Shown here piece after piece: positions 1 through 64,000 of a DNA stretch of 64,000 nucleotides. Positions within the stretch are counted from its first letter, which is position 1; each line of letters begins with the position of its first letter. Where the stretch lies: positions 43,171-107,170 of the forward strand of contig JAFTXX010000003.1 in assembly GCA_017461475.1 (NCBI GenBank), given 5' to 3'. Below the pieces are notes generated by a model. The model saw only the letters and a list, made by a program, of their open reading frames with translations, did not search any database and was not told where the DNA came from. The stretch comes from Clostridia bacterium. Its GTDB lineage: Bacteria > Bacillota > Clostridia > Oscillospirales > CAG-272. The position numbers and the translations under genes are program-made.

Positions 1-1
1 C

Positions 2-3000
2 GGACCCGAAAGCGCGGACCTTCCCGCCGACCTTGACTCAAACATAACCATAAACAGCGGTACATTTTATAAGGTCTGCGGCTTCTCCCGCAACAAGGGC
101 GTTGCAACGATGACCTACACGGGCACCTCGCACATCACTGTAAACGACGGCACTGTCGGTGAGATTTACGGCGGCTCCCTCGTCAATCACTACGGCGGCA
201 GCACCGAAATCACCGTAAACGGCGGTACCGTTTCGGTAATCAACGCAGGCGGCGACGCAACCCGTCAACTTCTCGGCAACGCGAAAGTTACAATAAACGG
301 CGGCGTTGCAGGTACACTCAATGTCAACAACGTTGTCGGCAATGCCGATGTATACCTCATCGGCGGCAAACTCGGCACCGCCAGTATAACATACGCAAAC
401 GACAACATCAAAAAGAGTGCGGAAAAAGCGCTCTCCACGAAGACTGTCTACTGCGATTCAAGTCTGTTCGGCACTTCGCAGATAGAAACTTTCAAGGGGA
501 TTTTCGACAAGTACGAAAATCTCGCCAAGGTTTATGTAGCCGCGGGCGGCACGGGCGACGGTTCAAACTCCGCAAGTCCCCTCGGTACTCTCGCCGCAGG
601 CTATGACGCACTGCACGAAACAGGCGGCACGGTATATGTCGTCGGCAGTGTGCCTTTCGGCGACATAATGAGTTACAAAAAAGCCGAGGAAACCGTCACA
701 TTTGAAGGTGTTGACGGCGGCGAAATCGTTTTCGGCGCGGGAACATTTGCATTTGAGGGCAACGTAACCTTTAAAAATGTGCGCATTTCCTCAACAGGTG
801 CGCTCACACTTGCGGCGCAGAACGGCGAACTTACAATAGGAGAGGGAACCGTCACTTCCTACACGGGATTTGAACTTGCGGGAGTTGGCTCTGAGTCATC
901 CCTCACCGTAAAGGCGGGCAGTATTGCAAACATTACCGTCGGTATGTCGGGCAGCGGCACGCATAACCTCTCGGTTCTCGGCGGCGCGATAGGCAATGTC
1001 ACCGTTACACAGAGCGGCTCGGTTGCAGGTGCCGAAATCGTTGTTTCGGGCGGTAGCATAAACAACCTCACTGTCGGCGCAAACAGCGTAAGCAAAAAAC
1101 TTGTGCTTCGTCTGCGCGGCGGCAATATTGCAAGCGTTACTGTTGGCGCACTCACTGCAGAAGTGCTTTGTGATATCGAAAGCGCGAGAATTGAAAAGTT
1201 TACGATAACTTCTCAGCTTGAAAACGGCTCGCTCATGTACGGCGACAACTCGGATATGACGCTTATAAATTCCATCTCGCAAAAGTTTGGCGAACAGATA
1301 AGCGCAAACCTTGTTTACCTCGCAGACGGCGGTGCGGGCGACGGTTCAAGCCCGTCAAGCGCACTCGGCGACTTAAGCGCCGCAATAAGCGCACTTGGCG
1401 GCGAGGACGGCACGGTTGTAATCTGCGGTACGTACACAATTGACAGCGCATATACCGTGAAAAACCACACGGGCAAGGTAACAATTACTTCATATGATTA
1501 TATAACCGACTACCGTGAAAGCGGAGCGGCGATAGTAATGAGCGCGGCTCTTACCCTCGGCGGCGAAACCGTATTTGAAAAGGTCAACTTCAAAGCGGCG
1601 GCGGCAACGCTGATTTATGCAAAGGGCAGTCCGCTCACAATTGAGGAAGACGTTAACTGCGAACTCACAAACAGCAATACGTCTTACATCGGTCTCGTCG
1701 GCGGTCACAACAACCTGCTTGCGTCAAAGACTGTAAGCGTCACCGTCAAGAGCGGCGACTGGGGTTCGCTCCGCGGCGGTTATAACTCCACAAAACTTAT
1801 CGCCGACGGGCTAAAGCACAACGTTACAATAAGAGGCGGCACATTCCACAGTTATGTTGCACTCGGCTCGCGCGGCAACACCTCGGGAACTATCAATGCA
1901 GACATCAGCGGCGGTACATTCCTCTGCGGCTTGTATGCGCTCTATGAGGAAGACAGCGCAGGTTACAGTCTAAACTACAATGTCACCGTCAGCATCACGG
2001 GCGGCGACTTCCAGGGCATCATTGCTCCCGCAAAGGATTTTGATACCGAGCTTCACGGCTCGTACACTCTGAACCTTGACGGCGGCGAATTTATGCACCT
2101 CACCGACATTCTCGGAACCGAAGTGTTTGCGGGTGACATGACAAGCAAACTCAATATAGGAAACAACATCAACCTCGACGAGGAAGAGACGGGCACGACT
2201 TCGTTTACAAACCCCATCCGTTACAACAACGCCGACCCTAACCTTTTCTACTACGACGGTTTCTATTACTACACATGTACGGGTTCGACCACGATAGGTA
2301 TTATCAAGGCGGCAAACCTTGCCGATATCAAGACCACAACTGCATACACCATTCTCGAGGAGACAGGCGGTATGAACCTCTGGTCGCCCGAAATCTGGTA
2401 CTTCACGGCTGAGGACGTGGGCGAAGAAAACGCGGGATGGTACATGTTCATCTCGTTTGACGACGGCACCACCGCAAATCAGCGTATGCACGTTGTAAAA
2501 TGCCTTGACGGCGACAATCTGCTCGGCACATGGGGCGATCCTGTCACGGGTGAACCCAACAAGCCGCGCAAGATAGTTTTCCCCGATGCTCCTTCTATCA
2601 ATGTTGAAAGCCTTTGCGGCGGTATGTCGGTGAGCAGGATAAACGGCAAGACCTACATCACCTATATCGGCGAGGCAGACCGCGGAACGTCAAACTTCCA
2701 CCAGACGGTCAATATCTGCGATTTTGACAATCCGTGGACGATGAAGGGCGTTCCCACCACCATTTGCGTTCCTACCGAGGAGTGGGAAATGGGCGGTTAC
2801 GGTCAGGATAAAAACGGTAACTGGTACCCGAAAGTTGTTGAGGGCGCGGCGGCTGTTTACGGCGATAACGGCGAGTATTACCTCATGTACACGGGCAGCG
2901 GCTACTGGACTGTTTACTATCAGTTAAGTTACTTAAAGTTTAAAGGCGGCGACCCGCTCAACTCATCCAACTGGGAAAAGTACGGCAAGCCTATCTTCGC

Positions 3001-3832
3001 ACGTTCAAGCGAAGTTAACGGCTGCGGACACGCGTCCTACATCACCGACCCGTTCGGCACCAAGTGGGCGGCATACCACGGCTACCTCGGTCCCGACGCA
3101 TCCGACCGCCGTTGGTCTCACTTTGAGCCTATGACCGTTGACGCAAACGGCGTTACCATAGGTAACGGCAGCGGCATGCCAAACAGCCTTGACACCGTTT
3201 ACACAGTGCAGGCAAATCCCATGCCCGTCCGCGAGAAGATAAGCGGTTTTGATACCACCAATGCAGGCGCGTTTATGCCTGCACGCACATATGAAGACCA
3301 ATTTACCGACGTTACCGCGGACAAGTGGTTCTACGAATATGTGAAACTTGCATACGAATACGCGCTTGCAAACGGTACTTCGGCGACTAAGTTTTCACCC
3401 GATAACAAGTTTACCGTAGCGCAGGCACTTACCGCGGCGGCAAACATCCACACCGCATATTACGGAAAGACCGTCCGCGCGGCGGCTTCGGGCGAAAGTT
3501 GGTACACACCTTACGTTGAATATTGCGTGGAAAACGGCATTATCACAAGTACGCAGTTTGGCGACTTCAATAAAAATATCACCCGCGGCGAAATGGCGCA
3601 AGTCTTTGCAAATATCCTTCCCGAGGGCGAGTACGCGGCTACCCGAAGCGGTTCAAACCCCGATGTCACAAGTGAAATGGCTTGTTACAGCGCGGTTCAG
3701 AAACTTTATAATGCGGGTATCGTAGGCGGCGACGCGGGAACAGGCAACTATCGTCCAAACGACGAGATAGTGCGCTCGGAGGCATGCGTAATCTTCACCC
3801 GCATAGCGGCTCCTTCAAAAAGAATAAAGTAA
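2..3832 (+). CDS. Large cell-surface protein, 5'-truncated by the window edge: Gly-rich beta-helix-like repeats + GH43-like module + C-terminal SLH-like wall anchor
   Basis: The frame of the listed ORF (110..3832) stays open back to nt 2, so the gene starts upstream of the window. It has repeated ..GG(T/S)..I(T/N)VNGG.. units. Nt ~2207-3150 encode GH43-type motifs (NADPNLFYYDGFYYY, WSPEIWYF, VVEGAAAV). The last ~180 aa are FTDV..W..YV-type SLH-like modules. Confidence 0.8.
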   Translation, partial: GPESADLPADLDSNITINSGTFYKVCGFSRNKGVATMTYTGTSHITVNDGTVGEIYGGSLVNHYGGSTEITVNGGTVSVINAGGDATRQLLGNAKVTINGGVAGTLNVNNVVGNADVYLIGGKLGTASITYANDNIKKSAEKALSTKTVYCDSSLFGTSQIETFKGIFDKYENLAKVYVAAGGTGDGSNSASPLGTLAAGYDALHETGGTVYVVGSVPFGDIMSYKKAEETVTFEGVDGGEIVFGAGTFAFEGNVTFKNVRISSTGALTLAAQNGELTIGEGTVTSYTGFELAGVGSESSLTVKAGSIANITVGMSGSGTHNLSVLGGAIGNVTVTQSGSVAGAEIVVSGGSINNLTVGANSVSKKLVLRLRGGNIASVTVGALTAEVLCDIESARIEKFTITSQLENGSLMYGDNSDMTLINSISQKFGEQISANLVYLADGGAGDGSSPSSALGDLSAAISALGGEDGTVVICGTYTIDSAYTVKNHTGKVTITSYDYITDYRESGAAIVMSAALTLGGETVFEKVNFKAAAATLIYAKGSPLTIEEDVNCELTNSNTSYIGLVGGHNNLLASKTVSVTVKSGDWGSLRGGYNSTKLIADGLKHNVTIRGGTFHSYVALGSRGNTSGTINADISGGTFLCGLYALYEEDSAGYSLNYNVTVSITGGDFQGIIAPAKDFDTELHGSYTLNLDGGEFMHLTDILGTEVFAGDMTSKLNIGNNINLDEEETGTTSFTNPIRYNNADPNLFYYDGFYYYTCTGSTTIGIIKAANLADIKTTTAYTILEETGGMNLWSPEIWYFTAEDVGEENAGWYMFISFDDGTTANQRMHVVKCLDGDNLLGTWGDPVTGEPNKPRKIVFPDAPSINVESLCGGMSVSRINGKTYITYIGEADRGTSNFHQTVNICDFDNPWTMKGVPTTICVPTEEWEMGGYGQDKNGNWYPKVVEGAAAVYGDNGEYYLMYTGSGYWTVYYQLSYLKFKGGDPLNSSNWEKYGKPIFARSSEVNGCGHASYITDPFGTKWAAYHGYLGPDASDRRWSHFEPMTVDANGVTIGNGSGMPNSLDTVYTVQANPMPVREKISGFDTTNAGAFMPARTYEDQFTDVTADKWFYEYVKLAYEYALANGTSATKFSPDNKFTVAQALTAAANIHTAYYGKTVRAAASGESWYTPYVEYCVENGIITSTQFGDFNKNITRGEMAQVFANILPEGEYAATRSGSNPDVTSEMACYSAVQKLYNAGIVGGDAGTGNYRPNDEIVRSEACVIFTRIAAPSKRIK
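3287..3832 (+). repeat. Copy 1 of a ~545-bp duplicated anchor-coding cassette
   Basis: Nucleotide and protein similarity to 5361..5906. Long identical runs, e.g. tctcccgataacaagtttaccgtagcgcaggcact and gcggttcagaaactttataa. Confidence 0.8.
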
Positions 3833-3845
3833 CAGGAGAAACAGA

Positions 3846-5906
3846 ATGAAAAAAAGAGTTCTTACCTTATTAGCGGCGGCAACACTCTTTGCACTAATAT
3901 TCTGCGTATCTGCTTTCGCATCCGACGCGGTGGTTATTACCACCGCCGAGGAACTGACAAGCATTATGCAGGACTCGGAAAAGTGGTCGGGCGACTACAA
4001 ACTTGGTGCCGACATCAATATGAGCGGTCACACACAGCGTGCCATCGGCTCTTATTCCGTGCCGTTTAGCGGCACTTTTGACGGCGACGGACACACCGTC
4101 AAGGGACTCAACATCCGCACAAGCGGCGCCGCGGGTCTCTTCGGAGTTGTAAGCGGTACCGTCAAAAACATTACCGTAGACGGCGCGGTTACCAATACCT
4201 TTGACGCAAGCAGCGCCGAGACCAAAATCGAGGGCAAATACCCCGGCACGGGCGGTATTGCGGGTGTGCTTCTTTCGGGCGCGGTACTTGAAAATTGCAC
4301 AAACTACGCCGAGATCACAGGCCCCGGCAACTGCGGCGGCGTAGTCGGTGTTGTGTATAACTTCAGTTATGATACTGTTACCGTTACAAACTGCAAAAAC
4401 TACGGCACACTTTACTCAAGCGCGGGTAACTGCGGCGGCGTATTCGGCAGAATTTATGTTTCCACCGCGGCATATCCCGCGGTAACAGTCAAGGGCTGTG
4501 AAAACCACGCGGCGCAGACTTTAAGCGTTGATAACCGCAACCGTCTCGGCGGTATCGTCGGTTATGTGCGCTCCGAGGCGGGCGTTGTAATCATTGAAGA
4601 CTGCAAAAACACCGCCGATATCACCGCCGAAAACGTCGGCGAAGCGGTAAGCAACGATTACCCCTATGCGGGCGGCGTTGTTGCAAGAATAGAGGCGGTA
4701 AGCGACCAGTCTTCCGCCGTAAGAGTTCTCAAATGCGCAAACTCGGGTAAGGTTACAAGCGGCAAGTACGCGGGCGGTGTGGTCACCTACATTCAGCGTG
4801 CCGATGTTGCTACCGAAAATGTTACCGACATTTCCGAGTGTATAAACACAGGTGCAGTCACTGCCCCCCGTTTTGTCGGCGGTATCATCGCCTACACTGA
4901 GAATAAGTGTGCGGCGGCAACCTACTCGGGCGTATACAACTCTGCAAACTACGGCACTGTCACAGGTGAATACTGCGGTGCGGGAATCTGCGGCCGCCAG
5001 TACGGTTTCTTCGTTGAAAATTGCTATAGCGCGGGCACCGTCAGCGGTACCACCAACACAGGCTCTCTTGTAGGAATGGCGGAAGGCGCTATCTACTGCG
5101 AAACCGACGCGTGCTATTACCTCGATACTTCGCATGCAAAGGCGGTAGGCAAGAGCGGTACACTTTGCATAGAACTTGCCAAAGTTCCCGTTTCTGCGGA
5201 GCAAGCAAAGAACGCATCCGCGTTCAGCGAACTCGATTTTGAAAACATCTGGACAATAGGTGAAAACGGCCCCACTCTCAAAATGCTCACGGGCGAAAGC
5301 AATTCTTCAGGTCTCGTAGGCAAGGACGACGAACCTAAATCTCCTTTTGTGCAGACACGCACATATGAGGGACAGTTCACCGACGTTACCGAGGACAAGT
5401 GGTTCCATAAGTACGTCAAGACTGCGTACGAGTACGCACTCGCAAACGGTACATCGGCAAATAAGTTCTCCCCCGATAACAAGTTTACCGTAGCGCAGGC
5501 ACTCACCGCGGCGGCAAACATCCACTGCGTATACTACGGCAAGACCGTCCGCGCGGCATACACGGGCGAAAACTGGTACGACCCCTACGTTTCCTACTGC
5601 ATCGATAACGGTATCATCCGCTACGGCATGTTCACCGATTATAACAAGAACATCACCCGCGGTGAAATGGCAATTGTATTTGCAAGCATTCTTCCCGACA
5701 GCGAGTACGCTCAAACCCGCACGGGCTCAAATCCCGATGTTACAAGCGACATGACCTGCTACAGCGCGGTTCAGAAACTTTATAACGCGGGAATAGTAGG
5801 CGGCGATGCGGGAACGGGCAACTACAGACCGAATGATGAAATAGTTCGCTCCGAGGCATGCGTAATCTTTACAAGAATAGCGCTCGCTGACGAGAGAATT
5901 AAATAA
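3846..5906 (+). CDS. Secreted surface protein with GLUG-like (GLFG / GG(I/V)(A/V)G) beta-helix repeats and a C-terminal SLH-like anchor
   Basis: AGGAGA RBS and signal peptide MKKRVLTLLAAATLFALIFCVSAFA. Recurring GGIAG/GGVVG/GGIVG units. The C-terminal ~180 aa are about four-fifths identical (by eye) to the C-terminus of the upstream gene. Confidence 0.85.
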   Translation: MKKRVLTLLAAATLFALIFCVSAFASDAVVITTAEELTSIMQDSEKWSGDYKLGADINMSGHTQRAIGSYSVPFSGTFDGDGHTVKGLNIRTSGAAGLFGVVSGTVKNITVDGAVTNTFDASSAETKIEGKYPGTGGIAGVLLSGAVLENCTNYAEITGPGNCGGVVGVVYNFSYDTVTVTNCKNYGTLYSSAGNCGGVFGRIYVSTAAYPAVTVKGCENHAAQTLSVDNRNRLGGIVGYVRSEAGVVIIEDCKNTADITAENVGEAVSNDYPYAGGVVARIEAVSDQSSAVRVLKCANSGKVTSGKYAGGVVTYIQRADVATENVTDISECINTGAVTAPRFVGGIIAYTENKCAAATYSGVYNSANYGTVTGEYCGAGICGRQYGFFVENCYSAGTVSGTTNTGSLVGMAEGAIYCETDACYYLDTSHAKAVGKSGTLCIELAKVPVSAEQAKNASAFSELDFENIWTIGENGPTLKMLTGESNSSGLVGKDDEPKSPFVQTRTYEGQFTDVTEDKWFHKYVKTAYEYALANGTSANKFSPDNKFTVAQALTAAANIHCVYYGKTVRAAYTGENWYDPYVSYCIDNGIIRYGMFTDYNKNITRGEMAIVFASILPDSEYAQTRTGSNPDVTSDMTCYSAVQKLYNAGIVGGDAGTGNYRPNDEIVRSEACVIFTRIALADERIK
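5361..5906 (+). repeat. Copy 2 of the duplicated anchor-coding cassette
   Basis: See copy 1. Both copies end ...RPNDEIVRSEACVIFTRIA....RIK*. Confidence 0.8.
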
Positions 5907-5935
5907 ATTCAATCAAATCTTTGGAGGGACTTACA

Positions 5936-7591
5936 ATGAAAAAGTATTTTATTTCTGCTTTCGCAGTCATGCTCCTCGCAGTCGCACTTTGCGTAAGCGC
6001 ATTTGCCGCCGACATTACCGTCGGCACCGCCGATGAACTCGTCGCGGTGATGAACAGTGTTGACGCATGGCGTGACAATATCACTCTTACCGCCGACATT
6101 GACCTCAGCGGCAAAGAGCAGACCCCCATCGGCACATACGACAATCCCTACAGCGGCACATTTGACGGCGCAGGCTTCACCGTAAGCGGCGTTGACATCA
6201 CAAGTGACGCGCTCGGCGTCGGACTCTTCGGCGTTATCGAGGGCGCAACCGTCAAAAACCTCACCGTGGAAGGCAATGTTACAAGCACTTTTGTCGCAGA
6301 GAGCGCGGAAACCAAGGTTGACGGTCTCTACAGTGCGACAGGCGGCGCCGTAGGCGTTGTGCTCACAGGCTCGACACTTGAAAACATCACAGGCAACGTA
6401 ACCGTTGCAGGTCCCTGCAACACCGGTGGCGTTGTAGGTATCATCTACAACTTCGACGAAACCCCCGTTACCGCATCCGCACTTGTAAACAACGGCACAG
6501 TTACCCCCTCTCTCGGCAACTGCGGCGGTGTATTCGGCAGAATTTACGTTAAGAGTTCCGCAAAAGTTGCGGCAACCGTTGACGGATGCGTAAACTACGC
6601 GGATGTAACTTCCTCTTCCGAGGACCGTAACCGTCTCGGCGGCGTTGTAGGCTATGTAAGAAGCGAAATGGGCGTTATCGAAATCAAGAACTGCCGCAAC
6701 GAGGGCACAATTACCGGTTCCAACTCCTCTGACTCGGGCTCCAACATCCCTTACGTGGGCGGTATCGTAGGCAGAGCGGAGAATGCCACGGGTGAGACCG
6801 CGGCACTTCAGGTAACCGACTGCGTAAACACAGGCAGAATTGACAGCACAAGATGCGGCGCGGGCATCGTTACATATTTCAGTTGCGGCGCAACCTGCAT
6901 TCTTGAACCCACTTATGTAAGCGGCTGTGTAAACACCGGCAAAGTAACAGGTTCTTACTACAACGGCGGTATCGTTGCATACACCGAGTGCGTTATTCCC
7001 GCGGCAGACGAGAGCGGCAATGCAATCGTAAATCCTGCTATTAAGGGTAACCTCAATGTAGGCGTAGTTGAAATGGGCGCTTGCTCGGGCGGCATTATCG
7101 GCAGAGTTAAAAATGTTGCCGTAGAGAATAACGTAACTCTCGAAAACATGGTATTCAAAGTATGGCAGACCGACGGCGGTGACCACTCCGTATTTGCAGA
7201 TAACTACTACATGGAAGGTACTTCCATGCTTGGTATCGTTGCTACAAACGACGTAGCAGTTAAGCACGCGGATGTTGCAAATCAGGCATCTTACGCAACT
7301 CTCGATTTTGAGAACGCATGGGTAATGGGCGATGTCTGCCCCATGCCTAAGAACCTCGCTGCAGAACCCGTAACCGTCAGCGCACCTATTGACGTTACAA
7401 GCATTATCCAGAACGCGGCAAAGGACGATGACATCTTCGTAACCGAGGAAGTCGCAGAAACCACCGCGGCAAGCGAAATTCTTATTGACAACGGCGGCGA
7501 GAGCGGCACGAACCCCGCGATTATCGTTGTAATTGTTTTGGTTATTGTTGTTATCGGCGTTGTAATCGTAATAGTTAAGAAAAAGAAGTAA
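5936..7591 (+). CDS. Paralog of the preceding GLUG-like surface protein, ending in a hydrophobic transmembrane anchor instead of the SLH-like anchor
   Basis: GGAGGG RBS 7 nt before the ATG at 5936 (the track start at 5921 is a TTG). Signal peptide MKKYFISAFAVMLLAVALCVSAFA. The N-terminal half aligns with the 3846 gene (YSGTFDG.G.TV.G, GLFGV..G.TVKN.TV.G). C-terminus is IIVVIVLVIVVIGVVIVIVKKKK. Confidence 0.85.
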   Translation: MKKYFISAFAVMLLAVALCVSAFAADITVGTADELVAVMNSVDAWRDNITLTADIDLSGKEQTPIGTYDNPYSGTFDGAGFTVSGVDITSDALGVGLFGVIEGATVKNLTVEGNVTSTFVAESAETKVDGLYSATGGAVGVVLTGSTLENITGNVTVAGPCNTGGVVGIIYNFDETPVTASALVNNGTVTPSLGNCGGVFGRIYVKSSAKVAATVDGCVNYADVTSSSEDRNRLGGVVGYVRSEMGVIEIKNCRNEGTITGSNSSDSGSNIPYVGGIVGRAENATGETAALQVTDCVNTGRIDSTRCGAGIVTYFSCGATCILEPTYVSGCVNTGKVTGSYYNGGIVAYTECVIPAADESGNAIVNPAIKGNLNVGVVEMGACSGGIIGRVKNVAVENNVTLENMVFKVWQTDGGDHSVFADNYYMEGTSMLGIVATNDVAVKHADVANQASYATLDFENAWVMGDVCPMPKNLAAEPVTVSAPIDVTSIIQNAAKDDDIFVTEEVAETTAASEILIDNGGESGTNPAIIVVIVLVIVVIGVVIVIVKKKK

Positions 7592-7621
7592 ACAATTTTA
7601 ATTCCAAAAGGAGATACAAAA

Positions 7622-8389
7622 ATGGAATTTCAACCAATGAATTTTGATTTTAGCGGCAAGACCGCCATCATCACAGGCGCAGGCAGCGGCATGGGTAAAC
7701 TCGCAAGCGAGCGTTTTGCCGCAATGGGCGCAAACGTTGTGCTTTGCGACGTAAACCTTGAAACCGCCGAGGCGGCTGTCGAGGGCATCAGAGCGAACGG
7801 CGGCAAAGCTATCGCCGTTGCGGTTGATGTCCGCAGTTTCGAGCAGATCGAGGCGGCAAAGAACAAGACAATGGAGACTTTCGGCTCTATCGACATTCTT
7901 GTTAACTTTGCAGGCGGCGCATCCTGCCGTATCAAGCAGGTTAAAGAGCAGTTCAAGGATTACCCCGTAGACGTACTCGACTGGGGTATCGATGTTAACC
8001 TCAAGGGCCCGCTTTATTTCACCAGAAGTGTCATCGGTCAGATGATCGAGCAGAAGAGCGGCGTTATCATTTACCTCGGCTCAATAGTAGGTTCCGAGGG
8101 CGGCGGAGGAATGTCCCTTGACTACAGCGTTGCAAAGAGCGGCCTTATGACAGGTATGGTCAAGTCCATTGCACAGTACGGCGCACAGCACGGTATCCGC
8201 GCGGTATGCGTATCTCCCGGCCCCGTCCTCACAAGAGAGGCAATGGCAAAGATGAAGACCCTTATAGGCAGAGCCGCAGAACCGATTGAGGTAGTAAACC
8301 TTATCACCTACCTTGCAAGCGAGCAGGCAGGTTCCATTACGGGCGTAAACATCCCGATAGACGGCGGCAGAAGCGCAATGAAAGTATAA
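7622..8389 (+). CDS. SDR-family oxidoreductase (short-chain dehydrogenase/reductase)
   Basis: GGAG RBS. TGAGSGMG cofactor motif near the N-terminus. YSVAKSG matches the catalytic YxxxK. Typical length of 255 aa. Confidence 0.9.
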   Translation: MEFQPMNFDFSGKTAIITGAGSGMGKLASERFAAMGANVVLCDVNLETAEAAVEGIRANGGKAIAVAVDVRSFEQIEAAKNKTMETFGSIDILVNFAGGASCRIKQVKEQFKDYPVDVLDWGIDVNLKGPLYFTRSVIGQMIEQKSGVIIYLGSIVGSEGGGGMSLDYSVAKSGLMTGMVKSIAQYGAQHGIRAVCVSPGPVLTREAMAKMKTLIGRAAEPIEVVNLITYLASEQAGSITGVNIPIDGGRSAMKV

Positions 8390-8396
8390 AAATAAA

Positions 8397-8424
8397 CAAA
8401 AAGCGCCCTCGTGGCGCTTTTTGT
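8397..8424 (+). terminator. Rho-independent terminator after the SDR gene
   Basis: aagcgcc-ctcgt-ggcgctt hairpin followed by tttttg. Confidence 0.75.
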
Positions 8425-8440
8425 TTAGCATGGACAGAGT

Positions 8441-8684
8441 AAATTAATGTTTATGTTACAAACATCTCCGCCCGAGATCGCAACGCTGACGCTCAAGGAT
8501 GACAAGGGGCGGGATTTAGCAAAGTGCTTTAGTTGCCTTATTTTATAGCATTGCAACAACCCCCGCCTGTCATCCTCGAACGGAGCACAAGGAACCGAAG
8601 GTTCCTGCCATACTCGCAAAGCGAGTATGGGCGGAGTGAAGGATCTTGCGGGGAGATGTTTGCTTATATGCTAAACATTAATTT
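8441..8684. repeat. Long imperfect palindromic intergenic element, copy A (MITE-like; no coding capacity seen)
   Basis: Terminal inverted repeats aaacatctccgcccgagatc / gatcttgcggggagatgttt. Inner inverted repeat ctcaaggatgacaaggggcggg / cccgcctgtcatcctcgaac. Outer arms aaattaatgttta / taaacattaattt. A second copy lies at 10800..10955. Confidence 0.75.
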
Positions 8685-8729
8685 CTCATCTTTACTTTCT
8701 ATTGCCAAAGTGCTAAAATATCCATAGAG

Positions 8730-10211
8730 GTGATTCCTTTGGAACAAAACGCTAAATTTATCAAAATGACTACCGAGCCGGTTGAAAAACTTATTGCAAA
8801 ACTCGCAGTTCCGACCATTATCAGCATGCTCGTTACGTCGTTTTACAACCTTGTTGACACGCTGTTTGTGCGTCAACTTGAAAATGACAGTATGGTTGCT
8901 GCTGTGGGAATCGTAATGCCGCTGATGTCGGTAATACAGGCTTGCGGATTCTTCTGCGGACACGGTTCGGCAAACTATATCTCGCGTGCGTTCGGCAGGC
9001 AAGATTATAAAAGCGCTGAAAAAATGGCGGCAACTGGGTTTGGCTTTGCTTTTCTTATCGGTATTTTTATAAGTGTGTTCGGACTTTTATTCCGCAATGA
9101 ACTTGTTGCGGTTCTCGGCGCAAAAACTCCCGATACCGTCCGCGAAAGCCTCAGTTATATGTTCTATATCCTGCTTGCAACTCCGTTTATGATGGGCGCT
9201 ATAGTTATGAATAACCAACTCCGCATGCAGGGCAACGCCTTTTTTGCAATGATAGGGCTGACATCGGGCGCGGTACTCAATATCGTCCTTGACCCGATAC
9301 TCATTTTTGAAAAGGGAACTGTTATTTTCGGCGGCGCTGTTACAATGCCGTTCGGCTTTGGAATGGGTGTCGGCGGTGCCGCACTTGCCACCGCGGCAAG
9401 CCAACTTCTCAGCTTCGTTTTGCTTGCAATAGGCATGGGCAGAAGCGATAATGTAAAGATCAAACTGAAAAACTTCACACCAAGTAAGTATTACATAGGC
9501 GGCATTGTTCAAGGCGGTCTGCCCTCGCTTGCGCGTCAGGGACTCGGCAGTGTTGCCACCACCTGCCTTAACAATTCTATAGGATATTTCGTCACCCCCG
9601 CAATGATAGATGCGGCTCAGGCGGCAATGACGGGTACGTCGAGGATTATGATGTTTCTCTATTCCGCCGTTATCGGCTTCGGACAAGGTTTTCAACCCGT
9701 ATGCGGCTTCAACTACGGCGCAAAAAAGTATGACCGCGTCATTAAAGCATATTATTTCTGCATAAAAGTCGCCTTTGTCGTACTGCTGGCGCTCTCGGGT
9801 CTTGGAGTAATATTCGCAGGACCTATTACCGATGCCGTCGCGGGAAGCAGTAAAACCTCGGCTGAAATCGCCGCGTTTGCCTTCCGTGCGCAACTTGCCG
9901 TTTTCCCGCTTATGGCATGGGTGACAATGAGCAATATGATGTTGCAAAATATCGGTAAAACCGCAAGTGCAACGCTTGTTGCAATGCTCAGAAACGGTAT
10001 TGCATTTATCCCCGCGGTACTGCTTTTGCCGCTTATAACACGCGCACTGTGTCTTGATGCACTGCTCGGTATAGAACTTTCTCAACCCGTAGCCGATGTT
10101 ATAGCCTTCGCCATATCCGCCCCCATAGGCCAAGCCGCGATAAATGAGATGAAAAAGGAAGAAGTAAAGATAAAGTACGGTTTAGACGAACCGATAGTGA
10201 GGAACAAATGA
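8730..10211 (+). CDS. MATE-family efflux transporter
   Basis: N-terminus ...LIAKLAVPTIISMLVTSFYNLVDTLFV is typical of MATE. About 12 hydrophobic segments. The start is ambiguous: GTG at 8730 or ATG at 8766. Confidence 0.9.
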   Translation: MIPLEQNAKFIKMTTEPVEKLIAKLAVPTIISMLVTSFYNLVDTLFVRQLENDSMVAAVGIVMPLMSVIQACGFFCGHGSANYISRAFGRQDYKSAEKMAATGFGFAFLIGIFISVFGLLFRNELVAVLGAKTPDTVRESLSYMFYILLATPFMMGAIVMNNQLRMQGNAFFAMIGLTSGAVLNIVLDPILIFEKGTVIFGGAVTMPFGFGMGVGGAALATAASQLLSFVLLAIGMGRSDNVKIKLKNFTPSKYYIGGIVQGGLPSLARQGLGSVATTCLNNSIGYFVTPAMIDAAQAAMTGTSRIMMFLYSAVIGFGQGFQPVCGFNYGAKKYDRVIKAYYFCIKVAFVVLLALSGLGVIFAGPITDAVAGSSKTSAEIAAFAFRAQLAVFPLMAWVTMSNMMLQNIGKTASATLVAMLRNGIAFIPAVLLLPLITRALCLDALLGIELSQPVADVIAFAISAPIGQAAINEMKKEEVKIKYGLDEPIVRNK

Positions 10212-10765
10212 AAAAATTGATAATCATAGCCTTATGTGCCGTATTTCTTTTTGGTTGCGGCAAAAATGAAGTTGCAGAAACAGATGCAACACAAACAAGT
10301 GCGCCCGATACAGCTGTAACAACAGCCGAAACCACCGCGCAGATAGGCGGATTTATCATAGACGGCATAGAGTTTGACACATACCCCTGCGAGGATTTCG
10401 AGCCTTTGTTTGTTCACACGGTTTTTCCGAGCATGGGAAATTATATGGTCTTTGGACTCGTTGAGGACAAGCCAAAAGAAATATTTGCATATTATATAAA
10501 CAGCGTTGATAAGTGCTTTGAGCGTGTAGTCTGTCCTATTCCCGAAGATATTGAATATGACCGTGTGATACCTGTGTATGCCGGACACGGTGCAGGAAGC
10601 GGAGAAATACAGTTCGCCGTGGTACTTGAAAACGGCAACGAAAAAATATATATCGCATATAATAATTTCACTTATACAGATTATAGCGATTATCTTGTAT
10701 TTACCTGCGAGGGCATAATAACTCCCGAAACACACGACTATATTTTTAAAGAGATAAACCGTTGA
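10208..10765 (+). CDS. Lipoprotein of unknown function
   Basis: Start overlaps the MATE stop (ATGA). Lipobox in MKKLIIIALCAVFLFGCG, followed by a Thr/Ala-rich linker. Confidence 0.7.
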   Translation: MKKLIIIALCAVFLFGCGKNEVAETDATQTSAPDTAVTTAETTAQIGGFIIDGIEFDTYPCEDFEPLFVHTVFPSMGNYMVFGLVEDKPKEIFAYYINSVDKCFERVVCPIPEDIEYDRVIPVYAGHGAGSGEIQFAVVLENGNEKIYIAYNNFTYTDYSDYLVFTCEGIITPETHDYIFKEINR

Positions 10766-10799
10766 AAAATGATGTGTAATTGATTGTTTATTGAACTGC

Positions 10800-10955
10800 C
10801 ATCTCCGCCCAAGATCCTTCGCTTGCGCTCAAGGATGACAAGGGCGGGATTAAGCAGAGTGCTTAAAAAGCCTTGTTTTATCGTATTGTAACATCCCCCG
10901 CTTGTCATCCTCGAACGGAGCGTAGCGGAGTGAAGGATCTTGCGGGGAGATGTTT
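10800..10955. repeat. Palindromic intergenic element, copy B
   Basis: Same ends and inner arms as copy A (catctccgccc...ctcaaggatgacaagggcggg...cccgcttgtcatcctcgaacgg...gtgaaggatcttgcggggagatgttt). It lacks a ~45-nt insert that copy A carries. Confidence 0.75.
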
Positions 10956-10972
10956 GTTTTTATCCACTAAAT

Positions 10973-11000
10973 AAAAAAGCCGCCCACAGGCGGCTTTTCT
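10973..11000. terminator. Bidirectional hairpin terminator between convergent genes
   Basis: aaaaaagccgcc-caca-ggcggcttttct. Confidence 0.7.
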
Positions 11001-11007
11001 ATTTGAC

Positions 11008-11739
11008 TTACAATACTTTTGACAAAAAGTCCTTGAGTCTCGGGTTTTTCGGATTCGCAAAGAATTCCTCAGGGGGCGCTTCTTCCAGAATCTTACCCTC
11101 GTCCATGAATATTACGCGGTTTGCAACCTCGCGGGCAAAACCCATTTCGTGGGTGACAATAACCATTGTCATGCCGTCGTCCGCAAGAGACTTCATCAGG
11201 TCGAGAACCTCACCGACCATCTCGGGGTCGAGCGCGGAAGTAGGCTCGTCAAACAGCATAACGCGCGGGTTCATTGCGAGCGCACGCGCAATTGCGATAC
11301 GCTGTTTCTGACCGCCCGAGAGTTGCGCGGGGTAAGCGTTTGCTTTGTCGGGGAGTCCGACTTTTTCAAGCAGCTCTTTTGCCTTTGCTTCTACCTCCGC
11401 CTTGCTTTGCTTTAAAAGCTTGATAGGCGCAAGCGTGATGTTTTCCATAATAGAAAGGTGAGGGAAGAGGTTGAAATGCTGGAACACCATGCCCATGTGC
11501 ATGCGGAGTTTGTTAATGTCGCATTTTTTATCGGTTATGAGTTGACCGTCAAAGTATATCTCACCTGCGGAAGGTTCTTCGAGGCGGTTGAGACAGCGGA
11601 GGAAAGTTGACTTGCCGCTACCCGACGGGCCTACGACAACCACTTTTTCACCTTTTGCAATGTGCTGGTCAACACCTTTTAAAACCTTTATCTCGTCGTT
11701 TTCGCCGAAATTCTTGTAAAGATTTTTAACGCTTATCAC
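11008..11739 (-). CDS. Polar amino-acid ABC transporter ATP-binding protein (GlnQ-like)
   Basis: Walker [10 protein letters not shown], signature [15 protein letters not shown], Walker [12 protein letters not shown]. Confidence 0.95.
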
Positions 11740-13129
11740 TCTTGCTCATCCTCCTTTCAAGGATAGATACACACTTGGAAAGACCGAGTACCACAACAAG
11801 ATAGATAAGTGCAACCGCGATAAGCGGCATGTAGTTACTGTATGTGATGGAACGTATCTTAATACCGCCGAGCGTAAGGTCGGCAACGCCGATGTAGAAC
11901 GCAACGGACGATTCTTTGAGCAGTGTGATAAACTCGTTTGCGAGAGAGGGAAGTACAGCTTTGAACGCCTGGGGAATAATGATGTACCACATCGTCTTGA
12001 TGTAACTGAAACCAAGGCTTCGTCCCGCCTCGGTCTGTCCCTCGTCAATAGACATGATACCGCCGCGGACTATCTCGGAGACGTACGCGCCCGAGTTAAG
12101 ACCGAAACAGATAACTGCAGCGGGGAACTTTTCAACTCCAAGCGGGAGCAGGATTACAAAGTACATGATAAGAAGCTGCACCATGACGGGAGTGCCGCGC
12201 ATAATGGAAAGGTAAACTTTGCATACTCCCGATAAGAAATTCAGTTTGCCTGTCTTCTGATTTACGCATCTGATAACAGCGACAACAAAGCCGATAAGTA
12301 TACCGAGGAGTACCGCGAGCGCGGTGATCTCAAGCGTTGTCAAAAGACCGTTTGTGAGGTACTTGTACTGGTCGTTTTTGATGAAGTTACGGTGAAAATC
12401 GTACTTCAGCGTGTTCCACAGCTTCTCGATCGGAACACTTGTATCGGGCATTGCGCTGTCGTAGTTTTTAAGCGCAATGTAGTCGCCGAGGCCTGTTCTC
12501 AGTGTGTTGAGGTTTGAAATGTTTACAGTCTCGCCGTTGTATGTCACAGTCTCTGCGGAGTTTATAGTGGTTTTCGCGTCAAGTATTCCGCCGAAAATTG
12601 TGTTTACAAGTTCATCGCTGAGATAGGGGGTAAACACGCCCGGCTCTGTTTCATAGAGGTAGAAAGTTACGTTGCCCTCCACTTTTTCGGCGGCGGCAAG
12701 GTCGGCTTCAACGAGGTCGGCAATGTACAGTTTTATCTTGGTCGCGTTGGTTTTTATACCCTGCGCAGTGTTGTCAAGATAAAAACCGTATACGCTTTCA
12801 AGATACTTGTCAAGATTGCTTTCAACAGTCGAGCCGATGTTTACGGTCTCGTAGGTACACTCAAGCACAATATCCTTTTCGGTACCGTATGTGAGTTCCT
12901 CAATTACAACCGATGTGTTGTCGGCAACAAATTTTGCTCCCGTCGAAACATTACCGGGAAGGTCAGCGAAGGTAGCGTCAATCAGAGTTTGCGCGTCTTC
13001 AATTGAAATCTCGGTGTCAATTTTGTTGTTAAGTTTCTGAATAAAGTATATTGCGAATACGATAAGGACGGCCAATGCTACGCATATAAGCGCGGTCAGC
13101 AGCCCTTGGTATTTCTTTTTCTTTTTCAT
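11726..13129 (-). CDS. Amino-acid ABC transporter permease with a ~240-aa N-terminal extracytoplasmic extension
   Basis: The C-terminal ~220 aa are HisM/GlnP-type permease ([15 protein letters not shown]). It has an N-terminal TM then a long soluble region. It overlaps the ATPase gene by 14 nt. Confidence 0.9.
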
Positions 13130-13200
13130 TAATTTCTCCGTATATTACAAACGGGAATGTCAAGCATTCCCGTTTGTGTATGTACTTAGGATATTTTCAA

Positions 13201-14058
13201 TTACTTGATGTACTTAGCAACGATAGCGTCGATAGTACCGTCAGCGGTGAGCTCGTCGATTGCAACATTGATTGCATCGAGAAGTTCGGTGTTTTCTTTT
13301 GCTACGCAGATTGCATAGTCTTCGTCAGCGTATGCGGTGTCGAGAAGAACGAGACCTTCGTTTTCAGCAACGAGTGCCTTTGCGGGCTCGTTGTCGATGA
13401 TAACGCAGTCAACATCGCCGCCTACGAGTGCAAGAACTGCCTCGCTGCCGTTGGAGTAACGCTGAACGTTTTCGTCGCCGAAGTCGTCGGAAGCGTAGAT
13501 ATCACCGGTGGTTGCAAGCTGAACGCCTACCTTGTAGGTAACGCCCTCTGCATAGAGGTCGTCAACAGATGCGATAGCGGAGCCTTCCTTAACGATGATG
13601 GACTGAACGCCGTTTGCATAGCTGGAAGAGAAGTTGATGCTCTGGAGACGCTCTTCGGTAACAGTCATACCTGCCATACCGAAATCAGCCTCACCTTCCA
13701 TAACAGCGGTGATGATGGAGCCGAATTCCATGTCGGAGATAACGAGTTCCTTGCCGAGCTTTTCAGCGATAGCTGCAGCGATCTCAGCGTCGATACCGAT
13801 GATCTTGTCGCCTTCGTAGTATTCGTAAGGCTGGAAGAATGCGTTGGTAGCCATGATGATAACATTGTCATCAGCGTCGTCAACTACCTCAGCGGTGGTC
13901 TCAGCGGCAGTGGTTTCTGCTGCGGTGGTGTCAGCAACAGTTTCGCCGGCAGTCTCTTCTACGGTTTCAGCAGTAGTGTCAACTACTTCGGTCTCGCCGC
14001 AAGCCGCAAATGCAAATACAAGCATAGCTGCGAGAAGAACGGATAAAAACTTTTTCAT
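13201..14058 (-). CDS. Amino-acid ABC substrate-binding lipoprotein
   Basis: AAGAGGA RBS before the ATG at 14058 (the track ORF extends to 14184). Lipobox MKKFLSVLLAAMLVFAFAACG. T/E/A-rich linker then a family-3 SBP fold (IIMATNAFFQPYEY, GIDAEIA, ADFGMAGMT). Confidence 0.9.
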   Translation of the reverse strand: MKKFLSVLLAAMLVFAFAACGETEVVDTTAETVEETAGETVADTTAAETTAAETTAEVVDDADDNVIIMATNAFFQPYEYYEGDKIIGIDAEIAAAIAEKLGKELVISDMEFGSIITAVMEGEADFGMAGMTVTEERLQSINFSSSYANGVQSIIVKEGSAIASVDDLYAEGVTYKVGVQLATTGDIYASDDFGDENVQRYSNGSEAVLALVGGDVDCVIIDNEPAKALVAENEGLVLLDTAYADEDYAICVAKENTELLDAINVAIDELTADGTIDAIVAKYIK

Positions 14059-14112
14059 TGTGTTTTTCCTCTTTTCTGATTTTGGGCAGTGCCCTTTTAA
14101 TTTATCGGTATG

Positions 14113-14141
14113 ATTATACTCTTGCACATTCATAATGTCAA
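14113..14141 (-). promoter_or_regulatory. Sigma-A-type promoter for the amino-acid ABC operon
   Basis: On the minus strand: TTGACA, 17 nt spacer, TATAAT. Confidence 0.6.
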
Positions 14142-14251
14142 GGTTTTTGTGATATTTTTTTACTATAATTATATATTCTTGCATAAATATTCAAAATGAA
14201 TAAAGGAAAGTGGAAAAAATTTTTTTGGGGGAAATAATGTTTAGCGCACTA

Positions 14252-14400
14252 TCTGTCATCCTTCGGAAAAGTATCGGGATGACAGGTAAAAGCATCCACA
14301 TACTCGTAGGGGCGATTAGTAATCGCCCGCTTGTAAAACATCTACGCCCTGCTTTTCGGGCGATTAATAATCGCCCCTACATGGTTTGTGCGTCGCCGTT
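14252..14400. repeat. Cluster of REP-like hairpins
   Basis: ctgtcatcc..ggatgacag hairpin, then ggggcgattagtaatcgccc (14309..14328) and gggcgattaataatcgcccc (14358..14377) in mutually inverted orientation. The same pair recurs at 24352..24420. Confidence 0.75.
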
Positions 14401-14481
14401 ACCTCACAACATCTACCAAACACAAACACCTTACAAATTCCAAATGGACTTTGTAAGGTGCTGTAATTTTTTATAGAACAA

Positions 14482-15390
14482 TTATTTCTGCTCAGCGGTG
14501 ATGATGCCGTCTTTTACATTAAGTTTGCAAATGCGCGCGGTGCGTCTTTCCGCCGCCTTGTCGGCGCTGTCTCGTACAACGTCGCGCCCGTGGTAAACGG
14601 CATAATAATCATTTCCGAGTTTTATCACGCTGTGGTGGCCGACACCTTCCTCAACCTCGCTTCTGAACATTGTGGGAACCCACTTGCCGCCGTCGGTGTG
14701 CTTGATAAAATCAACCTTTGTGAGGTCTTCTTCGTCCGACTTTGCAGCCGCATAGCCGATGTGATAGGTTTCATTTTCAAAGCATGCGCCGCTGAACATA
14801 ACGTACTGCCACTCGCCCTCACGGAACCAGAAAGGACCTTCAAGCGTGTGCCAGTCCTTGCCGTCGCCAAAGCGGTTGCGCTTGAAAATTTCCTCATCGA
14901 AAGAGGGAACTATAACTTCCTTGCAGATATTGGCAGGCGTCATGGGGTCAAGGAGTCTGTCAACAAAAATACGGGTACCTACGCGGTCAGTGTTGCAGTT
15001 GTCCTCGGCGTACCAAAGGAAAATGCCCGCTTTGGTTTCAACAACGTGCGCGTCAATGGAAAAACGCTCGTAAAGGCATTTCTTCTTTGTGAACGGACCG
15101 AGCGGACTTTCGCTCTCGGCAACATGGAGATACTGGAAGCAGTCTTTTGTCTGGCAGGAGAAATAGAGGTAATATTTGTCCCCGATTTTGGCCATGCAGG
15201 GCGCCCAGTAGTATTTCCAACCGTCAACCGAGCATATAACGCCCTCATGCTTCCACTCGCCGAAAACATCGTCAGCCGAGTACGCTTCAACACCGTCGTT
15301 TGCGGTAACATATATGTAAAACTTGCCGTTGTCCTCGAAAATAAAAGGGTCGGGCTGAGCTTTCCCGATAATATCAAACTTGAGTTTCAT
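14482..15390 (-). CDS. Glycoside hydrolase family 43-like enzyme (xylosidase/arabinofuranosidase-type)
   Basis: N-terminus ..PDPFIFEDNGKFYIYVT, then YWAPCM, LEGPFWF and GHHSVI. Length of 302 aa. Confidence 0.8.
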   Translation of the reverse strand: MKLKFDIIGKAQPDPFIFEDNGKFYIYVTANDGVEAYSADDVFGEWKHEGVICSVDGWKYYWAPCMAKIGDKYYLYFSCQTKDCFQYLHVAESESPLGPFTKKKCLYERFSIDAHVVETKAGIFLWYAEDNCNTDRVGTRIFVDRLLDPMTPANICKEVIVPSFDEEIFKRNRFGDGKDWHTLEGPFWFREGEWQYVMFSGACFENETYHIGYAAAKSDEEDLTKVDFIKHTDGGKWVPTMFRSEVEEGVGHHSVIKLGNDYYAVYHGRDVVRDSADKAAERRTARICKLNVKDGIITAEQK

Positions 15391-15499
15391 ATTAATTTCC
15401 TTTCACAGATATGATGAGATAATTATAAATCAATTTTTAATATTTGTCAATCAAACGGCTTTGTAAAAAGCAATAAAGAAAGTGGAAAAAATCATACTG

Positions 15500-15528
15500 T
15501 TGACATATCAGACAGTTTGGTATAAAAT
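15500..15528 (+). promoter_or_regulatory. Candidate promoter placing the transcript start next to the radical SAM ATG
   Basis: TTGACA (15500-05), 17 nt spacer, TAAAAT (15523-28). The ATG lies at 15536 with no Shine-Dalgarno in between. Confidence 0.45.
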
Positions 15529-15535
15529 CAAAAAT

Positions 15536-16375
15536 ATGAAACGTTTTAATAAAATTTATCTTGAAATATCAAATATCTGTAACCTTTCATGTGCCTTTTG
15601 CCCAGGTACGCGCCGCACACCGCGCTCAATGAGCGAGGATGAATTTTTGTACATCCTTCCGCGCGTAAAACCGTACACCGATTACCTATATTTTCATCTG
15701 ATGGGTGAGCCGCTCTGCCATATGAAACTTGAAAAATTTCTCAAAGCGGCGGGAGACCAAGGTTTTAAAGTTATCTTAACCACCAACGGTACATTGCTCC
15801 GTCGGCAAAAGGATATGCTCCTTGCGGCAAAGGGCTTACACAAGGTCAATATTTCGCTCCACGCATTTGAGGCAAACGACCTTTCCGTTCCTTTTTCGGA
15901 TTACCTTGACGGCGCTTTTGACTTCGGCAAAGCCGCCGAGGGCAAAAAAATAGTGGTCTTTCGACTTTGGAACAACGGCGGCGACGATGCTCTCAACGGT
16001 GAAATACTTGCCGCAATGGAAAAACATTTTCCAAAACCGTGGGTAAACGAGCGAAAGGGCGTCCGCATAGGTCAGAAAGTATACCTTGAATACGGCGACA
16101 AATTCGATTGGCCGAGCCTTGCCGAAAAGGAGCAGGGGGAAAAGATGTTTTGCTACGGACTGCGCGACCAGATAGGCATACTTGCCGACGGAAGCGTCGT
16201 TCCGTGCTGTCTTGACCACGACGGCGACATAACACTCGGCAACATTTTTGAAAGCGACCTCGGCGACATTATCACTTCCGACCGCGCGGCGGCGATAATT
16301 GACGGTTTTGAGCACTTCACCTCCGCCGAGGAACTTTGCCGCCGCTGCGGTTATGCGCATGCTAAGTTTAAATAG
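15536..16375 (+). CDS. Radical SAM protein with a C-terminal SPASM-like Cys cluster
   Basis: CNLSCAFC (CxxxCxxC) at residues ~15-22 from the ATG at 15536. C-terminal CYGL...VPCCLDHDGD...CRRCGY. The track start at 15482 is a GTG without a good RBS. Confidence 0.8.
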   Translation: MKRFNKIYLEISNICNLSCAFCPGTRRTPRSMSEDEFLYILPRVKPYTDYLYFHLMGEPLCHMKLEKFLKAAGDQGFKVILTTNGTLLRRQKDMLLAAKGLHKVNISLHAFEANDLSVPFSDYLDGAFDFGKAAEGKKIVVFRLWNNGGDDALNGEILAAMEKHFPKPWVNERKGVRIGQKVYLEYGDKFDWPSLAEKEQGEKMFCYGLRDQIGILADGSVVPCCLDHDGDITLGNIFESDLGDIITSDRAAAIIDGFEHFTSAEELCRRCGYAHAKFK

Positions 16376-16502
16376 GCATGTGTAAAAAACTTGCTAAAAT
16401 ACGCTTTTTTGTTTACAAAATGTTGGTCTTTTTCCGATATGGTTGAATTTGTAAAATATAAATGGTAAATTTAAAGTATAATCTTCCGTCGGAGGTAGAG
16501 AT

Positions 16503-18503
16503 ATGTATATTGTAAAAAACGGCAATACATTTGCACTGTCCGAGACCGCGAAAAACGCGGTTGTAAAAATTTCTTCGCCTATCATTGAGGAAAACGGCAA
16601 GGAATATAATATTTTTGAAAACGCACGAGGATTTTCTTATCAGGAAAGCATTTCCGATGAGGGCGACGGGCTTTTTAAAGTTACCCGCACAGTAAAAAAC
16701 GAGGGCTATACGCCGCGCGTAATCAAGATTATTTTTGAGACCGTAACCGAATACGCACCGACACACTATCTCATACCCTGCGTAAGTTACAACGGCAATG
16801 TTTTCGGCGAGGGCAACGAGCCTAAAGGCATGGTCTGCAAAGAAAACGGCGAGCCGTGGATTCACTCATTCGAGCGCACCTCTGTCCCCTCGTGTTCGGT
16901 TACCGAAACCAAGGATGTTGCGTTCTCTCTCTTTGCGTCAAATGAGAGCAAGGAGAGCCTTGTTTCCTCTGTTTCGCTCCGCCCCGTCGGCGATAAGATT
17001 TCACAGCGTATTTACTGGCCCGTTACCGAAGCGCCGTTTACCTACCATGAAAATGACAAGTACAACGAGCCGCTTCATACATATATAACACTCGGTGGCG
17101 GTGAGGAATTCACCACCTCCGTTTACATGCTCGCGTCGGTTCCCATGTGGGAAAACTACGGCATTTGTCAGACGCTTGACCGTACGCTTGAGCTGTTCCC
17201 GTTTGCACACGGCAAGAGCCGCACCACCGACGATATCTGGCGTCTCGGCATTGCATACAGCAGATTTCTGCAGCGCGAGCACAACGGAAAACTGCTTTTC
17301 TCAAGCGGTATTCACCCCACAAAGAACGGCCCCTATTTTGTACCTCACTATGAAATAGGCTGGTGCGGGCAGAACATAATGAACGCGCGTATGCACGTCA
17401 TTGAATATCAGCGCACAGGCGAAAAAGCGTTGCTTGACAACGCACTTAAAGTGTGCGACAACTGGCTTGAAAAGCAGTCCGACTGCGGTCTTGTACTTGC
17501 TCACTATGAGTGGTATACCGAGGGCAAAAACTGGAACTATAAGCCGCGCGACTATTCAAAATCATGGGCAAGCCACGTTGATTACAAAACAGGCTGGCTC
17601 CCCGAGACCTGCAACACCGCCTGGGCAGGATGTGAAATGCTCAAGATGTGGGATCTGCTCCGCACAATGGGCATTGACCGCCCCGACTACAAGGAGTTCG
17701 CACTCAAAATTTTTGACTTCTTCTGCGACCGCTACAGCGCAAAATTCGCTTTCGGCAAGGCTTGGGATTTCGACGGCAGTTGCGCCGAGGAAAACGGCAC
17801 AATAGGCGCGTTTGTAACAATGGCACTTACCGAAGCCTACAGAATTTTAGGCGAGCGAAAGTATCTTTACTACGCCGAAAAATCGCTTAACTTCTACATG
17901 GAGCGCGACGTTGACAAGTTCATCTGTACCGCCGGTGCTATTGACTGCACCTGCGAGGATAAGGAAACCGCGGGTCCCATTATTATCGCCGCGCTTGACC
18001 TCTACGAGTTCACGGACGACAAAAAGTATCTCGAATACGCCACAAAAGCGTCATACTACTTTGCGTCATGGATGTATGTGTACGACGGATATTACTCCGA
18101 GGATAAGGAGTTTACAAAGTACGGTTATTACACCTCGGGTTCCACCGCGGTTTCGGTTCAGCACCCTGCGCTTGACCAGTGGGGCGAACTTATGTGCTGT
18201 GAGTGGCTCCGCCTTGCCGACTACACGGGCGACGAGCGTTGGAGACACCGCGCAATTATGATGTGGTATAACGCGACGCAGTGCATAGCCGATGAAAACA
18301 ACCGAATTTTCCACGGCCTTGAGCGTCCGATAGGCGCACAGAACGAAGCCTTCTATCAGGCACGCTGGGGTCACCGCAAGAACTGCAACGAAAGCGGTCA
18401 CCTCAACGACTGGTGCGTATCATGGGTAAACGTGTTCAGACTCAATGTCCTCGACCGCCTCACCCGCATCAACGGCTACGCCGACCGCAGCGCACTTGAA
18501 TAA
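16503..18503 (+). CDS. Hypothetical 666-aa protein; possibly an alpha/alpha-toroid glycosidase-like enzyme
   Basis: GGAGG RBS and a long uninterrupted ORF with host-like codon usage. The W/Y-rich helical C-terminal half carries a vicinal Cys pair (ELMCCEW). No family recognised with confidence. Confidence 0.7.
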   Translation: MYIVKNGNTFALSETAKNAVVKISSPIIEENGKEYNIFENARGFSYQESISDEGDGLFKVTRTVKNEGYTPRVIKIIFETVTEYAPTHYLIPCVSYNGNVFGEGNEPKGMVCKENGEPWIHSFERTSVPSCSVTETKDVAFSLFASNESKESLVSSVSLRPVGDKISQRIYWPVTEAPFTYHENDKYNEPLHTYITLGGGEEFTTSVYMLASVPMWENYGICQTLDRTLELFPFAHGKSRTTDDIWRLGIAYSRFLQREHNGKLLFSSGIHPTKNGPYFVPHYEIGWCGQNIMNARMHVIEYQRTGEKALLDNALKVCDNWLEKQSDCGLVLAHYEWYTEGKNWNYKPRDYSKSWASHVDYKTGWLPETCNTAWAGCEMLKMWDLLRTMGIDRPDYKEFALKIFDFFCDRYSAKFAFGKAWDFDGSCAEENGTIGAFVTMALTEAYRILGERKYLYYAEKSLNFYMERDVDKFICTAGAIDCTCEDKETAGPIIIAALDLYEFTDDKKYLEYATKASYYFASWMYVYDGYYSEDKEFTKYGYYTSGSTAVSVQHPALDQWGELMCCEWLRLADYTGDERWRHRAIMMWYNATQCIADENNRIFHGLERPIGAQNEAFYQARWGHRKNCNESGHLNDWCVSWVNVFRLNVLDRLTRINGYADRSALE

Positions 18504-18528
18504 TAATGAATATGAAAAAGCCGCCATC

Positions 18529-18556
18529 GGGGTACCATCCGTAAGGATGGTACCCC
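18529..18556 (+). terminator. Strong hairpin after the 666-aa gene
   Basis: ggggtaccatcc-gtaa-ggatggtacccc. The following T-run is weak. Confidence 0.5.
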
Positions 18557-18663
18557 GGTTATATTCGCCTGCGGCGAGTGATATTGCTTTGCAGTGATAT
18601 ACGGCTTTGCCGTGTGGTATTCGGTTACGCCGAGTTTTTAGGCGAATATCACTTACAAACGAT

Positions 18664-18697
18664 AAGCAGAGCAAAACGCTCTGCTTGCTTTATTTTA
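18664..18697 (+). terminator. Rho-independent terminator
   Basis: aagcagagc-aaaac-gctctgctt followed by gctttatttt. Confidence 0.65.
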
Positions 18698-18710
18698 TAT
18701 TTCTAAAATC

Positions 18711-18739
18711 TTGAAAATTCCGCCTTAATATTATATAAT
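18711..18739 (+). promoter_or_regulatory. Sigma-A-type promoter for the sugar ABC operon
   Basis: TTGAAA, 17 nt spacer, TATAAT. Confidence 0.55.
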
Positions 18740-18780
18740 ATACTTTAATAACATTTTATCCCTGCAAAGGAAATGACAAA

Positions 18781-19872
18781 ATGAAGGTTGTATTAAAAAA
18801 TCTTACGAAAAAATTCCCGCCGATAAATAAAAAGGCGGCAGAGGGCGTTACCGCGGTCAATAATTTCACCTTTGAAATTCCCGACGGTAAACTTGTCGGA
18901 CTGCTCGGACCCTCCGGATGCGGCAAAAGCACCGCGCTTAACCTCATCTGCGGATTGCTCACTCCCACATCGGGTAAAATTTTCTTCGGTGACGACGACG
19001 TGACCGAACTTCCTCCCGAGCGCCGCGGTGTCGGACTTGTGTTCCAGAACTACGCGCTTTATCCGCACCTCACCGTAAGACAAAATATCATATTCCCGCT
19101 TGAAAATCTTAAAGGCAAGGACAAACTTACAAAGGCGCAGATGAATGAAAAAGCGCTCGAAATCGCAAAACTCGTGCAGATTGACAGTCTCATGGACCGC
19201 AAACCCGGCGAACTTTCGGGCGGTCAGCAGCAGCGAGTTGCCATTGCCCGCGCACTTGTAAAAATGCCGCGCGTTCTGCTCCTTGACGAGCCGCTTTCAA
19301 ACCTTGATGCGCGTCTTCGCCTGCAGACCCGTGAGGAAATCAGCCGCATACAGAAAGAAACGGGCATAACCACGGTTTTTGTAACGCACGACCAGGAAGA
19401 AGCAATGAGCATTTCGGACATTATCGTTGTTATGAAAGACGGCGTTGTTCAGCAGGTCGGCAAGCCGCAGGATGTGTACGACGAGCCGACAAATCTTTTT
19501 GTCGCCAAGTTCCTCGGCACTCCGCCTATCAATGTTTTTAGCGGCTGTGTCAAGGACTCAAAACTTTACATCGGCGAGGATTTTGTGCTTGACGCAAACG
19601 GCGTTTCCGACAGGGAAGTGTACGTCGGCATCCGCCCCGAGGGGTTTGTGCTTACCGAGAGCGGCAAGTTCAACTGCGAACTTTCCCGCGTTGAGGTGAT
19701 GGGGCGCGACATAAGCGTTGTCGCAACCAATGCACACTCCGAAAATCCCACCGTCCGCGCCATTATCAGCGCCGAAAACAAGCTTGACCTTGCGGCAAAG
19801 ACAGTAAGTTTTGATTTAAAGCCGAATAAAGTCTTTATCTTTGACAAAACCACCGAAGAAAGAATAAAGTAA
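18781..19872 (+). CDS. Carbohydrate ABC transporter ATP-binding protein (MsmK/UgpC/MalK type)
   Basis: [35 protein letters not shown], plus a C-terminal MalK-like regulatory/TOBE region. Confidence 0.95.
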   Translation: MKVVLKNLTKKFPPINKKAAEGVTAVNNFTFEIPDGKLVGLLGPSGCGKSTALNLICGLLTPTSGKIFFGDDDVTELPPERRGVGLVFQNYALYPHLTVRQNIIFPLENLKGKDKLTKAQMNEKALEIAKLVQIDSLMDRKPGELSGGQQQRVAIARALVKMPRVLLLDEPLSNLDARLRLQTREEISRIQKETGITTVFVTHDQEEAMSISDIIVVMKDGVVQQVGKPQDVYDEPTNLFVAKFLGTPPINVFSGCVKDSKLYIGEDFVLDANGVSDREVYVGIRPEGFVLTESGKFNCELSRVEVMGRDISVVATNAHSENPTVRAIISAENKLDLAAKTVSFDLKPNKVFIFDKTTEERIK

Positions 19873-19873
19873 A

Positions 19874-20764
19874 ATGAAAAACAACAATTTAAAAGCGTGG
19901 CTGTACCTGCTGCCTGCACTGATTTTCCTCGGCGTGTTCATGGTATACCCGCTTATTGACGTGTTTATCTACTCGTTTGAAGAGGGCTACAACTTCGCTT
20001 CGCAGTCATATTACGGTACGGGTACATATAATTACTCCTATGTCCTGCGCGACCCGTACTTTCTGCAGGCGCTCAAAAATACATTTATCCTCGTTGTTAT
20101 AACCGTTCCGCTTTCGACCTGCATTGCACTGCTCATATCCACGGGACTTGCCTCGATAAAGCGTTTGCGCAACCTTTTCCAGACGGTGTATTTTCTCCCA
20201 TATGTAACAAATACGCTCGCCGTCGGACTTGTGTTTATGATTCTGTTTAAAAAGACCGAGTATTCACCGGGACTTGTAAACGCGGTAATCGAAGCCTTCG
20301 GCGGCGTCGGAATTGACTTTATCGACGGTCCGTACTGGGCGAAAATGTTTGTGCTTTGTTTCTATACTGTCTGGGTAGTAATGCCGTTTAAGATACTCAT
20401 TCTTACAAGCGCGCTCTGCTCGGTAAAGCAGGACTATTACAACGCCGCAAAAATCGACGGCACATCGAAATTCAGAATTTTTAGAAAAATCACGCTCCCC
20501 ATGATTTCGCCCATGCTATTCTACCTTGTTATCACAGGCTTTATCGGTGCGTTCAAAGCGTATAGCGACGCTGTTGCACTGTTCGGAACCGACCTCAACA
20601 CCGCCGAGATGAACACCATTGTAGGCTATATCTACGATATGCTCTATGGCGAGGGCGGCGGCTACCCGTCTTTTGCCTCCGCCGCGGCGATAATTCTGTT
20701 TGTAATCGTGCTGACGATAACGTGTGTAAACCTCACCGTCAGCAAGAAACACGTACACTATTAA
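19874..20764 (+). CDS. Carbohydrate ABC transporter permease (MalF/UgpA-like)
   Basis: Six hydrophobic segments. EAA-type loop ..YYNAAKIDGTSKFRIFRKITLP. Confidence 0.9.
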   Translation: MKNNNLKAWLYLLPALIFLGVFMVYPLIDVFIYSFEEGYNFASQSYYGTGTYNYSYVLRDPYFLQALKNTFILVVITVPLSTCIALLISTGLASIKRLRNLFQTVYFLPYVTNTLAVGLVFMILFKKTEYSPGLVNAVIEAFGGVGIDFIDGPYWAKMFVLCFYTVWVVMPFKILILTSALCSVKQDYYNAAKIDGTSKFRIFRKITLPMISPMLFYLVITGFIGAFKAYSDAVALFGTDLNTAEMNTIVGYIYDMLYGEGGGYPSFASAAAIILFVIVLTITCVNLTVSKKHVHY

Positions 20765-20788
20765 ATTTAATGAATCCGCAAACCCGTA

Positions 20789-20808
20789 GGGGCGATTATT
20801 AATCGCCC
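20789..20808. repeat. REP-like hairpin between the two permease genes
   Basis: ggggcgattattaatcgccc, the same family as 14309/14358/24352/24401. Confidence 0.7.
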
Positions 20809-20850
20809 GTTTTACCTTACGATGTTGGTGGATTGGGATTGATTTAAACT

Positions 20851-21726
20851 ATGACTAAACAAACCGATTTTGATAAAATTGAAAAGCGCGCCAAAGCGGG
20901 GGAACTGTGTCTCAGAATTGTGACATACGCCCTCCTTGCTTTGTGGGCGACCATAGTGCTGTTTCCGTTTTACTGGATGATACTCACTTCGGTAAAGAGT
21001 TTCAGCGCGTACAACGCGGAGTACATTCCGCAGTTTTACACAACGTCTCCGACGCTTGCAAACTATACCACCGCGTTCACCGCGGTTCCGCTCGGACAGT
21101 ATTTTTTAAACACGCTCATCTTTACCGTGGCTACCACCGCGATAATGATGGCGGTGATTATCCCCGCGGCATACGCGTTTGCGAGACTTGAGTTCAAGGG
21201 GAAAAACCTTTTGTTCACCCTCTTTCTCTCGCTGATGATGATACCTAATGAACTTGTTGTAATCACCAATTATGTTACGGTAACAAACCTCGATATGCGC
21301 AACACCTTTGCAGGACTTATCCTGCCGTCGGTAATGTCGGTGTTCTATGTCTATCTTTTAAAGGAAAACTTTGCGCAGATTCCCGACCAGCTTTACTATG
21401 CCGCAAAGGTCGACGGCACAAGCGATTTCAAATACCTTTTCAAGGTAATGATACCCATGTGTAAGCCGACTGTTATCACCATAATAATTCTCAAGGTCAT
21501 CGAGTGCTGGAACTCATACGTATGGCCCCGCCTTGTCACCGACGATGAGGCGTACTACCTTGTTTCAAACGGTATACAGACCATTCGCCAGAGCGGTTTC
21601 GGACGTGAGAACATCCCTGCGATGATGGCGGCGGTTGTTGCAATCTCGCTCCCGCTTATCGTGCTGTTCCTCGTCTTCCGCAAAAAGATAATGGCGGGCG
21701 TTGTGAGAGGAGGACTCAAAGGATGA
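20851..21726 (+). CDS. Carbohydrate ABC transporter permease (MalG/UgpE-like)
   Basis: EAA loop ..LYYAAKVDGTSDFKYLFKVMIP, six TM segments. Confidence 0.9.
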   Translation: MTKQTDFDKIEKRAKAGELCLRIVTYALLALWATIVLFPFYWMILTSVKSFSAYNAEYIPQFYTTSPTLANYTTAFTAVPLGQYFLNTLIFTVATTAIMMAVIIPAAYAFARLEFKGKNLLFTLFLSLMMIPNELVVITNYVTVTNLDMRNTFAGLILPSVMSVFYVYLLKENFAQIPDQLYYAAKVDGTSDFKYLFKVMIPMCKPTVITIIILKVIECWNSYVWPRLVTDDEAYYLVSNGIQTIRQSGFGRENIPAMMAAVVAISLPLIVLFLVFRKKIMAGVVRGGLKG

Positions 21727-23321
21727 AAAAACTGCTTTGTATCTTGCTTGCACTGTGCCTATGTCTGCCCCTTTTCTCCTGCCACGGCTCAAACGAGCGC
21801 AAGAGTTTTGACATTCCCAAAGACTTTGACGAAACCCGAGAGTACAGCATAACCTTTTGGGCAAAGAACGAAAATAACGAGACCCAGCGCGCGGTTTACG
21901 AACAGGCTATTGCTGATTTTGAGCAGATTTATCCCAATATTCACGTTACGATAAAGCATTACACCGATTACGGCGCGATTTATAACGACGTTATCACCAA
22001 CATCGCCACCGATACAACGCCAAATGTCTGCATCACATACCCCGACCACGTTGCAACATACATCACGGGCGAAAACGTAGTTGTTCCGCTTGATGATTTG
22101 TTTGCCGATGAAAAATACGGTCTCGGCGGCAGTGAAGTTAAGTTTGACTCACCGCGGGGAGACGAAATGATAAGCAAGTTCCTCGACGAGGGTTACCAAA
22201 GCGGCTATTATTACTCGCTCCCGTTTATGCGTTCCACCGAGGCTTGCTATGTCAACAAAACTTACGTCGAGGCACTCGGATACACGCTCCCCGAAACCCT
22301 TACATGGGACTTCGTGTGGGAAGTTTCCGAGGCGGCAATGGAAAAAGACGCTGACGGCAACTTTGCTTTAAACGGGCAGAAAACCCTTATCCCGTTCATC
22401 TATAAGTCCACCGACAATATGATGATTCAACTGCTTAAACAAAAGGGAAGCGGCTACTCAAATCAAAACGGCGAAATTTTCATCTTTAACGATGATACCG
22501 CAGAGATTCTCCACGAAGTGTATTCCCACGCAAAGTCGCGTGCGTTTTCCACTTTTAAAATATCGAGTTACCCCGGCAACTATTTAAACCGCGGTCAGTG
22601 TATTTTCGCAATTGATTCAACCGCGGGCGCAACATGGATGGGAACCTCGGCTCCTCACCTTGACGTAGATGTCGAAAGCCTTGTTGACTTTGAACTGGAA
22701 GTAATGGCAATCCCGCAGTACGACGTGGAAAATCCGCAGATGATTTCGCAGGGGCCCTCGCTTTGCATATTTAATAAGGAAGATGAGAGCGAAGTTCTTG
22801 CGTCGTGGCTGTTTGCGCAGTTCCTGCTTACCGATGATGTACAGATGGCGTACTCCATGACCGAGGGATATACCCCCGTCACCGCAAAAGCACAAAACTG
22901 TGAGGAGTACCGCGATTACCTCTCGCACGCAGGCGAGGACAACGACGCATATTATAAGGTAAAAATAGACGCAACCAAACTCCTTATGGATAACACCGAT
23001 AACTCATTTGTTACCCCCGTATTCAACGGTTCAACTTCGCTCCGCGATACCGCGGGAGAACTTATCGAAAGCGTTGTAAAATCTGCAAGACGCGGAGAGA
23101 CAGTCGATGATGCTTACATCGAGGAACTGTACAGCGAAATGACCGCACTTCATCACTTAAACCTCGACGGCACTGACTTTGGCGGCAAAGTTCTGCTCGG
23201 TGAAATGCCCGCTGCGTCTGTTGTGCTCATTAGTGCAATATGTGCAGTTTGGCTGATACTCGCACTCAACATGATTGTTACAAAGGTAAAAAATAATAGG
23301 AAAAAATCTCCAAGATATTGA
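21723..23321 (+). CDS. Extracellular sugar-binding lipoprotein with an extra C-terminal TM helix
   Basis: Overlapping start (GGATGA). Lipobox LCLPLFSC. About 460 aa of SBP-like body. C-terminus is AASVVLISAICAVWLILALNMIV then a basic tail. Confidence 0.85.
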   Translation: MKKLLCILLALCLCLPLFSCHGSNERKSFDIPKDFDETREYSITFWAKNENNETQRAVYEQAIADFEQIYPNIHVTIKHYTDYGAIYNDVITNIATDTTPNVCITYPDHVATYITGENVVVPLDDLFADEKYGLGGSEVKFDSPRGDEMISKFLDEGYQSGYYYSLPFMRSTEACYVNKTYVEALGYTLPETLTWDFVWEVSEAAMEKDADGNFALNGQKTLIPFIYKSTDNMMIQLLKQKGSGYSNQNGEIFIFNDDTAEILHEVYSHAKSRAFSTFKISSYPGNYLNRGQCIFAIDSTAGATWMGTSAPHLDVDVESLVDFELEVMAIPQYDVENPQMISQGPSLCIFNKEDESEVLASWLFAQFLLTDDVQMAYSMTEGYTPVTAKAQNCEEYRDYLSHAGEDNDAYYKVKIDATKLLMDNTDNSFVTPVFNGSTSLRDTAGELIESVVKSARRGETVDDAYIEELYSEMTALHHLNLDGTDFGGKVLLGEMPAASVVLISAICAVWLILALNMIVTKVKNNRKKSPRY

Positions 23322-23379
23322 CTTAAAATTATTTTGATGTATAATGGTATCATCTTTTATTAAAAAAGGAGAACAAAAA

Positions 23380-24186
23380 ATGAAGAAGATTATATCCGTA
23401 CTTCTCGCGGCAATGCTTGTATTTGCATTTGCGGCATGCGGCGAGACCGAAAACGTGGCAGACACCACCGTCGAGACAACCGAGGAAGTAGTTGATACTA
23501 CCGCGGCTGATACTACCGAAGCAGTAGTTGATACTACCGCTGTTGAGACAACCGCTGACGAAGCTGTTGAAGCTCCCGCTGTTATGTCTTATGCAGAATA
23601 TGCGGCAGCAGAACTCGATACCGCAGTTACTGTTGAAGCATACGTTCAGGGTCACCAGTCCTGGTGGGACAACAAGATTACCGTTTACGCACAGGATGCT
23701 GACGGTGCTTACTTCATTTACGAGATGGCTTGCTCCGAAGAGGACGCTGCTAAACTTGTTGCAGGTACCAGAATCCTTGTAAGCGGTTACAAGGCTGAGT
23801 GGGCAGGCGAAGTTGAAATCGTCGACGCTACTTTTGAGTTCGTCACCGACGGTGAGTCCTTCGTAGCAGAGGCTATGGACGCTACCGCACTTCTCGGCAC
23901 CGAAGACCTCATCGCTCATCAGAACAAACTCGTTGCTTTCAAGGGCATGACCGTTGAAGCAGTTGAGTTCAAGAACGGCGAAGCAGGCGACGATATCTAC
24001 GTTACCCTTTCCAAGGACGGCGCTTCCTACAATTTCTGTGTAGAAGTTTACCTCACCGGTACCGATACCGAGGTTTACACAACCGTTTCCGCTCTTACCG
24101 CAGGCACCGTTGTTGACGTTGAAGGCTTCCTCTACTGGTACGAGGGCATGAACCCCCACATCACCGCAATTACCGTTGCTCAGTAA
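23380..24186 (+). CDS. Lipoprotein of unknown function
   Basis: AAGGAGAA RBS before the ATG at 23380. The signal/lipobox MKKIISVLLAAMLVFAFAACGETE is nearly identical to that of the 13201..14058 SBP. T/E/V-rich linker. Confidence 0.7.
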   Translation: MKKIISVLLAAMLVFAFAACGETENVADTTVETTEEVVDTTAADTTEAVVDTTAVETTADEAVEAPAVMSYAEYAAAELDTAVTVEAYVQGHQSWWDNKITVYAQDADGAYFIYEMACSEEDAAKLVAGTRILVSGYKAEWAGEVEIVDATFEFVTDGESFVAEAMDATALLGTEDLIAHQNKLVAFKGMTVEAVEFKNGEAGDDIYVTLSKDGASYNFCVEVYLTGTDTEVYTTVSALTAGTVVDVEGFLYWYEGMNPHITAITVAQ

Positions 24187-24202
24187 GTCAGTTTAACAAA
24201 AC

Positions 24203-24234
24203 AAAAACCTTGCGAAAGCAAGGTTTTTGTTTTA
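24203..24234 (+). terminator. Rho-independent terminator
   Basis: aaaaaccttgc-gaaa-gcaaggttttt followed by gtttt. Confidence 0.8.
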
Positions 24235-24351
24235 TGTGGGGTAAGAATTATTGTTTAGCGAAGTGACCGTGAATTGTAGGGGACGACGTCCTCGACGTCC
24301 CTAAAGGTAAAATATTTAATCGGCGCATATGGCTGTTATCAAACCAACGTA

Positions 24352-24420
24352 GGGGCGATTAGTAATCGCCCGAAAAGCAAGGATTAGATGTCGTACAAAC
24401 GGGCGATTGATAATCGCCCC
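24352..24420. repeat. Pair of inverted REP-like hairpins
   Basis: ggggcgattagtaatcgccc (24352..24371) and gggcgattgataatcgcccc (24401..24420). A related hairpin gggacg..cgtccc lies at ~24279..24300. Confidence 0.75.
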
Positions 24421-24526
24421 TACGAGGTTGGTGCGTCACCGTTACTTCGCTAACCATTCATTTACTTTGTCATTCCCCCACAAAAATAGCAGGACACTGA
24501 CATGTCCTGCTGTTTTTGTATCATTA

Positions 24527-25210
24527 TCATGTAACGTGCCTATGGGTAAACTTTTCTTTCCACCACTTGCCGTAGACAATTGCTTCCGCGAGGATGCACA
24601 CAGGGATAGCGGCGAAGAAATCGACAGCGGAATGTTGTTTTATAAACATCGTTGAAAGGCAAATCATTATAACGGCGAAGACCACAAACGCTTTCCACCA
24701 CTTTGACACGCCTTTTTCTCTCAGCCACACCGACGCAATTCCTATCGAATACGCCACATGCAGCGAGGGGCAAACGCCCGTGCTTGTGTCAAACGAGTAA
24801 AGCAGATTTACCACGAAGGTGAAAACATTCTCCCTCGCAAATTCGTCGGGGCGAAGGTTCTGGCAACTCGGGTAAATGATGTACACCGCCATCGCCACCA
24901 CTTGCGTGATGATGATGTATGTCTGCAGTTTCTTGAAACTTTCGACATTGTAAAACATGAAGTATCCGAGCGAAATTACGATAAGCACATACCAGAATAC
25001 ATACCACACGACAAATCCCTCGCAAAAGGGAATGAGGTCGTCTAAAAATGAGTGTATTACATGGCATTTTTCGCGCGGAATAAGGTTTTCTGTGAGAAAG
25101 TACATCACAAAATATCCCGGCCAGCCAAGCAACAGTAGCAGGTGTGAAAACTTAGGGTCACGCAGTTTTGACAGTTTAAATCCGCTGTAGTCAACAGTCG
25201 GTTTTCTCAT
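24527..25210 (-). CDS. PAP2-superfamily membrane protein (phosphatase / sphingomyelin-synthase-like PAP2_C)
   Basis: Multi-TM with CPSLHVAYS and KQHSAVD motifs (SxH ... HxxxD pattern). Likely start is the ATG at 25210, overlapping the upstream gene by 20 nt. Confidence 0.65.
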   Translation of the reverse strand: MRKPTVDYSGFKLSKLRDPKFSHLLLLLGWPGYFVMYFLTENLIPREKCHVIHSFLDDLIPFCEGFVVWYVFWYVLIVISLGYFMFYNVESFKKLQTYIIITQVVAMAVYIIYPSCQNLRPDEFARENVFTFVVNLLYSFDTSTGVCPSLHVAYSIGIASVWLREKGVSKWWKAFVVFAVIMICLSTMFIKQHSAVDFFAAIPVCILAEAIVYGKWWKEKFTHRHVT

Positions 25211-25973
25211 CGCGAGCCACCTCCTGCTTGTTTGACGGATAGTATTTTTTAGGAATGTTTCTGTAGGGAATAACCGTATGCTCGGGCAGTGCGCGAGCAA
25301 TCTCGGTTATCTCACGCATAAGGTGCTTGCAAATACGGTGGCGCTCTTCCTCAATGGGTGCGTCATGGCAAAAACGGATAGGCTCTCCGAGATACATCTT
25401 TTTCAGTTTCGGCGCTATGTACATCGGCACAAACAAGAGTTCATTGCCGCTTCGCTTGTAGTAGAGCTTTGCAATGTCGATAAACTTTTCCTCAAACTCA
25501 TAGATGATGTTATTGTACTTCACATCATGCTCGGGGAAAATCACGATGTCCGCGCCCTCGTTCAATCTTTCAAGCGTTGAGCGAAAGGTGGAAATTATGC
25601 GCGAGTCGCGGTATACCGCAACGGTGTTCGCGTTGTTGAAAATAACTACCGAAAGCGGTGCGATGAGATAGGACAGCACCTTGTAAAACGGCTGCGTGTA
25701 CTTTGACTTCTGTGACCAGAAATCCTCAAACGCGTATGCGGGAACCTCTTTGAGGTTCATCATTTCGCCGCGACACCATGTGTATCTGTGACGGGGTGAG
25801 TAAAGTTCGCACGCAATGGGACCGTTAAGTTGCGTGTGGTTTCCCACAATTATAACTGGTTCATCGGGCAGCTTATCCGCACCGACAACTTCCATTTTTG
25901 GATAGAAAACCTTAAGCAGCGCCTTTATAACTTTAAAAAGCGGATAGTCTTTTCTTCTTTTTTCTTCCTTCAT
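25191..25973 (-). CDS. Lysophospholipid/1-acyl-glycerol-3-phosphate acyltransferase-like protein
   Basis: VIIVGNHTQLNGP (NHxxxxD-like block) and IFPEH (the FPEG-like block) at typical spacing. 260 aa. Confidence 0.6.
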   Translation of the reverse strand: MKEEKRRKDYPLFKVIKALLKVFYPKMEVVGADKLPDEPVIIVGNHTQLNGPIACELYSPRHRYTWCRGEMMNLKEVPAYAFEDFWSQKSKYTQPFYKVLSYLIAPLSVVIFNNANTVAVYRDSRIISTFRSTLERLNEGADIVIFPEHDVKYNNIIYEFEEKFIDIAKLYYKRSGNELLFVPMYIAPKLKKMYLGEPIRFCHDAPIEEERHRICKHLMREITEIARALPEHTVIPYRNIPKKYYPSNKQEVARDEKTDC

Positions 25974-26368
25974 TCTTTACGCTCCTTTGCGGTATCAATG
26001 CTGCTGCCGAAAACCACAAAACGGTCGTAAATATATTCTGTAACAAAGTTTGTGACCATCGTAATTGCTAAAACCAGATATTCGTTCCACAAAAATCCCT
26101 CACCCGTCAGCACTGCTGTCCACCATGTAGACAGAGGGGTGAAAACAAGGTAAAAAGCGGCAACTTTCAGCATTGCCACGGGGACATTGTTTGCCGAGCA
26201 GAACGTAAATTTGCGGTTGAGCGTAAAGTTCCACAGCACCGATAAAATAAGTGCTATAAGATATGAAACCCACGGTACAAAATGAAAAACTTCAAGCATC
26301 AGCGCGTCAGCGCCTATCTGAATAAGTCCCGCACTTGCCGAGAATAAAACAAATTTCAATGTGCGCAT
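25970..26368 (-). CDS. GtrA-family membrane protein
   Basis: ~130 aa, four TM segments. MRTLKFVLFSASAGLIQIG... and NRKFTF are typical of GtrA-like proteins. The stop overlaps the next gene's start. Confidence 0.7.
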   Translation of the reverse strand: MRTLKFVLFSASAGLIQIGADALMLEVFHFVPWVSYLIALILSVLWNFTLNRKFTFCSANNVPVAMLKVAAFYLVFTPLSTWWTAVLTGEGFLWNEYLVLAITMVTNFVTEYIYDRFVVFGSSIDTAKERKE

Positions 26369-26496
26369 CAATTCTTTATTTTTCAAAAAAACACCTCGTT
26401 TCAATAACAAGATTATATCATAATATGTCGCCGAGTGCAATAAAAAGTATGTCTTTTTAACTTTCTGTTATAAGAATTTTAAAATTCATAGCGCAA

Positions 26497-26536
26497 TAAG
26501 AAAAGACTGCTTCAAAATGAAGCAGTCTTTTCTTGA
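26497..26536 (-). terminator. Rho-independent terminator (minus strand)
   Basis: 13-bp stem aaaagactgcttc/gaagcagtctttt with flanking T-run on the minus strand. Confidence 0.75.
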
Positions 26537-26543
26537 TATGTAA

Positions 26544-27005
26544 TTAGTTTTGTTCGTTGTTTTCCTTTTTGCCGAGCTTGTTGTTGATTTGAATAACATT
26601 TTTAACCAAAAGAACAAACATCAATATGGTTTCGTAAACAAGGCGAAGAGCGATAGGACCGAGGATAAGAAGCAGGAGCCCATGTCCGCCGTGCCACTCA
26701 ACCTGTATGCCGCCCCAGCTGCCGTAGTCGTAAACGGTAAATGAAAGCAGGGAGAATACTCCTACGCAAACAAACGCTACGGTAAACAGAACGTATAAGA
26801 ATTTCAAAATCTTTTCAATGAAAAGTGTCTTGAAATTGAAAATGTCGTGTGCTATCTGACCAATCTTAGGCAGATTTTCTCTGCGCTTCTCGGGAATCAC
26901 AAAGATATAAAGCAGGACAACGGCTGCGATTGCCGCGATTGCCGCGATGACAAGCATGGCGATAGAAGTGTCAAATGTTGCGTAATTGCTCATATAATTA
27001 CTCAT
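26544..27005 (-). CDS. Small integral membrane protein, function unknown
   Basis: GGAGG RBS 8 nt before the ATG at 27005 (MSNYMSNY..). Three to four hydrophobic segments. Confidence 0.65.
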   Translation of the reverse strand: MSNYMSNYATFDTSIAMLVIAAIAAIAAVVLLYIFVIPEKRRENLPKIGQIAHDIFNFKTLFIEKILKFLYVLFTVAFVCVGVFSLLSFTVYDYGSWGGIQVEWHGGHGLLLLILGPIALRLVYETILMFVLLVKNVIQINNKLGKKENNEQN

Positions 27006-27161
27006 AGAAGATGCCTCCTTCAAAGATTTACTTTATTTTACCACATATCCATAAAAATGTCAATAAATACATAAAAATCTGCTCGCCAATCGGGCAATAT
27101 CCGGGGATATCAGAAATTAAAATACTTTGAAAACTTTTAAGTAAAGAGTTTATTTTTTGAA

Positions 27162-27190
27162 TTGACTTTACGATCGAATTGCGTTACACT
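27162..27190 (+). promoter_or_regulatory. Sigma-A-type promoter upstream of the riboswitch
   Basis: TTGACT, 17 nt spacer, TACACT. Confidence 0.5.
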
Positions 27191-27204
27191 ACTAAATGAA
27201 CTTA

Positions 27205-27415
27205 ATATTCACACAGAGTGTCGGGTAAGCCGCAAAGGCTCGCTCGGTGAAAAGGGAACGTGGTGCGAATCCACGACGATACCAGTCGCTGTATACATCC
27301 GAATGTTTTTGTGCTCGTCGGCGAAAGCCGGTCATTGGGAAACTGAGAAGGCAGAGTATGAAAACGCGGGGCAATGCGCCCTATAGGATGTGAGTCAAAA
27401 GACCTGCTCTGATGT
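27205..27415 (+). promoter_or_regulatory. Cobalamin (B12) riboswitch aptamer
   Basis: Core ggtgaaaagggaacgtggtgcgaatccacg...cagtcgctgta, then gccggtcattgggaaactgagaaggc, and a B12-box-like gagtcaaaagacctgct. The 5' cagag and 3' ctctg can close P1. Confidence 0.8.
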
Positions 27416-27525
27416 TGCTCCGTCCGTGTGTTTTACATAGGAGCAATAGTTTTGTTTGGCACTATCATGGCTTTTGATAGGCTTTGTTGCGTTGCCTTGC
27501 AAAATGTGTAAGACACAGAAAAACT

Positions 27526-27568
27526 CTGCTGTGGTAATTTTTAAAAATTACCGCAGCTTTTTTGTTTG
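27526..27568 (+). terminator. Intrinsic terminator (riboswitch expression platform)
   Basis: gctgtggtaattttt / aaaaattaccgcagc stem (one G-U pair) followed by ttttttg, 50 nt before the ATG at 27619. Confidence 0.75.
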
Positions 27569-27618
27569 TCTTTTGTGACTGTTTTGGTTCAAATTCAATT
27601 TTTCAAAGGAGAATTACA

Positions 27619-30600
27619 ATGAAACTCAAAAAAATTGTATCGTTACTACTGAGTATGGTAATGATGCTAAGTATGTTGCCGATTACTATTGGTGCAGCAG
27701 AATTACCGATTAACGGTAACAAATTGGACATTGCCGACCAACAAGTCGGCCCATTCACCTTGCAGTATCTAGAAGTATATTTGCAAGAGTCTTATTTACC
27801 TGTATCTATCGTCAGCGCCGAGCAAAACGGCACTACGATAGACATTGCTCTGTCACCGGATACCGACCCGTCGGCAATGCTGCAGGCAGGCTTTGGCGGC
27901 ACAGGTATGGCCACTTTGTCTCATAGTAACAATAAATGTACTTTGTCTGACGGAAACGGAACCATGACTTGTTCGGTTACCGCATTTCAAGGACGGCCGG
28001 TTGCCGGTGCAAGCTTTACCATTAACTTTAGTCTGGCAACACCGGCAGGACCTGCCGTAAAGTTTACCTCAAACCTTTCCGAAGCAGAAGCGGTATATGT
28101 ACAGGGCAAACCCGCAACGCCCATAACGGTTTCTGCAGAGTACGTTGGCGGTGAAACCGAAGAAAACGTAACTTATCAGTGGTACAAAAACTCCGAAAAG
28201 AGTAACGTAGGCGGAATAGCAATAGACGGTGCAACTTCGAACAGATACACTCCTGCAACCGATGAAATCGGCATTGCCTATTACTATGTAACAGCCTCGT
28301 GCGAGGGCTTGAGCGCAACAAGTAAAATTGCGACAGTTACCGTAGAAGCCCCCGAAGTCAAATTTACATCCAATCTTAATGAAACCGAAATTAAGTGCAC
28401 TCAGGGCAAAGATGTTCCTGCTCTTACAGTAGCCGCAGAGTACACAGGTGTAACCGATAACGCCGTAACGTATCAGTGGTATTCAAATACAACCAAGAGT
28501 ACAGAGGGCGGCACTCTTATCGAAAATGCAACAGATGCAAGCTATACTCCCGCTTCCGATAATGTAGGAACTACATATTATTACGTTGTAGCTACTTGCG
28601 AAGAAAAGAATAGCGCAAGTAAAATTGCAACTGTTACCATAGAGGAGCCGATAGTAAAGATTACAAGCGACCTTGATGAAGAGGAAAAGTTCTGCATTTT
28701 CGGCAAGAGTGCTCCGAATCTTGCAATATCGGCGGAGTATACCGGAGTTACAGAAGAAGTCATTACATATCAGTGGTATTCAAATACAACCAAGAGCACC
28801 GAGGACGGTACGCCTATTGATAATGCAATCGAGGCAAGCTATACTCCTAAAACCGACGCATTGGGTACAACCTATTACTATGCGGTTGCATCTTGCGAAG
28901 GGAAGTCAGCCGTAAGTGCCATCGCTACGGTTACGGTAGAAGCAGACCTTTCACCCGAAAGCGGCTTGTGGCTTGGCATTGAGACATCCAATGGCAGTGT
29001 AAACTTTGTAAAATTCACCGATGCAAACGGCGAAAAAATCGATGGGCTCTATTCCGAACTTGACGGTACAAAAATAACAGTTACTTTGCCGCGAAGCTAT
29101 GGCGCAAACGAAAAAGTCACCGCCGACTTTAATTTGACACAGACTGCGACAAATGATGGAAAATTACCGTTCATTTCAGGCAGTAATGCATTTAATCAGG
29201 GCGTAGGAAGCACTACGGCATACACAGTAGCTCTTGCAAGCGGAAGAGCAACAAAGACGCTGTATCTTTATAATTCCAAGCCCCGCGCAACGAATAACAA
29301 TCCTGCTGTTTACATTATAAGCTATGCAATAGCCAATGAAATTCCCGCACTGGCTGACGGGCAGAATACAGAAGGAACTGCTGAGATCGTTGCAGGCAAT
29401 GCATACACGCTTGACCTTGCACCTGTTTTTACGGATGCTGACGGAGATGCTCTCACTTACAGCGTCAAGATAAACGGTGAAGCGGCAGTAGCGGCAGATG
29501 TAAATTACAGTTTTGCTCCTACACTCGGCGGAACATATACGCTTGAATTTTTTGCAAACGACTTCATGTCCGCTTCCGAGCAGTCGTATACGGTTACACT
29601 TGATGTAATAAATTCTACCGTAACATACGATATGTCCGTTTTGCTTCCGAGTGATATAGCTCCCGCATTTTATATCACAAACGGTTATGATAGCGGCACT
29701 GATGTTCTCGGTGACACACTTGTATTTGTGTCAGGCGAGACGGCAGACGGATATATTCCTTACACCGTTTCTGTCCCCGAGAATATTTCCGAAATTTCTG
29801 TAAGAGATGCCGCATACGGCGGCATGGCAATACCTGCTGCAAGTGAAAGCACCGTAACGCTTCAAAAGGTAGAAACGGAAATCATAGACTTTAGCGATAA
29901 AGAAATTTCGGGTACTGTCAGCGTTTCTTACGGCGAGAAAAAAGCCGTAGGTGTTGACGGCAAATTCCTGCTTGTACCGCAAAAGGAATATAAGTTTACG
30001 GCATCTCCCGAAAACACCTCAATATATAGTGCAAAAACAGAAACACTCACTTTAACCGAAGAAATCACCGCTGTAACCGTTAAAGTACCGTATAAAAACC
30101 CTAAAACGATCATTACTACCACGGGGGCAACCGCAAAAATGTTCAAGTATGCGGGTAACTATCATGTGCATACCGTATATGAACCTCTTGCAACCGTGGA
30201 AAACGGAAACGGCACCTCCACGCATTATTTCAGCGTAAGCGGAGATATCAGCTACCGTGTTTCAATGGAAGGCAAAATCACGAAGGCTGGATATCTCAAA
30301 ACTGGCAATTCTGTAACAGTGCTTCACAGTGAAGCGGACAAGCTCCCCACCGACAGAGTTGACTATACCACCGTAGGCACAAATGCCGCCGAGGTCGGTG
30401 ATGACAGCGTCCTTCTGGGTATCAATCAGCAAAACCATCTTTCTTTGTTGCTTGGTGCAACAAAAACACTCAAAGCATACAGAACATGGCAGATTATCGA
30501 CCTAAGTTACAATAACCACATTATTGAACCCGATTTCAGTTTTAATATAATTTCGGGTGAAGACGTTGTCAGCCTTGCGCCTTATGAGAATCAGCCCACA

Positions 30601-33093
30601 ACCAACGGCAGCGGAAACTGGCGAAAGCTTACTGCTATCGGAGAGGGTACTGCGGTTGTCGAGGTCACCTACGATGCTATCGACATCAGCGGCGGTTCGT
30701 ATAACGGCTTTTACGGTGCGGCAGATCCTGCAAGAACAGGACTTTTTATAGTTACCGTTGGTGAAAATGTTCCTGACGTTGATTTTGGCATAGACTGCAA
30801 AACCGGTGCCGACAGTATGGTTTATACTCCCTCGAATGCAAAGCCTTGGGACGCGGAGTTTGATACGCTCTACTTCCTTGGCGAAAGCGGAGAAATCAAG
30901 CTTTCCCCCACATTTGCAGATGGTAATATAACCGAGGTTGCAGTATCGGGCGATAAGGGTGAAAGCTATACCGTTCTTGAAGAAACCGACGGAGTTTATA
31001 CCGCACCTATTATATCTGGCAACAATATCATTCGTGTTACCACAGATAAAGGTATAGCATATCAGATAGTTCGAGGCGATAAAGTTGAACTTGCGATTAA
31101 GAACATTACAAATCCCGGTAAGCCCATATCTGCCGGCGATGAGATAAGCCTTACACTTATCGGTGTACACACACCTATACCGAAAATTGCAGGCACCTAC
31201 AATCCCGGATACAAAAACAACATGGACGGCGATGGCGGAGTACATCTCCATTACAGTTTCGGCGACGATACCATTAAAAGTGAGGGCAAGCAATACAACT
31301 TCTCATTGTATGGCACTACTGTAAAGTTTACTGTTCCCGCGGATAGCGAAGAAACCGAATTTACGCTTACAGACGGTTATATCGGTGTGGGCGTAATAGG
31401 AGTTACTACTTTCCCGAATGACGGAGAAAGCCACCGAAATATTCCCGATGCCGGAGGCACTACAAGAGGAAGCACAACTACATTCCACACACGTAGTCTG
31501 CTTCCGGACATTACAGTCAAAGTAGGTATGCTCCCGAGCGGCAATACCGCACCCTTTATCCGTGAAAATGCACCTAAGACCGCCACTTTGAATCTCGGCG
31601 GAACATATGCTCTCAGTATGTCGAAGGTTTTCACAGACCGCGAAAGTGACACTCTCACCTACACCGCGAAAGTCGGTAACGGCGAAGCTTCTTTGGTAGC
31701 GGATGCGTATTATACATTTACTCCCGACTCAGTTGGCACATGTACAATAGAGTTTACAGCAAATGACGGCACAGTGGACAGTGATATACACACTGTAACA
31801 CTTTATGTTAAAGAAAAACAAAGCACTTCCACGTCGTCAATTGAATTTGACATTGATGAAGATGATATTGCCGGCTATGTAAAAGTAAGCTTTGCGGACA
31901 AAGGAAAGCGCGTTGAGGGTGAAGAGAATATAACCTACCCGAAGGCGCTTGGTACAATCATTTCAACAAAACGTGTTCCTTTTGCAGACGGCGACACCGT
32001 TGCAGACGTCACTCTCCGTTTACTTGATGCGTACGGGTTTACATACGAATACACCGGAACAACAAAGGATGGCTTCTACCTTGCTTCAATTGGTGGTTTT
32101 ACACTTAAAGGCATAAGCTATGATTCGTTCGGCGAATTTGATGCAGGTACAGGCTCGGGCTGGATGATTACACTTAATAATGATTTCATTGAGTACGGAG
32201 CGTCCGAGTTTGAAGTAGCAAACGGTGATGTAATTAAATGGCAGTATACCTGTCAGCTTGGTTCAGACATTGGTGATCCATTCTATTCCGACTCATCTTC
32301 TTCCGAAAGCTCAACAAACACCTATACAGTTAAGTTTGAAACAAACGGCGGAAGTGCTGTAAGTAATCAAAAGGTTGACAAAAATGATACCGCCACAGAA
32401 CCCGAAGCACCTACCAAGGACGGCTATACCTTCGGCGGTTGGTACACTGACAAGGAACTGACCAAAGAGTATGATTTTGACACCAAGGTTACAAAGAGCT
32501 TTACACTGTATGCGAAGTGGACGGAAAAAGCTTCGGCAGACGAAAATCATTTCAGTGACATCGGCGAAAACGATTGGTACTACCTCTATGTACAGTATGT
32601 ATACGAAAACGGACTTATGCAGGGCACCGATGACGGTTTTGAGCCAGACGGCAACATGACAAGAGCTATGCTTGTTACCGTGCTGTACAGACTTGACGGC
32701 GCGGAGAACGGCAAAGACGGTTGCAGATTCACGGATGTTGCAGAGGGCGAGTGGTACGCGGACGCTGTTGCATGGGCAAATGAAAACGGCATCGTCGTTG
32801 GCATCAGCGAGACAGAATTTGCACCGAACGACAACATCACTCGCGAGCAGATGGCGGCTGTAATCTATCGCTATGCAAAGTTCAAGGGATATGATGTCAG
32901 CGACAAAGCAGACATTTCTGACTTTGCAGACGCGGATGAGATAAGCGGGTATGCACTCGACGCACTTGCGTGGGCAAATGCAAATGAACTTGTAAAGGGC
33001 ACTACGGACACAACCGTATCGCCTAAAGGCACGGCTACGCGTGCGCATGTAGCGGCCATCCTCATGCGCTTTTGCGAGAACATAGCAAAATAA
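27619..33093 (+). CDS. 1,824-aa SLH-anchored multidomain surface protein: Ig-like YQWY repeats, cadherin-like modules, a DUF4430-like module, a Listeria-Bacteroides-type repeat and 3 SLH
   Basis: AAAGGAGAA RBS and signal peptide MKLKKIVSLLLSMVMMLSMLPITIGAAE. Three tandem ~99-aa repeats. FTDADGDALTYS and FTDRESDTLTYT modules. GSGWMITLNN...NGDVIKWQYTCQLGSDIG. YTVKFETNGG...GYTFGGWYTD. Three canonical SLH repeats at the C-terminus. Confidence 0.9.
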   Translation: MKLKKIVSLLLSMVMMLSMLPITIGAAELPINGNKLDIADQQVGPFTLQYLEVYLQESYLPVSIVSAEQNGTTIDIALSPDTDPSAMLQAGFGGTGMATLSHSNNKCTLSDGNGTMTCSVTAFQGRPVAGASFTINFSLATPAGPAVKFTSNLSEAEAVYVQGKPATPITVSAEYVGGETEENVTYQWYKNSEKSNVGGIAIDGATSNRYTPATDEIGIAYYYVTASCEGLSATSKIATVTVEAPEVKFTSNLNETEIKCTQGKDVPALTVAAEYTGVTDNAVTYQWYSNTTKSTEGGTLIENATDASYTPASDNVGTTYYYVVATCEEKNSASKIATVTIEEPIVKITSDLDEEEKFCIFGKSAPNLAISAEYTGVTEEVITYQWYSNTTKSTEDGTPIDNAIEASYTPKTDALGTTYYYAVASCEGKSAVSAIATVTVEADLSPESGLWLGIETSNGSVNFVKFTDANGEKIDGLYSELDGTKITVTLPRSYGANEKVTADFNLTQTATNDGKLPFISGSNAFNQGVGSTTAYTVALASGRATKTLYLYNSKPRATNNNPAVYIISYAIANEIPALADGQNTEGTAEIVAGNAYTLDLAPVFTDADGDALTYSVKINGEAAVAADVNYSFAPTLGGTYTLEFFANDFMSASEQSYTVTLDVINSTVTYDMSVLLPSDIAPAFYITNGYDSGTDVLGDTLVFVSGETADGYIPYTVSVPENISEISVRDAAYGGMAIPAASESTVTLQKVETEIIDFSDKEISGTVSVSYGEKKAVGVDGKFLLVPQKEYKFTASPENTSIYSAKTETLTLTEEITAVTVKVPYKNPKTIITTTGATAKMFKYAGNYHVHTVYEPLATVENGNGTSTHYFSVSGDISYRVSMEGKITKAGYLKTGNSVTVLHSEADKLPTDRVDYTTVGTNAAEVGDDSVLLGINQQNHLSLLLGATKTLKAYRTWQIIDLSYNNHIIEPDFSFNIISGEDVVSLAPYENQPTTNGSGNWRKLTAIGEGTAVVEVTYDAIDISGGSYNGFYGAADPARTGLFIVTVGENVPDVDFGIDCKTGADSMVYTPSNAKPWDAEFDTLYFLGESGEIKLSPTFADGNITEVAVSGDKGESYTVLEETDGVYTAPIISGNNIIRVTTDKGIAYQIVRGDKVELAIKNITNPGKPISAGDEISLTLIGVHTPIPKIAGTYNPGYKNNMDGDGGVHLHYSFGDDTIKSEGKQYNFSLYGTTVKFTVPADSEETEFTLTDGYIGVGVIGVTTFPNDGESHRNIPDAGGTTRGSTTTFHTRSLLPDITVKVGMLPSGNTAPFIRENAPKTATLNLGGTYALSMSKVFTDRESDTLTYTAKVGNGEASLVADAYYTFTPDSVGTCTIEFTANDGTVDSDIHTVTLYVKEKQSTSTSSIEFDIDEDDIAGYVKVSFADKGKRVEGEENITYPKALGTIISTKRVPFADGDTVADVTLRLLDAYGFTYEYTGTTKDGFYLASIGGFTLKGISYDSFGEFDAGTGSGWMITLNNDFIEYGASEFEVANGDVIKWQYTCQLGSDIGDPFYSDSSSSESSTNTYTVKFETNGGSAVSNQKVDKNDTATEPEAPTKDGYTFGGWYTDKELTKEYDFDTKVTKSFTLYAKWTEKASADENHFSDIGENDWYYLYVQYVYENGLMQGTDDGFEPDGNMTRAMLVTVLYRLDGAENGKDGCRFTDVAEGEWYADAVAWANENGIVVGISETEFAPNDNITREQMAAVIYRYAKFKGYDVSDKADISDFADADEISGYALDALAWANANELVKGTTDTTVSPKGTATRAHVAAILMRFCENIAK
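28051..28944 (+). repeat. Three in-frame tandem repeats of ~298 bp inside the giant gene
   Basis: Units start at 28051, 28351 and 28648. Each encodes P.VK(F/I)TS.L.E.E....GK......(V/I).AEY.G.....VTYQWY.N..KS..GG..I..A..(N/A)(R/S)YTP..D..G..YYY....CE......S.IATVT(V/I)E. Confidence 0.9.
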
Positions 33094-33156
33094 CTTATAG
33101 GGATTGCGAACAGCCGCTATGGCTGCTCGCTTTTCCCGTTTTAGAAAGGGTATACG

Positions 33157-34716
33157 ATGAAGAAGATATTTTCACTCTTGCTGTGTCTGCTAATGTTTGT
33201 CAGCACGGTTTTACCTGCCTTTGCCGCGGAGAGTGACACAGTTTCCGACGTCGCGGCGTATGTATACAAAACTGTGGCTTCACCGCAGGTCGGCTCTGTC
33301 GGCGGTGAGTGGGCGGTGCTTGGACTTGCACGCGGCGGTGCGGATATCCCAAGCGAATACTATGCCGATTATTATGCAAACGTTGAGGCGTATGTAAAAG
33401 AGTGTAAAGGCGTTTTGCATACAAAGAAGTATACCGAGTATTCGCGCGTGATACTTGCGCTGACCGCAATAGGCAAAGACCCCTCAAATGTTGCTGGGTA
33501 TGATTTGATCGCACCGCTCGGCGACTTTGATAAAACTGTATGGCAGGGGGTAAACGGCGCGATATTTGCGCTGATTGCCCTTGACAGCGGCGATTATGAA
33601 AGTGACCTTCGCGAAAGGTATGTTGATTATATTTTGCAAAAACAACTCGCCGACGGCGGTTTTGCGCTCTCGGGCGAGAGTGCCGATGCCGATGTTACCG
33701 CTATGGCGCTGCAGGCGCTTGCAAAGTATAAAAATAACGCTGCGGTTAAAACAGCAATAGAAAAAGCACTCCTTTGCTTGTCCGAAATGCAAAACGCAAG
33801 CGGCGGTTTTTCAATCAGTGGAGAGGAAACCGCCGAGAGCGCGGCGCAGGTAACAGTCGCGCTTTGCGAGCTCGGTATTTCTCTTGACGATACACGCTTT
33901 GTCAAAAACGGCAATACCGTGCTTGACAATTTGATGACCTATTATGTCAATGGAGAGGGCTTTAGACATACGCATAGCGGCGGCACAAATCAGATGGCAA
34001 CAGAGCAATGCTTTTACGCGCTCGTTGCCGCCGAGCGTTTGGCAAGCGGCAAAAACAGCCTCTACTGCATGAGTGATGCGGCAAATCTTGTGGGTGACGC
34101 CGCAGGTCTTGCAGGCAAGCACGCCGATGTTAATGTAAAGCCGATAGTCGCCGTAAAAACATTTGCAGACATCAAAGGTCACAAAAATCAATCAGCAATA
34201 GAGGCGCTCGCGTCAAGAAAAATAATCAACGGCAAAAGCGATACATCGTTTGAACCAAGTGCAACGATGACACGCGCAGAGTTTGCAACGATAGTGGTAA
34301 ATGCACTCGGACTTCCTCGTCAAAGCAAAGCGGTGTTTGCGGATGTCACGGGCGGCGATTGGTACTACAGCTACATCAATACCGCGTATGCTTACGGCAT
34401 TATCAAGGGCGTATCAGACACCGAGTTTAACCCAGGCGGCACTATAACGCGCGAAGAAGCGGCAGTCATGGTAGCACGCGCGGCAAAGCTGTGCGGTATG
34501 GACACCGATTATACCGCGTATGAAGCGCGCAATATCCTTGCAGGATTTTCCGATTATGTAAAGGCGTCGGAATGGGCATATAGCTCGCTTGCATTTTGCT
34601 ATGATAAAGGCGTTTTGGACGACAGCGCCATGTCGATACAACCGAAAGCTGCCGTAACGCGCGGAGAGATCGCACAAATGCTTTACAATATGCTTTCGCT
34701 GGCAAAGCTTTTATAA
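33157..34716 (+). CDS. SLH-anchored protein with a prenyltransferase/squalene-oxidase-type alpha/alpha-toroid domain
   Basis: Signal peptide ..PAFAAE. Repeats of the type GGEWAVLGLARGG, QGVNGAIFALIALD, QLADGGFALSG, QNASGGFSISG. Three SLH repeats (FADIKGH.., FADVTGGDWYY.., FSDYVKASEWAY..). Confidence 0.8.
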   Translation: MKKIFSLLLCLLMFVSTVLPAFAAESDTVSDVAAYVYKTVASPQVGSVGGEWAVLGLARGGADIPSEYYADYYANVEAYVKECKGVLHTKKYTEYSRVILALTAIGKDPSNVAGYDLIAPLGDFDKTVWQGVNGAIFALIALDSGDYESDLRERYVDYILQKQLADGGFALSGESADADVTAMALQALAKYKNNAAVKTAIEKALLCLSEMQNASGGFSISGEETAESAAQVTVALCELGISLDDTRFVKNGNTVLDNLMTYYVNGEGFRHTHSGGTNQMATEQCFYALVAAERLASGKNSLYCMSDAANLVGDAAGLAGKHADVNVKPIVAVKTFADIKGHKNQSAIEALASRKIINGKSDTSFEPSATMTRAEFATIVVNALGLPRQSKAVFADVTGGDWYYSYINTAYAYGIIKGVSDTEFNPGGTITREEAAVMVARAAKLCGMDTDYTAYEARNILAGFSDYVKASEWAYSSLAFCYDKGVLDDSAMSIQPKAAVTRGEIAQMLYNMLSLAKLL

Positions 34717-34725
34717 GGAGAACGG

Positions 34726-35370
34726 ATGAAAAAACATATCAACAAGATCATAGCGGCTGTACTTGTCCTTGCGGTTTTGGTATTTGTATTTTGGTGGGGC
34801 GGCAATGCACCGAGCCTTCGCGGCTTCGGCAATGCCGAGGAGACGACAGCCGATACCGCCGTAACCGACAAGTACAAAACAAATACCGTGCCAGAGGATA
34901 AACCTTCTCCCGTCGAACCCGAGGACGCGGTCATTTCGGACAGGGAACTTACCTGTACGCTTTCGGTGCGGTGCGATACGATTTTGGATAACTTAAACTG
35001 GCTCGACCCCGAAAAGGTAGAGCTTGTTCCCAAAGACGGCGTTATCTACGCTGAAAAAACGGTCACATTTTACGAGGGCGAAAGCGTGTTTAATCTGCTT
35101 GTACGTGAGATGAAGCAAAATAAGATTCACATGGAGTTTGTCAATACCCCCATCTACAATAGCGCTTACATTGAGGGAATCGGCAATCTCTATGAATTTG
35201 ACTGCGGCGAGCTTTCGGGTTGGATGTACAAGGTGAACGACTGGTTCCCGAACTACGGCTGCTCGCGCTATCAGCTTTGCGACGGCGACAAAGTCGAATG
35301 GGTATATACATGCGACCTCGGCGAAGATGTCGGCGGCGGATATTCCTCGGGAGTACAAAAGGATGAATGA
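34726..35370 (+). CDS. Membrane-anchored DUF4430-like protein (transcobalamin beta-domain-like)
   Basis: N-terminal TM IIAAVLVLAVLVFVFWW. C-terminal LSGWMYKVNDWFPNYGCSRYQLCDGDKVEWVYTCDLGEDVG. Confidence 0.75.
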   Translation: MKKHINKIIAAVLVLAVLVFVFWWGGNAPSLRGFGNAEETTADTAVTDKYKTNTVPEDKPSPVEPEDAVISDRELTCTLSVRCDTILDNLNWLDPEKVELVPKDGVIYAEKTVTFYEGESVFNLLVREMKQNKIHMEFVNTPIYNSAYIEGIGNLYEFDCGELSGWMYKVNDWFPNYGCSRYQLCDGDKVEWVYTCDLGEDVGGGYSSGVQKDE

Positions 35371-36250
35371 GTTTAAGACATACCATCCGATTGTTAACTT
35401 TGCTTATTTTGCATTCGTTATCGGATTTTCGATGTTTTATATGCACCCCGTATGCCTTGCCGTCACGCTTGCAAGCGGCTTTGTCTATTCGGTAATGCTC
35501 AAAGGCCCAAAAGCGATAAAAACAAATCTTTTGTATATGCTGCCGACAATGCTTATAACGGCGCTTATGAATCCTGCGTTTAACCACGAAGGCGTGACCA
35601 TCCTCACATATCTGCCGAGCGGCAATCCGCTCACGCTCGAGTCGATATTGTACGGTCTCTCGGCGGCGGTGATGATAGTCAGCGTGATGTGTCACTTTTC
35701 GTGCTACAACGCCGTTATGACAAGCGATAAATTCATCTATTTGTTCGGTAGAGTGATTCCGTCGCTGTCGCTGATACTTTCCATGACGCTTCGCTTTGTG
35801 CCAAAATTTACGTCACAGCTTAAAGTGGTAACAAACGCACAGAAATGCATCGGGCGAGATGTTTCAAACGGCTCGCTCTTGCAGAGAGCGAAAAACGGCA
35901 TTTCCATACTGTCTGTAATGGTTACATGGTCGCTTGAAAATGCGGTAGAGACAGCAGACAGCATGAAGTCGCGCGGCTACGGTATGCGTGGGCGCACCGC
36001 GTTTTCGATTTTTAGATTTGACAAGCGGGACGCGGCGGCGCTTCTTTGCATTTCGTTTTTGGGAGTTTATGTGCTTGTCGGCGGTGTTGCGGGCGGTATG
36101 GATTTCAGATATTTTCCGTCTGTAAAAGCCACAGAACCGACTATATATACTGTCAGCATTTTTGCGGCATATTTTGCGCTGTGCGCATTGCCGATAGCGG
36201 TTGAAGTCTTAGAGGTGAGAAAGTGGAAAGCTATAAGATCCAAAATTTAA
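35363..36250 (+). CDS. ECF transporter transmembrane (T) component, CbiQ/EcfT family
   Basis: ATGAATGA start/stop overlap with the previous gene. About 5-6 TM segments. C-terminal ..VETADSMKSRGYG.. (conserved Arg-Gly coupling-helix-like motif). Confidence 0.8.
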   Translation: MNEFKTYHPIVNFAYFAFVIGFSMFYMHPVCLAVTLASGFVYSVMLKGPKAIKTNLLYMLPTMLITALMNPAFNHEGVTILTYLPSGNPLTLESILYGLSAAVMIVSVMCHFSCYNAVMTSDKFIYLFGRVIPSLSLILSMTLRFVPKFTSQLKVVTNAQKCIGRDVSNGSLLQRAKNGISILSVMVTWSLENAVETADSMKSRGYGMRGRTAFSIFRFDKRDAAALLCISFLGVYVLVGGVAGGMDFRYFPSVKATEPTIYTVSIFAAYFALCALPIAVEVLEVRKWKAIRSKI

Positions 36251-38661
36251 GTTTTACATATCCCAACCGCGCGTGTGCGGCACTCGTTGACATAAACCTT
36301 ACTGTCAATGAGGGTGAATTTGTCACTCTGTGCGGCAAATCGGGTTGCGGAAAAACAACGCTTTTGCGCCTGCTCAAAACTTCGCTTGCGCCGCACGGCA
36401 AGCTTTGTGGCAGTATCGATTTCTGCGGTACATCACTTGCTGACACGGATGCAAGAACACAGGCTTCCAAGATAGGCTTTGTCATGCAGAGCCCCGATAA
36501 CCAAATCGTGACCGATAAGGTGTGGCACGAACTTGCGTTTGGACTTGAAAGCCTCGGATGCCCCACCCCCGAGATACGCACACGCGTGGCTGAGATGGCG
36601 TCATTTTTCGGAATCCAAACATGGTTTCACAAAAGCGTGACCGAACTTTCGGGCGGTCAAAAGCAGCTTTTAAATCTCGCTTCAGTCATGGTTATGCAGC
36701 CGTCAGTGCTTATTTTGGACGAGCCGACAAGCCAACTTGACCCCATAGCCGCCGAAGAGTTTTTGAAAACGCTCGAAAAAATAAATCGCGAACTTGGAAC
36801 AACGGTGATATTGTCTGAGCACCGCTTGGAAGATGCGTTCCCTATATCCGACCGCGTTGTCGTTATAGACAGCGGCAGAATAATTGCGGATGCCGAGCCG
36901 AAGAAGGTCTGCGAGATCTTAAAAACAACAAGGCACGATATGTATGCCGCTTTGCCCGCACCGATACGCATTTACGGCGCTGTTGAGACCGATGCTGCAT
37001 TTCCGCTCACGGTTCGTGAGGGTAGAGGGTGGTTTTTGAAATATGCCGAGACGCATACGCCGAAAACGGACGCAATATTGCCCGAAAACAAGCCGCTTGC
37101 GACCGAGACGGCAGTTGAAATAAATGACGCATGGTTCCGCTATGAAAAAGAACTTCCCGATGTCATAAAAGGTCTCAGCCTAAAGGTGCAAAAAGGGGAA
37201 CTGTTCGCCATCCTCGGCGGCAACGGCACGGGAAAAACCACTGCGCTTTCACTAATAAGCGGTCTTAACACGCCGTATCGCGGAAATGTGCTCATAAAAG
37301 GTAAGTCTGTCGCAGATATCGCCGACTTGTATAACGGTACTCTCGGCGTGCTTCCTCAAAATCCGCAGTGTTTGTTTACAAAAAAGACCGTGCGCGCAGA
37401 CCTTTTTGAAATGACAAATAACGCAGAGCATATTCAAAACATAGCAGAGATCTGCAAAATAGCAGAACTGCTCGACAGCCACCCATACGACCTTTCAGGT
37501 GGTGAACAGCAGCGCGCGGCACTTGCCAAAGTGCTTTTGCTTTCGCCGAGAATTTTGCTGCTCGACGAGCCGACCAAAGGTATGGATGCGCAGTTCAAGG
37601 CGTGCTTTGCGGATATTCTGCAGGATTTAAAGGCAAACGGCGTTACTGTCATAATGGTGTCGCACGATATTGAATTTTGTGCCGAGCATGCCGATAGATG
37701 CGCGATGTTTTTTGACGGCAATATTGCATCAGTAGGCACACCGCGTGAGTTCTTCGCAGGCAAAAACTTTTATACCACCTCTGCCAATCGAATCGTGCGC
37801 GAAAAACTGCCACGCGCCGTGACCGCCGAGGATGTGATACTCGCTCTCGGCGGCAAAGTTGAAAAAAGAGAGCGTGTCCCAAGGCGCATAATTCCGCATG
37901 AAAAAAAAGAGCAACCCCAAAAAACGTTCAAAGAGAATATCCAACAACCGCAAAACAACCGCCGCTTAACGGGGCGCACCCTCGCAGCAATGCTTTTGAT
38001 ACTGCTCGTAATACCGCTCACAATTTTTGTCGGCATTGTCTATCTCGGCGACAGAAAGTATTATTTCATAAGCCTGCTCATCATCCTTGAAACCATGATA
38101 CCGTTTTTCATGGTGTTTGAGGGCAGAAAACCCAAGGCACGCGAACTCGTCGTGATAAGCGTGCTGTGCGCTATAGGCGTAGCAGGCAGAGCCGCGTTTT
38201 TTATGTTGCCGCAGTTCAAACCCGTAACGGCGCTTGTCATTATAGCGGGTGTATGTTTCGGCGGAGAAACAGGATTCCTCGTCGGTGCGGTAACGGGCTT
38301 TGTCTCAAACTTCTTTTTCGGACAAGGTCCGTGGACTCCGTGGCAGATGTTCGCTTTCGGAATTATCGGCTTTATAGCGGGAGTGCTGTTCCGCAAAGGT
38401 ATCTTGCGCAAGACAAAAATATCGCTCTGTATCTTCGGATTTATTGCAACGCTCATAATTTACGGCGGAATAATGAATACCGCATCCGTGCTTATTTGGC
38501 AGGCAACACCCAAAGCCCAAATGTTCCTCTCAGCAAGCACTGTGGGACTGCCGTTCGACCTTATCCACGCAGCATCCACCGCCTTATTCCTATGGCTCGC
38601 CGCAGAGCCCATGATCGATAAGCTCGAAAGAATAAAAGCCAAGTACGGTTTGATAGAATAA
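36223..38661 (+). CDS. Fusion protein: two ECF-type ABC ATPase domains + a C-terminal multi-TM S-component-like domain
   Basis: GTG start overlapping the T gene. Domain 1: GKSGCGKTT, LSGGQKQLLNLA, ILDEPTSQLD. Domain 2: GGNGTGKTT, LSGGEQQRAALA, LLLDEPTKGMD. From ~nt 37930 there are six hydrophobic segments (..GQGPWTPWQMFAFGIIGF..). Confidence 0.85.
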   Translation: MESYKIQNLSFTYPNRACAALVDINLTVNEGEFVTLCGKSGCGKTTLLRLLKTSLAPHGKLCGSIDFCGTSLADTDARTQASKIGFVMQSPDNQIVTDKVWHELAFGLESLGCPTPEIRTRVAEMASFFGIQTWFHKSVTELSGGQKQLLNLASVMVMQPSVLILDEPTSQLDPIAAEEFLKTLEKINRELGTTVILSEHRLEDAFPISDRVVVIDSGRIIADAEPKKVCEILKTTRHDMYAALPAPIRIYGAVETDAAFPLTVREGRGWFLKYAETHTPKTDAILPENKPLATETAVEINDAWFRYEKELPDVIKGLSLKVQKGELFAILGGNGTGKTTALSLISGLNTPYRGNVLIKGKSVADIADLYNGTLGVLPQNPQCLFTKKTVRADLFEMTNNAEHIQNIAEICKIAELLDSHPYDLSGGEQQRAALAKVLLLSPRILLLDEPTKGMDAQFKACFADILQDLKANGVTVIMVSHDIEFCAEHADRCAMFFDGNIASVGTPREFFAGKNFYTTSANRIVREKLPRAVTAEDVILALGGKVEKRERVPRRIIPHEKKEQPQKTFKENIQQPQNNRRLTGRTLAAMLLILLVIPLTIFVGIVYLGDRKYYFISLLIILETMIPFFMVFEGRKPKARELVVISVLCAIGVAGRAAFFMLPQFKPVTALVIIAGVCFGGETGFLVGAVTGFVSNFFFGQGPWTPWQMFAFGIIGFIAGVLFRKGILRKTKISLCIFGFIATLIIYGGIMNTASVLIWQATPKAQMFLSASTVGLPFDLIHAASTALFLWLAAEPMIDKLERIKAKYGLIE

Positions 38662-39288
38662 GGCAGAGAATGAATATCAATTTATTTCTGCATTGCGATT
38701 TTTAAACTCAGTATTTACTGAATATGCTTCATGAAGAGCGTTTTAATGCAACATGGAAGGATATATGTCGCGTGATGTCACTTCCAGGTGTTATTATATG
38801 ACGTCAGCGATTTCATCAAGGGAAAACGGATTAAATGCACTGAGATAGCGGTATCGATTACCAGCATATGTATATGATCTTTACATGCTTTCTACTTGCT
38901 TGTATTCGCCATTATTCCTATGTCCTTCTTTATCTTCCCATATTAGAGCTTTTTCGTACGAGTGTGAATATAACAAAAGGTATGTGGTTTCGCAGGATAA
39001 AAAGATTTTACAAGATTTGCTGAATGCATATCGCAATACTTAATCCTTCTGTTTAATATTAAAGTTTGAATATCGACTCCATTTATATATTAGAAAAAGT
39101 GGTAACGACGTACTCTATTTCTTTTGAAGTTAGGTGCTTAGGAAATTGAACATGAAAACTCCGCTTCAATTTGAAACGGAGTTCTTTTGTGCATTGAAAA
39201 ATAAAATGGTTTCCCACCTTAGACTCAGATTGTTATGGGGTTCTAAAGTGGGAAATCTTCAAAAATTAGAAAATTTTTCATTTACCTA

Positions 39289-39317
39289 TTGACAAGGTAG
39301 GCAATGTGTGTTATGCT
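39289..39317 (+). promoter_or_regulatory. Sigma-A-type promoter (extended -10) for the sulfur-amino-acid operon
   Basis: TTGACA (39289-94), 17 nt spacer, TATAAT-like TATGCT (39312-17) preceded by TGt. Confidence 0.6.
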
Positions 39318-39366
39318 AATACCAACCCAATCGGTAGGTAATTCGAGAAGAAAGGAGAACATAGTC

Positions 39367-39486
39367 ATGAAAGAGTTTAATTCCACCGCTATGATGATGG
39401 GGATGTGCATGCAGACTTGTTGTACGTGCATGATTTCTTGCGTCCAAAAATCCGATATGTTCTCCATCTCAGAAGTAAACGCATAA
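39367..39486 (+). CDS. 39-aa Met/Cys-rich mini-ORF (candidate leader peptide)
   Basis: AAAGGAGAA RBS 7 nt upstream. Peptide is MKEFNSTAMMMGMCMQTCCTCMISCVQKSDMFSISEVNA, with 8 Met + 5 Cys of 39 residues and 11 of 17 codons in 39391..39441. Confidence 0.55.
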   Translation: MKEFNSTAMMMGMCMQTCCTCMISCVQKSDMFSISEVNA

Positions 39487-39521
39487 GCCGCCCCATTTTT
39501 GCGGAACAACATTTGTTTACG

Positions 39522-39561
39522 ATCGGGAGAACTTTATCGGAGTCTCCCGATTTATTATTTT
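39522..39561 (+). terminator. Intrinsic terminator between the mini-ORF and metY (candidate attenuator)
   Basis: atcgggaga (39522-30) pairs with tctcccgat (39543-51), followed by ttattatttt. Confidence 0.7.
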
Positions 39562-39707
39562 GAAGGTAGGTAAAAACCTATGAAAAACTATTTTGAAAAG
39601 ATTGTCGTAGCAAATTTCCGATTCGGTCGAATGTGTCGATGTTGAAGATTAAGAAAAACATAACGAACAGCATCACGTATTTTTAATAATGAAAGGAAAT
39701 CAATATC

Positions 39708-40991
39708 ATGTCTAACTATAAATTTGAAACTTTACAGCTCCATGTAGGTCAGGAAAATCCCGATCCCGCAACCGATGCCCGTGCGGTACCGATTTACGCA
39801 ACCACTTCTTATGTATTCAAGAACTCTGCTCACGCCGCGGCTCGTTTCGGTCTCGCCGATGCCGGTAACATTTACGGCAGACTTACCAATTCCACACAGG
39901 ATGTCCTAGAACAGCGTGTAGCAGCTCTTGAAGGCGGCGTTGCTGCTTTGGCTCTCGCTTCCGGTGCTGCAGCAATTACATATACCCTTGAGGCACTCGG
40001 TCAGAATGGCGGTCACTTCGTGGCACAGAAGACCATTTACGGCGGTAGTTACAATCTGCTGGCACATACTTTACCTAACTTCGGTATTACCGCAAGTTTT
40101 GTCAACATTCACGACCTCGCCGAAGTCGAAGCGGCTATTCAGGATAACACCAGAGCGATATACATTGAAACCCTCGGTAACCCCAACAGCGATATTCCGG
40201 ATATCGACGCACTGGCTTCTCTTGCTCACAAGCACGGTTTGCCCCTCGTAGTAGACAACACCTTCGGTACGCCGTACCTCATCCGTCCTATCGAGCACGG
40301 CGCGGATATCGTGGTACATTCCGCTACCAAGTTTCTCGGCGGTCACGGTACCACACTGGGCGGCGTGATCGTAGACTCCGGTAAATTCGATTGGACTGCA
40401 AGCGGCAAGTATCCAGCAATCGCCGATCCCAATCCCAGCTATCACGGCGTATCCTTTGTGAAAGCAGTCGGTCCTGCGGCGTTTGTAACATATATCCGCG
40501 CTATCCTGCTCCGTGATACCGGTGCTACCATTTCTCCTTTCGCCGCATTCCTGCTCTTACAGGGCATCGAGACTCTGTCTCTACGTCTGGAGCGTCATGC
40601 TGAAAATACCAAGAAGGTTGTCGAATTCCTTGCAAACCACCCGCAAGTTGAAAAGGTCAATCATCCGTCTTTGGCAGATCACCCCGACAACGAGTTGTAT
40701 CAGAAATATTTCCCCAATGGTGGCGGTTCCATCTTCACTTTTGAGATCAAGGGCGGCGTGGCTGAGGCACACAAGTTCATTGACAGCCTGGAAATCTTCT
40801 CTTTGCTCGCCAATGTTGCTGATGTAAAGAGCCTTGTGATCCACCCGGCAACCACCACACACAGTCAGCTTAGTGCTGAGGAGCTTGAGGATCAGGGCAT
40901 TAAGCCCAACACCATTCGTCTTTCCATCGGTACCGAGCATATCGACGATATTCTCGCCGATCTGCAGCGTGGTTTTGACGCAGTAAAGTAA
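39708..40991 (+). CDS. metY: O-acetylhomoserine sulfhydrylase (aminocarboxypropyltransferase)
   Basis: N-terminus [44 protein letters not shown] carries the PLP-binding Lys. 427 aa. Confidence 0.9.
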
Positions 40992-41016
40992 TCGAATCTA
41001 TTTGGAGGTAACATTT

Positions 41017-41949
41017 ATGGCTAATATTTATACATCTGCCGATCAATTGATTGGCAAAACACCTCTCCTTGAACTTACACACATTGAAAAAGCCTTAGGA
41101 TTGAAAGCAAAGGTCGTCGCTAAACTGGAATATTTCAATCCGGCAGGTTCCGTTAAAGACCGTATTGCAAAGGAAATGATTGACGAGGCGGAGGCGAGCG
41201 GAAAGTTGAAGCCCGGTTCTGTTATCATCGAGCCCACCTCCGGCAATACCGGTATCGGTCTTGCGGCGGTTGCTGCTGCCCGCGGCTACAGAATTATTAT
41301 CGTAATGCCCGAAACAATGTCGGTGGAACGCCGTCAACTTATGAAGGCATACGGCGCGGAGCTTGTACTGACCGAAGGTGCTAAAGGTATGAAAGGTGCT
41401 ATTGCAAAGGCGGAAGAACTCGCCGCAGAGACACCCAACAGCTTCATTCCCGGACAGTTTGTAAACCCCGCCAACCCCAAGGCTCACAGAGAAAATACCG
41501 GTCCTGAGATCTTTGAGGATACCGACGGTAATGTGGATATCTTTGTTGCGGGTGTAGGCACCGGCGGTACGGTAACAGGTGTCGGGGAATATCTGAAATC
41601 CAAGAACCCTGCAGTCAAAGTCGTTGCAGTTGAGCCTGCCGCTTCTGCGGTGCTCTCTACCGGTGTTGCCGGTCCTCACAAGATCCAAGGTATCGGCGCA
41701 GGCTTTGTTCCCGATGTACTCAACACCGGCATTTATGACGAGATCATTCCCGTTTCAAATGAGGATGCTTTTGCTACCGGAAAGCTCATCGGCAAAAGTG
41801 AGGGCGTACTCGTAGGCATTTCTTCCGGTGCTGCCGCATTTGCCGCAATTGAACTCGCAAAGCGACCCGAAAACGAAGGAAAAACCATTGTTGTGCTTCT
41901 GCCCGATACCGGTGACAGATATTTATCCACACCGCTGTTTGCTGATTGA
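41017..41949 (+). CDS. cysK: Cysteine synthase A (O-acetylserine sulfhydrylase)
   Basis: GGAGG RBS before the ATG at 41017. [28 protein letters not shown] and GVGTGGT motifs. Confidence 0.9.
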
Positions 41950-42016
41950 TCATCAAGGCTCCGGTACTATTTACTGTATCGGAGCCTTTAGACTTGTTTA
42001 TTGTAGGTGATTTGAA

Positions 42017-42190
42017 ATGTTTGATAACTCACTTTTCAATTCAATCTATAGCCGAACAGATACCGGAGCAATTAAATACAATAATCTTCCTCCAAATACG
42101 ATTCATATGTGGATTGCAGATATGGGTTTCAAATCCCCTCCGGCAGTTACAGATGCGCTCACAAAAGCCGCTTACAAGTACGGCGAATAA
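42017..42190 (+). pseudogene. 57-codon N-terminal remnant of a PatB/MalY-type C-S lyase
   Basis: MFDNSLFNSIYSRTDTGAIKYNNLPPNTIHMWIADMGFKSPPAVTDALTKAAYKYGE* aligns with the N-terminus of the intact paralog at 53332 (..FDSVIDRRNTNSLKY....VLPLWVADMDFRAAQSVLDALHTAV). It stops after 57 aa, against ~390 expected. Confidence 0.55.
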
Positions 42191-42219
42191 ATTATGCAGT
42201 TAATAAAACGGAATGACTT

Positions 42220-43266
42220 ATGAGAAACATCGATTTAATTGAGAAACTAACGGCAGAGAGAAATCTTCCGAATGCGGCGCTAAAATTGCTGATTGAAAGC
42301 AATGAATACGATACGTTTCTCTTCGAAGCGGCGGATAGCAGACGCAAGGAAATCTACGGCGATGAGGTTTACATTCGCGGACTTATTGAGTTTACAAATT
42401 ATTGCCGCAATAACTGTTATTATTGCGGCATACGAAGAGATAATAAAAATGCACAGAGATACCGTTTAAGCAAAGAAGAAATCCTTGCTTGTTGTGAAGA
42501 AGGATATCGGCTTGGTTTTCGTACTTTTGTTTTACAGGGCGGTGAAGATCCGTATTATACAGACACTTTAATCTGTGATATTGTGTCTGAAATACGAAAA
42601 CGTTTTGAGGATTGTGCTATCACGTTATCTCTCGGTGAAAAATCCAAAGAAAGCTATAAAGCGTTCTTTGATGCGGGAGCTAATCGCTATCTGCTTAGGC
42701 ACGAAACCGCAAACGATCCGCACTATCGTAAGCTTCATCCTGACAATATGAGTCTGCAAAACCGAAAACAATGCCTATATAATTTAAAGGACATCGGATA
42801 TCAAGTGGGTTCCGGTTTTATGGTTGGCTCGCCATATCAGACAACCGATACTTTGATACAAGATATTCGTTTCTTGCAGGATTTGCAGCCTGATATGATC
42901 GGAATCGGACCGTATATCACGCATGAAGACACACCGTTCTCTTCTTTTAAAAACGGCAGCATGGCGCTGACTTTACGGCTTATTGCTGTTTTGAGGCTTA
43001 TGTTTCCGTATGCTTTGATTCCGGCAACGACGGCTCTCGGAACGATCCACGCTCAGGGACGTGAACTCGGGTTGAAAGCAGGCGCCAATGTGGTAATGCC
43101 CAACCTTTCGCCGGTCGGTGTACGAAAACTATATGCGCTTTATCAAAATAAAATATGCACCGGAGAGGAAGCTGCACAGTGCCGGGGTTGTCTGGAACGG
43201 CGCGTAAACTCTGCCGGATACCGTATTGTAACGGCAATCGGGAATGCAATGAAGGAGAATAAATAA
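42220..43266 (+). CDS. hydE: HydE-like radical SAM protein
   Basis: IRGLIEFTNYCRNNCYYCGIRRDN, LQGGEDPYY, TLSLGE, RYLLRHETAN, MVGSPYQT, MIGIGPYITHEDTPF, IPATTALGT, GANVVMPNLSP. 348 aa. Confidence 0.75.
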   Translation: MRNIDLIEKLTAERNLPNAALKLLIESNEYDTFLFEAADSRRKEIYGDEVYIRGLIEFTNYCRNNCYYCGIRRDNKNAQRYRLSKEEILACCEEGYRLGFRTFVLQGGEDPYYTDTLICDIVSEIRKRFEDCAITLSLGEKSKESYKAFFDAGANRYLLRHETANDPHYRKLHPDNMSLQNRKQCLYNLKDIGYQVGSGFMVGSPYQTTDTLIQDIRFLQDLQPDMIGIGPYITHEDTPFSSFKNGSMALTLRLIAVLRLMFPYALIPATTALGTIHAQGRELGLKAGANVVMPNLSPVGVRKLYALYQNKICTGEEAAQCRGCLERRVNSAGYRIVTAIGNAMKENK

Positions 43267-43384
43267 AACGCAGATATATCTTGATAATGCAGCGACCACA
43301 AAAATGAGCAAAACAGCAATAGACGCTATGATTCCCTCGGCGGCGGAACGATCATTGCCGGATAACTTTGTAAAGGATTCAATT

Positions 43385-44263
43385 ATGAAACTGACAGAAC
43401 TCTTTAGCAGAAATCAATTATCGCTTTCTTTTGAGGTGTTCCCTCCAAAAAACGAAACAACTTTTGAAAGCGTAAAGCACGCGACGGAAGAGATTGCGAG
43501 ACTGCATCCTTCGTTTATGAGTGTTACATACGGTGCCGGTGGTGGGACAAGCCGATACACTCTTGACATCGCAAAACAAATCAAAGATCTGTATGATGTT
43601 CCCTCTTTAGCGCATTTGACCTGTGTTTCCTCCACAAGGGAAACTGTCCGCGAAAGAATTAGGGACATTAAAAGTGCGGGCATACAGAATGTTATGGCTT
43701 TGCGTGGAGATATCCCCACAGAACTTCAAAATGCAGACCGCAGTCATTGGGATTTCAGGCACGCAATAGAGCTTATTTATGAATTGAAAGAATCAGGGGC
43801 GGATTTTTGCATCGGCGGGGCATGCTATCCCGAAATTCATCCCGAGAGTACAAATCAAAAAGAAGATATTCTGCATCTTAAGGAAAAAGTGGATGCAGGT
43901 TGTGAATTTTTGACGACGCAAATGTTCTTTGACAATAATCTTCTGTATAACTTCCTGTATAAGATCCGTGAAGCCGGAATAACCGTTCCTATAATTCCCG
44001 GTATTATGCCTATTACCAATGCAAATCAAGTAGAAAGAGCGATAAAACTTTCCGGCTCCTTTATGCCCCAGCGATTCAAGAGTCTCGTAGACAAATTCGG
44101 TTCTGACCCTGCGGCTATGAAACAGGCGGGTATTGCGTATGCTACCGATCAGATCATTGATTTGTATGCAAACGGTATTACGGGTGTCCATGTCTATTCT
44201 ATGAACAAGCCGGATGTGGCAGCGAAGATTCAGAGCAATTTGTCAGATATTTTGGGCAAATAA
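43385..44263 (+). CDS. metF: 5,10-methylenetetrahydrofolate reductase
   Basis: AAAGGA RBS before the ATG at 43385. LSFEVFPPK, SVTYGAGG, AHLTC and ALRGD motifs. The track ORF start at 43304 lies in a nifS-like remnant with no RBS. Confidence 0.85.
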   Translation: MKLTELFSRNQLSLSFEVFPPKNETTFESVKHATEEIARLHPSFMSVTYGAGGGTSRYTLDIAKQIKDLYDVPSLAHLTCVSSTRETVRERIRDIKSAGIQNVMALRGDIPTELQNADRSHWDFRHAIELIYELKESGADFCIGGACYPEIHPESTNQKEDILHLKEKVDAGCEFLTTQMFFDNNLLYNFLYKIREAGITVPIIPGIMPITNANQVERAIKLSGSFMPQRFKSLVDKFGSDPAAMKQAGIAYATDQIIDLYANGITGVHVYSMNKPDVAAKIQSNLSDILGK

Positions 44264-44301
44264 GTATATTTAATTTTGTTACATGAAAGGAAGAATGGCA
44301 A

Positions 44302-44523
44302 ATGATTTTGAGCCTTTCTGATATTTCCGAATTGAAAAAGCAAGTTGCCGAAAGATTTTCGGTAACAGTACACTTTTGCGATAGTTGCGGCGGACAAAGC
44401 TTTACGGTTGAAGAACCGACGGAGTCGTTGAAGGCTTTTATTACCGATTTCTTCTTTGCAAAGGATTTGAATGTTGTTTTTTCGGAAAACGGAGAGCACT
44501 TCACTGTGCGGAGGAATTCGTAA
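44302..44523 (+). CDS. Small hypothetical protein (73 aa)
   Basis: Stop overlaps the tcdA-like start (TAATG). It contains one CxxC. No family recognised. Confidence 0.4.
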   Translation: MILSLSDISELKKQVAERFSVTVHFCDSCGGQSFTVEEPTESLKAFITDFFFAKDLNVVFSENGEHFTVRRNS

Positions 44524-45290
44524 TGTTGAATCAATTTTCCAGAACTGAGTTGCTCTTTGGGAAAGAAGCGATGGAACGGCTTGCCAACGCCCGTGTTGCA
44601 ATATTCGGAATCGGCGGAGTTGGCGGATATACTGTTGAAGCATTGGTTCGGTCCGGTGTGGGTGCCGTTGACCTTATAGATGACGATAAGGTGTGTCTTA
44701 CCAATATCAACCGACAGATATACGCAACTCGTAAAACGGTTGGCAAATACAAGGTGGATGTTGCAGCCGAGCGTATTGCCGAAATAAATCCTGAAGCACA
44801 GGTGCGCACATATAAGACCTTTTACACACCCGAAACAGCAGAGCAATTTGATTTTTCCCAGTATGATTATATTGTTGATGCCATTGATACTGTAACCGGA
44901 AAAATAGCACTTGTTATGAATGCAAAAGCTGCAGGAACGCCGATCATCAGCTCTATGGGAGCAGGAAACAAGGTCGATCCCACCGCTTTTGAAGTAACGG
45001 ATATTTATAAGACCTCGGTTTGTCCGCTTGCAAAGGTTATGCGTTATGAACTAAAACGCAAGGGCGTTAAAAATCTAAAGGTCGTGTATTCAAAGGAAAA
45101 GCCTATTACACCGGTCGATGATATGGCAATCAGTTGTCGCACTCATTGTATCTGTCCTCCGGGTACGGCAAGAAAATGCACCCGGCGCAGACAAGTACCC
45201 GGCAGCAATGCCTTCGTGCCGTCTGTCGTGGGGCTTATTATCGCCGGCGAAGTGATAAAGGATCTAACGCATTTCAATGCAAACTTATAA
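44523..45290 (+). CDS. tcdA: ThiF/MoeB-fold tRNA threonylcarbamoyladenosine dehydratase-like protein
   Basis: FSRTELLFG..AMERL....VAIFGIGGVGGY..EALVRSGVG...LIDDD.VCLTNINRQ. Confidence 0.75.
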   Translation: MLNQFSRTELLFGKEAMERLANARVAIFGIGGVGGYTVEALVRSGVGAVDLIDDDKVCLTNINRQIYATRKTVGKYKVDVAAERIAEINPEAQVRTYKTFYTPETAEQFDFSQYDYIVDAIDTVTGKIALVMNAKAAGTPIISSMGAGNKVDPTAFEVTDIYKTSVCPLAKVMRYELKRKGVKNLKVVYSKEKPITPVDDMAISCRTHCICPPGTARKCTRRRQVPGSNAFVPSVVGLIIAGEVIKDLTHFNANL

Positions 45291-45317
45291 TGACTACAAA
45301 AAGAAAGGAGTATAAGA

Positions 45318-45773
45318 ATGACCATATCTTCAAAAGGCAGATATGCCTTACGTGTTTTGATCGATCTTGCAGAACATGATAACGGCTCATATATCCCAAT
45401 GAAAATTGTTGCCGAGCGGCATGGACTGCCTCTAAAATATTTGGAGCATATTCTACCCACTCTCAAACAAAACAATGTTGTCGAAGGCATGCACGGTAAG
45501 GGCGGTGGATACCGCTTGACCAGAAAGCCGGAGGAATATACCATTGGAGAAATTCTTCGTTTGGTGGAAGGTGATCTTGCTCCTGTTTCCTGTCTTGAAT
45601 GCGGAGCCAAGCCGTGTGAGCGAGCAGAACAGTGTCGCACTATTTCCATGTGGAAAAACCTGCAAAGTGTAATAGACGAATATTTAGACGGCATTACCCT
45701 CAAAGATTTGATGCATGATGCCTCAAATAGCACGAGTGGTATTGATATTTCATTTTTGGATGCAGCGCTATGA
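45318..45773 (+). CDS. Rrf2-family transcriptional regulator (CymR/IscR-like)
   Basis: MTISSKGRYALRVLIDLA N-terminal wHTH. Cys cluster CLECGAKPCERAEQC. Confidence 0.9.
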   Translation: MTISSKGRYALRVLIDLAEHDNGSYIPMKIVAERHGLPLKYLEHILPTLKQNNVVEGMHGKGGGYRLTRKPEEYTIGEILRLVEGDLAPVSCLECGAKPCERAEQCRTISMWKNLQSVIDEYLDGITLKDLMHDASNSTSGIDISFLDAAL

Positions 45774-46696
45774 CTATACAACAATTACATTATGTTATTA
45801 CCATCTCCGAAACCGGTTCGCTCAATAAAGCAGCGGAGATACTATATGTGGCACAACCATCTCTTACCAGCTCGATCAAGGAACTGGAAAAGGAACTGGG
45901 GATAGTGATCTTCCATCGCAGTGGACGCGGCGTGACCCTGACCAATGACGGCGTTGAGTTTGTATTATACGCCCGTCAGCTGTATCAGCAATATGAGTCT
46001 ATATTGCAGAAATACGGTAATAACGGTACACTGAAAAAGAAATTCGGTATCTCTACACAGCACTATTCCTTTGCGATAAAGAGCTTCGTTGAGATGGTAA
46101 AAAAATTCAATACAGCAGAGTATGAATTTGCCATCCGTGAGACAAAGACCATGGAGGTCATCGAGGATGTCAGTACATTGAAAAGTGAGATAGGCATCAT
46201 TTATTTAAGTGATTTTAACCGTATGGCTATTACCAAGCTGTTACATACCAAGGATCTGGAATTTCACCGATTGACAGAGTGCGACGCCTATGTATACCTG
46301 TGGAAAGGGCATCCCTTGGCGAACTGTAGTTCTATACGGTTTTCCCAGCTTAACGATTACCCCTGTCTGTCTTTTGAACAGGGTGATAACAGCTCTTTCT
46401 ATTTCGCTGAGGAGATACTCAGTACCAATGAATATGCCAGAACCATCAAAGCCAACGATCGCGCAACCATGTTGAATCTTATGGTCGGATTAAACGGATA
46501 CACTCTTTGTTCGGGCATCATCAGCGAGGAACTGAACGGAGATGATTATGTGGCCATACCCTTTGAGCATGAGGATGCCGAGTCGGTAGACAGGATGGAG
46601 ATAGGCTATGTTACTAAGAAGAATATGCTGTTAAGCCGTATGGGTGAACTCTATATCAATGAGATAAAAAAATACTTAAATCAATATAAGCAATAA
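45770..46696 (+). CDS. LysR-family transcriptional regulator
   Basis: MTIQQLHYVITISETGSLNKAAEILYVAQPSLTSSIKELEKELG HTH. 308 aa. ATGA overlap with the Rrf2 gene. Confidence 0.9.
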   Translation: MTIQQLHYVITISETGSLNKAAEILYVAQPSLTSSIKELEKELGIVIFHRSGRGVTLTNDGVEFVLYARQLYQQYESILQKYGNNGTLKKKFGISTQHYSFAIKSFVEMVKKFNTAEYEFAIRETKTMEVIEDVSTLKSEIGIIYLSDFNRMAITKLLHTKDLEFHRLTECDAYVYLWKGHPLANCSSIRFSQLNDYPCLSFEQGDNSSFYFAEEILSTNEYARTIKANDRATMLNLMVGLNGYTLCSGIISEELNGDDYVAIPFEHEDAESVDRMEIGYVTKKNMLLSRMGELYINEIKKYLNQYKQ

Positions 46697-46698
46697 TC

Positions 46699-46735
46699 AA
46701 TACCGTACTGCCGAGGCAGTGCGGTATTATTGTTT
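46699..46735 (+). terminator. Rho-independent terminator
   Basis: aataccgtactgcc / ggcagtgcggtatt stem followed by attgttt. Confidence 0.75.
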
Positions 46736-46939
46736 GGAGATATAGGTTTAATCTATAACTCAATATACTTTTACTGTATTGGACAGACGGCTGATTCAGT
46801 GCTATAATTTTGGTGTAGAAAAGATAAAGGAGGTAGGTGTTATGGTCACAGCAAATGTGAAAACAGGCAACAGATATATCATATATGACAAATTCTTCAG
46901 TGCTTGTCGAATGTGATACTGTGTGGGAGTTGATATACA

Positions 46940-48148
46940 ATGAATAAACTGCTTAAACAGCTTGAAGCGGAAGAGTCGGATCTGATAGAGACACGGAATT
47001 ATCTGCATCTTCATCCCGAGCTTTCAGGGGAAGAAATAAACACTCTGGCGCTGATAAGTCAGCGGCTGACGGACATGGATATTCCCTATACCGAGATAGA
47101 GAAGGGAGGAATACTTGCCGAGCTTACCAACGGTATCGGCGGTAAGACCGTTTTGTTGCGTGCCGATATGGACGCACTTCCTGTTCAGGAGAGCTCCTGT
47201 AATCTGGTTCGGGCAAAGAAAGTAGTATCGAAAAACGGTGGTGTGTCTCATGTCTGCGGACATGATGCCCACACCGCCATGCTGTTAACGGCGGCAAAGC
47301 TGTTAAGAGCACGTATATCAGAGCTGAACGGTACGGTCTTGCTTTGCTTTGAACGGGCAGAGGAAGGCGGCGGTCCCGGTCATAGCTTCGGAGTAAAACA
47401 GATACTCAGATATATGGATAGGAATAATATCCGACCCGACAGCTGCTTTGCACTGCATGTTGATCCGCGGCTCGATACAGGGAAGCTCTCTGTAGAGCGT
47501 GGCGGAGTGATGGCAGGGAGCTTTGGATTTGAGATAAGTATAAAAGGCACGGGAGGACACGGGTCACGTCCAGACCTTGCCAACAATCCTCTGGATTGCT
47601 TTACTGCCTTTTATCAATCCCTTGCTGCTATCCGACTTCGCAAGATAAGTCCCTATGGTCTTCTGACCTTCAGTATTCCGTTGGTCAGGACAGGAACTCT
47701 CGGAAATCTTATCGATAGCGAATTGTATTTTGAAGGGACGGCACGTTCCCTTGATATTAAGAGTCTTGAGATATTCAGGGACAGCTTTCTCAATCAGCTT
47801 GAACATTTTACCGCCGCTTTCGGCTGCGAATATCGGACAGAGCTTATCTACCTTGAAGCTCCGTTGTGCAATGATGCCGAGGTAGCGGATAATGCTCGCG
47901 GTGTCGTTAAGGAAATGTTCGGTGACGATCATTATCAAGCTATCGAACCTAACCTCGGTTCCGAGTCTTTTGCTGACTATACCTACAGATTCCCCGGAGC
48001 TATGGCATTTCTCGGCATCAGAAATGAAGAGCTGGGAAGCGGAGCAGGCCTTCATGCTGACAACTTTGATATTGACGAAAACGCACTGAAATACGGTGCG
48101 GGAGTGCTCGCAGGCTATGCGCTGAACGAGCTGACTGATAAAAACTAA
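46940..48148 (+). CDS. M20-family amidohydrolase (N-acyl-amino-acid deacylase type)
   Basis: LHLHPELSGEE, LLRADMDALP and HVCGHDAHTAMLL motifs. 402 aa. Confidence 0.85.
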   Translation: MNKLLKQLEAEESDLIETRNYLHLHPELSGEEINTLALISQRLTDMDIPYTEIEKGGILAELTNGIGGKTVLLRADMDALPVQESSCNLVRAKKVVSKNGGVSHVCGHDAHTAMLLTAAKLLRARISELNGTVLLCFERAEEGGGPGHSFGVKQILRYMDRNNIRPDSCFALHVDPRLDTGKLSVERGGVMAGSFGFEISIKGTGGHGSRPDLANNPLDCFTAFYQSLAAIRLRKISPYGLLTFSIPLVRTGTLGNLIDSELYFEGTARSLDIKSLEIFRDSFLNQLEHFTAAFGCEYRTELIYLEAPLCNDAEVADNARGVVKEMFGDDHYQAIEPNLGSESFADYTYRFPGAMAFLGIRNEELGSGAGLHADNFDIDENALKYGAGVLAGYALNELTDKN

Positions 48149-48172
48149 ATTACCGAAAGGATGTACATTACC

Positions 48173-48991
48173 ATGAAAAGAAATTTAATACGCATTATAT
48201 CACTGATACTTGTTGCTGTTTTTGCCCTCGGAGCCTTGGCTTCTTGCGGTACGAAGAAAGAGGAAGAAGAAAAGGACCAGCTTGCCGCTATACAGGAAGC
48301 AGGAAAATTTGTCGTAGGTATAGAGGGCGCATATCCTCCCTTCAACTACCATGATGACTCGGGTGAACTCACCGGATTCGACGTTGAGGTTGCTAAGGCG
48401 GTTGCAGAGAAGCTGGGCGTAACTGCTGAGTTTGTAGAGGCGCCTTGGGATTCTCTGCTTGCGGGAGTAGACAGCGGACGTTTTGATACTGTTATCAACT
48501 GCGTAAGTGTTTCGGATGAGCGTAAAGAAAAGTATGATTTCTCCGATCCTTATGTATACAGCCCCACACAGATACTTGTAAGGACAGCAAACGATTCTAT
48601 CAAGAGCATAGACGATCTGTCAGGTAAGAAGCTAGCAGGTAACAGTACCAACGTTCTTGCGTCCTGGTATGAATCTCTGGGTGTTGAACTGGTGCCTATC
48701 GACACAAGCTCTGAAGCTATAAATCTTCTCCTCTCCGACCGCGTTGATTTCCTGAGCTTCAGCGGTATCACCTTCAGCAGCTATCTTGACGAGCATCCTG
48801 ATACCGATATCAAGGTAGCATTTAATATCGATGACGCTGAGCAGCAGGTGGCTATCCCCATCCGTAAAGGAGAGACACGTCTGCTTGACAGTATCAATCA
48901 GGCTCTTGAAGAGCTCAGAGAGGACGGAACCATTGTCGCACTTTCCGAGGAGTTTTTAAAATCCGACTTTACGGTTTCAGCATCGGAATAA
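48173..48991 (+). CDS. Amino-acid ABC substrate-binding lipoprotein
   Basis: Lipobox LGALASCG. Family-3 SBP motifs (VVGIEGAYPPFNY, GFDVEVAKAVA, WDSLLAGVDSGRFD). Confidence 0.85.
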   Translation: MKRNLIRIISLILVAVFALGALASCGTKKEEEEKDQLAAIQEAGKFVVGIEGAYPPFNYHDDSGELTGFDVEVAKAVAEKLGVTAEFVEAPWDSLLAGVDSGRFDTVINCVSVSDERKEKYDFSDPYVYSPTQILVRTANDSIKSIDDLSGKKLAGNSTNVLASWYESLGVELVPIDTSSEAINLLLSDRVDFLSFSGITFSSYLDEHPDTDIKVAFNIDDAEQQVAIPIRKGETRLLDSINQALEELREDGTIVALSEEFLKSDFTVSASE

Positions 48992-49014
48992 TTATTTGAT
49001 CAGGTAGTATTGTC

Positions 49015-49719
49015 ATGAGTGAAAGATTATTAGAGATCCTGCTGTCTTCCTTTACCAAGATTCTGATTCCCTGTATCAAGGTCACGATACCGCTGACACT
49101 CATTGTTTTTGTTGTCGGGGTGGTGCTTGCCTTCTTCATTGCGCTTGTTCAGATATTGAATATCAAGGTCTTAAGACAGCTTGCACGAATATACATATGG
49201 CTCTTTCGCGGTACGCCGCTTCTGGTTCAGCTGTTTATAATATTTTACGGGATGCCTTCGTTAGGACTTATGATACCTGCCTTCCCATCTGCGGTCATAG
49301 CCTTCTCGCTGAACCTGGCGGCATACAGTTCAGAGACGATACGCTCGGCTATTCTGTCTGTCCCTGTGGGACAGACAGAGGCAGGTTACATGATAGGTCT
49401 GGGCTATCCTCAGATAATGCTGCGTATAGTTCTGCCGCAGGCGGCGCGTGTTGCATTCCCGACGCTGTTCAATTCTCTTATAGGTCTTACCAAGGATACG
49501 TCCCTTGCCTCCAGTATCACGGTAGTGGAAATGTTCAAGGCGTCTCAGCAGATAGCGGGAAGATATTTTGAGCCTTTTGCCCTTTATTGCGAAGCGGCTT
49601 TTATCTATCTGATAATAAGCTCACTCCTTACCTTGCTTCAGTCATATTTGGAAAAGAAGCTGGAATGGAAACAGAAGAAAGAAACTAAGATATTCACAAA
49701 GGAGAAAAAATATGCCTAG
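49015..49719 (+). CDS. Amino-acid ABC transporter permease
   Basis: RGTPLLVQLFIIFYG and GQTEAGYMIGL (EAA loop). Confidence 0.9.
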   Translation: MSERLLEILLSSFTKILIPCIKVTIPLTLIVFVVGVVLAFFIALVQILNIKVLRQLARIYIWLFRGTPLLVQLFIIFYGMPSLGLMIPAFPSAVIAFSLNLAAYSSETIRSAILSVPVGQTEAGYMIGLGYPQIMLRIVLPQAARVAFPTLFNSLIGLTKDTSLASSITVVEMFKASQQIAGRYFEPFALYCEAAFIYLIISSLLTLLQSYLEKKLEWKQKKETKIFTKEKKYA

Positions 49720-50224
49720 AATTACCGAAATAGACGTTGACAACGCCTCTCAGGAGGTAAAGAATGTCATTTCCGAACATCTCGCCCGGGGACACCGACT
49801 GACTGCAGAGAAACGCACGTTACTGCATAACGTAAAGGCTTTTCTGGCGCTCGAAGAAAGCTCATATGCTCTCGATGATGAACTGCAGAGGCTGATCGGC
49901 AAGCGTGCCGCTGATTTTTACGAGTACGCTATCTCTGTGCAGAACGATTGTCTCGTATGCAGTGCTTACTTTACCAATCTTTTGAAAAAGAATAACATTG
50001 ATTTCGAGACCTTTGATTTCACTGAACGCGAAAATCTGCTTATAGAGTACGGACGGGCGATAGCCAAGGATCCTAAGGGCGTCAGTGACGAGCTTTTCAA
50101 GAGATTGAAAAAGGAGTTTACCGAGGAGGAGATAGTTGTTATAACTACGATGGGTGTCCTTATGATAGCCAACAACTATTTAAACGATATCTTACAGGTA
50201 CAGCCCGAAGAAATAGTCGATTGA
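49712..50224 (+). CDS. AhpD/carboxymuconolactone-decarboxylase-like CxxC protein
   Basis: 170 aa, helical. [12 protein letters not shown] resembles the CMD/AhpD CxxC motif. Overlaps the permease stop. Confidence 0.55.
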
Positions 50225-50240
50225 AAAGGAATTTCATAAC

Positions 50241-50993
50241 ATGCTTGAGGTTAAGAACATCCGCAAAAGCTTCGGCAGAAACGAGGTGCTTCGCGGTATA
50301 AATTTCAAAGTGAATAAAGGTGAGGTCATAGCGCTTCTGGGCAGCAGCGGCTCAGGCAAGACGACTCTGCTAAGGTGTATTTCCTTTCTCGAAAGGGCTG
50401 ACGGCGGAGAACTGGTATTTGACGGATTCGAGAAGGATATCACCCGTCTGTCCAAGAAGGAGATACGTGCTTTGCGTATGAAGATGGGGTTCGTGTTCCA
50501 GAACTATAATCTGTTTCGCAACAAGACGGTATTCGGCAATGTTACTGAACCCCTCCTGGCGGCACGCAGGATGCCCCGTGCGGAATCGGACAGGATAGCC
50601 GCGGATATGCTTCGTAAGGTAGGCATGTCTGATAAAGCCGATTTTTATCCCGACTCGCTCTCAGGAGGTCAGCAGCAGCGCGTTGCCATAGCCCGCGCTA
50701 TAGCCAGCTCCCCTGAGGTGATATTGTTTGATGAACCCACCTCCGCCCTTGACCCCGAACTTACAGGAGAGGTACTTGACGTTATGAGGGTACTTGCTAA
50801 CGAGGGGACTACTATGGTGGTGGTTACCCACGAGATGGATTTTGCCCGTGAGGTAGCTGACAGAGTTGTGTTCATGGAGGACGGTGTTATAGTAGAGGAC
50901 GCGCCGTCAAAGGAGTTCTTTGCCTCCCCTAAGCAGGAGAGTACCAGGCGTTTTCTGAGAAGGGTACTACGTGACTATGATTATACCATCTGA
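50241..50993 (+). CDS. Amino-acid ABC transporter ATP-binding protein
   Basis: [35 protein letters not shown]. Confidence 0.95.
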
Positions 50994-51903
50994 CAGAGTC
51001 AAGGGGCACGCCGCCGCTGCATTCACGGTTCTTGTATGGGGCAGTACCTTCGTTTCGACCAAGGTACTGTTAGTCAATTTCGCTCCCGTTGAGATCATAC
51101 TGCTTCGGTTTATCATCGGTTTTGTTTTTCTATGCCTTGCAGCACCTGGAGGGATAGGCAAAGTTGATCGGAAAACAGAAGCACTGTTTGCTTTGGCGGG
51201 GCTCTGCGGTGTAACACTTAATTACCTACTTGAGACCTATGCTCTGCAGTATACCAAGGCATCCAATCTGGCTGTCATAGTTTCCGTTACACCGCTTATC
51301 GTAGGCATTACAGCTTCGATTATATACAGGGAGCGTATAAAAGCTAATTTTATCGTAGGATTTTTATTGTCTGTTACAGGTATATTCCTTATCAGCTTTG
51401 CTGACGGCTCGGAGTTTTCGTTTCATCTTCGCGGCGATATGCTTGGACTTTCGGTTTCCGTAGTATGGACGGTATATACCGTTGCATCTGAAAAACTATC
51501 GAAAAAAGGCTATAATGTCATACATATGACAAGGCGTATATTCTTTTATGGTATTTTATTTATGATACCTTTTGCCATACGCGAGCATGCCGTACCGAAC
51601 TTTGAACAGTGGGCAGAGCCGCGCAATCTGCTTTTGCTTTTGTATCTTGGTATTGCGGCATGCGCTCTAAGCTATATTACCTGGAATTACGCGGTACGTG
51701 TTTTGGGACCGATACGTTCCAATCTTTATTTCTATGCTTCGCCGCTTATTACAGTGTTATTTTCGGTTCTCATATTGAACGAGGTGCTCTCGCCACGTGC
51801 TTTGGTCGGTATGATGTTTACACTTCTCGGGGTGGGCGTTTCGGGGGATCTGATAGGAAATATCAGGACCATGATTGACGAAAAGAAAAGGAGAAAACGA
51901 TGA
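50971..51903 (+). CDS. DMT/EamA-family transporter
   Basis: Ten hydrophobic segments in two EamA-like halves. The start is GTG 50971 or ATG 50977. Confidence 0.8.
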
Positions 51904-52166
51904 TATATACTTTCAAACCAAAAGGGGTATGTCCCGCTGAGATCAGGATAGAGCTGGATGAAGATAATATCATCCGCGGGATAAACGCTGTCGGAGGCTG
52001 TAGCGGTAATCTGCAAGGGATCTCCGTACTGGCTGAGGGTATGTCGGCATCCGAAGCTGTAAAACGGTTAAAAGGTATACGATGCAGTTTTAAGCAGACC
52101 TCCTGCCCGGACCAGATAGCCCAAGCACTTGAAGAGTTCCTCAGCGAAAAAGCTGAACAGATTTAA
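51900..52166 (+). CDS. Small TSCPD-domain protein
   Basis: 88 aa with GGCSGNLQGIS and KQTSCPDQIAQAL. ATGA overlap with the upstream gene. Confidence 0.65.
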   Translation: MIYTFKPKGVCPAEIRIELDEDNIIRGINAVGGCSGNLQGISVLAEGMSASEAVKRLKGIRCSFKQTSCPDQIAQALEEFLSEKAEQI

Positions 52167-52183
52167 GATAAGGAGATATTACA

Positions 52184-53335
52184 ATGAAGGAAAGTTTTGA
52201 GACACGATGTATACACGGGGATCCTGATGCATCACTTCGCGACGCCAACAATGCTATCAGCTTTCCCATATATCAGACTGCCTCGTTTAGTCATATCAAA
52301 ACAGGGCATAACGACAGTGGATTTGATTATACGAGAGAATCAAATCCCACCCGCAGCAAGCTTGAAGAGGTTGTTTCTTCTTTGGAATCGGCTGTAGGTA
52401 CGGTGGCTTTTTCCTCCGGCATGGCGGCAATCAGCGCCTGTTTTGAGTTGTTTCGTCCCGGAGACCGCATCCTATGCTCAGAGGATTTGTACGGCGGTGC
52501 GATCCGTCTGCACAATTTGATCAGCGCAAAGAACGGTGTTACGGCGGACTATGTTGACACTTCTGATCTTAAGACTGTAGAAAAGTCCATTACGCCGGAC
52601 ACTAAGGCTATTTATGTGGAAACTCCCAGTAATCCTATGATGAATATTACGGATCTCAGGGGGTGCGCAAAGCTGGCGCATGATAACGGGCTTTTACTTA
52701 TTGTTGATAATACCTTTCTTTCACCGTATCTTCAAAATCCCTTGTTGTTGGGCGCGGATATCGTCATTCATAGCGGAAGCAAATTCCTTTCCGGACATAA
52801 CGATACCATATCCGGGTTTGTTTCAGCGGGGGATGCGAATCTCATAGATAAAATACGCCTTATTTCAAAAACAACAGGCGGTGTTCTTGCTCCGTTTGAC
52901 AGTTGGCTCGTCATGAGAGGAATCAAGACATTGGCGGTCCGTATGAAACAGCAGCAAGAAAGTGCGATGAAAATTGCCGACTGGTTGTTCGACTGTCCGC
53001 AGGTTACGAATGTCTATTATCCGGGGCTCAAGGATCATCCGGGATATGAGATCAACGCAAGTCAAGCAAAAGGCTCCGGAAGTATGATCTCGTTCCGTGT
53101 GGATAATGAAAAAACAGCGCTTAGGGTGCTTCAAAAGGTAAGGCTTGTTACCTTTGCGGAAAGTCTCGGCGGAGTGGAATCCCTTATTACCTATCCGGCA
53201 CTTCAAACTCATCCTGATGTACCGCAGAAAATGCGCGAACATCTCGGTATCACGGAAACGTTGCTGCGTCTCTCTGTAGGTTTGGAGAACGCTGACGATA
53301 TTATTTCTGATCTAAAGCAGGCACTGGAGGAGTGA
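52184..53335 (+). CDS. Cys/Met-metabolism PLP enzyme (cystathionine gamma-synthase / beta- or gamma-lyase family)
   Basis: TRCIHG..., PIYQTASF, YTRESNPTR, HSGSKFLSGHND (PLP Lys). 383 aa. Confidence 0.9.
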   Translation: MKESFETRCIHGDPDASLRDANNAISFPIYQTASFSHIKTGHNDSGFDYTRESNPTRSKLEEVVSSLESAVGTVAFSSGMAAISACFELFRPGDRILCSEDLYGGAIRLHNLISAKNGVTADYVDTSDLKTVEKSITPDTKAIYVETPSNPMMNITDLRGCAKLAHDNGLLLIVDNTFLSPYLQNPLLLGADIVIHSGSKFLSGHNDTISGFVSAGDANLIDKIRLISKTTGGVLAPFDSWLVMRGIKTLAVRMKQQQESAMKIADWLFDCPQVTNVYYPGLKDHPGYEINASQAKGSGSMISFRVDNEKTALRVLQKVRLVTFAESLGGVESLITYPALQTHPDVPQKMREHLGITETLLRLSVGLENADDIISDLKQALEE

Positions 53336-54516
53336 AAATGGTAACATATGATTTCGACAGTGTGATCGATCGCCGAAACACCAATAGCTTGAAATACGAT
53401 TTTGCAGTAGAACGTGGATGTCCGGCAGATGTCCTTCCTCTATGGGTAGCAGATATGGATTTCCGCGCGGCACAGTCGGTGCTTGATGCACTGCATACAG
53501 CGGTCGATCACGGTATCTTCGGATATAGTGACGTAAAAGAAGAATACTACAGAGCAGTTTCTTCGTGGTTCAAAAAACATTTTGATTGGCAAACAAAATC
53601 TGAATGGCTAATTAAGACTCCTGGTGTGGTATTTGCCTTGGCAATGGCAATTCGAGCTATGACAGAACCGGGAGACGGCATACTGATTCAAACTCCGGTG
53701 TATTACCCGTTCTACTCGGTCATAAAGGACAACAATCGCAAACTTGTGGAAAACCAACTGCTTTATCGAGACGGGCGGTATGAGATCAATTTCGATGACT
53801 TAGAAGAAAAGATACAGAAAGAGCGTGTCAAATTATTTATTCTTTGTTCCCCCCACAATCCGGTAGGCAGAGTTTGGACAAAGGAGGAGCTTCAAAGGAT
53901 CGGAACGATCTGTGAAACATACGGTGTGACCGTTGTGTCTGATGAGATCCATTGTGATTTTGCATTCCCGGAACATCCGCACACGACCTTTGCAAAAGCA
54001 TGTCCGAGACTGGAGGAATGTTCCATAGTCTGCACTGCTCCGAGCAAGACGTTCAATTTGGCAGGATTACAGGTTTCAAATATCTGGATTCCAAATGCTA
54101 AAATCAGACGAAAGATTCAAAATGAAATCGATCGCAGCGGATACTCTCAGCTTAATTCTCTCGGCTTAGTGGCGGCAAAAGCCGCATATGAAAGCGGCGA
54201 GGAGTGGCTTTTGCAATGCAAAGACTATCTGCGCGGAAATTTGAATTTTTTACGTTCTTTTTTGCAGGACAAGCTTCCCGAAATTAAGCTTGTGGAACCG
54301 GAAGGTACCTACTTTGCATGGCTTGACTGTTCGGGTCTGGGACTTGACCGCACAGAGCTCAATGACCTTATTGTTAATAAGGCAAAGCTTTGGCTTGATG
54401 CCGGACACATATTCGGGGAAGAAGCGTCAGCATTTCAGCGCGTTGTATTAGCTTGCCCGCGTAAAACACTGGAACAAGCGTTGATACAATTGGAAAAAGC
54501 AGTTCGGAATACTTAA
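53332..54516 (+). CDS. PatB/MalY-type aminotransferase-fold C-S lyase
   Basis: DRRNTNSLKY, LWVADMDF, CSPHNPVGRVW, SDEIHCDF, SKTFNLAGL. Confidence 0.85.
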   Translation: MKMVTYDFDSVIDRRNTNSLKYDFAVERGCPADVLPLWVADMDFRAAQSVLDALHTAVDHGIFGYSDVKEEYYRAVSSWFKKHFDWQTKSEWLIKTPGVVFALAMAIRAMTEPGDGILIQTPVYYPFYSVIKDNNRKLVENQLLYRDGRYEINFDDLEEKIQKERVKLFILCSPHNPVGRVWTKEELQRIGTICETYGVTVVSDEIHCDFAFPEHPHTTFAKACPRLEECSIVCTAPSKTFNLAGLQVSNIWIPNAKIRRKIQNEIDRSGYSQLNSLGLVAAKAAYESGEEWLLQCKDYLRGNLNFLRSFLQDKLPEIKLVEPEGTYFAWLDCSGLGLDRTELNDLIVNKAKLWLDAGHIFGEEASAFQRVVLACPRKTLEQALIQLEKAVRNT

Positions 54517-54734
54517 TAACTTTTAGTTTCGTAGTTTTTGAATTTTTGCTGGACTTTGGGAAAGTGTTGTGGTAATTCTTCATTTTTGATTTCGCTTGGT
54601 AAGATCTCAATTCGTTTAGTAATTCTGCAGCCTTCATATTTTGTTTCTCTCCGTATAGTTGATTATATCATTCGAACAAGGTCCTTTTTTCTTTAGAAAT
54701 TTCGTGAAGAACGCTTGTAAATTGCTTTGTTACA

Positions 54735-54767
54735 CAAAAAGTCGTCCGTGAGGACGACTTTTTTTAG
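54735..54767. terminator. Bidirectional terminator between convergent genes
   Basis: aaaaagtcgtcc-gtga-ggacgacttttttt. Confidence 0.8.
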
Positions 54768-55786
54768 AGCCATTTTGCGATTTCGAGGAGTTGTTTTCTC
54801 GAGGAAACGCCGAGTTTTCCATAGAGGTTCTTATTGTGGAATTTGAGCGTGTTTTCTTTGATACCCATGGCGGCGAGCACATCCTTTGTGCCTTTACCCT
54901 CGGTATAGAGGTCATAGATTGCCTTTTCGGTAGGAGTAAGGGTTTCAAGCCCCTCGATAAAACGGCGGCTCTGCTCAATAAGTTCTTTTGGGAGCGGATC
55001 CTTTTGGGGCGGTTCATTTACAAAATGCGGTGAGAACAGTTTGTCACCCTCCTGAATCATAAGACAGAGTCCGAGCAGGAAAATTTCGCTGATAATATAG
55101 GAAACCGACAAAATTTCAAAGTCTATTTTCACAAGTTGTTCAAGCATCCAGACGCACAGGTTTACAAAAACGGCTGCTGCAAGGAAAACGGCTTGAATAT
55201 TGGTTGCAACGAGTTTTTTACGCATTGCGTAGACAATTACCGCAACGATAGCGGCAAAGTATCCGAGCAAAAACACAAGATAGATAGGATGCAATACACC
55301 GTAGACCTTCTTAAGAACCGTAACTCCGTCTATGATCTGCAGAGAAACTTCCTTATAATAAATGTCAAGATACCCGGGGGAGGCGGCGATAAGAAAAACG
55401 AAAATGCTGACACATACAAGCAAAACGGGTAAGGAACGCTTGTAATGGATGTGGCTGACCTTGATAATCGCCATCAGCATTGACAAGGGTAAAAACACGC
55501 TTCCGAGATAGGAGATGCGGTTTGCCATGAGCGCCGCAGAAAGGGTAGGTGCGAGCGAAAGTGTGAGATAGCCGATATTGACAACAATGGTTGATGCAAA
55601 TAAAAGCATCATCCATTTTTCTTTTTTGCGGATAAGCGAGCAGTAACCGATGAGCATAATAACAGACAGAACAGCGGTTGCTATGTATGCTGCCGACATT
55701 GTCAGCGCCTTGTCACCCATGGGAGAACATCCCGAAAGTAAAAGCATGGCAGACAGTGCGGTAGCAGTGAGTAAAAATTTCTTCAT
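54764..55786 (-). CDS. Membrane-embedded LuxR-family transcriptional regulator
   Basis: AAGGAGAG RBS before the ATG at 55786. About 7-8 hydrophobic segments. The C-terminal LuxR/GerE HTH is LTPTEKAIYDLYTEGKGTKDVLAAMGIKENTLKFHNKNLYGKLGVSSRKQL. Confidence 0.8.
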   Translation of the reverse strand: MKKFLLTATALSAMLLLSGCSPMGDKALTMSAAYIATAVLSVIMLIGYCSLIRKKEKWMMLLFASTIVVNIGYLTLSLAPTLSAALMANRISYLGSVFLPLSMLMAIIKVSHIHYKRSLPVLLVCVSIFVFLIAASPGYLDIYYKEVSLQIIDGVTVLKKVYGVLHPIYLVFLLGYFAAIVAVIVYAMRKKLVATNIQAVFLAAAVFVNLCVWMLEQLVKIDFEILSVSYIISEIFLLGLCLMIQEGDKLFSPHFVNEPPQKDPLPKELIEQSRRFIEGLETLTPTEKAIYDLYTEGKGTKDVLAAMGIKENTLKFHNKNLYGKLGVSSRKQLLEIAKWL

Positions 55787-55904
55787 ATTGCTCTCCTTTT
55801 TATGTGCAACCCCACTTCCCACACTATTTCCCACACTTTTGCGTACAAAAATAGTGTCATCCCACACTTTTATTTTGTGTTTGTGTGGCGACTTTGGGTA
55901 AGTT

Positions 55905-55926
55905 TGTAATTTAAAATTAAATTACA
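55905..55926. promoter_or_regulatory. Perfect 10-bp inverted repeat (candidate operator) in the divergent intergenic region
   Basis: tgtaatttaa-aa-ttaaattaca. Confidence 0.35.
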
Positions 55927-56203
55927 GGGTATAGAAGGAGGGTATATAACCTTGCCTTGTAAAAAGGGGTACCCCGTTTGCATTCTAATGCAAATGTCTC
56001 TGTGGCGCGCCAACGAAACAGAGACCGCCCCTATAATTTTATATCTCAGGCTTGACGAATTTTCCGTATTTTTCAAAATCGACGGTGTTTAGCCGTCGAG
56101 GAAAATTCATAAAGCGGCGGAACTGGAAGTGTATTTATGCTGAGAGTCTAGTGCCGCTATTATTATAACATAGATATAACTTTAAGTCAACGGAGGAAAA
56201 GTT

Positions 56204-59200
56204 ATGAAAAGACGTATTGCGTATGTTTTTGCGATTGTACTGCTTGCGCTTGTGTTTTCGTTTGCTGTTTTTGCATCGGACGACGGCGCAAACTGTATGT
56301 ACTGCGGCGCATATCGCTACGGCGATTGGCTTTGCGACTGCGGACTTTGCAGTATAGAAGCCGAGCCTGCGGATTGCTGGGCAGCTACGCACTGTTGGGA
56401 ATGCGGCGCTTGCTTTAACACAATGACAAAGTTTTGTGTCGAGTGCCATTATTGTGAAGAATGCTACGTAGCAGAGGGTACGCACTGCCTTGGTTGCGAG
56501 GAGTGCCACATTTCCGACTATCAGGATGAGCTTTGCGGCGAGTGCTGGTTTTGCGCTGACTGCATGGGCGGACTTTGCGACGGTTGCGGCTTTTGTGCGG
56601 GATGCCAGGAGCTTGACGGTGGCGTGCATTGCCCCGAGTGTGGAGGTTGCTACGGCGAGTACGGTGCATGCGAGGAGGATGGAGCAGAGCATTGCAAGGA
56701 GTGCTGCCTTATCTGTGAGCAGTGCGAGCGATGCGTTTTTGACGACGGACTTGAACTTTGCTCGGAATGTAACTTTTGCGAGGAGTGTTGCAGACATGCG
56801 GCACAGAGCGAGGGCTGCGACTGCGGCGAATACTGCGTGGAGTCGAGCGATTGGTACGACCACGTCTGCCTTAATTGCGGAACTCCTTACTGTCAGATAG
56901 ACCAGTGTGACCTGTGCGAGCTTTGCCTTGACTGTTGCGAGTCGAACTCCGATTGCTCGGAGGGACTTTGCGTCATGGACGATGAATATGATTATCATTT
57001 CTGCGAGGATTGCGGAATTTGCTTCCACGAGGTTGACGCTTGCGAGGATTGCGGAGACGCGGGCGAGCTTCGCTGCGAGGATTGCTCCGCCGCTATTACC
57101 GAGGACGCGGGCTGCGACTGCAGCGATATGTGCTTTAACATGGCGGGGTTTGACACCCACGTAGCAACCGAGCACAAGGGCGCGGACGGCAGCCATACCG
57201 CAAAGCCGCAAAAAACATGGACTTACGACATGAACTATCACTGGAGGGATTGCTCTCTTTGCAGTGAAGCGGCGCATATAACCGTAAAGGAAAAACACGC
57301 ATTTGACTATTTCGGCATTTGCGCTGTGTGCGGATTTGACTCCAAAACCAAAATTGTTATTCTCCGTCAGCCGAATAGCCGCATAGTAGAGGTGTCGGAT
57401 AATGATGCGGGAGCAGGCGAGCCGTATAACATCGAGGACAATCAGGTTTCGTTTTCGGTAGCGGCGGTGGGGACGGGCACGCTTACCTACCAATGGTACG
57501 AAAAGCGCGGCATGTCCGAGTGGAAACCTATGAAAGACGAAATGAACTACTTTGTCGCAAACAGTAAGTTCTACACGGTCTACGGCACAAAAACAGACAG
57601 ACTCACGATTGCGGTTCCCGTGGACGTGTGCTATACCGAATACGCATACCGTGTGGTGATCACCGATGCCGAGGGCAACACGGTGACGAGTGCGGCGGCG
57701 CAGATCGCCTCCAAGCACATCTACAAAAAGGCAATTGCACATAAGGGTGCGCTTATCGGCACGATCCGTCAGTCAAACAAGAGCGATAACATCGGCGTTT
57801 ATGCAACAAACGGTCATTACATCCTTTGTCAGGGCGACGGTTGCGAAGCCGAAAAGATTGTTTCTCACAACTACGGCAAGGGCGTGCGTGAATACGTCGA
57901 TAATACCGATTACAGCGTTTGGACCGAGTTTGTGTGCAAGGATTGCGGATTTGTAAATTATATCAAAAACCATGACCACTACTTCTACGATCCCGAAAGC
58001 GGAGAGTGCGAGGTGGACTATACATACAAAAATTCAGTAAATCACCGCTTAAAGTGCCTCTATCCTGATTGTGAAAAGACAACGCTTGAAGCACACGTCT
58101 TTATGCCATGGGGCAATCACGGCACACCGCACACTGCAAGCGGCGGTGTCGGCATTGCGTTTAAGGAATGCGCACTTTGTGCTTATTCTTACACGAAAAA
58201 GCCCCAGTATTTTGACTTTGTCAAGGAGGAGAACATTACTACCGACTGGACAAAGGCAAATGACCTCGTGTATGTACGCTACGGATTTGCAAGCGGAGAT
58301 ATTTACACAGTCGGCGACAGCATGTACATCACCTTTGCACCGACTGTTACGGATAAGAGAGACCACATAAAAATGACCAATCCGAAGTGTGTCGGCTGGA
58401 AGGTATTTTACAGTGGTAACAATGTTTCGGATATAGACGTTACAAGTGCCTGCACCTTTGAAAAGCTAGAGGGTGAGGCAAAATGGGTAGTGAAGATTTC
58501 AAAATTCCTGACCCATACGGGCGGCGGCACATTTGCCTTCGTTCCTACTATAGATACAAAAGAGTGTGAGCATATAAATGGCTCAAGGATTTTCGGTGCA
58601 TACAAGCCGATCTGTACGACCGACGGCTACACGGGTGACCGCAAGTGTGTGGACTGCGGCTACGTTGTGCAGTACGGTGAAGCCATACCGGGCGGTGAAG
58701 AGCATGCAGGAGAGCTTAAACTTGTAAGCGGTACTTCGAGAAATGGCACTTGTGAGCAGCGTGGCTACGAGGGTGACTACAAGTGTTCCCACTGCGGTGC
58801 AAAAGTGAAGGGCAAGACCACGCCTAAGGTGCACACGGGCAAAACCACCGTGAAAAATGCAAAGAAAGCAACCTGCACATCCTTTGGCTACACGGGCGAC
58901 ACATATTGCTCCTGCGGAGCCATGATAAAAGAGGGCGACCTTATTGTTCCCACGCACAGCAATATTGTAACACTTAACTACAAAGAGGCAACCTGTAAAA
59001 ATGACGGCTACAGCGGTGATATGCAGTGCAAGGATTGCGGTATCTTCGTCCGCTACGGTCACACTGTCAAGGGCGGCGAGCATGCATGGTCAGACTACAA
59101 GGTGCTTGATGCGGTAAATCACAAGTGTTATTGCAAGGTAAGCGGCTGTAACGAGATCATGACCGAGGCGCATACCGATGCGGACAGAAATCTCGTCTGC

Positions 59201-60217
59201 GACACCTGCGGCTATTCCTGGGGCGAGGATGGAGAGTATATTTCGAGTATCGTGTTCAACATCGATCCGCCCGAAATCGGTGCAAAGGCCGATTATACCA
59301 AGTTTGACGGTAAGCGTTTTGCAAGCGACAATTCGGGACTGAGCGCATCGAGATACAAGAACGGCATTGCATGGGAGAACACAACAAGCGGCAAATTCCT
59401 GCTCCCCGGCGGCACAGAGGTGTTCGCGGAGGGCAACGTTTATAAAATCTATATTTCTTTCCGTACCAATGGCGACTATAAGTTTGCAACTAATGTTACC
59501 GCAACAATTAACGGCACTACAGCAAAGACAGAGTATATCAGTGAGCAGTTTGTAAATGTTGAATATACATTCCCGAAGCTCGACCACAAGCATGATTACA
59601 CCTTGATGCGAAACGAAAACTCACATCACTACGAGTGTCTTGTTTGCAGTACAGTCAAGGATGCAGGCAGTCATACATTTGACGCAAACGGACGTTGCAA
59701 GACCTGCGGATACAGTAAAAATACGGGTAATCCCTTTACCGATATAAAGGCAAGCGACTACTTCTTCGATGCGGTAATGTGGGCAAAGGATACGGGACTT
59801 ACCGTTGGTACTACTGCAACCACGTTCTCGCCATACGACACCTGCACCAGAGCACATGGAATTACATTCCTTTGGCGTGCGGCGGGTAAACCTATAGCAA
59901 AGAATAAGGTAAATCCGTTTACCGATGTAAAAACCACCGACTACTATTACGATGCGGTGCTTTGGGGTGTTGAAGAGGGAATTATAGTAGGTACATCGAA
60001 GACAACTTTTACACCTCACCAGACCTGTTCAAGTGCCCACATTATCACAATGCTGTACCGAGCAATGAAGATAGGCAATAACGGCTGGTACGAGGAAGCA
60101 AAGTCTTGGGCAAATGGAGAGGGACTTCTTAACGGAACGAAGTTTGTCGTTTCACCCGATGAGCCTTGTCCGAGAGCAGGAATTGCATATTTCCTCTATA
60201 TGTTCTACGAAAAATAA
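56204..60217 (+). CDS. 1,337-aa secreted protein: extreme Cys-rich acidic N-terminal region, Ig-like YQWY module, Cys4 mini-modules, C-terminal SLH-like triple anchor
   Basis: GGAGGA RBS and signal peptide MKRRIAYVFAIVLLALVFSFAVFA. Dense CxxC arrays. C-terminus NPFTDIKASDYFFDAVMWA.. / NPFTDVKTTDYYYDAVLWG.. / WYEEAKSWANGEGLLNG. Confidence 0.85.
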   Translation: MKRRIAYVFAIVLLALVFSFAVFASDDGANCMYCGAYRYGDWLCDCGLCSIEAEPADCWAATHCWECGACFNTMTKFCVECHYCEECYVAEGTHCLGCEECHISDYQDELCGECWFCADCMGGLCDGCGFCAGCQELDGGVHCPECGGCYGEYGACEEDGAEHCKECCLICEQCERCVFDDGLELCSECNFCEECCRHAAQSEGCDCGEYCVESSDWYDHVCLNCGTPYCQIDQCDLCELCLDCCESNSDCSEGLCVMDDEYDYHFCEDCGICFHEVDACEDCGDAGELRCEDCSAAITEDAGCDCSDMCFNMAGFDTHVATEHKGADGSHTAKPQKTWTYDMNYHWRDCSLCSEAAHITVKEKHAFDYFGICAVCGFDSKTKIVILRQPNSRIVEVSDNDAGAGEPYNIEDNQVSFSVAAVGTGTLTYQWYEKRGMSEWKPMKDEMNYFVANSKFYTVYGTKTDRLTIAVPVDVCYTEYAYRVVITDAEGNTVTSAAAQIASKHIYKKAIAHKGALIGTIRQSNKSDNIGVYATNGHYILCQGDGCEAEKIVSHNYGKGVREYVDNTDYSVWTEFVCKDCGFVNYIKNHDHYFYDPESGECEVDYTYKNSVNHRLKCLYPDCEKTTLEAHVFMPWGNHGTPHTASGGVGIAFKECALCAYSYTKKPQYFDFVKEENITTDWTKANDLVYVRYGFASGDIYTVGDSMYITFAPTVTDKRDHIKMTNPKCVGWKVFYSGNNVSDIDVTSACTFEKLEGEAKWVVKISKFLTHTGGGTFAFVPTIDTKECEHINGSRIFGAYKPICTTDGYTGDRKCVDCGYVVQYGEAIPGGEEHAGELKLVSGTSRNGTCEQRGYEGDYKCSHCGAKVKGKTTPKVHTGKTTVKNAKKATCTSFGYTGDTYCSCGAMIKEGDLIVPTHSNIVTLNYKEATCKNDGYSGDMQCKDCGIFVRYGHTVKGGEHAWSDYKVLDAVNHKCYCKVSGCNEIMTEAHTDADRNLVCDTCGYSWGEDGEYISSIVFNIDPPEIGAKADYTKFDGKRFASDNSGLSASRYKNGIAWENTTSGKFLLPGGTEVFAEGNVYKIYISFRTNGDYKFATNVTATINGTTAKTEYISEQFVNVEYTFPKLDHKHDYTLMRNENSHHYECLVCSTVKDAGSHTFDANGRCKTCGYSKNTGNPFTDIKASDYFFDAVMWAKDTGLTVGTTATTFSPYDTCTRAHGITFLWRAAGKPIAKNKVNPFTDVKTTDYYYDAVLWGVEEGIIVGTSKTTFTPHQTCSSAHIITMLYRAMKIGNNGWYEEAKSWANGEGLLNGTKFVVSPDEPCPRAGIAYFLYMFYEK

Positions 60218-60240
60218 ATCAATTAAAAGGGAGCAAAATT

Positions 60241-61740
60241 ATGAAAAAACTATTGGCTTTTGTATTTGTAGCAATGCTGGTACTCGGCATGGCAGTGACC
60301 GCATTTGCGGCATGCGAGCATGAATTTTTGGCAATGAGAAACATGACATCTCACTATGAGGAATGTCAGAAGTGCTTCGAGCTCCGTAACGCAGGCAGTC
60401 ACACCTTTGAAAATGGCAAATGCACCGTTTGCGACTATGAGGAACCGATTATAAATCCCTTTACTGACGTACCAAACGATGCATGGTATGCGGCAGATGT
60501 TTTGAGCGCGGTTGCAACAGGTCTTATCACCGGTAAGACTACAGATAAGTATGCACCAAATGACAACCTCACCTATGCCGAAGCTGTAAAGCTTGCGGCT
60601 TGCATGAATGAGAAATATACAAAAGGCGAGGTCACGCTTGAAATCGGCGCCCCTTGGTATCAGACATATGTTGACTACTGCAAGAATAACAACATTATCC
60701 GCACCGAGTACAACTGGAACGACTTTGCAACAAGAGTGGGTTATATGTATATTTTTGCATACGCACTTCCCGAGGAGGCGTATGAGCCGATCAACACGAT
60801 CGAGGACGGCACTATACCCGACGTTCCGATGGACTCTCCCTATGCAGACATCGTTTACAAACTGTACAGAGCAGGTATTGTAACGGGCGTTGACGCACAG
60901 CACAACTGCAATCCCACGGCTAATATCACGCGCGCGGAGGTTGCGGTCATCGTTGCAAGAATGATGGACCCATCAAAGCGTATCAGCTTTGAAATGAAGC
61001 ACGTCTATGATTCTGTGCTGGATGATGGCTCGGATATCGAGATCGGCGGCGATCCTGCTATCGTAGTTGGCGGTGGAGATCAGGTAGACTATGACGTGAA
61101 CACGGGGGATTTCGTACTCGATGATACCAAGCTTCCGCTAAAGATCACTGCCGATCCCGAGTCTTATGAGGCAGAGGATTACGGCGAAAAAGCTGAGCTT
61201 AAGGTAGTTACAGACGGAGGCAAGCCATACTTTACCTACGAGTGGTACTACAATGCGTACAGAAACGAAAAGGTGAAAATTGAAAACGGCGACTTTGTAA
61301 GCGGCGCAGATACCGACACGCTCACTATTTTGGTTGAAAAGGACAACACTCTTCTCGGCTCTAAAATTTTCTGCAAGGTTACGGATGCAAACGGCGTAGA
61401 GGTAACCTCGAATAGCGCCTCGGTTTACGGACTGTTCTCTATGTCGGCTGAGGATGTGACGGTTGTTACAGCGACCAAGGAATATACTGTTGTCGGAACC
61501 GTGGCAGACGGAGTTCTCCGAAAGGGCGACAAGATTTCCGTGGAGATGAACGGCAAAATCATTTCTATCGGAACTGTCAAAGACATACAGATGTTTAACA
61601 AGTCTCTTGACGAGGCAGTAAAGGGTGACCGTGTGGGCGTTACGTTCGAGCTGACCGACGGTGTAAGACCGCAGTCGGGAAGCATAGTAATCAAGTACAA
61701 CGACGCACATGTTATTGACACAAGCGATATCGTAAACTAA
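60241..61740 (+). CDS. Secreted protein: Cys4/His mini-module + SLH-like anchor + Ig-like module + C-terminal EF-Tu domain-2-like barrel
   Basis: AAGGGAG RBS before the ATG at 60241 and signal peptide MKKLLAFVFVAMLVLGMAVTAFA. See findings for the motifs. Confidence 0.85.
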   Translation: MKKLLAFVFVAMLVLGMAVTAFAACEHEFLAMRNMTSHYEECQKCFELRNAGSHTFENGKCTVCDYEEPIINPFTDVPNDAWYAADVLSAVATGLITGKTTDKYAPNDNLTYAEAVKLAACMNEKYTKGEVTLEIGAPWYQTYVDYCKNNNIIRTEYNWNDFATRVGYMYIFAYALPEEAYEPINTIEDGTIPDVPMDSPYADIVYKLYRAGIVTGVDAQHNCNPTANITRAEVAVIVARMMDPSKRISFEMKHVYDSVLDDGSDIEIGGDPAIVVGGGDQVDYDVNTGDFVLDDTKLPLKITADPESYEAEDYGEKAELKVVTDGGKPYFTYEWYYNAYRNEKVKIENGDFVSGADTDTLTILVEKDNTLLGSKIFCKVTDANGVEVTSNSASVYGLFSMSAEDVTVVTATKEYTVVGTVADGVLRKGDKISVEMNGKIISIGTVKDIQMFNKSLDEAVKGDRVGVTFELTDGVRPQSGSIVIKYNDAHVIDTSDIVN

Positions 61741-61771
61741 AATGTTCCACTTTGCCGAAAGGAGCAAAATT

Positions 61772-64000
61772 ATGAAAAAACTGTTGATTGTCATACTTGC
61801 TGTTATGCTGGTATTCGGCATGGCAGTGACCTCATTTGCCGATGAAGAGATCCGCGGCGAGGGCGAGCATGACCATAAGCTGATGAACGGTGCGGATATG
61901 GACTACCACTTTGAAGAATGTCAGGTGTGCTTTGAACGTTTTAACGTGAAAGACCATATCTTTAAAGACGGTATATGCACATTCTGCGGATATTCCGAGC
62001 CGAAAAATCCGTTTACAGACGTAAGCGAATCCGCATGGTATTACAGCGACGTTATTACCGCTTATGTGGATAAGCTTATCAACGGTAAGACCGAAACTAA
62101 ATTTGAGCCCGACCTAAATATCACATATGTCGAAGCGATAAAACTTGCGGCATGTATGCACCAGAAATATACCACGGGCAAGGTAACTCTCACAGTTGGC
62201 AATCCTTGGTATGCGCCTTATCTTGAGTATTGCATCGAAAACGGCATCTTGCGCGAGGAGCACGGCTATGACCTAAGCGCTCAGGCAACAAGACAGGGTT
62301 ATATGCGTATATTTGCATATTCACTTCCTGCAGAGGCACTCGAAGAGATAAACTTTGTTGCCGAAAACGCAATCCCTGATGTAAAGAACGATCCTGCAAT
62401 CTACAAGCTTTACCGCGCAGGTATCGTAGGTGGAGTGGATGCGGCACGCAATTGCAATCCTAATGCAAATATCAAGCGCAGTGAGGTTGCGGCGGTTCTC
62501 ACAAGAATGATGAACAAGGCGGCAAGAATAGAGTTTACTCTCGGGGAAAAGCCTGTCGAGACCGAGCCGCTTCGCTTTACAGGCGCGTCATCCTATTCCT
62601 ACTACGGACAGTACGTATTCTCGGTTACCGCTGAGGGCGGCAAGGCTCCACACATATATACTTGGTACTGCAAGGACGGCGGCAAAGAAAGCGTTATTGA
62701 ACACGGTGCTTTTGCAATACTTGAAACCGAGAACGTGGGTAAGAATGACGGAATCATCGCATTCCCGTTCAAGGAAGACAACCCCTACCTCGGCAAGCAG
62801 TTAAAACTTGTAGTTACAGATGCAAACGGTGAAAGCATTGATACGGGGTATACCGATATTCCTGCATACTTCGAGGTGGAGGCACCCGAAGAGGAAGCTC
62901 CTACAGTAACATACGAAAAGCTTACAATAACAAAGCAACCCGAATATGTTGCAAAGGCTGAGGACGGTATGCTTATCTACTATGAGGTATCGGTAGATGG
63001 CGGCAAGGCGCCGTACAACTATGAGTGGTTCTATTACACGGGAACTAAAAACCTGACTGCTCCTATTGAAAACGGCGAGTTTGCACTTGTAGACGAGGGT
63101 AAACTCGGACTTGGATTTTATCTTGACAGCCCGTATATTTCAAAGCGTTTTGCTTGCAAAGTTACCGATGCAAACGGCGAAAGCGTTGTAACAAATATGA
63201 TAAAGATGCCCGATGCTCCATTTACTATGGAGATCGAGAGCATAGACAAAATTTCTCTCGGTACAATTGTGGTTGGCAGAGTTAAAACGGGCACTCTGCT
63301 GGTTGGCGAGTCGGTTGCCGTTTGCTATGACGACAAGTACACCTACGGTATAGGCAAGGTGGAAAAAATCGAAATGTTCAATAAGGCGCTTGACAAGGCG
63401 GAGGCAAACGACCGCGTGGGTATTCTTCTGCCCGATTTCGGCACGGTCACTACACGTGATAGCCTTATCAGAACATACGACGAAATGGGACTTATCGGCG
63501 ATAGTAAAAACATTGTTATTAAAAAGCCTGTGAGAGCCGGCATCAGCTATACGCCGAGAGGAGATATCGGTGACTGGACAACAGTGACTGCTTATGCCCA
63601 CGGCGGCAAAGAACCCTATACCTATGAGTGGCAGATAATGATACTTGACGGACAGTATATTTCGCTGAAGGACTTTACAAATTCTTCGGCATGGGCAAAC
63701 GGATTTGATAAAGACACTTTGAATTTGCAGGTACGCGAGGAGCAGTATACAAAGGGCTATGCCTTCCGTTGCATGGTGACTGATGCAAACGGCTCTGTTG
63801 CGTATACGGATGCGAAAATTCCCACACCGTATACGCTGATTGTCGGTAAGCATCCCGAGAGCGTGTATGCAAACTACGGTGAAAAGGTTGAATTTACCGT
63901 AAAGGCATACGGTTCGCGTGACAGCGAACTCAAGTATCAATGGCAGTATACTTATGACGGTGCCAAGACATTTAGGGACATTCTACCTACCGACTCATGG
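61772..64000 (+). CDS. Paralogous secreted protein (3'-truncated by the window edge) with the same N-terminal architecture, several GGK.PY.YEW...VTDANG modules and an internal EF-Tu domain-2-like barrel
   Basis: AAAGGAG RBS before the ATG at 61772. I translated the frame by hand to nt 64000 without meeting a stop. It is absent from the ORF track because it has no stop in the window. Confidence 0.8.
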   Translation, partial: MKKLLIVILAVMLVFGMAVTSFADEEIRGEGEHDHKLMNGADMDYHFEECQVCFERFNVKDHIFKDGICTFCGYSEPKNPFTDVSESAWYYSDVITAYVDKLINGKTETKFEPDLNITYVEAIKLAACMHQKYTTGKVTLTVGNPWYAPYLEYCIENGILREEHGYDLSAQATRQGYMRIFAYSLPAEALEEINFVAENAIPDVKNDPAIYKLYRAGIVGGVDAARNCNPNANIKRSEVAAVLTRMMNKAARIEFTLGEKPVETEPLRFTGASSYSYYGQYVFSVTAEGGKAPHIYTWYCKDGGKESVIEHGAFAILETENVGKNDGIIAFPFKEDNPYLGKQLKLVVTDANGESIDTGYTDIPAYFEVEAPEEEAPTVTYEKLTITKQPEYVAKAEDGMLIYYEVSVDGGKAPYNYEWFYYTGTKNLTAPIENGEFALVDEGKLGLGFYLDSPYISKRFACKVTDANGESVVTNMIKMPDAPFTMEIESIDKISLGTIVVGRVKTGTLLVGESVAVCYDDKYTYGIGKVEKIEMFNKALDKAEANDRVGILLPDFGTVTTRDSLIRTYDEMGLIGDSKNIVIKKPVRAGISYTPRGDIGDWTTVTAYAHGGKEPYTYEWQIMILDGQYISLKDFTNSSAWANGFDKDTLNLQVREEQYTKGYAFRCMVTDANGSVAYTDAKIPTPYTLIVGKHPESVYANYGEKVEFTVKAYGSRDSELKYQWQYTYDGAKTFRDILPTDSW

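Follow-up and report, generated by a model that had tools for sequence, protein, structure and literature searches.

A Gram-positive gut bacterium most likely feeds an ECF importer through transcobalamin-like, putative B12-catching proteins displayed on its wall

Analysis of the window (the whole 64,000-nt stretch of Clostridia bacterium contig JAFTXX010000003.1) led to a riboswitch-preceded operon, which probably encodes a dedicated CbrT-type ECF importer, repressed by corrinoids and served by capture proteins that resemble transcobalamin and lie outside the membrane. Five tightly packed genes, all on the + strand, lie 3' of a cobalamin riboswitch and a terminator:

27162..27190, + strand: promoter-like -35/-10 pair TTGACT-17 nt-TACACT (consensus scan, 9/12 match, a consensus match only)
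27201..27425, + strand: cobalamin riboswitch aptamer, RF00174 (full model 1-189, 59.8 bits)
27528..27567, + strand: intrinsic terminator of the riboswitch expression platform (13-bp stem, 4-nt loop, T-run)
27619..33093, + strand: g1, 1,824-aa secreted SLH-anchored multidomain protein (Pfam)
33157..34716, + strand: g2, 519 aa, signal peptide, alpha/alpha toroid and three SLH domains (Pfam, AlphaFold2, Foldseek)
34726..35370, + strand: g3, 214 aa, membrane-tethered DUF4430 / transcobalamin-beta-like protein (Pfam, AlphaFold2, Foldseek)
35327..36250, + strand: g4, 307 aa, EcfT/CbiQ-type T component (Pfam PF02361)
36223..38661, + strand: g5, 812 aa, EcfA-EcfA'-S triple fusion (Pfam, TIGR04520)

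The first-pass annotation had described a promoter, a cobalamin-riboswitch core and an intrinsic terminator upstream of an SLH multidomain protein, an SLH toroid, a DUF4430 protein, an EcfT/CbiQ protein and an ATPase-ATPase-S fusion. The leader elements were found again, the gene identities were borne out by Pfam and AlphaFold2, and the coordinates agree with the packing it gave (gaps of 63 nt between g1 and g2 and 9 nt between g2 and g3, overlaps at g3/g4 and g4/g5). Judging from the promoter-like pair, the transcript would start just 5' of the riboswitch, in agreement with the aptamer start at 27201. The RF00174 match is significant (E = 2.7e-12), its score being above the gathering threshold of 31.5. 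The aptamer reached 109.8 bits with our own riboswitch model R1, a score that is not independent because this aptamer was among the 14 sequences from which R1 was built. The terminator stem at 27528-27557 is followed by TTTTTTGTTT, and 52 nt separate the terminator from the g1 start codon. The leader has a minimum free energy of -63.9 kcal/mol (z = -3.65), being more stable than 200/200 shuffles. At high intracellular concentrations cobalamin would be bound by the aptamer, the terminator would fold and the five genes would stay untranscribed, while scarce B12 would permit read-through into the operon; this direction of switching is the one that we infer.

Concerning the importer core, g4 matches PF02361 (CbiQ) with 29.1 bits (cut-off 25), and g5 contains two ABC_tran domains (203 bits; aa ~1-250 and ~290-530) and an ECF_trnsprt domain (PF12822, 44 bits), along with a TIGR04520 match of 338 bits. 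The S domain of g5 (aa ~640-810, nt 38140-38649) alone matched 6FNP_A (ECF-CbrT) with E = 6e-9, and a profile of 33 S domains matched the same chain over its full length (E = 1.2e-14), the next best chain having E = 2e-3. By these comparisons the S domain is specifically CbrT-like, and to our knowledge CbrT is the sole S component with demonstrated transport of both cobalamin and cobinamide. The structure 6FNP is that of ECF-CbrT of Lactobacillus delbrueckii, for which this transport was shown (PMC5997447).

The product of g3 is ordered as a transmembrane helix (aa 2-27), an invariant FWWGG-AP-LRG motif that adjoins the membrane, a low-complexity linker and a C-terminal DUF4430 domain (aa 118-195, nt 35077-35310); transcobalamins carry this domain at their C-terminus (PMC4350170; PMC1796856). 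The PF14478-type domain that had been proposed here scored 61 bits in Pfam. Of the module's proteins g3 is the best conserved, with a median identity of 74% versus 58-64% for the ATPase domains. With a pLDDT of 62 (below 50 in hairpin 136-165), its AlphaFold2 model has low confidence, and its Foldseek E-values are only ~5e-3; beta domains from transcobalamin, haptocorrin and intrinsic factor make up almost all of the top matches, the best included, among them 5np4, the isolated transcobalamin beta domain with cyanocobalamin bound. A sequence profile of g3 found no transcobalamin chain in the PDB.

The g2 protein consists of a toroid (aa ~27-310, nt 33235-34086) and three SLH domains (aa 334-513, nt 34156-34695; Pfam, 114 bits) that match the Sap SLH domains (E = 5.7e-14). 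The toroid fold suggested at first was confirmed by an AlphaFold2 model with pLDDT 88.7, while the Pfam Prenyltrans match stays near its gathering score (25.3-26.6 versus 26.5). Foldseek matches of the model are toroids, with transcobalamin among the significant ones (8ixt, E = 6.7e-4; TM 0.55 and rmsd 4.6 against 7qbe_C). It is outranked, however, by drimenyl diphosphate synthase and other terpene cyclases, and unsaturated glucuronyl hydrolase is also among the top matches. Within the g2 family (56 members) SQHop_cyclase_C matches 56/56 and Prenyltrans 55/56, while Pfam Cobalamin_bind was found in just 1/56 (E = 0.053), so that by sequence the toroid is not specifically transcobalamin-like. 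The family profile matches squalene-hopene cyclase near its catalytic region; in our own reading of the g2 sequence the position of the cyclase DxDD(TA) motif is DADV(TA), and the motif is therefore not intact.

The first gene starts with an ATG after AAAGGAG and encodes a signal peptide, three Ig-like repeats of ~100 aa, two Big_9 domains, ~800 aa that remained unmatched, a DUF4430 domain (43.7 bits; aa 1458-1544, nt 31990-32250), Flg_new (80 bits) and three SLH domains (116 bits; approximately nt 32536-33090), the Big_9, DUF4430, Flg_new and SLH domains being Pfam assignments. The presence of DUF4430 in g1 too was a point not stressed before; it shares 33% identity with that of g3 (E = 1e-19). 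No PDB match was obtained by sequence search for aa 1-1560 of g1. Against solved structures, sequence searches with g1-g3 returned only SLH proteins, plus weak cyclase and penicillin-binding-protein matches for the g2 toroid.

The gene set is common in Bacillota, with at least 231 relatives in species-representative genomes. We compared 80 sampled Bacillota loci, in at least 56 of which the core module (toroid, DUF4430, T and A-A'-S) is present in the same gene order. The toroid gene is followed by a g3-type DUF4430 gene in 72/80, the g4-type T gene occupies the same place in 56 loci, and in 51 of the 56 full-module loci a single ORF encodes A-A'-S. The link with the riboswitch recurs as well, a same-strand cobalamin riboswitch lying 5' of the module in 49/80 loci, against a chance expectation of a few per cent by rough estimate, not computed; in at least nine loci with the full 10 kb of upstream sequence none was detected. 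Where the riboswitch is farther from the module, the interval is taken up by a giant DUF4430+SLH protein. Such a protein, variable in sequence, is often the first gene: a giant ORF occupies the g1 position in 22 of 26 related loci, and DUF4430 and SLH were detected in 7/7 of those scanned. Elsewhere among the loci, extra downstream riboswitches control more DUF4430 proteins or CbiK.

These data are most consistent with the following route. The SLH triplets of the secreted g1 and g2 proteins would attach them to the secondary cell-wall polymer, and g3 would be tethered to the membrane through its single helix and flexible linker. The DUF4430 domains of g1 and g3, which are homologous to the beta domain of transcobalamin, may bind corrinoid, while the g2 toroid may play the alpha-domain part by closing over the ligand on a DUF4430 domain. 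Toroid and DUF4430 would thus form a 'split transcobalamin', alpha-like and beta-like respectively. Tethered g3 would then hand the ligand over to g5, whose CbrT-like S domain would translocate it at the expense of ATP in concert with the EcfT protein g4 and the fused pair of ATPase domains. The corrinoid-capture relay proposed in the first-pass annotation thus gains from the CbrT-like S domain, the transcobalamin-beta-like g3 and the recurrent riboswitch; binding, toroid-DUF4430 pairing and the order of hand-off are its predicted part.

ECF transporters as described in textbooks do without an extracytoplasmic binding protein, and the surface proteins may therefore be accessory. Specifically, g4 and g5 alone could be the corrinoid importer, with g1-g3 forming a reservoir or sequestration layer, or having an unrelated wall role, and no delivery relay. 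ECF-CbrT does work in proteoliposomes without a soluble binding protein (PMC5997447), and the Bacteroidetes surface B12 binder BtuJ1 has been called an extracellular vitamin reservoir. Moreover, g1 lacks sequence conservation and is missing from many loci, and in four loci (L005, L050, L054 and L058) a toroid and a DUF4430-SLH protein are encoded but no ECF genes were detected downstream of them. However, the toroid and g3-type genes are fixed directly 5' of the ECF genes in 56-72 of the 80 loci. This position, together with the tether, the conservation and the juxtamembrane motif of g3, suggests constrained contacts with the membrane machinery and not mere storage, and we regard this alternative as rather unlikely. 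A layer of this kind could hoard corrinoids or withhold them from competitors.

A rival substrate is raised by the report of heme uptake in Lactobacillus sakei, in which case the module would import heme or another non-corrin tetrapyrrole and the transcobalamin-like proteins would scavenge heme. Operon lsa1836-1840 has the same parts list, and docking suggested a fit of heme in the alpha/beta groove, but its authors do not decide between heme and cobalamin specificity (bioRxiv 10.1101/864751). Against heme stand the cobalamin riboswitch, here and in 49 of the 80 related loci, and the CbrT-like S domain, as hemin is no competitor of cobalamin in ECF-CbrT (PMC5997447); heme import is very improbable. 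Finally, that the g2 toroid is a terpene-cyclase/prenyltransferase- or glycoside-hydrolase-like enzyme with a wall or lipid substrate or a part in corrinoid remodelling, instead of a passive lid, is suggested by its nearest families, top folds and squalene-hopene cyclase match, but is scarcely credible for a protein whose family matches are weak (at or below gathering score), whose motif is not intact, which is wall-anchored outside the cell away from isoprenoid diphosphate substrates and whose gene stays firmly with those for DUF4430 and an ECF importer under B12 control, the transcobalamin alpha domain itself being a non-catalytic toroid (PMC1796856).

Returning to corrinoid capture and import, the first-pass annotation knew of no characterised system with this architecture, which was overstated in view of a 2007 prediction and of the L. 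sakei operon. The operon class is not unprecedented: Burroughs, Balaji, Iyer and Aravind had predicted Gram-positive operons for B12 scavenging in 2007 (PMC1796856). The passages concerned predict that surface proteins with a transcobalamin-like SLBB domain (now DUF4430), combined with Ig, FIVAR or beta-propeller domains, scavenge B12; SLBB is often fused to or paired with an alpha/alpha toroid, with natural bacterial toroid-SLBB fusions, a second SLBB paralogue is often in the operon, and genes for a CbiO-like ATPase and a CbiQ-like protein adjoin. The operon in the window matches this description, from purely computational work, point by point. In a term search of the paper neither the riboswitch link nor anchoring by SLH domains turned up, and the CbrT-like S domain, the A-A'-S fusion and the fixed split into a toroid-SLH gene followed by a tethered DUF4430 gene are absent from those passages.

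The only genetically studied relative is the L. sakei system, linked to heme uptake. As described in parts of the preprint (bioRxiv 10.1101/864751), lsa1836-1840 encodes S, A-A', T, transcobalamin beta-like and transcobalamin alpha-like proteins, and the study, in which a deletion mutant was built for studying heme trafficking, concludes on a role in heme uptake. By this description, a dedicated ECF transporter and two separate secreted proteins are common to both; however, S is a separate gene beside a fused A-A' in L. sakei and A-A'-S is one gene here, heme is the reported substrate there, and neither SLH nor a giant DUF4430 protein is listed among the five proteins. ECF-CbrT, homologous to the g5 S domain over its whole length, has a free S component and a shared general ECF module (PMC5997447), whereas here S is fused to both ATPases, T is dedicated and three extracytoplasmic proteins share the operon. 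In animal transcobalamin, intrinsic factor and haptocorrin, an alpha/alpha toroid and a DUF4430 beta-grasp domain sandwich one cobalamin (PMC1796856). Their beta domains best match the g3 model and their alpha domains match the g2 model among other toroids, but they are single soluble polypeptides, while the halves in the window are separate genes, one wall- and one membrane-anchored.

In Bacteroides, the BtuG/BtuH/BtuJ loci are linked to B12 riboswitches. Several surface B12 binders feed BtuB in cobamide transport there (PMC6143338; PMC8941943; PMC10404256; PMC13616437), and capture followed by hand-off is a concept common with our proposal. The analogy with BtuG and BtuH drawn at first holds in function but not in sequence, where no relation was found: the Bacteroides binders are outer-membrane lipoproteins (DUF4465 in BtuJ) serving a TonB-dependent transporter and appear unrelated to the proteins described here. 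According to a 2026 review, the capture of cobamides outside the cell 'remains entirely uncharacterized' in Gram-positives. New features here are the anchoring by SLH domains, the fusion of A, A' and S into one protein and an extremely high conservation of the membrane-tethered DUF4430 domain, and the operon is an attractive experimental target.

In the window, five co-directional genes (g1-g5) lie behind a cobalamin riboswitch, and the promoter, riboswitch and terminator that the first-pass annotation had read upstream of them were all recovered. The features are located as follows:

27162-27190, + strand: promoter-like pair TTGACT-17-TACACT, a consensus match
27201-27425, + strand: cobalamin riboswitch RF00174 (Rfam, 59.8 bits, gathering score 31.5, E-value = 2.7e-12)
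27528-27567, + strand: terminator, a 13-bp hairpin and T-run, 52 nt 5' of the first start codon
27619-33093, + strand: g1, 1,824 aa, with Ig-like repeats, Big_9, DUF4430 (aa 1458-1544), Flg_new and three SLH domains
33157-34716, + strand: g2, 519 aa, with a toroid and three SLH domains
34726-35370, + strand: g3, 214 aa, with one transmembrane helix and DUF4430 (61 bits)
35327-36250, + strand: g4, 307 aa, CbiQ/EcfT
36223-38661, + strand: g5, 812 aa, with two ABC ATPase domains and an ECF S-component domain

Rfam gives only two matches in the whole 64-kb window, one of them the riboswitch; it exceeds the gathering score along the entire aptamer model (positions 1-189 of 189), B12-box region (GUCAAAAGACCUGC) included. 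The leader 3' of the aptamer folds better than 200 of 200 shuffles (z = -3.65), and the predicted strong terminator between aptamer and start codon is compatible with an OFF switch. The tight packing described earlier also holds, with gaps of 63 and 9 nt followed by two overlapping junctions, and several metagenome contigs, the longest of 192 kb, carry an identical operon. All protein families named in the first-pass annotation were recovered by Pfam and NCBIfam, the matches of g2 to Prenyltrans and SQHop_cyclase being weak. Both g1 and g2 combine a signal peptide, read as an N-terminal signal sequence from the translations, with an SLH triplet (116 and 114 bits, respectively; Pfam), and aa 334-508 of g2 align with the SLH triplet of B. 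anthracis Sap (E-value = 5.7e-14). The 63-nt spacer between g1 and g2 carries a short GC-rich hairpin (CAGCCGCTATGGCTG; 33111-33135, + strand) followed by a weak T-rich tail, which could lessen read-through from g1 into g2-g5 or stabilize the g1 transcript.

The importer genes were assigned with scores above the cut-offs throughout: g4 matches PF02361 (29.1 bits, cut-off 25), while g5 matches TIGR04520 (338 bits, cut-off 315) over two ABC_tran stretches and PF12822 (44 bits, cut-off 30.7), in agreement with the T component and ATPase-ATPase-S fusion originally proposed. With a T component, two ATPase domains and an S domain encoded by adjacent or overlapping genes, g4 and g5 are predicted to form an ECF transporter with a dedicated module. 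The S domain of g5 aligns with the S component 6FNP_A both as a single sequence (E-value = 6e-9) and as a profile of 33 orthologous S domains (E-value = 1.2e-14). The profile covers residues 6-177 of 182, and the only other PDB S component it matched was 4HZU_S (E-value = 2e-3). The S domain of g5 is thus placed by homology in the CbrT family, as the similarity is full-length and exceeds that to other S components. Structure 6FNP is the ECF-CbrT of Lactobacillus delbrueckii, which moves cobalamin and cobinamide, is uninhibited by hemin and is the only CbrT-family member with demonstrated ATP-dependent transport of either (PMC5997447). The original CbrT prediction is that of Rodionov et al. (2009), as cited in PMC5997447.

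Related loci were surveyed by scanning the toroid alignment against one genome per species. At least 231 relatives occur in species-representative Bacillota genomes, and the 80 best were examined; these belong to Oscillospiraceae, Intestinimonas, Flavonifractor, Pseudoflavonifractor, Neglectibacter, Paenibacillus, Cohnella, Pelotomaculum, Sedimentibacter, Paratissierella, Peptococcaceae and many uncultured Clostridia. Counted by tblastn with the window's domains, a g3-type DUF4430 gene stands directly 3' of the toroid gene in 72 of the 80 loci, and the full order toroid, DUF4430, T, A, A', S is kept in 56, most of the others ending at contig ends. The two ATPases and the S component are fused into one ORF (A-A'-S) in 51 of the 56 full-module loci. 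Across these 56, the median identity to the window is 74% for the g3 DUF4430 domain, 68% for the S domain, 64% and 58% for the ATPase domains, 60% for the T component and 55% for the toroid. Having the highest value, the tethered domain of g3 is the most constrained protein of the module across Bacilli and Clostridia.

Concerning regulation, RF00174 was found upstream and on the same strand in all seven loci first tested with Rfam. A covariance model made from these hits and run on all 80 loci detected a same-strand riboswitch 5' of the toroid gene in 48 (22 within 700 nt, 26 at 1.4-8.9 kb), and an Rfam recheck of seven negative loci added one more. The gene set thus follows an upstream riboswitch in 49/80 loci. 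Many of the negative loci have short upstream sequence, and no riboswitch was detected in at least nine that have the full 10 kb; the link between riboswitch and module is frequent but not universal. Loci L014, L056, L023, L028, L048 and L013 have an additional cobalamin riboswitch, their second or third, immediately 3' of the A-A'-S gene. It controls a DUF4430 surface protein with GLUG motifs in L014 (16234-19835) and the cobalt chelatase CbiK in L056 (15972-17240), so that such loci are small clusters of B12-regulated genes. Riboswitch-controlled corrinoid import by the ECF transporter is very probable.

The giant protein g1 behaves differently from the rest of the operon. Its middle region is common to only 4/80 loci, and g1 was rejected as a core part at the sequence level. 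Nevertheless, where the riboswitch is distant (26 loci), the interval up to the toroid gene is occupied by a single giant ORF of 773-2,094 aa in 22 cases. All seven giant ORFs scanned contain one or two DUF4430 and three SLH domains, the remainder being a shifting set of Ig-like, FIVAR, cadherin-like, MG4 or beta-propeller domains. The sequence of g1 is therefore unconserved, yet the protein is conserved as a type. Its DUF4430 domain (43.7 bits) is paralogous to that of g3 (33% identity, E-value = 1e-19). About 800 aa of g1 have no domain assignment, and aa 1-1560 matched no PDB sequence. Three N-terminal repeats are visible by eye, and a self-BLAST for the repeat limits returned nothing usable.

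The DUF4430-like character first noticed in g3 is borne out by PF14478, which scores 61 bits against a cut-off of 23.8. DUF4430 is the C-terminal domain of transcobalamins (PMC4350170); within the SLBB beta-grasp superfamily it was defined as the 'transcobalamin-like clade' (PMC1796856). The AlphaFold2 model of g3 is only moderately confident (pLDDT 62, and under 50 for residues 136-165). Even so, Foldseek against the PDB places at the top almost exclusively beta domains of transcobalamin, haptocorrin and intrinsic factor (E-value from about 5e-3 to 2e-2), among them the human transcobalamin beta domain with cyanocobalamin (5np4), and the DUF4430 structure 3u7z is also matched. In the model, strands 146-149 and 154-157 come after a helix (121-132), the order expected for the clade-specific hairpin, but the pLDDT there is below 50 and the hairpin is tentative; it falls within aa 134-182, where g3 is most invariant. 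When the g3-family profile was searched against the PDB, only noise and no transcobalamin or intrinsic-factor chain was returned, and single-sequence phmmer gave no match. Because these sequence searches were empty, the link between g3 and transcobalamin is drawn from Pfam, from published work and from a fold match that is weak. The domain family is large: clustered at 50% identity, it has 6,825 representatives at E ≤ 1e-3 and 1,503 at E ≤ 1e-30. No functional work on a bacterial DUF4430 protein came up in our literature search. The invariant positions of g3 include block 134-182, Cys77, Cys83, Cys196, His135 and a membrane-proximal FWWGG-AP-LRG after the transmembrane helix; the Cys/His residues and this motif may be cobalt ligands or docking contacts. 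In BtuM a cysteine ligand acts in decyanation, and by analogy g3, through Cys77, Cys83, Cys196 and His135, might chemically process the corrinoid, for instance by a change of the cobalt axial ligand.

For g2, the toroid of the first-pass annotation stands at the level of fold, the Pfam sequence matches being weak. The AlphaFold2 model is a confident alpha/alpha toroid (pLDDT 88.7, pTM 0.82), and this fold can be regarded as established by the model. Foldseek ranks terpene cyclases at the top (E-value = 8e-5), then glucuronyl hydrolases and prenyltransferase beta subunits. Transcobalamin is among the matches but below the terpene cyclases (E-value from 7e-4 to 5e-3; 6.7e-4 for 8ixt, and TM 0.55 with rmsd 4.6 over 290 columns for 7qbe_C). 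Members of the toroid family match squalene-cyclase and prenyltransferase repeats in 56/56 and 55/56 cases, respectively; g2 itself scores at or under the gathering score of these Pfam models. The eukaryotic alpha-domain family Cobalamin_bind (PF01122) was recovered in only 1/56 members (E-value = 0.053), and since it is essentially absent from the toroid family, the assignment of g2 to it was dropped. A transcobalamin alpha-like role of g2 is a reasonable inference, and the pairing of toroid and DUF4430 is suggested by gene adjacency in 72/80 loci and by the fusions reported in PMC1796856. The NCBIfam model 'SCO2321 family membrane protein' also matched the toroid of g2 (E-value = 1.8e-10), far under its cut-off. 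Possibly, then, the toroid-DUF4430-ECF module also exists in an actinobacterial form.

Taken as a mechanism, sufficient B12 would bind the aptamer, the terminator would form and the operon would be off; under B12 scarcity all five proteins would be made. The exported g1 and g2 would be held in the wall through their SLH triplets, and g3 would be retained in the membrane on a flexible linker. The DUF4430 domains would then take up the corrinoid, with the isolated transcobalamin beta domain bound to cyanocobalamin (PDB 5np4) as precedent, and the toroid would shut over the ligand like the alpha domain of transcobalamin (PMC1796856). Finally, the CbrT-like S domain would receive the ligand from tethered g3, with EcfT and the fused ATPases powering import. 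What the analysis shows of this scheme is the identity of the domains, the regulatory signals and the conservation; ligand binding, pairing and hand-off are inferred. Among these steps, corrinoid binding by DUF4430 is likely, and we lean slightly towards a 'split transcobalamin' made of toroid and DUF4430, whereas an ordered relay from g1 inward can be put forward only tentatively. As a textbook rule, ECF transporters work without binding proteins. A transporter that needs extracytoplasmic ones, the wall toroid and tethered DUF4430 forming a ligand-induced 'split transcobalamin' that docks on A-A'-S, appears rather unlikely; if true, it would overturn this rule and be the living bacterial counterpart of the ancestor from which transcobalamin and intrinsic factor of animals derive.

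The strongest rival to hand-off is that the surface proteins form a reservoir or sequestration layer and not a delivery chain, as ECF-CbrT functions without binding proteins and four loci have toroid and DUF4430-SLH proteins with no ECF genes detected nearby. Heme, which the L. sakei lsa1836-1840 study proposes, is weakened as a substrate by the association with riboswitches and by the kinship of the S domain to CbrT. That g2 is an enzyme is opposed by its extracellular location, its being locked to DUF4430 and the absence of an intact cyclase DxDD motif, the equivalent stretch (aa ~175-180) reading D-A-D-V-T-A in our own alignment. Overall, the functional reading of the operon as riboswitch-gated corrinoid capture and import is well supported but unproven.

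Regarding the surroundings, divergent small membrane protein genes lie 5' of the operon. After a 1-kb gap on the 3' side, sulfur amino-acid genes start at 39708 (O-acetylhomoserine sulfhydrylase-type, cysteine synthase-type, radical SAM protein, MTHFR, ThiF and a LysR regulator), and beyond them come an amino-acid ABC transporter and another two SLH proteins. The genes scanned at 24.5-27 kb and 39.7-64 kb contain neither a recognisable B12-dependent enzyme nor a cob gene. For 38600-39750 after g5, Rfam returned nothing meaningful even when the threshold was relaxed, neither a SAM riboswitch nor a T-box. Just 5' of the sulfur amino-acid genes stand the following signals:

39289-39317, + strand: strong promoter-like TTGACA-17-TATGCT with TG
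39368-39487, + strand: 39-codon ORF MKEFNSTAMMMGMCMQTCCTCMISCVQKSDMFSISEVNA, with 7 Met, 5 Cys and a good ribosome-binding site
39536-39551, + strand: terminator-like hairpin and T-run, 3' of the 39-codon ORF

From its sequence, 39289-39560 looks like a Met/Cys-rich leader-peptide attenuator. The two SLH-domain proteins (56204-60217 and 60166-61740, + strand; 1,337 and 524 aa) are otherwise without assignment and indicate that the organism uses SLH anchoring widely. A Gut-1 RNA (RF01706; 18556-18625, + strand; 53.8 bits, gathering score 50, E-value = 7.5e-8), located about 150 nt 5' of an ORF at 18781-19872, suggests a gut-associated organism.

Competition for corrinoids shapes gut communities, and the capture machinery of Bacteroides (BtuG, BtuH, BtuJ) is being resolved in detail. 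Compared with g1-g3, the resemblance is functional only: no BtuG/BtuH/BtuJ-type Pfam family was found on the operon proteins at E-values up to 0.01, and PDB sequence searches gave no match between g1, g2 or g3 and solved B12-binding surface proteins. Our literature searches returned no paper joining cobalamin riboswitches with SLH proteins and nothing on BtuG together with CbrT. According to a 2026 review, the extracellular capture of cobamides by Gram-positive bacteria is 'entirely uncharacterized' (PMC13616437), and the module is a concrete, testable candidate for this missing machinery.

The first-pass annotation knew of no characterised system with this architecture, a view that has to be corrected, since the class was already described by Burroughs et al. 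(2007) and an ECF operon of L. sakei has been studied. The former (PMC1796856) reports secreted or wall-anchored SLBB proteins, often fused to toroids, with Ig, FIVAR or propeller domains, and often a second SLBB paralogue in the operon beside CbiO and CbiQ genes, in bacteria usually without key B12 biosynthetic enzymes. It predicted a B12 scavenging role and proposed that animal transcobalamin was acquired from such Gram-positive proteins. According to the L. sakei study (bioRxiv 10.1101/864751), lsa1836-1840 is an ECF operon in which one protein resembles the alpha part of transcobalamin and another the beta part, and hand-over to the S component was proposed, but for heme. Should the toroid and DUF4430 halves assemble on B12, the 2007 prediction would be confirmed, an ECF transporter would be shown to use external binding proteins, and light would be shed on the bacterial origin of animal B12 carriers; should they not, the operon would still be an ordinary riboswitch-controlled CbrT-type importer. 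Specific to the present subfamily are the SLH-anchored toroid, the membrane-tethered and extremely conserved DUF4430 protein, the fusion of A, A' and S into one protein, and a giant DUF4430-SLH protein that recurs among the loci. The kind of operon was thus already predicted in the literature, and the one presented here is a widespread, undescribed variant of it.

Follow-up and report, generated by a model that had tools for sequence, protein, structure and literature searches.

Transcobalamin-like proteins of bacteria have been described before. Transcobalamin-like SLBB proteins encoded in CbiO/CbiQ operons were reported by Burroughs, Balaji, Iyer and Aravind in 2007 and were predicted, on evidence that was all computational, to scavenge B12 (PMC1796856). 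As at the locus analyzed here, those proteins display a secreted or surface beta-grasp domain of the transcobalamin (TC) type, either alone, within large multi-Ig proteins or fused to a toroid, and the same operon often encodes another, paralogous SLBB protein, beside genes for ECF-type ATPase and T components. The L. sakei locus lsa1836-1840 (Verplaetse et al., 10.1101/864751) also resembles the present one. It encodes a separate secreted TC beta-like protein (Lsa1839) and an alpha-like protein (Lsa1840), the genes adjoin those for EcfS, a fused EcfAA’ and EcfT, and the authors proposed a heterodimer that passes its ligand to the S component. On the transporter side, ECF-CbrT of Lactobacillus delbrueckii (6FNP) is an experimentally proven component of ATP-dependent cobalamin and cobinamide import by an ECF system (PMC5997447).

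A 64,000-nucleotide stretch of DNA from a Clostridia bacterium (hereafter the window) was analyzed for a locus of this kind. With a probability of roughly 0.7, the region described below is a single operon that serves corrinoid uptake and is repressed by B12, carried by a Gram-positive Clostridia bacterium with SLH proteins, this estimate being made jointly with the capture and transfer mechanism that we infer for it.

Operon layout, riboswitch and transporter genes

Five co-oriented genes with tight spacing, all on the plus strand, encode in series a giant SLH protein, an SLH toroid protein, a membrane-anchored beta protein, EcfT and an EcfA-EcfA’-S fusion. They are located downstream of a cobalamin riboswitch aptamer at 27201..27425 (+), which matched the RF00174 model over its full length (59.8 bits compared to a gathering score of 31.5, E 2.7e-12). 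An intrinsic terminator at 27528..27567 (+), with a 13-bp stem (GCTGTGGTAATTT/AAATTACCGCAGC) followed by TTTTTTGTTT, is placed after the aptamer and before the start codon of the giant gene and is likely the expression platform of the riboswitch. A first-pass annotation of the window had captured parts of this gene picture, but had missed the riboswitch and the EcfT and EcfA-EcfA’-S context.

The gene for the T component (35363..36250, +) encodes 295 aa if translated from ATG 35363 and 307 aa if ATG 35327 is used, and its start overlaps the stop codon of the DUF4430 gene (ATGAATGA). The product matched CbiQ (29.1 bits, cut-off 25) and the EcfT structures 5D3M/6FNP (E 8.5e-14). The adjacent gene (36223..38661, +) encodes EcfA and EcfA’ ATPases, seen as two ABC_tran domains, fused to a CbrT-like S component. 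This fusion scored 338 bits with ECF_ATPase_1 (cut-off 315), 310 bits with ECF_ATPase_2, just under the cut-off of 330, and 44 bits with ECF_trnsprt. Hydropathy indicates two extra TM helices at about aa 581-634, and the S part occupies about aa 640-812 (nt 38140-38658). The S part is clearly related in sequence to CbrT, which was its best PDB match (6FNP chain A, 170 aa aligned, E 6.5e-9; the second-best match had E 0.2), and on this relationship cobalamin transport is predicted. The T and A parts are of the usual ECF kind, and EcfT, two EcfA domains and the S component are encoded together, as in a dedicated CbrT-type ECF system. Earlier descriptions of A-A’-S fusions were looked for in the literature and no relevant one was found.

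B12-dependent regulation is predicted by the cobalamin riboswitch both here and at most related loci. With Rfam, 5 of 7 related loci showed an upstream riboswitch, and with nhmmer and a home-made profile at least 49 of 80 did. The order toroid, DUF4430, EcfT, EcfAA’S was kept in 56 of 59 related genomes. The operon family is very common, being found in Clostridia, Oscillospiraceae and Paenibacillus, and cultured Flavonifractor, Intestinimonas and Butyricicoccus are among its carriers.

The system is considered to concern B12 because a cobalamin riboswitch and a CbrT-like S component occur together. For homologous split systems there is a single mutant study, in L. sakei, and it argued for heme and not B12: the deletion and complementation results were read as uptake of heme, and a docking placed heme between the alpha-like protein and the beta-like one (10.1101/864751). 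Import of heme or another tetrapyrrole in place of corrinoids, as proposed for lsa1836-1840, is nevertheless very unlikely for the present operon. In addition to the riboswitch, present here and in most relatives, the S part is nearest to CbrT, and hemin does not compete with B12 transport by CbrT (PMC5997447). The proteins also lack a NEAT domain; an NCBIfam ‘NEAT domain-containing’ match was confined to the SLH region and was rejected as evidence of heme binding, since only the SLH part of that model was covered.

The two beta modules and the toroid protein

The giant SLH-anchored surface protein (27619..33093, +) comprises 1824 aa when counted from ATG 27619, which has the RBS AAGGAG ahead of it. 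The mechanical ORF begins at TTG 27562; gene callers on identical contigs also gave 1824 aa. Its domains are a signal peptide, Ig-like, Big_9, DUF4430 and Flg_new domains and three SLH repeats. The DUF4430/transcobalamin-like beta (SLBB) module (31948..32286, +) matched PF14478 at aa 1477-1563 with 43.7 bits (E 3.8e-11 with Pfam, cut-off 23.8 bits; E 7.5e-16 with the family HMM) and carries GSGWMITLNN...CQLGSDIG at about nt 32152-32274, within the giant ORF. A Flg_new repeat (32323-32517, +, E 1.3e-22) precedes the three SLH repeats that form the cell-wall anchor (32536..33090, +, SLH E 5.7e-34 in three stretches), and the beta module adjoins this anchor.

The membrane-anchored DUF4430/transcobalamin-like beta-domain protein (34726..35370, +, 214 aa) matched PF14478 with 61.0 bits (E 1.5e-16 with Pfam), also above the cut-off of 23.8 bits. 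An N-terminal hydrophobic/TM helix at aa 2-27 leads through a short linker into a beta domain (about aa 66-203), and LSGWMYKVND...CDLGEDVG is found at about nt 35212-35334 of the ORF. Across 56 homologues the anchor motif, FWWGGNAPxLRG, and the domain were nearly invariant. The two DUF4430 modules share 33% identity across 109 aa (E 7e-19). They are exactly the two that had been reported in the first-pass annotation, whose quoted motifs were found in the translations; a permissive six-frame HMM scan of the window detected no DUF4430 beyond them and no second toroid.

In the case of the stand-alone protein, the AF2 model superposes on the beta-grasp domain of the mammalian carriers. The top 17 Foldseek matches in the PDB were all TC, intrinsic factor (IF) or haptocorrin (HC), with E 9e-6 to 3e-4, and the next was the DUF4430 structure 3U7Z. 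Compared to the isolated TC beta domain (5NP4, 5NO0), Foldseek gave TMt 0.70-0.74. An hhalign comparison of DUF4430 with the HC beta domain gave a probability of 88.6%. Searches of PDB sequences with the single sequence and with the full-length profile returned nothing useful, the full-length profile being uninformative because the variable linker dominated it. With a trimmed, diverse alignment of the domain, HC and TC ranked first, at an E of only ~0.015. These results support the assignment of both DUF4430 modules as transcobalamin-type beta (SLBB) domains, and binding of corrinoids by them is predicted.

Between the two beta proteins, a secreted protein that combines an alpha/alpha toroid with an SLH anchor at its C terminus (33157..34716, +, 519 aa) was identified from its signal peptide, AF2 model and SLH alignment. 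The toroid domain (about nt 33229-34146, +) was modeled by AF2 as a confident, all-helical (alpha/alpha)6 ring (pLDDT 93). The SLH region (about nt 34150-34713, +, E 3.6e-33) could be aligned, across aa 334-508, to the domain of three SLH repeats in B. anthracis Sap (3PYW). An SLH-tethered toroid between the DUF4430 proteins, as had been proposed, is therefore what the ring and the three SLH repeats depict, and the halves do reside on different products, the toroid at the SLH/wall and the stand-alone beta domain on its membrane helix.

The repeats quoted for the toroid (GGEWAVLGLARGG, QLADGGFALSG and QNASGGFSISG) are present in the 519-aa ORF. They had been described as prenyltransferase/squalene-oxidase-type. 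The Pfam scores were below the cut-offs (Prenyltrans 25.3 bits, just below 26.5; SQHop_cyclase_C 18 bits compared to 26.1) and DxDD is absent from the protein, the equivalent motif of the family being DxD(I/V/M/T)TA. A model match above cut-off combined with DxDD or Zn ligands, as in class II terpene cyclases and prenyltransferases, was thus not observed for the toroid. The best fold and profile matches, which rank ahead of TC, were class II terpene cyclases, prenyltransferase beta subunits and GH toroids, as would be expected of an extracellular enzyme (terpene-cyclase/prenyltransferase-like or glycoside-hydrolase-like) merely co-opted into the operon. Such an enzyme is likewise very unlikely: in addition to the low Pfam scores and the lack of DxDD, secretion and wall anchoring place the toroid protein apart from isoprenoid diphosphates, and 93 of the 150 nearest toroid-family representatives (62%) have DUF4430 on the same chain.

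In these fusions, a spacing of <80 aa separates the domains in the beta-to-alpha order in 33 of the 93 and in the alpha-to-beta order in 28. The toroid family is habitually partnered with DUF4430, as this count supports. The relationship of the toroid to TC itself is less distinct. TC (2V3N) was the 25th fold match (E 1.1e-3), its TMq of 0.58 being among the higher TM scores. A diverse toroid profile searched against the PDB recovered SLH proteins, squalene-hopene cyclases and the alpha2-macroglobulin TED domain, and no TC, IF or HC chain. Because this profile search found no cobalamin carrier, sequence homology between the toroid and the TC alpha domain could not be demonstrated. Of the likeness to transcobalamin claimed in the first-pass annotation, that of the beta modules is supported. 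Taken together, the data point weakly to the toroid as the alpha half of a transcobalamin-like sandwich.

Proposed route of the vitamin

A split-transcobalamin reading of the locus is plausible because same-chain fusions, conserved gene order and upstream riboswitches link the toroid to B12. The reading is already in the literature, with bacterial SLBB/toroid proteins (PMC1796856) and a split alpha/beta pair beside ECF genes (10.1101/864751), and the novelty implied by the first-pass annotation was overstated. A hand-over of the vitamin between the halves is what we infer in addition. In this mechanism, the operon would be transcribed when B12 is scarce. By analogy with a split transcobalamin, the toroid and a beta module may capture a corrinoid within the wall zone in a ligand-induced sandwich, for which lower affinity and reversible binding would be expected because the halves have no covalent link. 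The vitamin would then be passed to the membrane-proximal beta module and onward to the CbrT-like S component, and inward movement of the cargo of that component would be driven by the ATPases.

TC’s alpha and beta domains, when expressed separately, co-eluted only with cobalamin, and splitting lowered affinity (PMC5599065). For the toroid/DUF4430 family, the literature searched contained no binding, complex or transport data, and no biochemical test of the split toroid/beta arrangement was reported there. The same transporter and regulon could also operate with no sandwich, the beta modules alone binding the corrinoid and the toroid having another role in the wall, such as a scaffold, recognition of lower-ligand variants or stripping of B12 from host or competitor carriers. 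This agrees with the binding of both Cbl and Cbi by the TC beta domain by itself (PMC5599065), with the generic nature of the toroid, which has no specific TC signal, and with the presence of two beta modules and one toroid in the operon. However, toroid and DUF4430 are often fused through short linkers, in either order, which argues for a joint unit, as does the adjacency of their genes in 56 of 59 loci, and we consider the absence of a sandwich unlikely.

The split sandwich can be elaborated, more tentatively, into a relay of three tiers that would carry corrinoid across the Gram-positive wall. The toroid and the giant-protein beta module would form the reversible ligand-induced sandwich, and the membrane beta protein would belong to the transporter as a fixed subunit. 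Through its FWWGGNAPxLRG anchor this beta protein would dock on the two extra helices of the A-A’-S fusion, where it would accept the vitamin from the complex in the wall and deliver it to the CbrT-like S domain. In this full form the relay is doubtful. If true, it would be the Gram-positive counterpart of the BtuG-BtuB-BtuF chain and a living relative of the ancestor of the animal B12 carriers.

The arrangement is widespread and was predicted in 2007 and 2019. Capture of B12 before the membrane step in Gram-positive gut anaerobes appears experimentally uncharacterized, and the operon family provides a clean, riboswitch-marked test case. Binding of corrinoids by the split alpha/beta pair, if true, would test the 2007 prediction and would bear on the proposed Gram-positive bacterial origin of animal B12 carriers. 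It would also show an ECF transporter using extracytoplasmic binding proteins; ECF transporters are normally thought to need no binding protein. Since the specific idea is already published, the gain is confirmation and a defined experimental target, and no new concept.

Comparison with known systems

The BtuG/BtuB system of Bacteroides is a functional analogue of the operon, with an unrelated fold. According to work attributed to Wexler and colleagues in 2018, a riboswitch-controlled surface protein reportedly captures B12 there ahead of the membrane transporter. BtuG is a beta-propeller lipoprotein at the Gram-negative outer membrane, and its surface capture shapes competition for B12 in Bacteroides.

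CbrT, a free S component, draws on a shared general ECF module, and its study involved no extracytoplasmic binding proteins (PMC5997447), whereas the S part described here is fused to the ATPases of a dedicated module. In the proteins described in 2007, the split pair of SLH toroid and membrane beta protein, the riboswitch and the A-A’-S fusion were not singled out (PMC1796856). The L. sakei system differs in its claimed ligand, heme, and in its separate S component, and SLH anchors and a giant protein were not described for it (10.1101/864751).

Mammalian transcobalamin, intrinsic factor and haptocorrin share the beta-domain fold and the (alpha/alpha)6 toroid partner with the operon products. 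In the animal carriers the alpha barrel and the beta domain lie on a single polypeptide, whereas here they are separate products, and the toroid gave no match to Pfam Cobalamin_bind at E <= 0.01. The animal proteins are single soluble chains, alpha then beta, whose affinity is sub-picomolar and whose uptake occurs through receptor-mediated endocytosis. In contrast, the halves encoded at this locus are separate and separately anchored, and would feed an ABC-type importer.

Operon layout and the predicted importer

A single transcription unit was identified on the + strand at 27.2-38.7 kb. It begins with a cobalamin riboswitch aptamer (RF00174, 27201-27425, +; 59.8 bits vs a gathering score of 31.5), followed on its 3' side by a strong intrinsic terminator with a 13-bp stem and T-run (27528-27567, +) and then by the RBS and ATG of the giant gene (27619, +). 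As read from the sequence, the operon is under predicted B12-riboswitch control. Between its five same-direction genes there are two gaps, of 63 and 9 nt; the other neighbours overlap. They encode the giant surface protein (27619-33093, +; 1824 aa according to gene callers on identical metagenome contigs), the 519-aa toroid-SLH protein (33157-34716, +), the 214-aa DUF4430 protein (34726-35370, +), an ECF T component (35363-36250, +), whose ATG overlaps the stop codon of the 214-aa gene as ATGAATGA, and an 812-aa EcfA-EcfA'-S fusion (36223-38661, +). The gap between the giant and toroid genes (33094-33156) contains a weak hairpin, CAGCCGCTATGGCTG, with a T-rich tail (33111-33125), which may act as a partial terminator or processing site and give the giant and core genes different expression.

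In the 812-aa protein, two ECF-type ATPase domains precede about two additional hydrophobic helices, and an S-component domain comes at the end. ECF_ATPase_1 exceeds its cut-off at 338 bits, ECF_ATPase_2 falls just under its 330-bit cut-off at 310 bits, and the S domain matches ECF_trnsprt at 44 bits. In the PDB, the S domain has only one good match, 6FNP chain A (E 6.5e-9), the S component CbrT, for which import of cobalamin and cobinamide was proven experimentally and hemin did not compete for transport (PMC5997447). These domain matches identify the predicted importer as a CbrT-type ECF transporter. The A-A'-S arrangement on one polypeptide, with its extra TM helices at about aa 581-634, is kept in 56/59 related loci; no earlier description was found in the literature searched. 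Such a fusion fixes a 1:1 stoichiometry and holds the S component in the module, and therefore bears on models of S-component dissociation and exchange.

Elsewhere in the window, the gene at 18781 for an ABC-transporter ATPase is closely preceded by a Gut-1 RNA (RF01706, 18556-18625, +; 53.8 bits, gathering score 50). Four further SLH-anchored surface proteins, one with a GH43 domain, are encoded at 110-5906 and 56204-61740, so SLH anchoring is widely used by this organism. Directly 3' of the operon is a sulfur amino acid/one-carbon cluster (39708-44263) comprising genes for a Cys/Met PLP enzyme, a PALP enzyme, a radical SAM protein and MTHFR. No cob/cbi or metH genes were seen among the window ORFs scanned.

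Two transcobalamin-type beta modules

The first-pass annotation had placed DUF4430-like modules in the giant and stand-alone proteins, with a toroid on an SLH-tethered protein between them. Pfam detected DUF4430 (PF14478, the transcobalamin-type SLBB domain) at 61 bits in the 214-aa protein and at 43.7 bits in the giant protein (aa 1477-1563), against a cut-off of 23.8, and an alignment of the two modules shows 33% identity across 109 aa (E 7e-19). The 519-aa protein is secreted and carries a signal peptide; its toroid region scores just under the Pfam cut-offs for Prenyltrans and SQHop_cyclase_C, and its SLH region can be aligned over its full length with the three-SLH domain of B. anthracis Sap. 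Scanning all six frames of the window with permissive HMM settings gave no further DUF4430 or toroid copy. Together these results confirm the observation.

In the AF2 model of the 214-aa protein (mean pLDDT 71, core 83-95), an N-terminal helix leads through a disordered linker to a beta-grasp-like domain. When this model was searched against the PDB with Foldseek, the best 17 matches were all transcobalamin (TC), intrinsic factor or haptocorrin (E 9e-6 to 3e-4), with TM-scores of 0.70-0.74 when the isolated human TC beta domain (5NP4, 5NO0) is used for normalisation; the next match was the DUF4430 crystal structure 3U7Z. A PDB sequence search with a trimmed, diverse domain alignment returned haptocorrin and the TC beta domain as its top matches (E about 0.015). 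In hhalign, the haptocorrin beta-domain segment was matched with 88.6% probability, and the invariant bacterial Y...G...GW...GD.V.W.Y was paired with PYITCIQGL...YW...GENLEVRW.

Only about 40 residues separate the membrane helix of the 214-aa protein from its domain. The helix and the juxtamembrane FWWGGNAPxLRG (aa 1-35, 34726-34830) are nearly invariant in 56 homologues and are followed by a linker of anything from 0 to about 150 residues. This pattern of near-invariant anchor and variable linker points to a specific contact made by the anchor itself, possibly with the transporter. The extracellular beta domain has five conserved cysteines, of which three are invariant (C77, C83 and C196) and two nearly invariant (C160 and C179). 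Of these, the giant-protein module retains only the C196 equivalent. Candidate roles are disulfides or cobalt ligation in the manner of BtuM, in which cobalt is ligated by a cysteine.

In the giant protein, which also contains Big_9 and Ig-like domains and a Flg_new repeat, the beta module adjoins the N-terminal side of the three C-terminal SLH repeats, and therefore sits at the toroid's wall level.

The toroid as candidate alpha half

The toroid was modelled as an all-helical ring (pLDDT 93, pTM 0.90). Foldseek returned many (alpha/alpha)6 toroids, with class II terpene cyclases on top (E 8e-6), then prenyltransferase beta subunits and GH toroids; transcobalamin 2V3N was matched, but ranked 25th (E 1.1e-3), its TMq of 0.58 being among the higher values. 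A diverse toroid-family profile reached squalene-hopene cyclases at 1e-13 and no cobalamin carrier. The fold is therefore shown to be right in kind but not shown to be specifically transcobalamin-like. The class II cyclase DxDD motif was not found in the toroid protein; in its place the family has DxD(I/V/M/T)TA.

The toroid family comprises 6698 50%-identity representatives (E <= 1e-3). Among the 150 nearest, 93 have a DUF4430-like module within the same polypeptide, and these are often giant proteins in which the toroid occurs two or three times; the beta-to-alpha spacing is < 80 aa in 33 proteins and the alpha-to-beta spacing in 28. Loci were compared in 80 genomes (Clostridia MAGs, Flavonifractor plautii, Intestinimonas, Butyricicoccus, Pseudoflavonifractor, Lawsonibacter, Sporobacter, Sedimentibacter, Vallitalea and several Paenibacillus). 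The order toroid-SLH, small DUF4430 protein, EcfT, EcfAA'-S was found in 56/59 loci with sufficient downstream sequence. A large DUF4430 protein was adjacent upstream in at least 37/65 loci, and eight of these proteins also carry a toroid. Rfam detected an upstream cobalamin riboswitch in 5/7 tested loci, and an nhmmer profile built from those matches found one on the same strand in at least 49/80, many of the remaining loci being on truncated contigs. Several relatives (loci L010, L042, L049, L076 and L032) have a tandem cobalamin riboswitch pair before the operon or extra riboswitches before neighbouring genes.

The DUF4430 fusions, conserved gene order and upstream riboswitches argue that the toroid belongs to a B12 device. 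The split-transcobalamin reading proposed at first pass is partly supported: the beta halves and the B12 context are strongly borne out by Foldseek, the riboswitch and the CbrT match, the alpha half is retained only as a candidate, suggested by fold class and association, and the hand-over is conjectural.

Proposed transfer and known systems

The two TC-type beta modules and the toroid that partners them are differently anchored. The corrinoid would be captured by the toroid and a beta module in a ligand-induced sandwich, and would then reach the S domain by way of the membrane-proximal beta module. The precedent for this proposal is split transcobalamin: separately expressed alpha and beta domains co-elute only with cobalamin, the beta domain by itself binds Cbl and Cbi, and affinity falls once TC is split into two domains (PMC5599065).

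The novelty of the locus is modest. Burroughs et al. (2007; PMC1796856) defined a transcobalamin-like SLBB clade in bacteria, with fusions to alpha/alpha toroids in either order, SLBB domains in large multi-Ig surface proteins, a second paralogous SLBB protein in the operon and linkage to CbiO/CbiQ-like genes. Scavenging of B12 was the function they predicted, and Gram-positive bacteria were their proposed source from which animals acquired TC. In L. sakei, the beta-like Lsa1839 and alpha-like Lsa1840 are separate and adjoin EcfS, EcfAA' and EcfT; the authors propose that the two form a heterodimer from which the S component receives the ligand, and argue that this ligand is heme (bioRxiv 10.1101/864751). 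The literature searched yielded no biochemical demonstration that any of the bacterial members binds a corrinoid. The window locus is a clear member of the kind described in these two studies, within which SLH tethering, the riboswitch and the A-A'-S fusion are its local features.

Follow-up and report, generated by a model that had tools for sequence, protein, structure and literature searches.

The window, a stretch of 64,000 nucleotides from a Clostridia bacterium contig, contains an operon that leads from a cobalamin riboswitch through genes for surface proteins to the genes of an ECF transporter (Table 1). The riboswitch at its head matches RF00174 over the full model (1-189) and, with 59.8 bits, clearly exceeds the gathering score (31.5). 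The operon that carries the fusion gene described below encodes DUF4430 and toroid surface proteins. In the giant surface protein, Pfam recognizes SLH (116.3 bits) and, at residues 1477-1563, DUF4430 (43.7 bits), together with Big_9 and Flg_new. SLH is also found in the toroid protein (113.7 bits), where the Prenyltrans match, at 25.3 bits, lies slightly under the cut-off of 26.5. The smaller DUF4430 protein matches PF14478 with 61 bits (cut-off 23.8) and has a hydrophobic anchor at the N terminus of its translation. A phmmer search of the PDB with this 214-aa protein gave no match, and its likeness to transcobalamin therefore rests on Pfam and the literature.

Downstream of these genes is the T component, the likely analog of CbrV. 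It scores 29.1 bits with PF02361 (CbiQ; cut-off 25) and stays far below the cut-off of TIGR02454 (20.9 against 111.8 bits). By phmmer it aligns with EcfT of Lactobacillus delbrueckii (5d3m_D, a chain that is also present in 6FNP) at an E-value of 8.5e-14, and the alignment takes in both coupling helices. Of the two coupling-helix motifs, the second, SRGY, is retained and the first is altered, with IGR in place of SRG. In a simple scan, position 38661 was not followed directly by an intrinsic terminator; the nearest one lies at 39536, in the next leader.

Table 1. Features of the operon and domains of the fusion protein, in window coordinates
Feature	Coordinates	Strand	Basis or remarks
Cobalamin riboswitch aptamer	27201..27425	+	Operon head; Rfam RF00174
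Giant surface protein anchored to the wall (listed with 1843 aa)	27562..33093	+	Ig-like repeats, DUF4430, SLH
Secreted SLH-anchored alpha/alpha-toroid protein, 519 aa	33157..34716	+	Pfam
Membrane-anchored DUF4430 protein, 214 aa, with transcobalamin C-terminal-like beta domain	34726..35370	+	PF14478
ECF T component, CbrV-like scaffold, 307 aa	35327..36250	+	Pfam CbiQ
Fusion gene, single frame of 812 aa	36223..38661	+	GTG start; ORF list of the window
ATPase domain 1	36223..36972	+	Residues 1-250; ABC_tran
ATPase domain 2	37108..37854	+	Residues 296-544; ABC_tran 316-451
Flexible cytoplasmic linker	37855..37971	+	Residues 545-583; disorder predicted by AF2
Two-helix membrane hairpin before the S core	37972..38118	+	Residues 584-632; hydropathy and AF2
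Six-helix ECF S-component core, CbrT-like	38137..38646	+	Residues 639-808; Pfam, phmmer, Foldseek

Both ATPases and the substrate-capture subunit in one polypeptide

The start codon of the fusion gene lies five bases downstream of a GAGGTGA ribosome-binding site, and the gene overlaps that of the T component by exactly 28 nt. An earlier note on this DNA, made by reading the sequence, had pointed out both the GTG start and the overlap; both are real, and the overlap recurs in fused and split relatives. The N terminus of the protein, MESYKIQNLSFTY, agrees with the N termini of homologs in an alignment of 55 sequences, in which M1 and E2 are nearly invariant and F11 and Y13 are invariant.

The same note had recognized two full sets of ABC ATPase motifs in this frame, a reading that is borne out by Pfam, NCBIfam and the alignment. 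ABC_tran matches the protein twice (202.8 bits), and the ECF ATPase profile TIGR04520 (ECF_ATPase_1) gives 338.3 bits, which is above its cut-off of 315. Each half keeps Walker A, the Q-loop, the signature, Walker B (with its DE pair) and the H-loop histidine, and these catalytic motifs are invariant or nearly so among the 55 homologs. In the first domain (pLDDT about 88 in the AF2 model), Walker A reads GKSGCGKTT, the signature LSGGQKQ and Walker B ILDEPT, with H200 in the H-loop; in the second (pLDDT about 85-90), the corresponding segments are GGNGTGKTT, LSGGEQQ and LLLDEPT, with an invariant H481.

The ATPases are joined to the membrane part by a segment rich in K, E, P, R and Q, in which AF2 places no secondary structure (residues 542-583) and assigns a pLDDT below 50 to residues 561-583. 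Column conservation in this linker is 0.49, as compared with 0.80-0.87 in the domains, and its length varies from 26 to 47 residues across the 55 homologs, with 26 as the minimum. In 44 of these 55 proteins, an insert of 54-69 aa with two transmembrane helices resides at the linker. Most relatives, at about 860-893 aa, thus have a further hairpin, which the window protein, at 812 aa, lacks.

For the C-terminal domain, the earlier note had proposed about six hydrophobic helices beginning at about nt 37930. Its hydrophobic character stands, but the helices number eight and begin at about nt 37972. The first two (residues 584-608 and 613-632 by hydropathy and AF2) form a hairpin with a conservation of 0.82, in which K612, Y613, Y614, E623, T624, P627 and F628 are invariant. 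Stand-alone S proteins of 236-250 aa also have this hairpin, and the extra helices are therefore part of the S family; on the same ground, the idea that they arose as a by-product of the fusion was rejected. The core that follows matches PF12822 (ECF_trnsprt) at residues 640-787 with 44 bits against 30.7, and the C-terminal region of the fusion matches PF07155 with 41.1 bits against 26.7, so that the comparison with S-component families that the note had suggested gives scores above the gathering thresholds of both profiles. Assignment to RibU or FolT was rejected, the NCBIfam scores being 29.7 bits against 99 for PRK13661 and 25.4 against 60 for TIGR04518. Helix 1 of the core bears an AxxxA motif, A650-IGV-A654, both alanines of which are at least 90% conserved.

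In the full-length AF2 model, the hairpin and helix 1 have a pLDDT of only 45-60, and the membrane part was therefore modeled again by itself for the fold search. The resulting model (pLDDT 88.3, pTM 0.88) is confident in both hairpin and core (pLDDT 81-90). When it was compared with the PDB using Foldseek, the best 16 matches were all solved S components (probability 0.94-1.00, TM-score per target 0.49-0.75). At the level of sequence, phmmer aligns positions 66-235 of the query with positions 10-177 of the 182-residue CbrT chain 6fnp_A (E 7.6e-9), the only PDB sequence below an E-value of 0.001 for the S domain, although identity to CbrT is low. The domain scores, the CbrT alignment and the fold together confirm what the note had proposed, namely EcfA, EcfA' and S in a single polypeptide: the 812-residue protein comprises both ECF ATPase motors and the membrane-embedded substrate-capture subunit.

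Comparisons can be made with several known systems. The resemblance to ECF-CbrT of L. delbrueckii (6FNP) comprises the S core, which is aligned over the whole CbrT chain, the EcfT alignment, the two ABC ATPases and a B12-linked context. CbrT is, however, a free six-helix protein of 182 aa, and the group II EcfAA'T module that it uses also serves seven other S components. The S domain in the window has two additional helices at its N terminus, forms one covalent chain with tandem AA' and has a T gene of its own. The window operon also differs from ECF-CbrT in its riboswitch and surface binders. Because of its eight helices, its fusion to AA' and its dedicated T, the S domain represents a subfamily related to CbrT and is not orthologous to the arrangement found in L. 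delbrueckii.

Closer in organization is CbrUVT in Rodionov's nomenclature (PMC6593275, PMC8123684, PMC6722938), which has the same three functions and the same predicted substrate class. The T, tandem AA' and S genes of split operons among the relatives match CbrV, CbrU and CbrT, respectively; the window has CbrU and CbrT in a single chain. Burroughs et al. (2007, PMC1796856) described transcobalamin-like proteins with toroid and SLBB domains that are encoded in operons with CbiO and CbiQ. Those operons and the L. sakei locus Lsa1836-1840 follow a logic shared with the window, in which a surface toroid and DUF4430/SLBB proteins are placed beside ECF A-A', T and S, but they are split systems, unlike the window fusion. 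The L. sakei locus has moreover been tied to heme and not to B12, and its S component is described with six helices (bioRxiv 10.1101/864751).

The T and AA'-S genes overlap behind one riboswitch, and a separate canonical EcfT (168 bits) is encoded elsewhere in the genome. With its own T gene in the operon, the transporter is a dedicated one of the group I-like kind, as the earlier note had held. Overall, the locus very probably encodes a riboswitch-controlled (group I-type) CbrU-CbrT fusion that works with CbrV to import B12 or related corrinoids. All of its parts belong to known families, and the system as a whole does not represent a new kind.

The tether and the transport cycle

The main question about the mechanism of ECF transporters is whether the subunit that captures the substrate has to part from its motor in every cycle. 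Dissociation and rebinding have been seen at the single-molecule level for ECF-CbrT (PMC12075633). The earlier note reasoned that a covalent fusion would constrain toppling and dissociation. The case for such a constraint is weaker than was claimed: since S is attached through a poorly conserved linker of 26-47 residues and, in most relatives, through an extra membrane hairpin as well, toppling and short-range release would still be possible.

The transport cycle could proceed as follows. Low B12 would open the riboswitch, and the wall- and membrane-anchored binders would capture corrinoid and hand it over to the outward-facing S, which would then topple against the coupling helices of T and free B12 inside. 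ATP binding and hydrolysis at the two fused nucleotide-binding domains would reset the system. Both ends of an S component lie in the cytosol (PMC12075633); with its N terminus on this side, S could be joined to the C terminus of A' with no change in topology. The linker would permit S to topple and perhaps to move a short distance away from T. It would also fix a 1:1 stoichiometry and guard against the loss of S to the second, shared ECF module of the cell or its displacement there.

Alternatively, S could be locked permanently on its module, which would have a fixed composition, as in the power-stroke model for the group I transporter BioMNY, with no expulsion into the bilayer. A covalent link fixes composition by definition, S components of group I are thought to stay near their module (PMC10368641), and alternatives with fixed composition have been discussed for ECF transporters (PMC12075633). 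It is harder to reconcile a permanent lock with a disordered and poorly conserved linker that has at least 26 residues in all 55 homologs, with the free membrane hairpin that most relatives add, or with the behavior of the closest characterized relative, ECF-CbrT, which dissociates and re-associates under turnover (PMC12075633). We therefore regard the lock as possible but somewhat doubtful. The linker and hairpin give tens of angstroms of slack, and a tethered cycle of release and rebinding is thus equally possible.

More speculatively, and on balance improbably, this AA'-S importer of the CbrT type might complete its cycle without S being released into the bilayer any farther than its tether allows, with the strongly conserved hairpin (E623/T624, in the membrane) serving as the docking site at which the membrane-anchored DUF4430 protein hands over B12 to S. 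If this were so, the system would be a binding-protein-assisted ECF importer, contrary to the textbook rule by which ECF transporters do without a binding protein.

Natural fusions occur elsewhere among ECF proteins, in the tandem A-A' ATPases and reportedly also in the EetB-FmnA S-T fusions of a flavin exporter. These examples indicate that covalent joining of subunits is tolerated, but the window fusion ties the mobile S component to the soluble ATPases rather than to T. Together with the split relatives, the natural variation in linker length and the optional hairpin provide material for testing how much freedom the S component needs.

The substrate

B12 had been named as the likely substrate in the earlier note, and the cobalamin riboswitch and the homology to CbrT support this assignment. 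CbrT is a demonstrated S component for cobalamin and cobinamide (Santos et al. 2018, PMC5997447); the structure in PDB 6FNP is apo and hence does not define the residues with which CbrT binds its ligand. The association with B12 extends to related operons. A cobalamin riboswitch also heads the fused operons L005, L006 and L007 and the split operons L012 and L013, and a gene for a DUF4430 protein lies immediately upstream of T in L003, L005-L007, L012 and L013. The toroid gene is found again in L003, L007 and L012, and counterparts of the giant surface protein occur in L003 and L007. A corrinoid adenosyltransferase (CobA/BtuR) is encoded within L003 and beside L007.

Elsewhere in the genome of the window, an 816-aa frame contains a B12-binding_2 protein, which is probably a B12-dependent enzyme. 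Neither CbiD, CobS nor a BtuF-type binding protein was found in this genome, which is 76% complete; owing to that degree of completeness, the absence of B12 synthesis genes is a weak point of the argument.

The transporter could also be built as described and carry something other than cobalamin itself. Heme and other tetrapyrroles are candidates, as are corrinoid precursors, for instance cobyrinate diamide and cobinamide. In the split L. sakei homolog Lsa1836-1840, which is accompanied by beta and alpha proteins that resemble transcobalamin, heme uptake is lower on deletion and higher on over-expression (bioRxiv 10.1101/864751). A review files cbrUVT under 'cobyrinate diamide uptake' (PMC8123684), cobinamide is carried by ECF-CbrT as well (PMC5997447), and no riboswitch is present in L014, a split clade of more distant relatives. 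Set against these observations are the cobalamin riboswitch on the window operon and on related operons, the corrinoid adenosyltransferases in or beside the latter, the finding that, among relatives of known structure, the B12 component CbrT is the best, and the B12-binding_2 protein of the genome. A precursor in particular would call for CobS, the late gene of B12 assembly, which was not found in the 76% of the genome that is present. We consider it quite unlikely that the substrate is one of these other compounds, and B12 or a related corrinoid is preferred.

Distribution and origin of the fused form

The fused architecture is present in at least 7,827 protein clusters. If an S domain that lies within an open frame of 700 aa or more is counted as a fused copy, the architecture occurs in 50 of the 301 species genomes sampled from the order and in about 105 of the 399 sampled from the class, where it is the commoner form of the CbrT-like S family. 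The survey of its frequency that the earlier note had called for thus finds the fusion widespread rather than exceptional. Complete single-contig genomes are among those with the fused frame (for example G242, G187, G320 and G571), and the identical 812-aa protein is encoded on 6 contigs.

In split operons of relatives, the order is riboswitch, toroid, DUF4430, T, AA' and S, as in the fused operons, and the adjacent AA' and S genes overlap by 28-41 nt in different frames. A one-base sequencing or assembly error near nt 37900 could in principle join two such genes, a possibility that the note had raised, but it is effectively excluded by the conservation of the same single frame across thousands of independent assemblies, complete genomes and repeated contigs included, and by the fact that fused forms fall into one clade and have a linker of 26-47 residues for which split forms have no need.

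All 28 fused S domains in the tree (28 of 28) belong to a single clade with an SH-aLRT support of 99. Judging from this phylogeny, the fusion may have arisen once; many independent fusion events were rejected, only 3 changes being needed on the tree.

In the open-access literature, no description or bench study of an A-A'-S fusion was found, an absence that is no proof that none exists. About one in four of the Clostridia species sampled has a CbrT-type S component tied covalently to its ATPases, and the split sisters can serve as controls. The fusion genes carry no label beyond 'ATP-binding cassette domain-containing protein' or 'ECF transporter ATPase', and because of these generic ATPase labels the capacity of gut Clostridia for B12 uptake is probably under-called.

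Architecture and topology of the fusion protein

The fusion protein consists of two complete ATPases followed by an S-like membrane domain, and the earlier note's description of this ORF from its sequence is borne out by motifs, Pfam and NCBIfam. Two ABC_tran domains are recognized by Pfam, the product passes the cut-off of the NCBIfam ECF_ATPase_1 equivalog (338.3 bits; cut-off 315), and both nucleotide-binding domains carry Walker A, the Q-loop, the LSGG signature, the Walker B Asp-Glu and the H-loop His, at positions that are invariant or nearly so across 55 homologs. The GTG start lies 5 bases 3′ of GAGGTGA and agrees with the N-termini of aligned homologs. The overlap with the T gene that the note had described is also present, and it measures exactly 28 nt in all operons examined, both fused (that of the window and the related operons L003 and L005-L007) and split (L012 and L014); such constancy in a coupled junction is unusual. 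Downstream, window positions 38662-39290 are AT-rich (GC 0.38-0.40) and non-coding as far as a promoter-like site at 39289, and a simple scan of this stretch detected no intrinsic terminator directly 3′ of the fusion gene.

Features of the window and of two further loci in the same genome
Feature	Position	Strand	Detail
Gut-1 sRNA match (Rfam)	window 18556-18625	+	53.8 bits; gathering score 50
Cobalamin riboswitch	window 27201-27425		59.8 bits; ahead of five co-directional genes
T gene	window 35327-36250		CbrV-like ECF T component
T/fusion gene overlap	window 36223-36250		28 nt
Fusion gene	window 36223-38661	+	812-residue ORF
Second, canonical EcfT (L001)	contig C27:8732-9403	-	PF02361, 168 bits
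B12-binding_2 domain (L015)	contig C86:23545-23757	-	67 bits; in 816-aa open frame

In the membrane domain, where about six hydrophobic helices had been proposed, hydropathy and two AlphaFold models instead reveal eight. A linker, disordered in the models at residues 545-583 (pLDDT <50 at 561-583), is followed by a hairpin (helices 584-608 and 613-632) and then by a six-helix bundle (residues 639-808). The comparison with S-component families that the note had suggested yields two Pfam matches above their gathering scores: PF12822, the ECF transporter substrate-specific component, at residues 640-787 (44 bits; gathering score 30.7), and PF07155 in the C-terminal part (41.1 bits; 26.7). The AlphaFold model of the membrane domain alone is confident (pLDDT 88.3, pTM 0.88), and its best 16 PDB matches in Foldseek, which include RibU, the S chains of 4HZU and 4HUQ, ThiT, FolT and BioY, are all solved S components (probability 0.94-1.00, TM-score per target 0.49-0.75). 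The AxxxA motif, which has been connected with the docking of S components to their module (PMC11109136), is found in helix 1 of the S core as A650-IGV-A654, with each alanine at least 90% conserved.

The hairpin displays a column conservation (0.82) on a par with that of the catalytic domains and contains seven invariant residues (K612, Y613, Y614, E623, T624, P627 and F628). Positive charges flank it on both sides (RRLTGRT ahead of helix 584-608, EGRKPKARE behind helix 613-632) and fit a predicted in-out-in arrangement, by which helix 1 of the S core would begin on the cytoplasmic side; in the S components known so far, both termini are likewise cytosolic (PMC12075633). Such a start would permit attachment to the C-terminal end of an ATPase in the cytoplasm without any topological rearrangement. 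The same hairpin and core occur in stand-alone S proteins of 236-250 aa, including Acetobacterium and Paenibacillus entries annotated "ECF transporter S component", which rules out the hairpin as a by-product of fusion.

Between the end of A′ and the first membrane helix, the 55 homologs contain a soluble linker of 26-47 residues (median 30) in which K, E, P, R and Q are abundant and conservation is low (0.49). The majority of fused relatives are 860-893 aa long, compared with 812 aa in the window, and the difference is accounted for by a 54-69 residue linker insert bearing two further predicted transmembrane helices, which 44 of the 55 aligned homologs have and which the window's protein, like ten others, lacks. 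Since the insert is itself a hairpin, topology is kept and its loss is topologically neutral; this element seems to be dispensable. Variations on the architecture also occur among the search matches. P0165 (1263 aa) and P0264 (1704 aa), which may represent either still larger fusions or gene calls run together, combine additional ABC_tran stretches with a C-terminal eight-helix S domain identical in kind. A recurrent class of ~440 aa (P0172 and P0176, 442-455 aa) begins with an additional membrane region of several helices, unmatched in Pfam, ahead of the hairpin and S core, and P0201 (463 aa) instead carries a C-terminal extracytoplasmic extension beyond the core.

Substrate and genomic context

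The system is very probably a dedicated B12/corrinoid ECF importer with a fused AA′-S. By sequence, 6FNP chain A (E 7.6e-9, across its residues 10-177 of 182) is the sole PDB chain that the S domain matches at E <0.001; it belongs to ECF-CbrT, a Lactobacillus delbrueckii transporter characterized for vitamin B12 and cobinamide (PMC5997447). The cobalamin riboswitch is found in related operons too, and a CobA/BtuR-type corrinoid adenosyltransferase lies within operon L003 and adjoins L007. The genes upstream of T encode two SLH-anchored products, a giant protein carrying a DUF4430 domain and an alpha/alpha toroid, together with a membrane-anchored DUF4430 protein. In CbiO/CbiQ operons, SLBB and toroid proteins of this transcobalamin-like kind have been predicted to scavenge B12 (Burroughs et al., 2007; PMC1796856). 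Import of a non-B12 tetrapyrrole is improbable alongside these cobalamin-related features, its support including the heme import reported for a homologous L. sakei system, which is split and has transcobalamin-like partners (bioRxiv 10.1101/864751). In the naming of Rodionov and colleagues for the dedicated B12-type system, CbrUVT (PMC6593275, PMC8123684, PMC6722938), the window would encode CbrV and a CbrU-CbrT fusion.

The genome assembly (2.06 Mb, 76% complete) contains a second EcfT that presumably belongs to a shared group II module, which would equip the cell with a pair of ECF motors. It also encodes one protein with a B12-binding_2 domain, in all probability an enzyme of the B12-dependent methionine synthase type that would consume the imported cofactor, whereas neither CbiD nor CobS nor a BtuF-type binding protein was detected in this 76% complete genome. 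Within the limits of that completeness, the organism is consistent with a B12 user that relies on uptake. The Gut-1 sRNA match fits a gut-associated organism.

Possible mechanistic consequences of the tether

Every part required for the ECF cycle appears to be present and conserved, and the tether that holds S is both long and flexible. At the coupling helices, the T protein can be aligned with solved EcfT; there, the second SRGY motif is retained and the first reads IGR. Presumably, a corrinoid caught at the surface would be passed to the outward-facing S, which would topple against the coupling helices of T, and the complex would be reset through ATP binding and hydrolysis. The current model for group II transporters invokes ATP-driven expulsion of S into the bilayer (PMC10368641), and dissociation and rebinding are described for ECF-CbrT under turnover (PMC12075633); in group I systems, S may stay close to the module throughout (PMC10368641). 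The earlier note held that fusion would constrain this mechanism. Stoichiometry and proximity are indeed set by it, but fusion does not by itself forbid local release of S, because the linker offers 26-47 disordered residues and, in most relatives, a spare hairpin. The note's observation stands with a corrected helix count, and its interpretation is partly supported. A likely benefit of fusion would be that this S domain stays on its own module despite the presence of a shared ECF module in the same cell.

All components belong to known families; the operon type was already predicted in 2007 and 2009-2019, and the AA′-S architecture is abundant in databases. We found neither a description nor a bench study of this fusion in the searchable literature, outside of which the 2009 founding paper lies, and the nearest published remark describes subunits of ECF transporters as "sometimes fused into multidomain proteins" (PMC12075633). 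The fusion is commonplace in nature and could serve as a natural experiment on S-component release.

Prevalence and origin of the fusion

A search with the S region against long proteins only (E <= 0.001) recovered at least 7,827 clusters from 8,000 candidates. Among the 120 matches listed, nearly all are ~800-890 aa and combine ABC_tran with ECF_trnsprt, and these are named "ATP-binding cassette domain-containing protein" or "energy-coupling factor transporter ATPase" at source. How often the fusion occurs, a count the note had called for, was surveyed in species-representative genomes. Across the order, the S domain is present in 131 of 301 scored genomes (E <= 1e-10) and fused in 50 (open frame >=800 aa). 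Across the class, it is present in 152 of 399 (E <= 1e-30) and fused in ~105 by our own count, from 108 matches of >=700 aa, with ~40 matches in short frames. Several fused examples come from single-contig genomes. Because the fused architecture is conserved across genomes, a local frameshift error is very unlikely to be the source of the single ORF.

Split relatives display the same gene order. In L012, a cobalamin riboswitch is followed by an SLH/toroid protein, a DUF4430 protein, T (316 aa), tandem AA′ (530 aa) and S (238 aa), with 28-nt overlaps at both the T/AA′ and AA′/S junctions, and T-AA′-S order recurs in the split operons L013 and L014. The fused operons L003 and L005-L007 share the neighbors of L012 and its T/AA′ overlap. 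In a maximum-likelihood tree of 58 S domains, for which rows of both forms were picked from the order survey and all selected rows kept, 28 of 28 fused domains fall in one clade (SH-aLRT 99) together with only two short-frame copies. Three changes suffice to explain the fused and split states, and the tree may be compatible with a single origin. The fusion goes back to a merger of adjacent AA′ and S genes in a pre-existing dedicated system, followed by wide spread, since split operons keep the T-AA′-S order and fused copies share one clade.

L014 is a more distant split operon, from a genome that belongs to the family of the window's own. The ORFs listed just upstream of it lie on the opposite strand, no cobalamin riboswitch was found within the 12 kb examined, and its substrate may differ. 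Some species (G423, G459 and G551) carry two fused copies each, and G101 has one fused and one split copy in different tree clades; such multiple copies may represent paralogous systems with different corrinoid specificities.

Follow-up and report, generated by a model that had tools for sequence, protein, structure and literature searches.

Putative serial methionine/cysteine sensors read by ribosomes in the metY-cysK leader of a Clostridia bacterium

In Firmicutes, control of methionine genes has been ascribed to SAM riboswitches, to T-boxes and to regulatory proteins. We describe here a metY-cysK operon from a Clostridia bacterium whose leader of 420 nt matches none of the known RNA elements. 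The operon lies within a window of 64 kb (64,000 nucleotides, the whole stretch analysed here), and all features described below are on the + strand. The metY gene (39708-40991; PF01053, 5.8e-133) belongs to the O-acetylhomoserine sulfhydrylase family, has its start codon at 39708-10 and is followed by cysK (about 41017-41949; PALP, 8.6e-78). A search of positions 39150-39750 against Rfam, with E-values up to 10, gave nothing below 0.46, all matches being far under the gathering threshold, and the matches at or above the gathering score in the window, a cobalamin riboswitch (27201-27425) and Gut-1 (18556-18625), are both distant from the leader. Rfam likewise revealed no riboswitch or T-box upstream of metY in 38 related leaders. 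The first-pass annotation of this DNA had proposed translation-coupled attenuation that reads Met and Cys together, a proposal that gains support from relatives, in which the short ORF, the helices and the placement before methionine operons are conserved. Within the window itself no other copies of the two short ORFs were found, the counts of promoters and terminators in the region are the same as in shuffled sequence, and the single-sequence fold energy of the leader is ordinary (z = -1.06). Since fold and site counts are unremarkable, the case rests on comparison with relatives, where the evidence is strong.

Transcription would start near 39324 from a candidate promoter (39283-39317) located where it had first been annotated, with a -35 box TTGACA (39289-94), a 17-nt spacer ending in TG and a -10 box TATGCT (39312-17). 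With 10 of 12 matches and the TG extension, it is the top promoter-like site within 38600-42300. The -35 box sits in an inverted repeat TACCTA..TAGG (39283-39301) and is overlapped by the palindrome TACCTATTGACAAGGTAGG, which recurs in relatives; the promoter 19-mer occurs a single time in the 64-kb window, and a palindromic promoter of the same form is common to all relatives of the cassette, that is, of the series promoter, ORF1, terminator and ORF2 described below. Another inverted repeat, ACCNAA-N-GGTAGGT, occupies the 5'-proximal part of the transcript (39324-39342); it is kept in A1 and other cassette loci, its version in L220 covaries (CCAACC..GGTTGG), and it could fold into a stem-loop at the 5' end of the RNA or serve as a second half-site for an operator. 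An operator at the promoter may well act alongside the attenuator, which would leave the ORFs, the terminator and the antiterminator unexplained. Genes for Rrf2-family regulators were observed close by in some relative loci.

The first of the two short ORFs, ORF1 (39367-39486, stop codon TAA at 39484-86), encodes a Met/Cys-rich leader peptide of 39 codons, MKEFNSTAMMMGMCMQTCCTCMISCVQKSDMFSISEVNA, with a Shine-Dalgarno (SD) sequence AAGGAG (39352-57) 9 nt 5' of the ATG at 39367. The ORF and its strong ribosome binding site are present as annotated, except that the coordinates lie one base earlier. Its putative regulatory run comprises codons 9-25 (39391-39441; M9 M10 M11 G M C M Q T C C T C M I S C), where 11 of 17 codons specify Met or Cys; in total seven Met codons, plus Cys, would be read in the ORF1 of the window. 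Conservation in relatives, suggested at first pass as a check, is evident: an alignment query returned at least 49 ORF1 peptide clusters, all without a name. These peptides contain 19.1% Met and 9.1% Cys (n = 45), the Met columns being the most conserved positions (kept in 41-45 of 45 peptides), and the SD sequence and ATG align in 17/17 leaders. ORF1, ORF2 and three relatives gave no match against Pfam and NCBIfam. The cassette precedes metY-cysK, metY-metQ-metN and metQ-metN-metI operons, the last of these being methionine transporter operons.

A Cys/Met-rich peptide of this kind resembles some metal-binding peptides, both ORFs are conserved with ribosome binding sites, and trans functions are known for some leader peptides (peTrpL), which together would favor trans-acting small proteins encoded by ORF1, ORF2 or both, such as a metal/sulfur-binding peptide, a RiPP precursor or a modulator of MetY or of the transporter. 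We consider this highly improbable, given that the neighbours of the cassette loci are solely methionine genes, with no modification or export genes nearby, that L001 and P0047 retain the nucleotides of the C-terminal half of ORF1 but have them in a different reading frame, that the N-terminus and tail of ORF2 are free in both length and sequence, and that both ORFs overlap covarying RNA helices.

Beyond ORF1 lies an intrinsic terminator (39521-39561) of -17.2 kcal/mol computed energy, in which GAUCGGGAGA (39521-30) pairs with UCUCCCGAUU (39543-52) around an inner 4-bp stem; the stem is followed by UUUAUUAUUUU and a U-rich tract extending to 39561, in agreement with the terminator and T-run previously annotated. 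Across 17 distinct leaders, with no correction for phylogeny, the stem is 92% paired and displays 6 compensatory pairs, with 0-1 of 500 shuffles as good. Intrinsic terminators were detected in 21 of 23 ORF1-type leaders, those of L001 and L087 being recovered with a wider search window. The strand proposed to oppose this terminator, here called segment 2, is located inside ORF1 (UCCGAUA-U-GUUCUCC, 39451-39468) and pairs with positions 39526-41, which are the 5' arm and loop of the terminator. The candidate antiterminator (39451-65/39526-41) forms the two 7-bp blocks described at first pass, with -17.3 kcal/mol, equal to the terminator. In the same 17 leaders, again uncorrected for phylogeny, it is 93% paired with 4 compensatory pairs and 1-2 of 500 shuffles as good, compared with 31-61% pairing in slid-register controls; covariation, one of the checks proposed earlier, is thus seen in both of the alternative helices. 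The nucleotides of segment 2 are kept even where the reading frame is shifted (L001). An RNAduplex-versus-shuffle test of the antiterminator was not significant (mean z = -0.5); because numerous pyrimidine-rich strings can pair with the G-rich arms of a terminator, column-wise pair counts were used instead.

The coupling between translation of ORF1 and the choice of helix had been doubted at first pass, as 19 nt separate the antiterminator arm from the ORF1 stop downstream of it. The doubt would be largely resolved by a candidate helix of the RNAalifold consensus, referred to as 1:2, in which GAUGGGG (39396-402) pairs with CUCCAUC (39462-68), upon the Met codons, although its covariation is weak. 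Across leaders its consensus is GAUGGRG with CUCCAUC; pairing in this outer helix reaches 80%, and 8-19 of 500 shuffles do equally well. Inside it, AUGUGCAUGC (39403-12) and GUACGUGCAU (39422-31) form an MCM..MCM hairpin that is 93.5% paired, also with weak covariation. With a competing helix of ORF1 built on the Met codons, a ribosome stalled there would free segment 2, as in trp. Two further elements are enclosed by the antiterminator: a helper helix GUAAAC/GUUUAC (39475-80/39515-20), present in folds, and a stop-proximal hairpin CCGC/GCGG (39488-91/39501-04) beside the ORF1 stop, which is 87% paired with 3 compensatory pairs (10 of 500 shuffles as good).

Folding under constraints was another check put forward earlier. 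The free RNA forms the terminator, whereas with the lead ribosome on M13-C18 and the SD/AUG also occupied the fold gives 14/14 for the antiterminator and 0/10 for the terminator. When only the lead ribosome is masked, the terminator persists at equilibrium in the window sequence, as segment 2 has the SD region of ORF1 for a further pairing partner. This last pairing was evaluated as an anti-antiterminator and set aside; it dominates the minimum free energy (MFE) fold of the window, yet displays no covariation, leaving it as a possible auxiliary helix only. Capture of segment 2 by GCGGAA, the 3' strand of the hairpin beside the ORF1 stop, was also rejected, being a 5-bp pairing drawn by eye that is not kept in L161 and L164.

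These elements suggest a first stage, a transcription attenuator of the classical trp type, in which ORF1 would be translated behind the polymerase. Under scarcity of Met-tRNA or Cys-tRNA the ribosome would stall in the run 39391-39441 and cover segment 1 (the Met codons and the MCM..MCM hairpin), with queued ribosomes covering the SD sequence. Segment 2 (39451-65), now free, would pair with the 5' arm and loop of the terminator (39526-41), forming the antiterminator and allowing read-through. With ample supply the ribosome would reach the stop at 39484, segment 2 would be covered, or else would pair again with segment 1 or with the SD region, and the terminator (39521-52) would form and end transcription.

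Between the terminator and metY lies a second short ORF, ORF2 (39580-39645), which encodes MKNYFEKIVVANFRFGRMCRC and is preceded by its own SD sequence, AAGGTAGGT (39563-71). The first-pass annotation had listed this mini-ORF as a side observation; it is present, and it proves both more widely distributed and more unusual than ORF1. Its peptide follows the motif F-x-x-L-[VLI]-R-x-N-F-R-F-G-R-M and in the window includes the stretch FEKIVVANFRFG; here the final Arg is encoded by CGA (39628-30) and Met by AUG (39631-33), followed by UGU CGA UGU UGA. A metagenome scan using the codons of N-F-R-F-G-R-M alone returned at least 120 matches. Among the 120 matches listed, an unbiased set, 88 lie upstream of a gene for MetY, 18 upstream of one for an NlpA/MetQ lipoprotein and 4 upstream of one for MetN. 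No downstream gene is assigned for the other 10 (truncated contigs, unclassified short ORFs), two of which, L100 and L168, are without any uORF. Of 81 metY leaders, 53 contain CGAATG, for which the expectation is about 0.1 per leader. Peptides related to ORF2 form 286 clusters, all unnamed, and the string FRFGRM is absent from the searchable literature, a body that leaves subscription journals beyond reach. The family thus seems both large and undescribed, as neither ORF1 nor ORF2 is covered by a family of Rfam, Pfam or NCBIfam or by any searchable paper.

The codon usage of ORF2 bears directly on what is being conserved. The entropy of codon positions 1/2/3 is 0.63/0.44/1.24, and six codons are in use for Arg(-9) and for Arg(-5) and five or six for Leu(-11), always with the amino acid kept, so that selection on the motif at the peptide level is clear. 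Arg(-2), on the other hand, is CGA in 31/31 loci that were not chosen by ORF2 sequence. After Arg-Met the tails contain 36.5% Cys, members of the long family have Met-Met-Cys-Cys runs ahead of CGA-AUG, and a stop codon, mostly UGA, directly follows Arg-Met in 23 of 88 ORF2s. A small hairpin within the codons for K-L-V-R-A (GCUY..RGAGC), which appears in several MFE folds, is regarded as not established, its register being variable between loci and Arg(-9) using all six codons.

These data also allow weighing a reading in which the conserved elements are RNA or DNA signals, either a riboswitch-like or protein-bound RNA or a factor acting on the promoter palindromes, the ORFs being incidental. 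Conservation at the nucleotide level of segment 2 (as in the L001 frameshift), of CGAAUG and, in the long family, of UCCCGGGCA would be in agreement with such signals, as would the recurrent palindrome over the -35 box and the presence of Rrf2-family genes near some loci. The freely changing Arg and Leu codons of ORF2 argue against it, together with the ATG triplets of ORF1, nearly all in frame (113/5/2 in frames 0/1/2), the conserved SD sequences and start codons and the lack of an Rfam family match. We regard this reading as distinctly unlikely and favor translated ORFs acting through the RNA.

For ORF2 the output appears to be translational. Its 3' coding part (39613-39636; AAU UUC CGA UUC GGU CGA AUG UGU) is a putative anti-SD strand, and its putative masked target is the SD region of metY, GAAAGGAAAU (39691-39700). 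In the MFE fold of the window AUUUCC (39614-19) pairs with GGAAAU (39695-700); as the sole mask this pairing was rejected, since 6 bp are too short and are disrupted in L003, and a longer imperfect helix replaces it. The duplex energy between the ORF2 3' end and the SD region is -14.5 for native pairs compared with -12.4 when the partners are permuted (p = 7e-5) and -8.9 or -9.8 when the strands are shuffled. Among 98 leaders, the probability of the SD being unpaired is 0.39 in the free RNA, rising to 0.60 once a ribosome occupies Arg-Met and to 0.57 when the ORF2 3' end is shuffled (p ~1e-13), the corresponding values for metY of the window being 0.37 when free and 0.79 with the ribosome on Arg-Met. 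In addition, the Asn codon covaries with the SD sequence (AAU/AAC with AGGAAA/AGGAAG, 28:2 versus 6:6, p = 0.004). Masking is moderate on average and missing at some loci (L081, L083). Relatives also exist where an ORF2-type peptide with CGA-AUG lies exactly 5 nt upstream of an antiterminator strand opposing a terminator, including hybrid forms with a single Met codon before that strand. The ORF2-type sensor would therefore be combined with two output platforms, the SD mask or the terminator/antiterminator pair.

From sequence comparison, the leader probably holds two ribosome-read Met/Cys sensors in series, ORF1 and then ORF2; it is this comparison that gives both ORFs, both helix sets, the selection on the ORF2 peptide and the link to methionine genes. 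In the second stage ORF2 would act as a translational attenuator on read-through transcripts, its last codons pairing with the metY SD region, and a ribosome whose P site holds Arg-CGA and whose A site holds Met-AUG, or one at the next Cys codons, would retain this pairing strand within itself and so expose the ribosome binding site of metY. The nascent peptide F..L[VLI]R.NFRFGR together with CGA would produce a slow step at the single Met codon, conferring sensitivity to Met-tRNA. What we infer from these patterns is that ribosomes stall, why they do so, in which direction this regulates the genes, and what the ORF2 peptide and CGA contribute. Methionine starvation limits the initiator tRNA too, which complicates any Met-codon sensor. 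Moreover, a conserved peptide would be superfluous in a plain hunger-codon leader, implying that part of the mechanism is still missing. Tentatively, and as a possibility we would not favor outright, the ORF2 peptide, the obligatory CGA in the P site (I:A wobble) and AUG in the A site might represent a new and widespread class of nascent-peptide sensors in gut Clostridia and their relatives, gauging methionine supply or binding a metabolite, and joined to either output platform in the manner of a riboswitch.

The same conserved peptide could instead belong to a ligand-sensing arrest peptide of the TnaC/SpeFL type, arresting at Arg-Met without dependence on Met-tRNA, where the ligand could be a metabolite of the methionine pathway or a starvation signal and the RNA outputs would be unchanged. 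The roughly 12 conserved C-terminal residues equal the length of chain held in the exit tunnel, the 23 of 88 ORF2s ending straight after Arg-Met do so as TnaC and SpeFL, one sensor is reused with two output platforms, and the hybrids have a single Met codon before the antiterminator strand. The RNA logic, however, has stalling turn the genes on, so that methionine or SAM as inducer would switch on synthesis and uptake amid plenty, which makes no sense; a ligand signalling shortage must be postulated, and Cys-rich tails and Met-Met-Cys-Cys before CGA-AUG are what a charged-tRNA sensor predicts. We therefore judge ligand-sensing arrest to be unlikely and retain charged-tRNA supply as the proposed signal.

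To our knowledge methionine has never been listed among the amino acids under leader-peptide attenuation, and the present leader, if our reading is true, would add it. Ribosome stalling appears to take the place of the known RNAs in a large group of gut Clostridia, and the ORF2 sensor, if real, would replace S-box and T-box control of their methionine regulon. With its conserved peptide, one invariant rare-wobble codon and one Met codon, the ORF2 family would also add a case in which a sensor is tuned by the nascent chain together with codon choice, offering a short and readily mutated system for how a single hunger codon becomes sensitive. More than 300 clusters now called "hypothetical protein" would become leader peptides of the methionine regulon in abundant gut and rumen bacteria.

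The S-box (SAM-I) riboswitch and the Met T-box are the usual met controls of Firmicutes. The leader described here shares with them its targets (metY, cysK, metNIQ) and a terminator/antiterminator output, and differs in that it has no Rfam match and that its proposed sensor is a translated ORF rather than an aptamer or a leader that binds tRNA. Among amino-acid operons, trpL, hisL, leuL, pheL and thrL are transcription attenuators of the leader-peptide type. Like these, ORF1 is a short leader ORF in which codons for the regulated amino acids are clustered, placed upstream of genes for the sensed amino acids and associated with an intrinsic terminator, an overlapping antiterminator and a candidate upstream competing helix that includes the regulatory codons. 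It differs from them in its proposed reading of Met plus Cys codons, in that these codons are self-complementary (AUGUGCAU) and hence build part of the structure, and in being found in a Clostridia host, where S-box and T-box are usual, with a second uORF sensor following. No Met-codon leader was found in the searchable literature, subscription journals being beyond reach.

With respect to ORF2, a tested precedent of the mechanism is given by the leaderless polycysteine short ORFs of mycobacteria, the 'Cys ribulon', which carry a plain Cys tract (Canestrari et al., bioRxiv 10.1101/834739). ORF2 appears to work like these attenuators, several operons of one pathway sharing the same kind of uORF, yet it is no member of that group: it has its own SD sequence, a single invariant Met after an invariant CGA and a conserved peptide of about 12 residues with Cys codons placed after it, is also found coupled to terminators, and belongs to another phylum. 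In Rhodobacterales (alpha-proteobacteria), uORFC-8-2 is a predicted ribosome-mediated attenuator upstream of the tRNA synthetase gene cysS, reading Cys only; its tandem Cys codons lie in a stem, and a terminator comes after the stem (Brewer et al. 2021, PMC8632094). Unlike the present leader, uORFC-8-2 is without a conserved peptide or a second stage.

Finally, SecM, MifM, TnaC, SpeFL and ErmCL are regulatory arrest peptides, with which ORF2 has in common a conserved C-terminal peptide of tunnel length, a fixed candidate stall site and an RNA rearrangement set by ribosome position, many ORF2s also stopping right after the motif as in TnaC and SpeFL. It has no sequence similarity to any of the five, its arrest is itself predicted, and its putative signal is amino-acid supply. 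In the translational attenuation of ermC and cat, a ribosome stalled in the leader ORF melts a hairpin that masks the SD sequence, the trigger being a ribosome-bound antibiotic. ORF2 would resemble these systems in its output and differ in its trigger, which we propose to be the supply of amino acids.

The leader features that the first-pass annotation had placed upstream of metY-cysK are all present in the sequence, on the forward strand. The best promoter-like site in 38600-42300 consists of TTGACA (39289-94), 17 nt ending in TG, and TATGCT (39312-17), so that an ATG at 39304 falls upstream of the transcript. It is followed by ORF1, a leader ORF of 39 codons (start 39367, stop 39484-86) that is preceded by AAGGAG, encodes MKEFNSTAMMMGMCMQTCCTCMISCVQKSDMFSISEVNA and has Met or Cys at 11 of its codons 9-25. 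Downstream lie a terminator hairpin (39521-52; 10+4 bp, -17.2 kcal/mol) with a U-rich tail, a second mini-ORF, ORF2 (39580-39645), encoding MKNYFEKIVVANFRFGRMCRC, then metY (start 39708), which encodes a PF01053 enzyme, and next cysK, of the PALP family. About 270 nt past cysK, genes for a radical SAM protein and for a methylenetetrahydrofolate reductase (PF02219) occupy 42220-44263 (forward strand) and may extend the methionine/one-carbon theme of the locus. The -35 box sits within a perfect inverted repeat, TACCTA TTGACAAGG TAGG (39283-39301), and a similar repeat, ACCNAA..GGTAGGTAA, starts from about +1 (39324-39342). Both repeats recur in relatives of this leader, one of which (L220, 2925-2975) shows covariation (CCAACC..GGTTGG); the repeats may serve a transcription factor of the methionine regulon as operators or shield the transcript's 5' end as a stem-loop. 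Genes for Rrf2 regulators are found close to some loci (L087, L216-219).

Searches against Rfam gave no match near the window leader, whether gathering thresholds were applied or E-values of up to 10 were allowed, and in 38 related loci the region ahead of metY contained none of its riboswitches, S-box and T-box included; Pfam and NCBIfam hold no model for the ORF1 or ORF2 peptide. Elsewhere on the forward strand of the window are a cobalamin riboswitch (RF00174, 27201-27425; 59.8 bits, E = 2.7e-12) and a Gut-1 RNA (RF01706, 18556-18625) whose 53.8 bits slightly exceed the gathering score of 50, consistent with an origin in gut Clostridia. Since the folding energy of the window leader alone is unremarkable (z = -1.06), comparison with relatives has to decide. 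On that comparison, the best-supported reading is of two ribosome-read stages in series, in which transcription attenuation by ORF1 would be followed by translational attenuation by ORF2. The comparative evidence supports the translation-coupled Met/Cys attenuation suggested in the first-pass annotation, and the ORF2 result extends it.

Base pairs of the first stage were counted on an alignment of 17 distinct ORF1 leaders, with 500 shuffles as control. The terminator is paired in 92% of cells, with six pairs showing compensatory change, and 0-1 of the shuffles were as good. The antiterminator proposed earlier, 39451-65 with 39526-41, is 93% paired with four compensatory pairs (1-2 of 500 shuffles as good); the changes are clear in L034, L161 and L164, and pairing in a slid register drops to 31-61%. 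A hairpin at the ORF1 stop (39488-91 with 39501-04) is 87% paired with three compensatory pairs (10/500). The region of the ORF1 Shine-Dalgarno (SD) sequence is 82% paired with segment 2 (39451-39468, the 5' strand of the antiterminator), with covariation not above chance (179-413 of 500, depending on the measure). RNAalifold on the same alignment paired the Met codons GAUGG(A/G)G of segment 1 (39396-402) with CUCCAUC (39462-68), the 3' part of segment 2, a helix 80% paired with weak covariation (8-19/500). This helix is lengthened by an inner hairpin between two M-C-M triplets, AUGUGCAUGC with GYAUGUGCAU, which is 93.5% paired and varies so little that shuffles are uninformative.

As modeled, the first stage follows the layout of trp, segment 1 containing the regulatory codons. 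The first-pass annotation had doubted the register because the ORF1 stop lies 19 nt past segment 2. That distance is correct, but it appears harmless given the predicted helix on the Met codons: a ribosome that has passed would allow the 1:2 helix to re-form, and one bound at the stop would sit in the would-be loop of the antiterminator, over the helper helices. When ribosome footprints were included in folding, free RNA formed the terminator, while a lead ribosome at M13-C18 with a second on the SD/AUG gave the full antiterminator (14/14) and no terminator. Placing the stall as late as M22 restored the terminator, and masking the lead ribosome alone let the SD:segment 2 helix prevail in the window sequence.

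Among 80 metY loci, one genome per species, Met/Cys-rich ORFs like ORF1 occur in some of the closest relatives. The leader ORF is conserved: a profile search brought in 49 protein clusters, all unnamed, that share the consensus MKKsGFTt.MMMEMCMWTC.MCMtFCAfISDMFSISkaKh.AA. Met and Cys make up 19.1% and 9.1% of residues, 41-45 of 45 peptides retain the Met columns and 29-41 the Cys columns, and ATG triplets number 113 in frame 0, five in frame 1 and two in frame 2. One locus (L001, 2570-3003) and protein P0047 have a frameshifted ORF1 in which a different frame is used over the C-terminal half (..FVRLFPIYSPSQRQIT); the segment 2 nucleotides are kept nonetheless, which argues for an RNA signal and not a peptide signal. 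The whole cassette (palindromic promoter, ORF1, terminator and ORF2) precedes metY-cysK (window, L087, L094), metY-metQ-metN (L089, L090), metY followed by permease genes (L091), or the metQ-metN-metI transporter alone (L081, L083, L085). Because it is attached to both methionine synthesis and uptake, it is most simply a methionine-responsive regulator. A locus whose MetY is 96% identical to that of the window (L002) retains ORF2 without ORF1 and the terminator, which makes stage one a module open to gain and loss.

ORF2 is the bigger finding. An upstream ORF (uORF) with the ending ..NFRFGRM is present ahead of metY in many of the 80 loci, and CGAATG, an Arg-CGA followed in frame by Met-AUG, occurs in 53 of 81 leaders. 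Scanning metagenome contigs with a pattern of N-F-R-F-G-R-M codons plus TG only gave at least 120 loci. Among the 120 matches listed, 88 are followed by a gene for MetY, 18 by one for an NlpA/MetQ lipoprotein and four by one for a MetN ATPase; the other ten, ending at a contig end or followed by a short unclassified ORF, have no assigned gene and include two (L100, L168) that lack a uORF altogether. An ORF1-type leader is present in only 8 of the 96 distinct upstream regions of these listed matches; in most of the regions, a TTGACA box lies 50-110 nt ahead of ORF2. A profile search added 286 clusters, none of them named.

The ORF2 motif is F-x-x-L-[VLI]-R-x-N-[FY]-R-[FYCN]-G-R-M. Position -9 holds Arg in 88/89 sequences, encoded by AGA, CGG, CGC, CGT, CGA or AGG; Leu(-11) is encoded in five or six ways, Arg(-5) in six and Gly(-3) in four, and entropies at codon positions 1, 2 and 3 are 0.63, 0.44 and 1.24. 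Selection on ORF2 thus works at the peptide level. In contrast to this free codon choice, Arg(-2) is CGA in all 31 loci that were not selected via the ORF2 sequence. After the Met codon a stop follows directly in 23/88; otherwise there is a tail with 36.5% Cys (e.g., CRC, CRCCI). Two metagenomic loci (L184, L197) have an ORF2 (MNLKFIELLRSNFRFGRMC...) that runs in frame into metY without a stop codon, and translation from its start would give MetY a 38-residue N-terminal extension. ORF2-type uORFs (MKFYFEKLVRQNFRYGRM.., MTEYFEKLVRENFRYGVM..) also precede metY in spirochaete-labelled bins, a Treponema sp. MAG (L049; last Arg codon CGC) and a Spirochaetaceae MAG (L075; GUC instead), and may stem from horizontal transfer or binning error. 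A second exact ATGTGCATG lies at 11495-11503 on the forward strand of the window (chance expectation 0.58).

Minimum free energy structures pair the last ORF2 codons with the SD region of the next gene, for instance AUUUCC (39614-19) with GGAAAU (39695-700) in the window and CUUCCGUUUCGGCCGAAUGUG with CACAUCGACCGAAAGGAG in L012. The native duplexes average -14.5 kcal/mol, compared with -12.4 for permuted partners (p = 7e-5) and -8.9 or -9.8 for shuffled strands. Across 98 loci the unpaired probability of the SD region is 0.39 in free RNA, 0.60 with a footprint on Arg-Met and 0.57 with the ORF2 3' end shuffled (p about 1e-13), and the Asn codon AAU/AAC tracks AGGAAA/AGGAAG in the SD region (28:2 versus 6:6, p = 0.004). 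Other lineages have, exactly 5 nt after CGA-AUG, CUCCCGGRCA...AUGGC, the antiterminator 5' strand against a GCCAU-UU-UGYCCGGGAG...CUCCCGG-U(n) terminator. They comprise a "long" family, with Met-Met-Cys-Cys ahead of CGA-AUG, and a "hybrid" family with the full ..LLRSNFRCGRM peptide (P0134, in >100 contigs, and P0162). Long leaders (L040, L042, L043, L045, L046, L048, L051, L054-L056, L062, L071, L072, L079, L080) follow the pattern ..M-M-C-C-R(CGA)-M-x-x-S-R-A-x-x-M-A-G... about 180-260 nt upstream of metY in Lachnospiraceae, Ruminococcus and Negativicutes (Anaerovibrio lipolyticus); their S-R-A and M-A-G codons (UCC CGG GCA, AUG GCC GGG) are invariant, as these codons make up the antiterminator strand that faces the GCCCGGGAG..CUCCCGGG-U(n) terminator.

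SD-masking and terminator-linked forms therefore represent one sensor joined to two kinds of output. With either, a ribosome held with P-site CGA and A-site AUG would not obstruct the activating conformation, which points to stalling that turns the genes on, consistent with a shortage signal. ORF2 may, less probably, be a ligand-binding arrest peptide, for which methionine or SAM as the inducer would give the wrong sign. For the preferred reading, a Met-codon sensor, we propose that the conserved peptide and the invariant CGA both slow the Met step, the latter because decoding of CGA by I:A wobble is poor.

Cys-codon attenuators, predicted and tested, already exist (PMC1262725, 10.1101/834739, PMC8632094). 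In the 7.7 million open papers and in bioRxiv, to which our search extended, neither a leader built on Met codons nor the ORF2 motif is mentioned, so that the Met-codon sensor and the conserved peptide with an invariant CGA before a single Met codon are without precedent found in the open literature. The leader would accordingly be read from its sequence as a case of ribosome-mediated attenuation in which the specificity and the conserved sensor peptide are both new and the two stages lie in tandem. The translational attenuation proposed for ORF2 resembles a tested precedent, the mycobacterial polycysteine short ORFs, where ribosome stalling prevents a duplex that would otherwise conceal the following ribosome-binding site (10.1101/834739).
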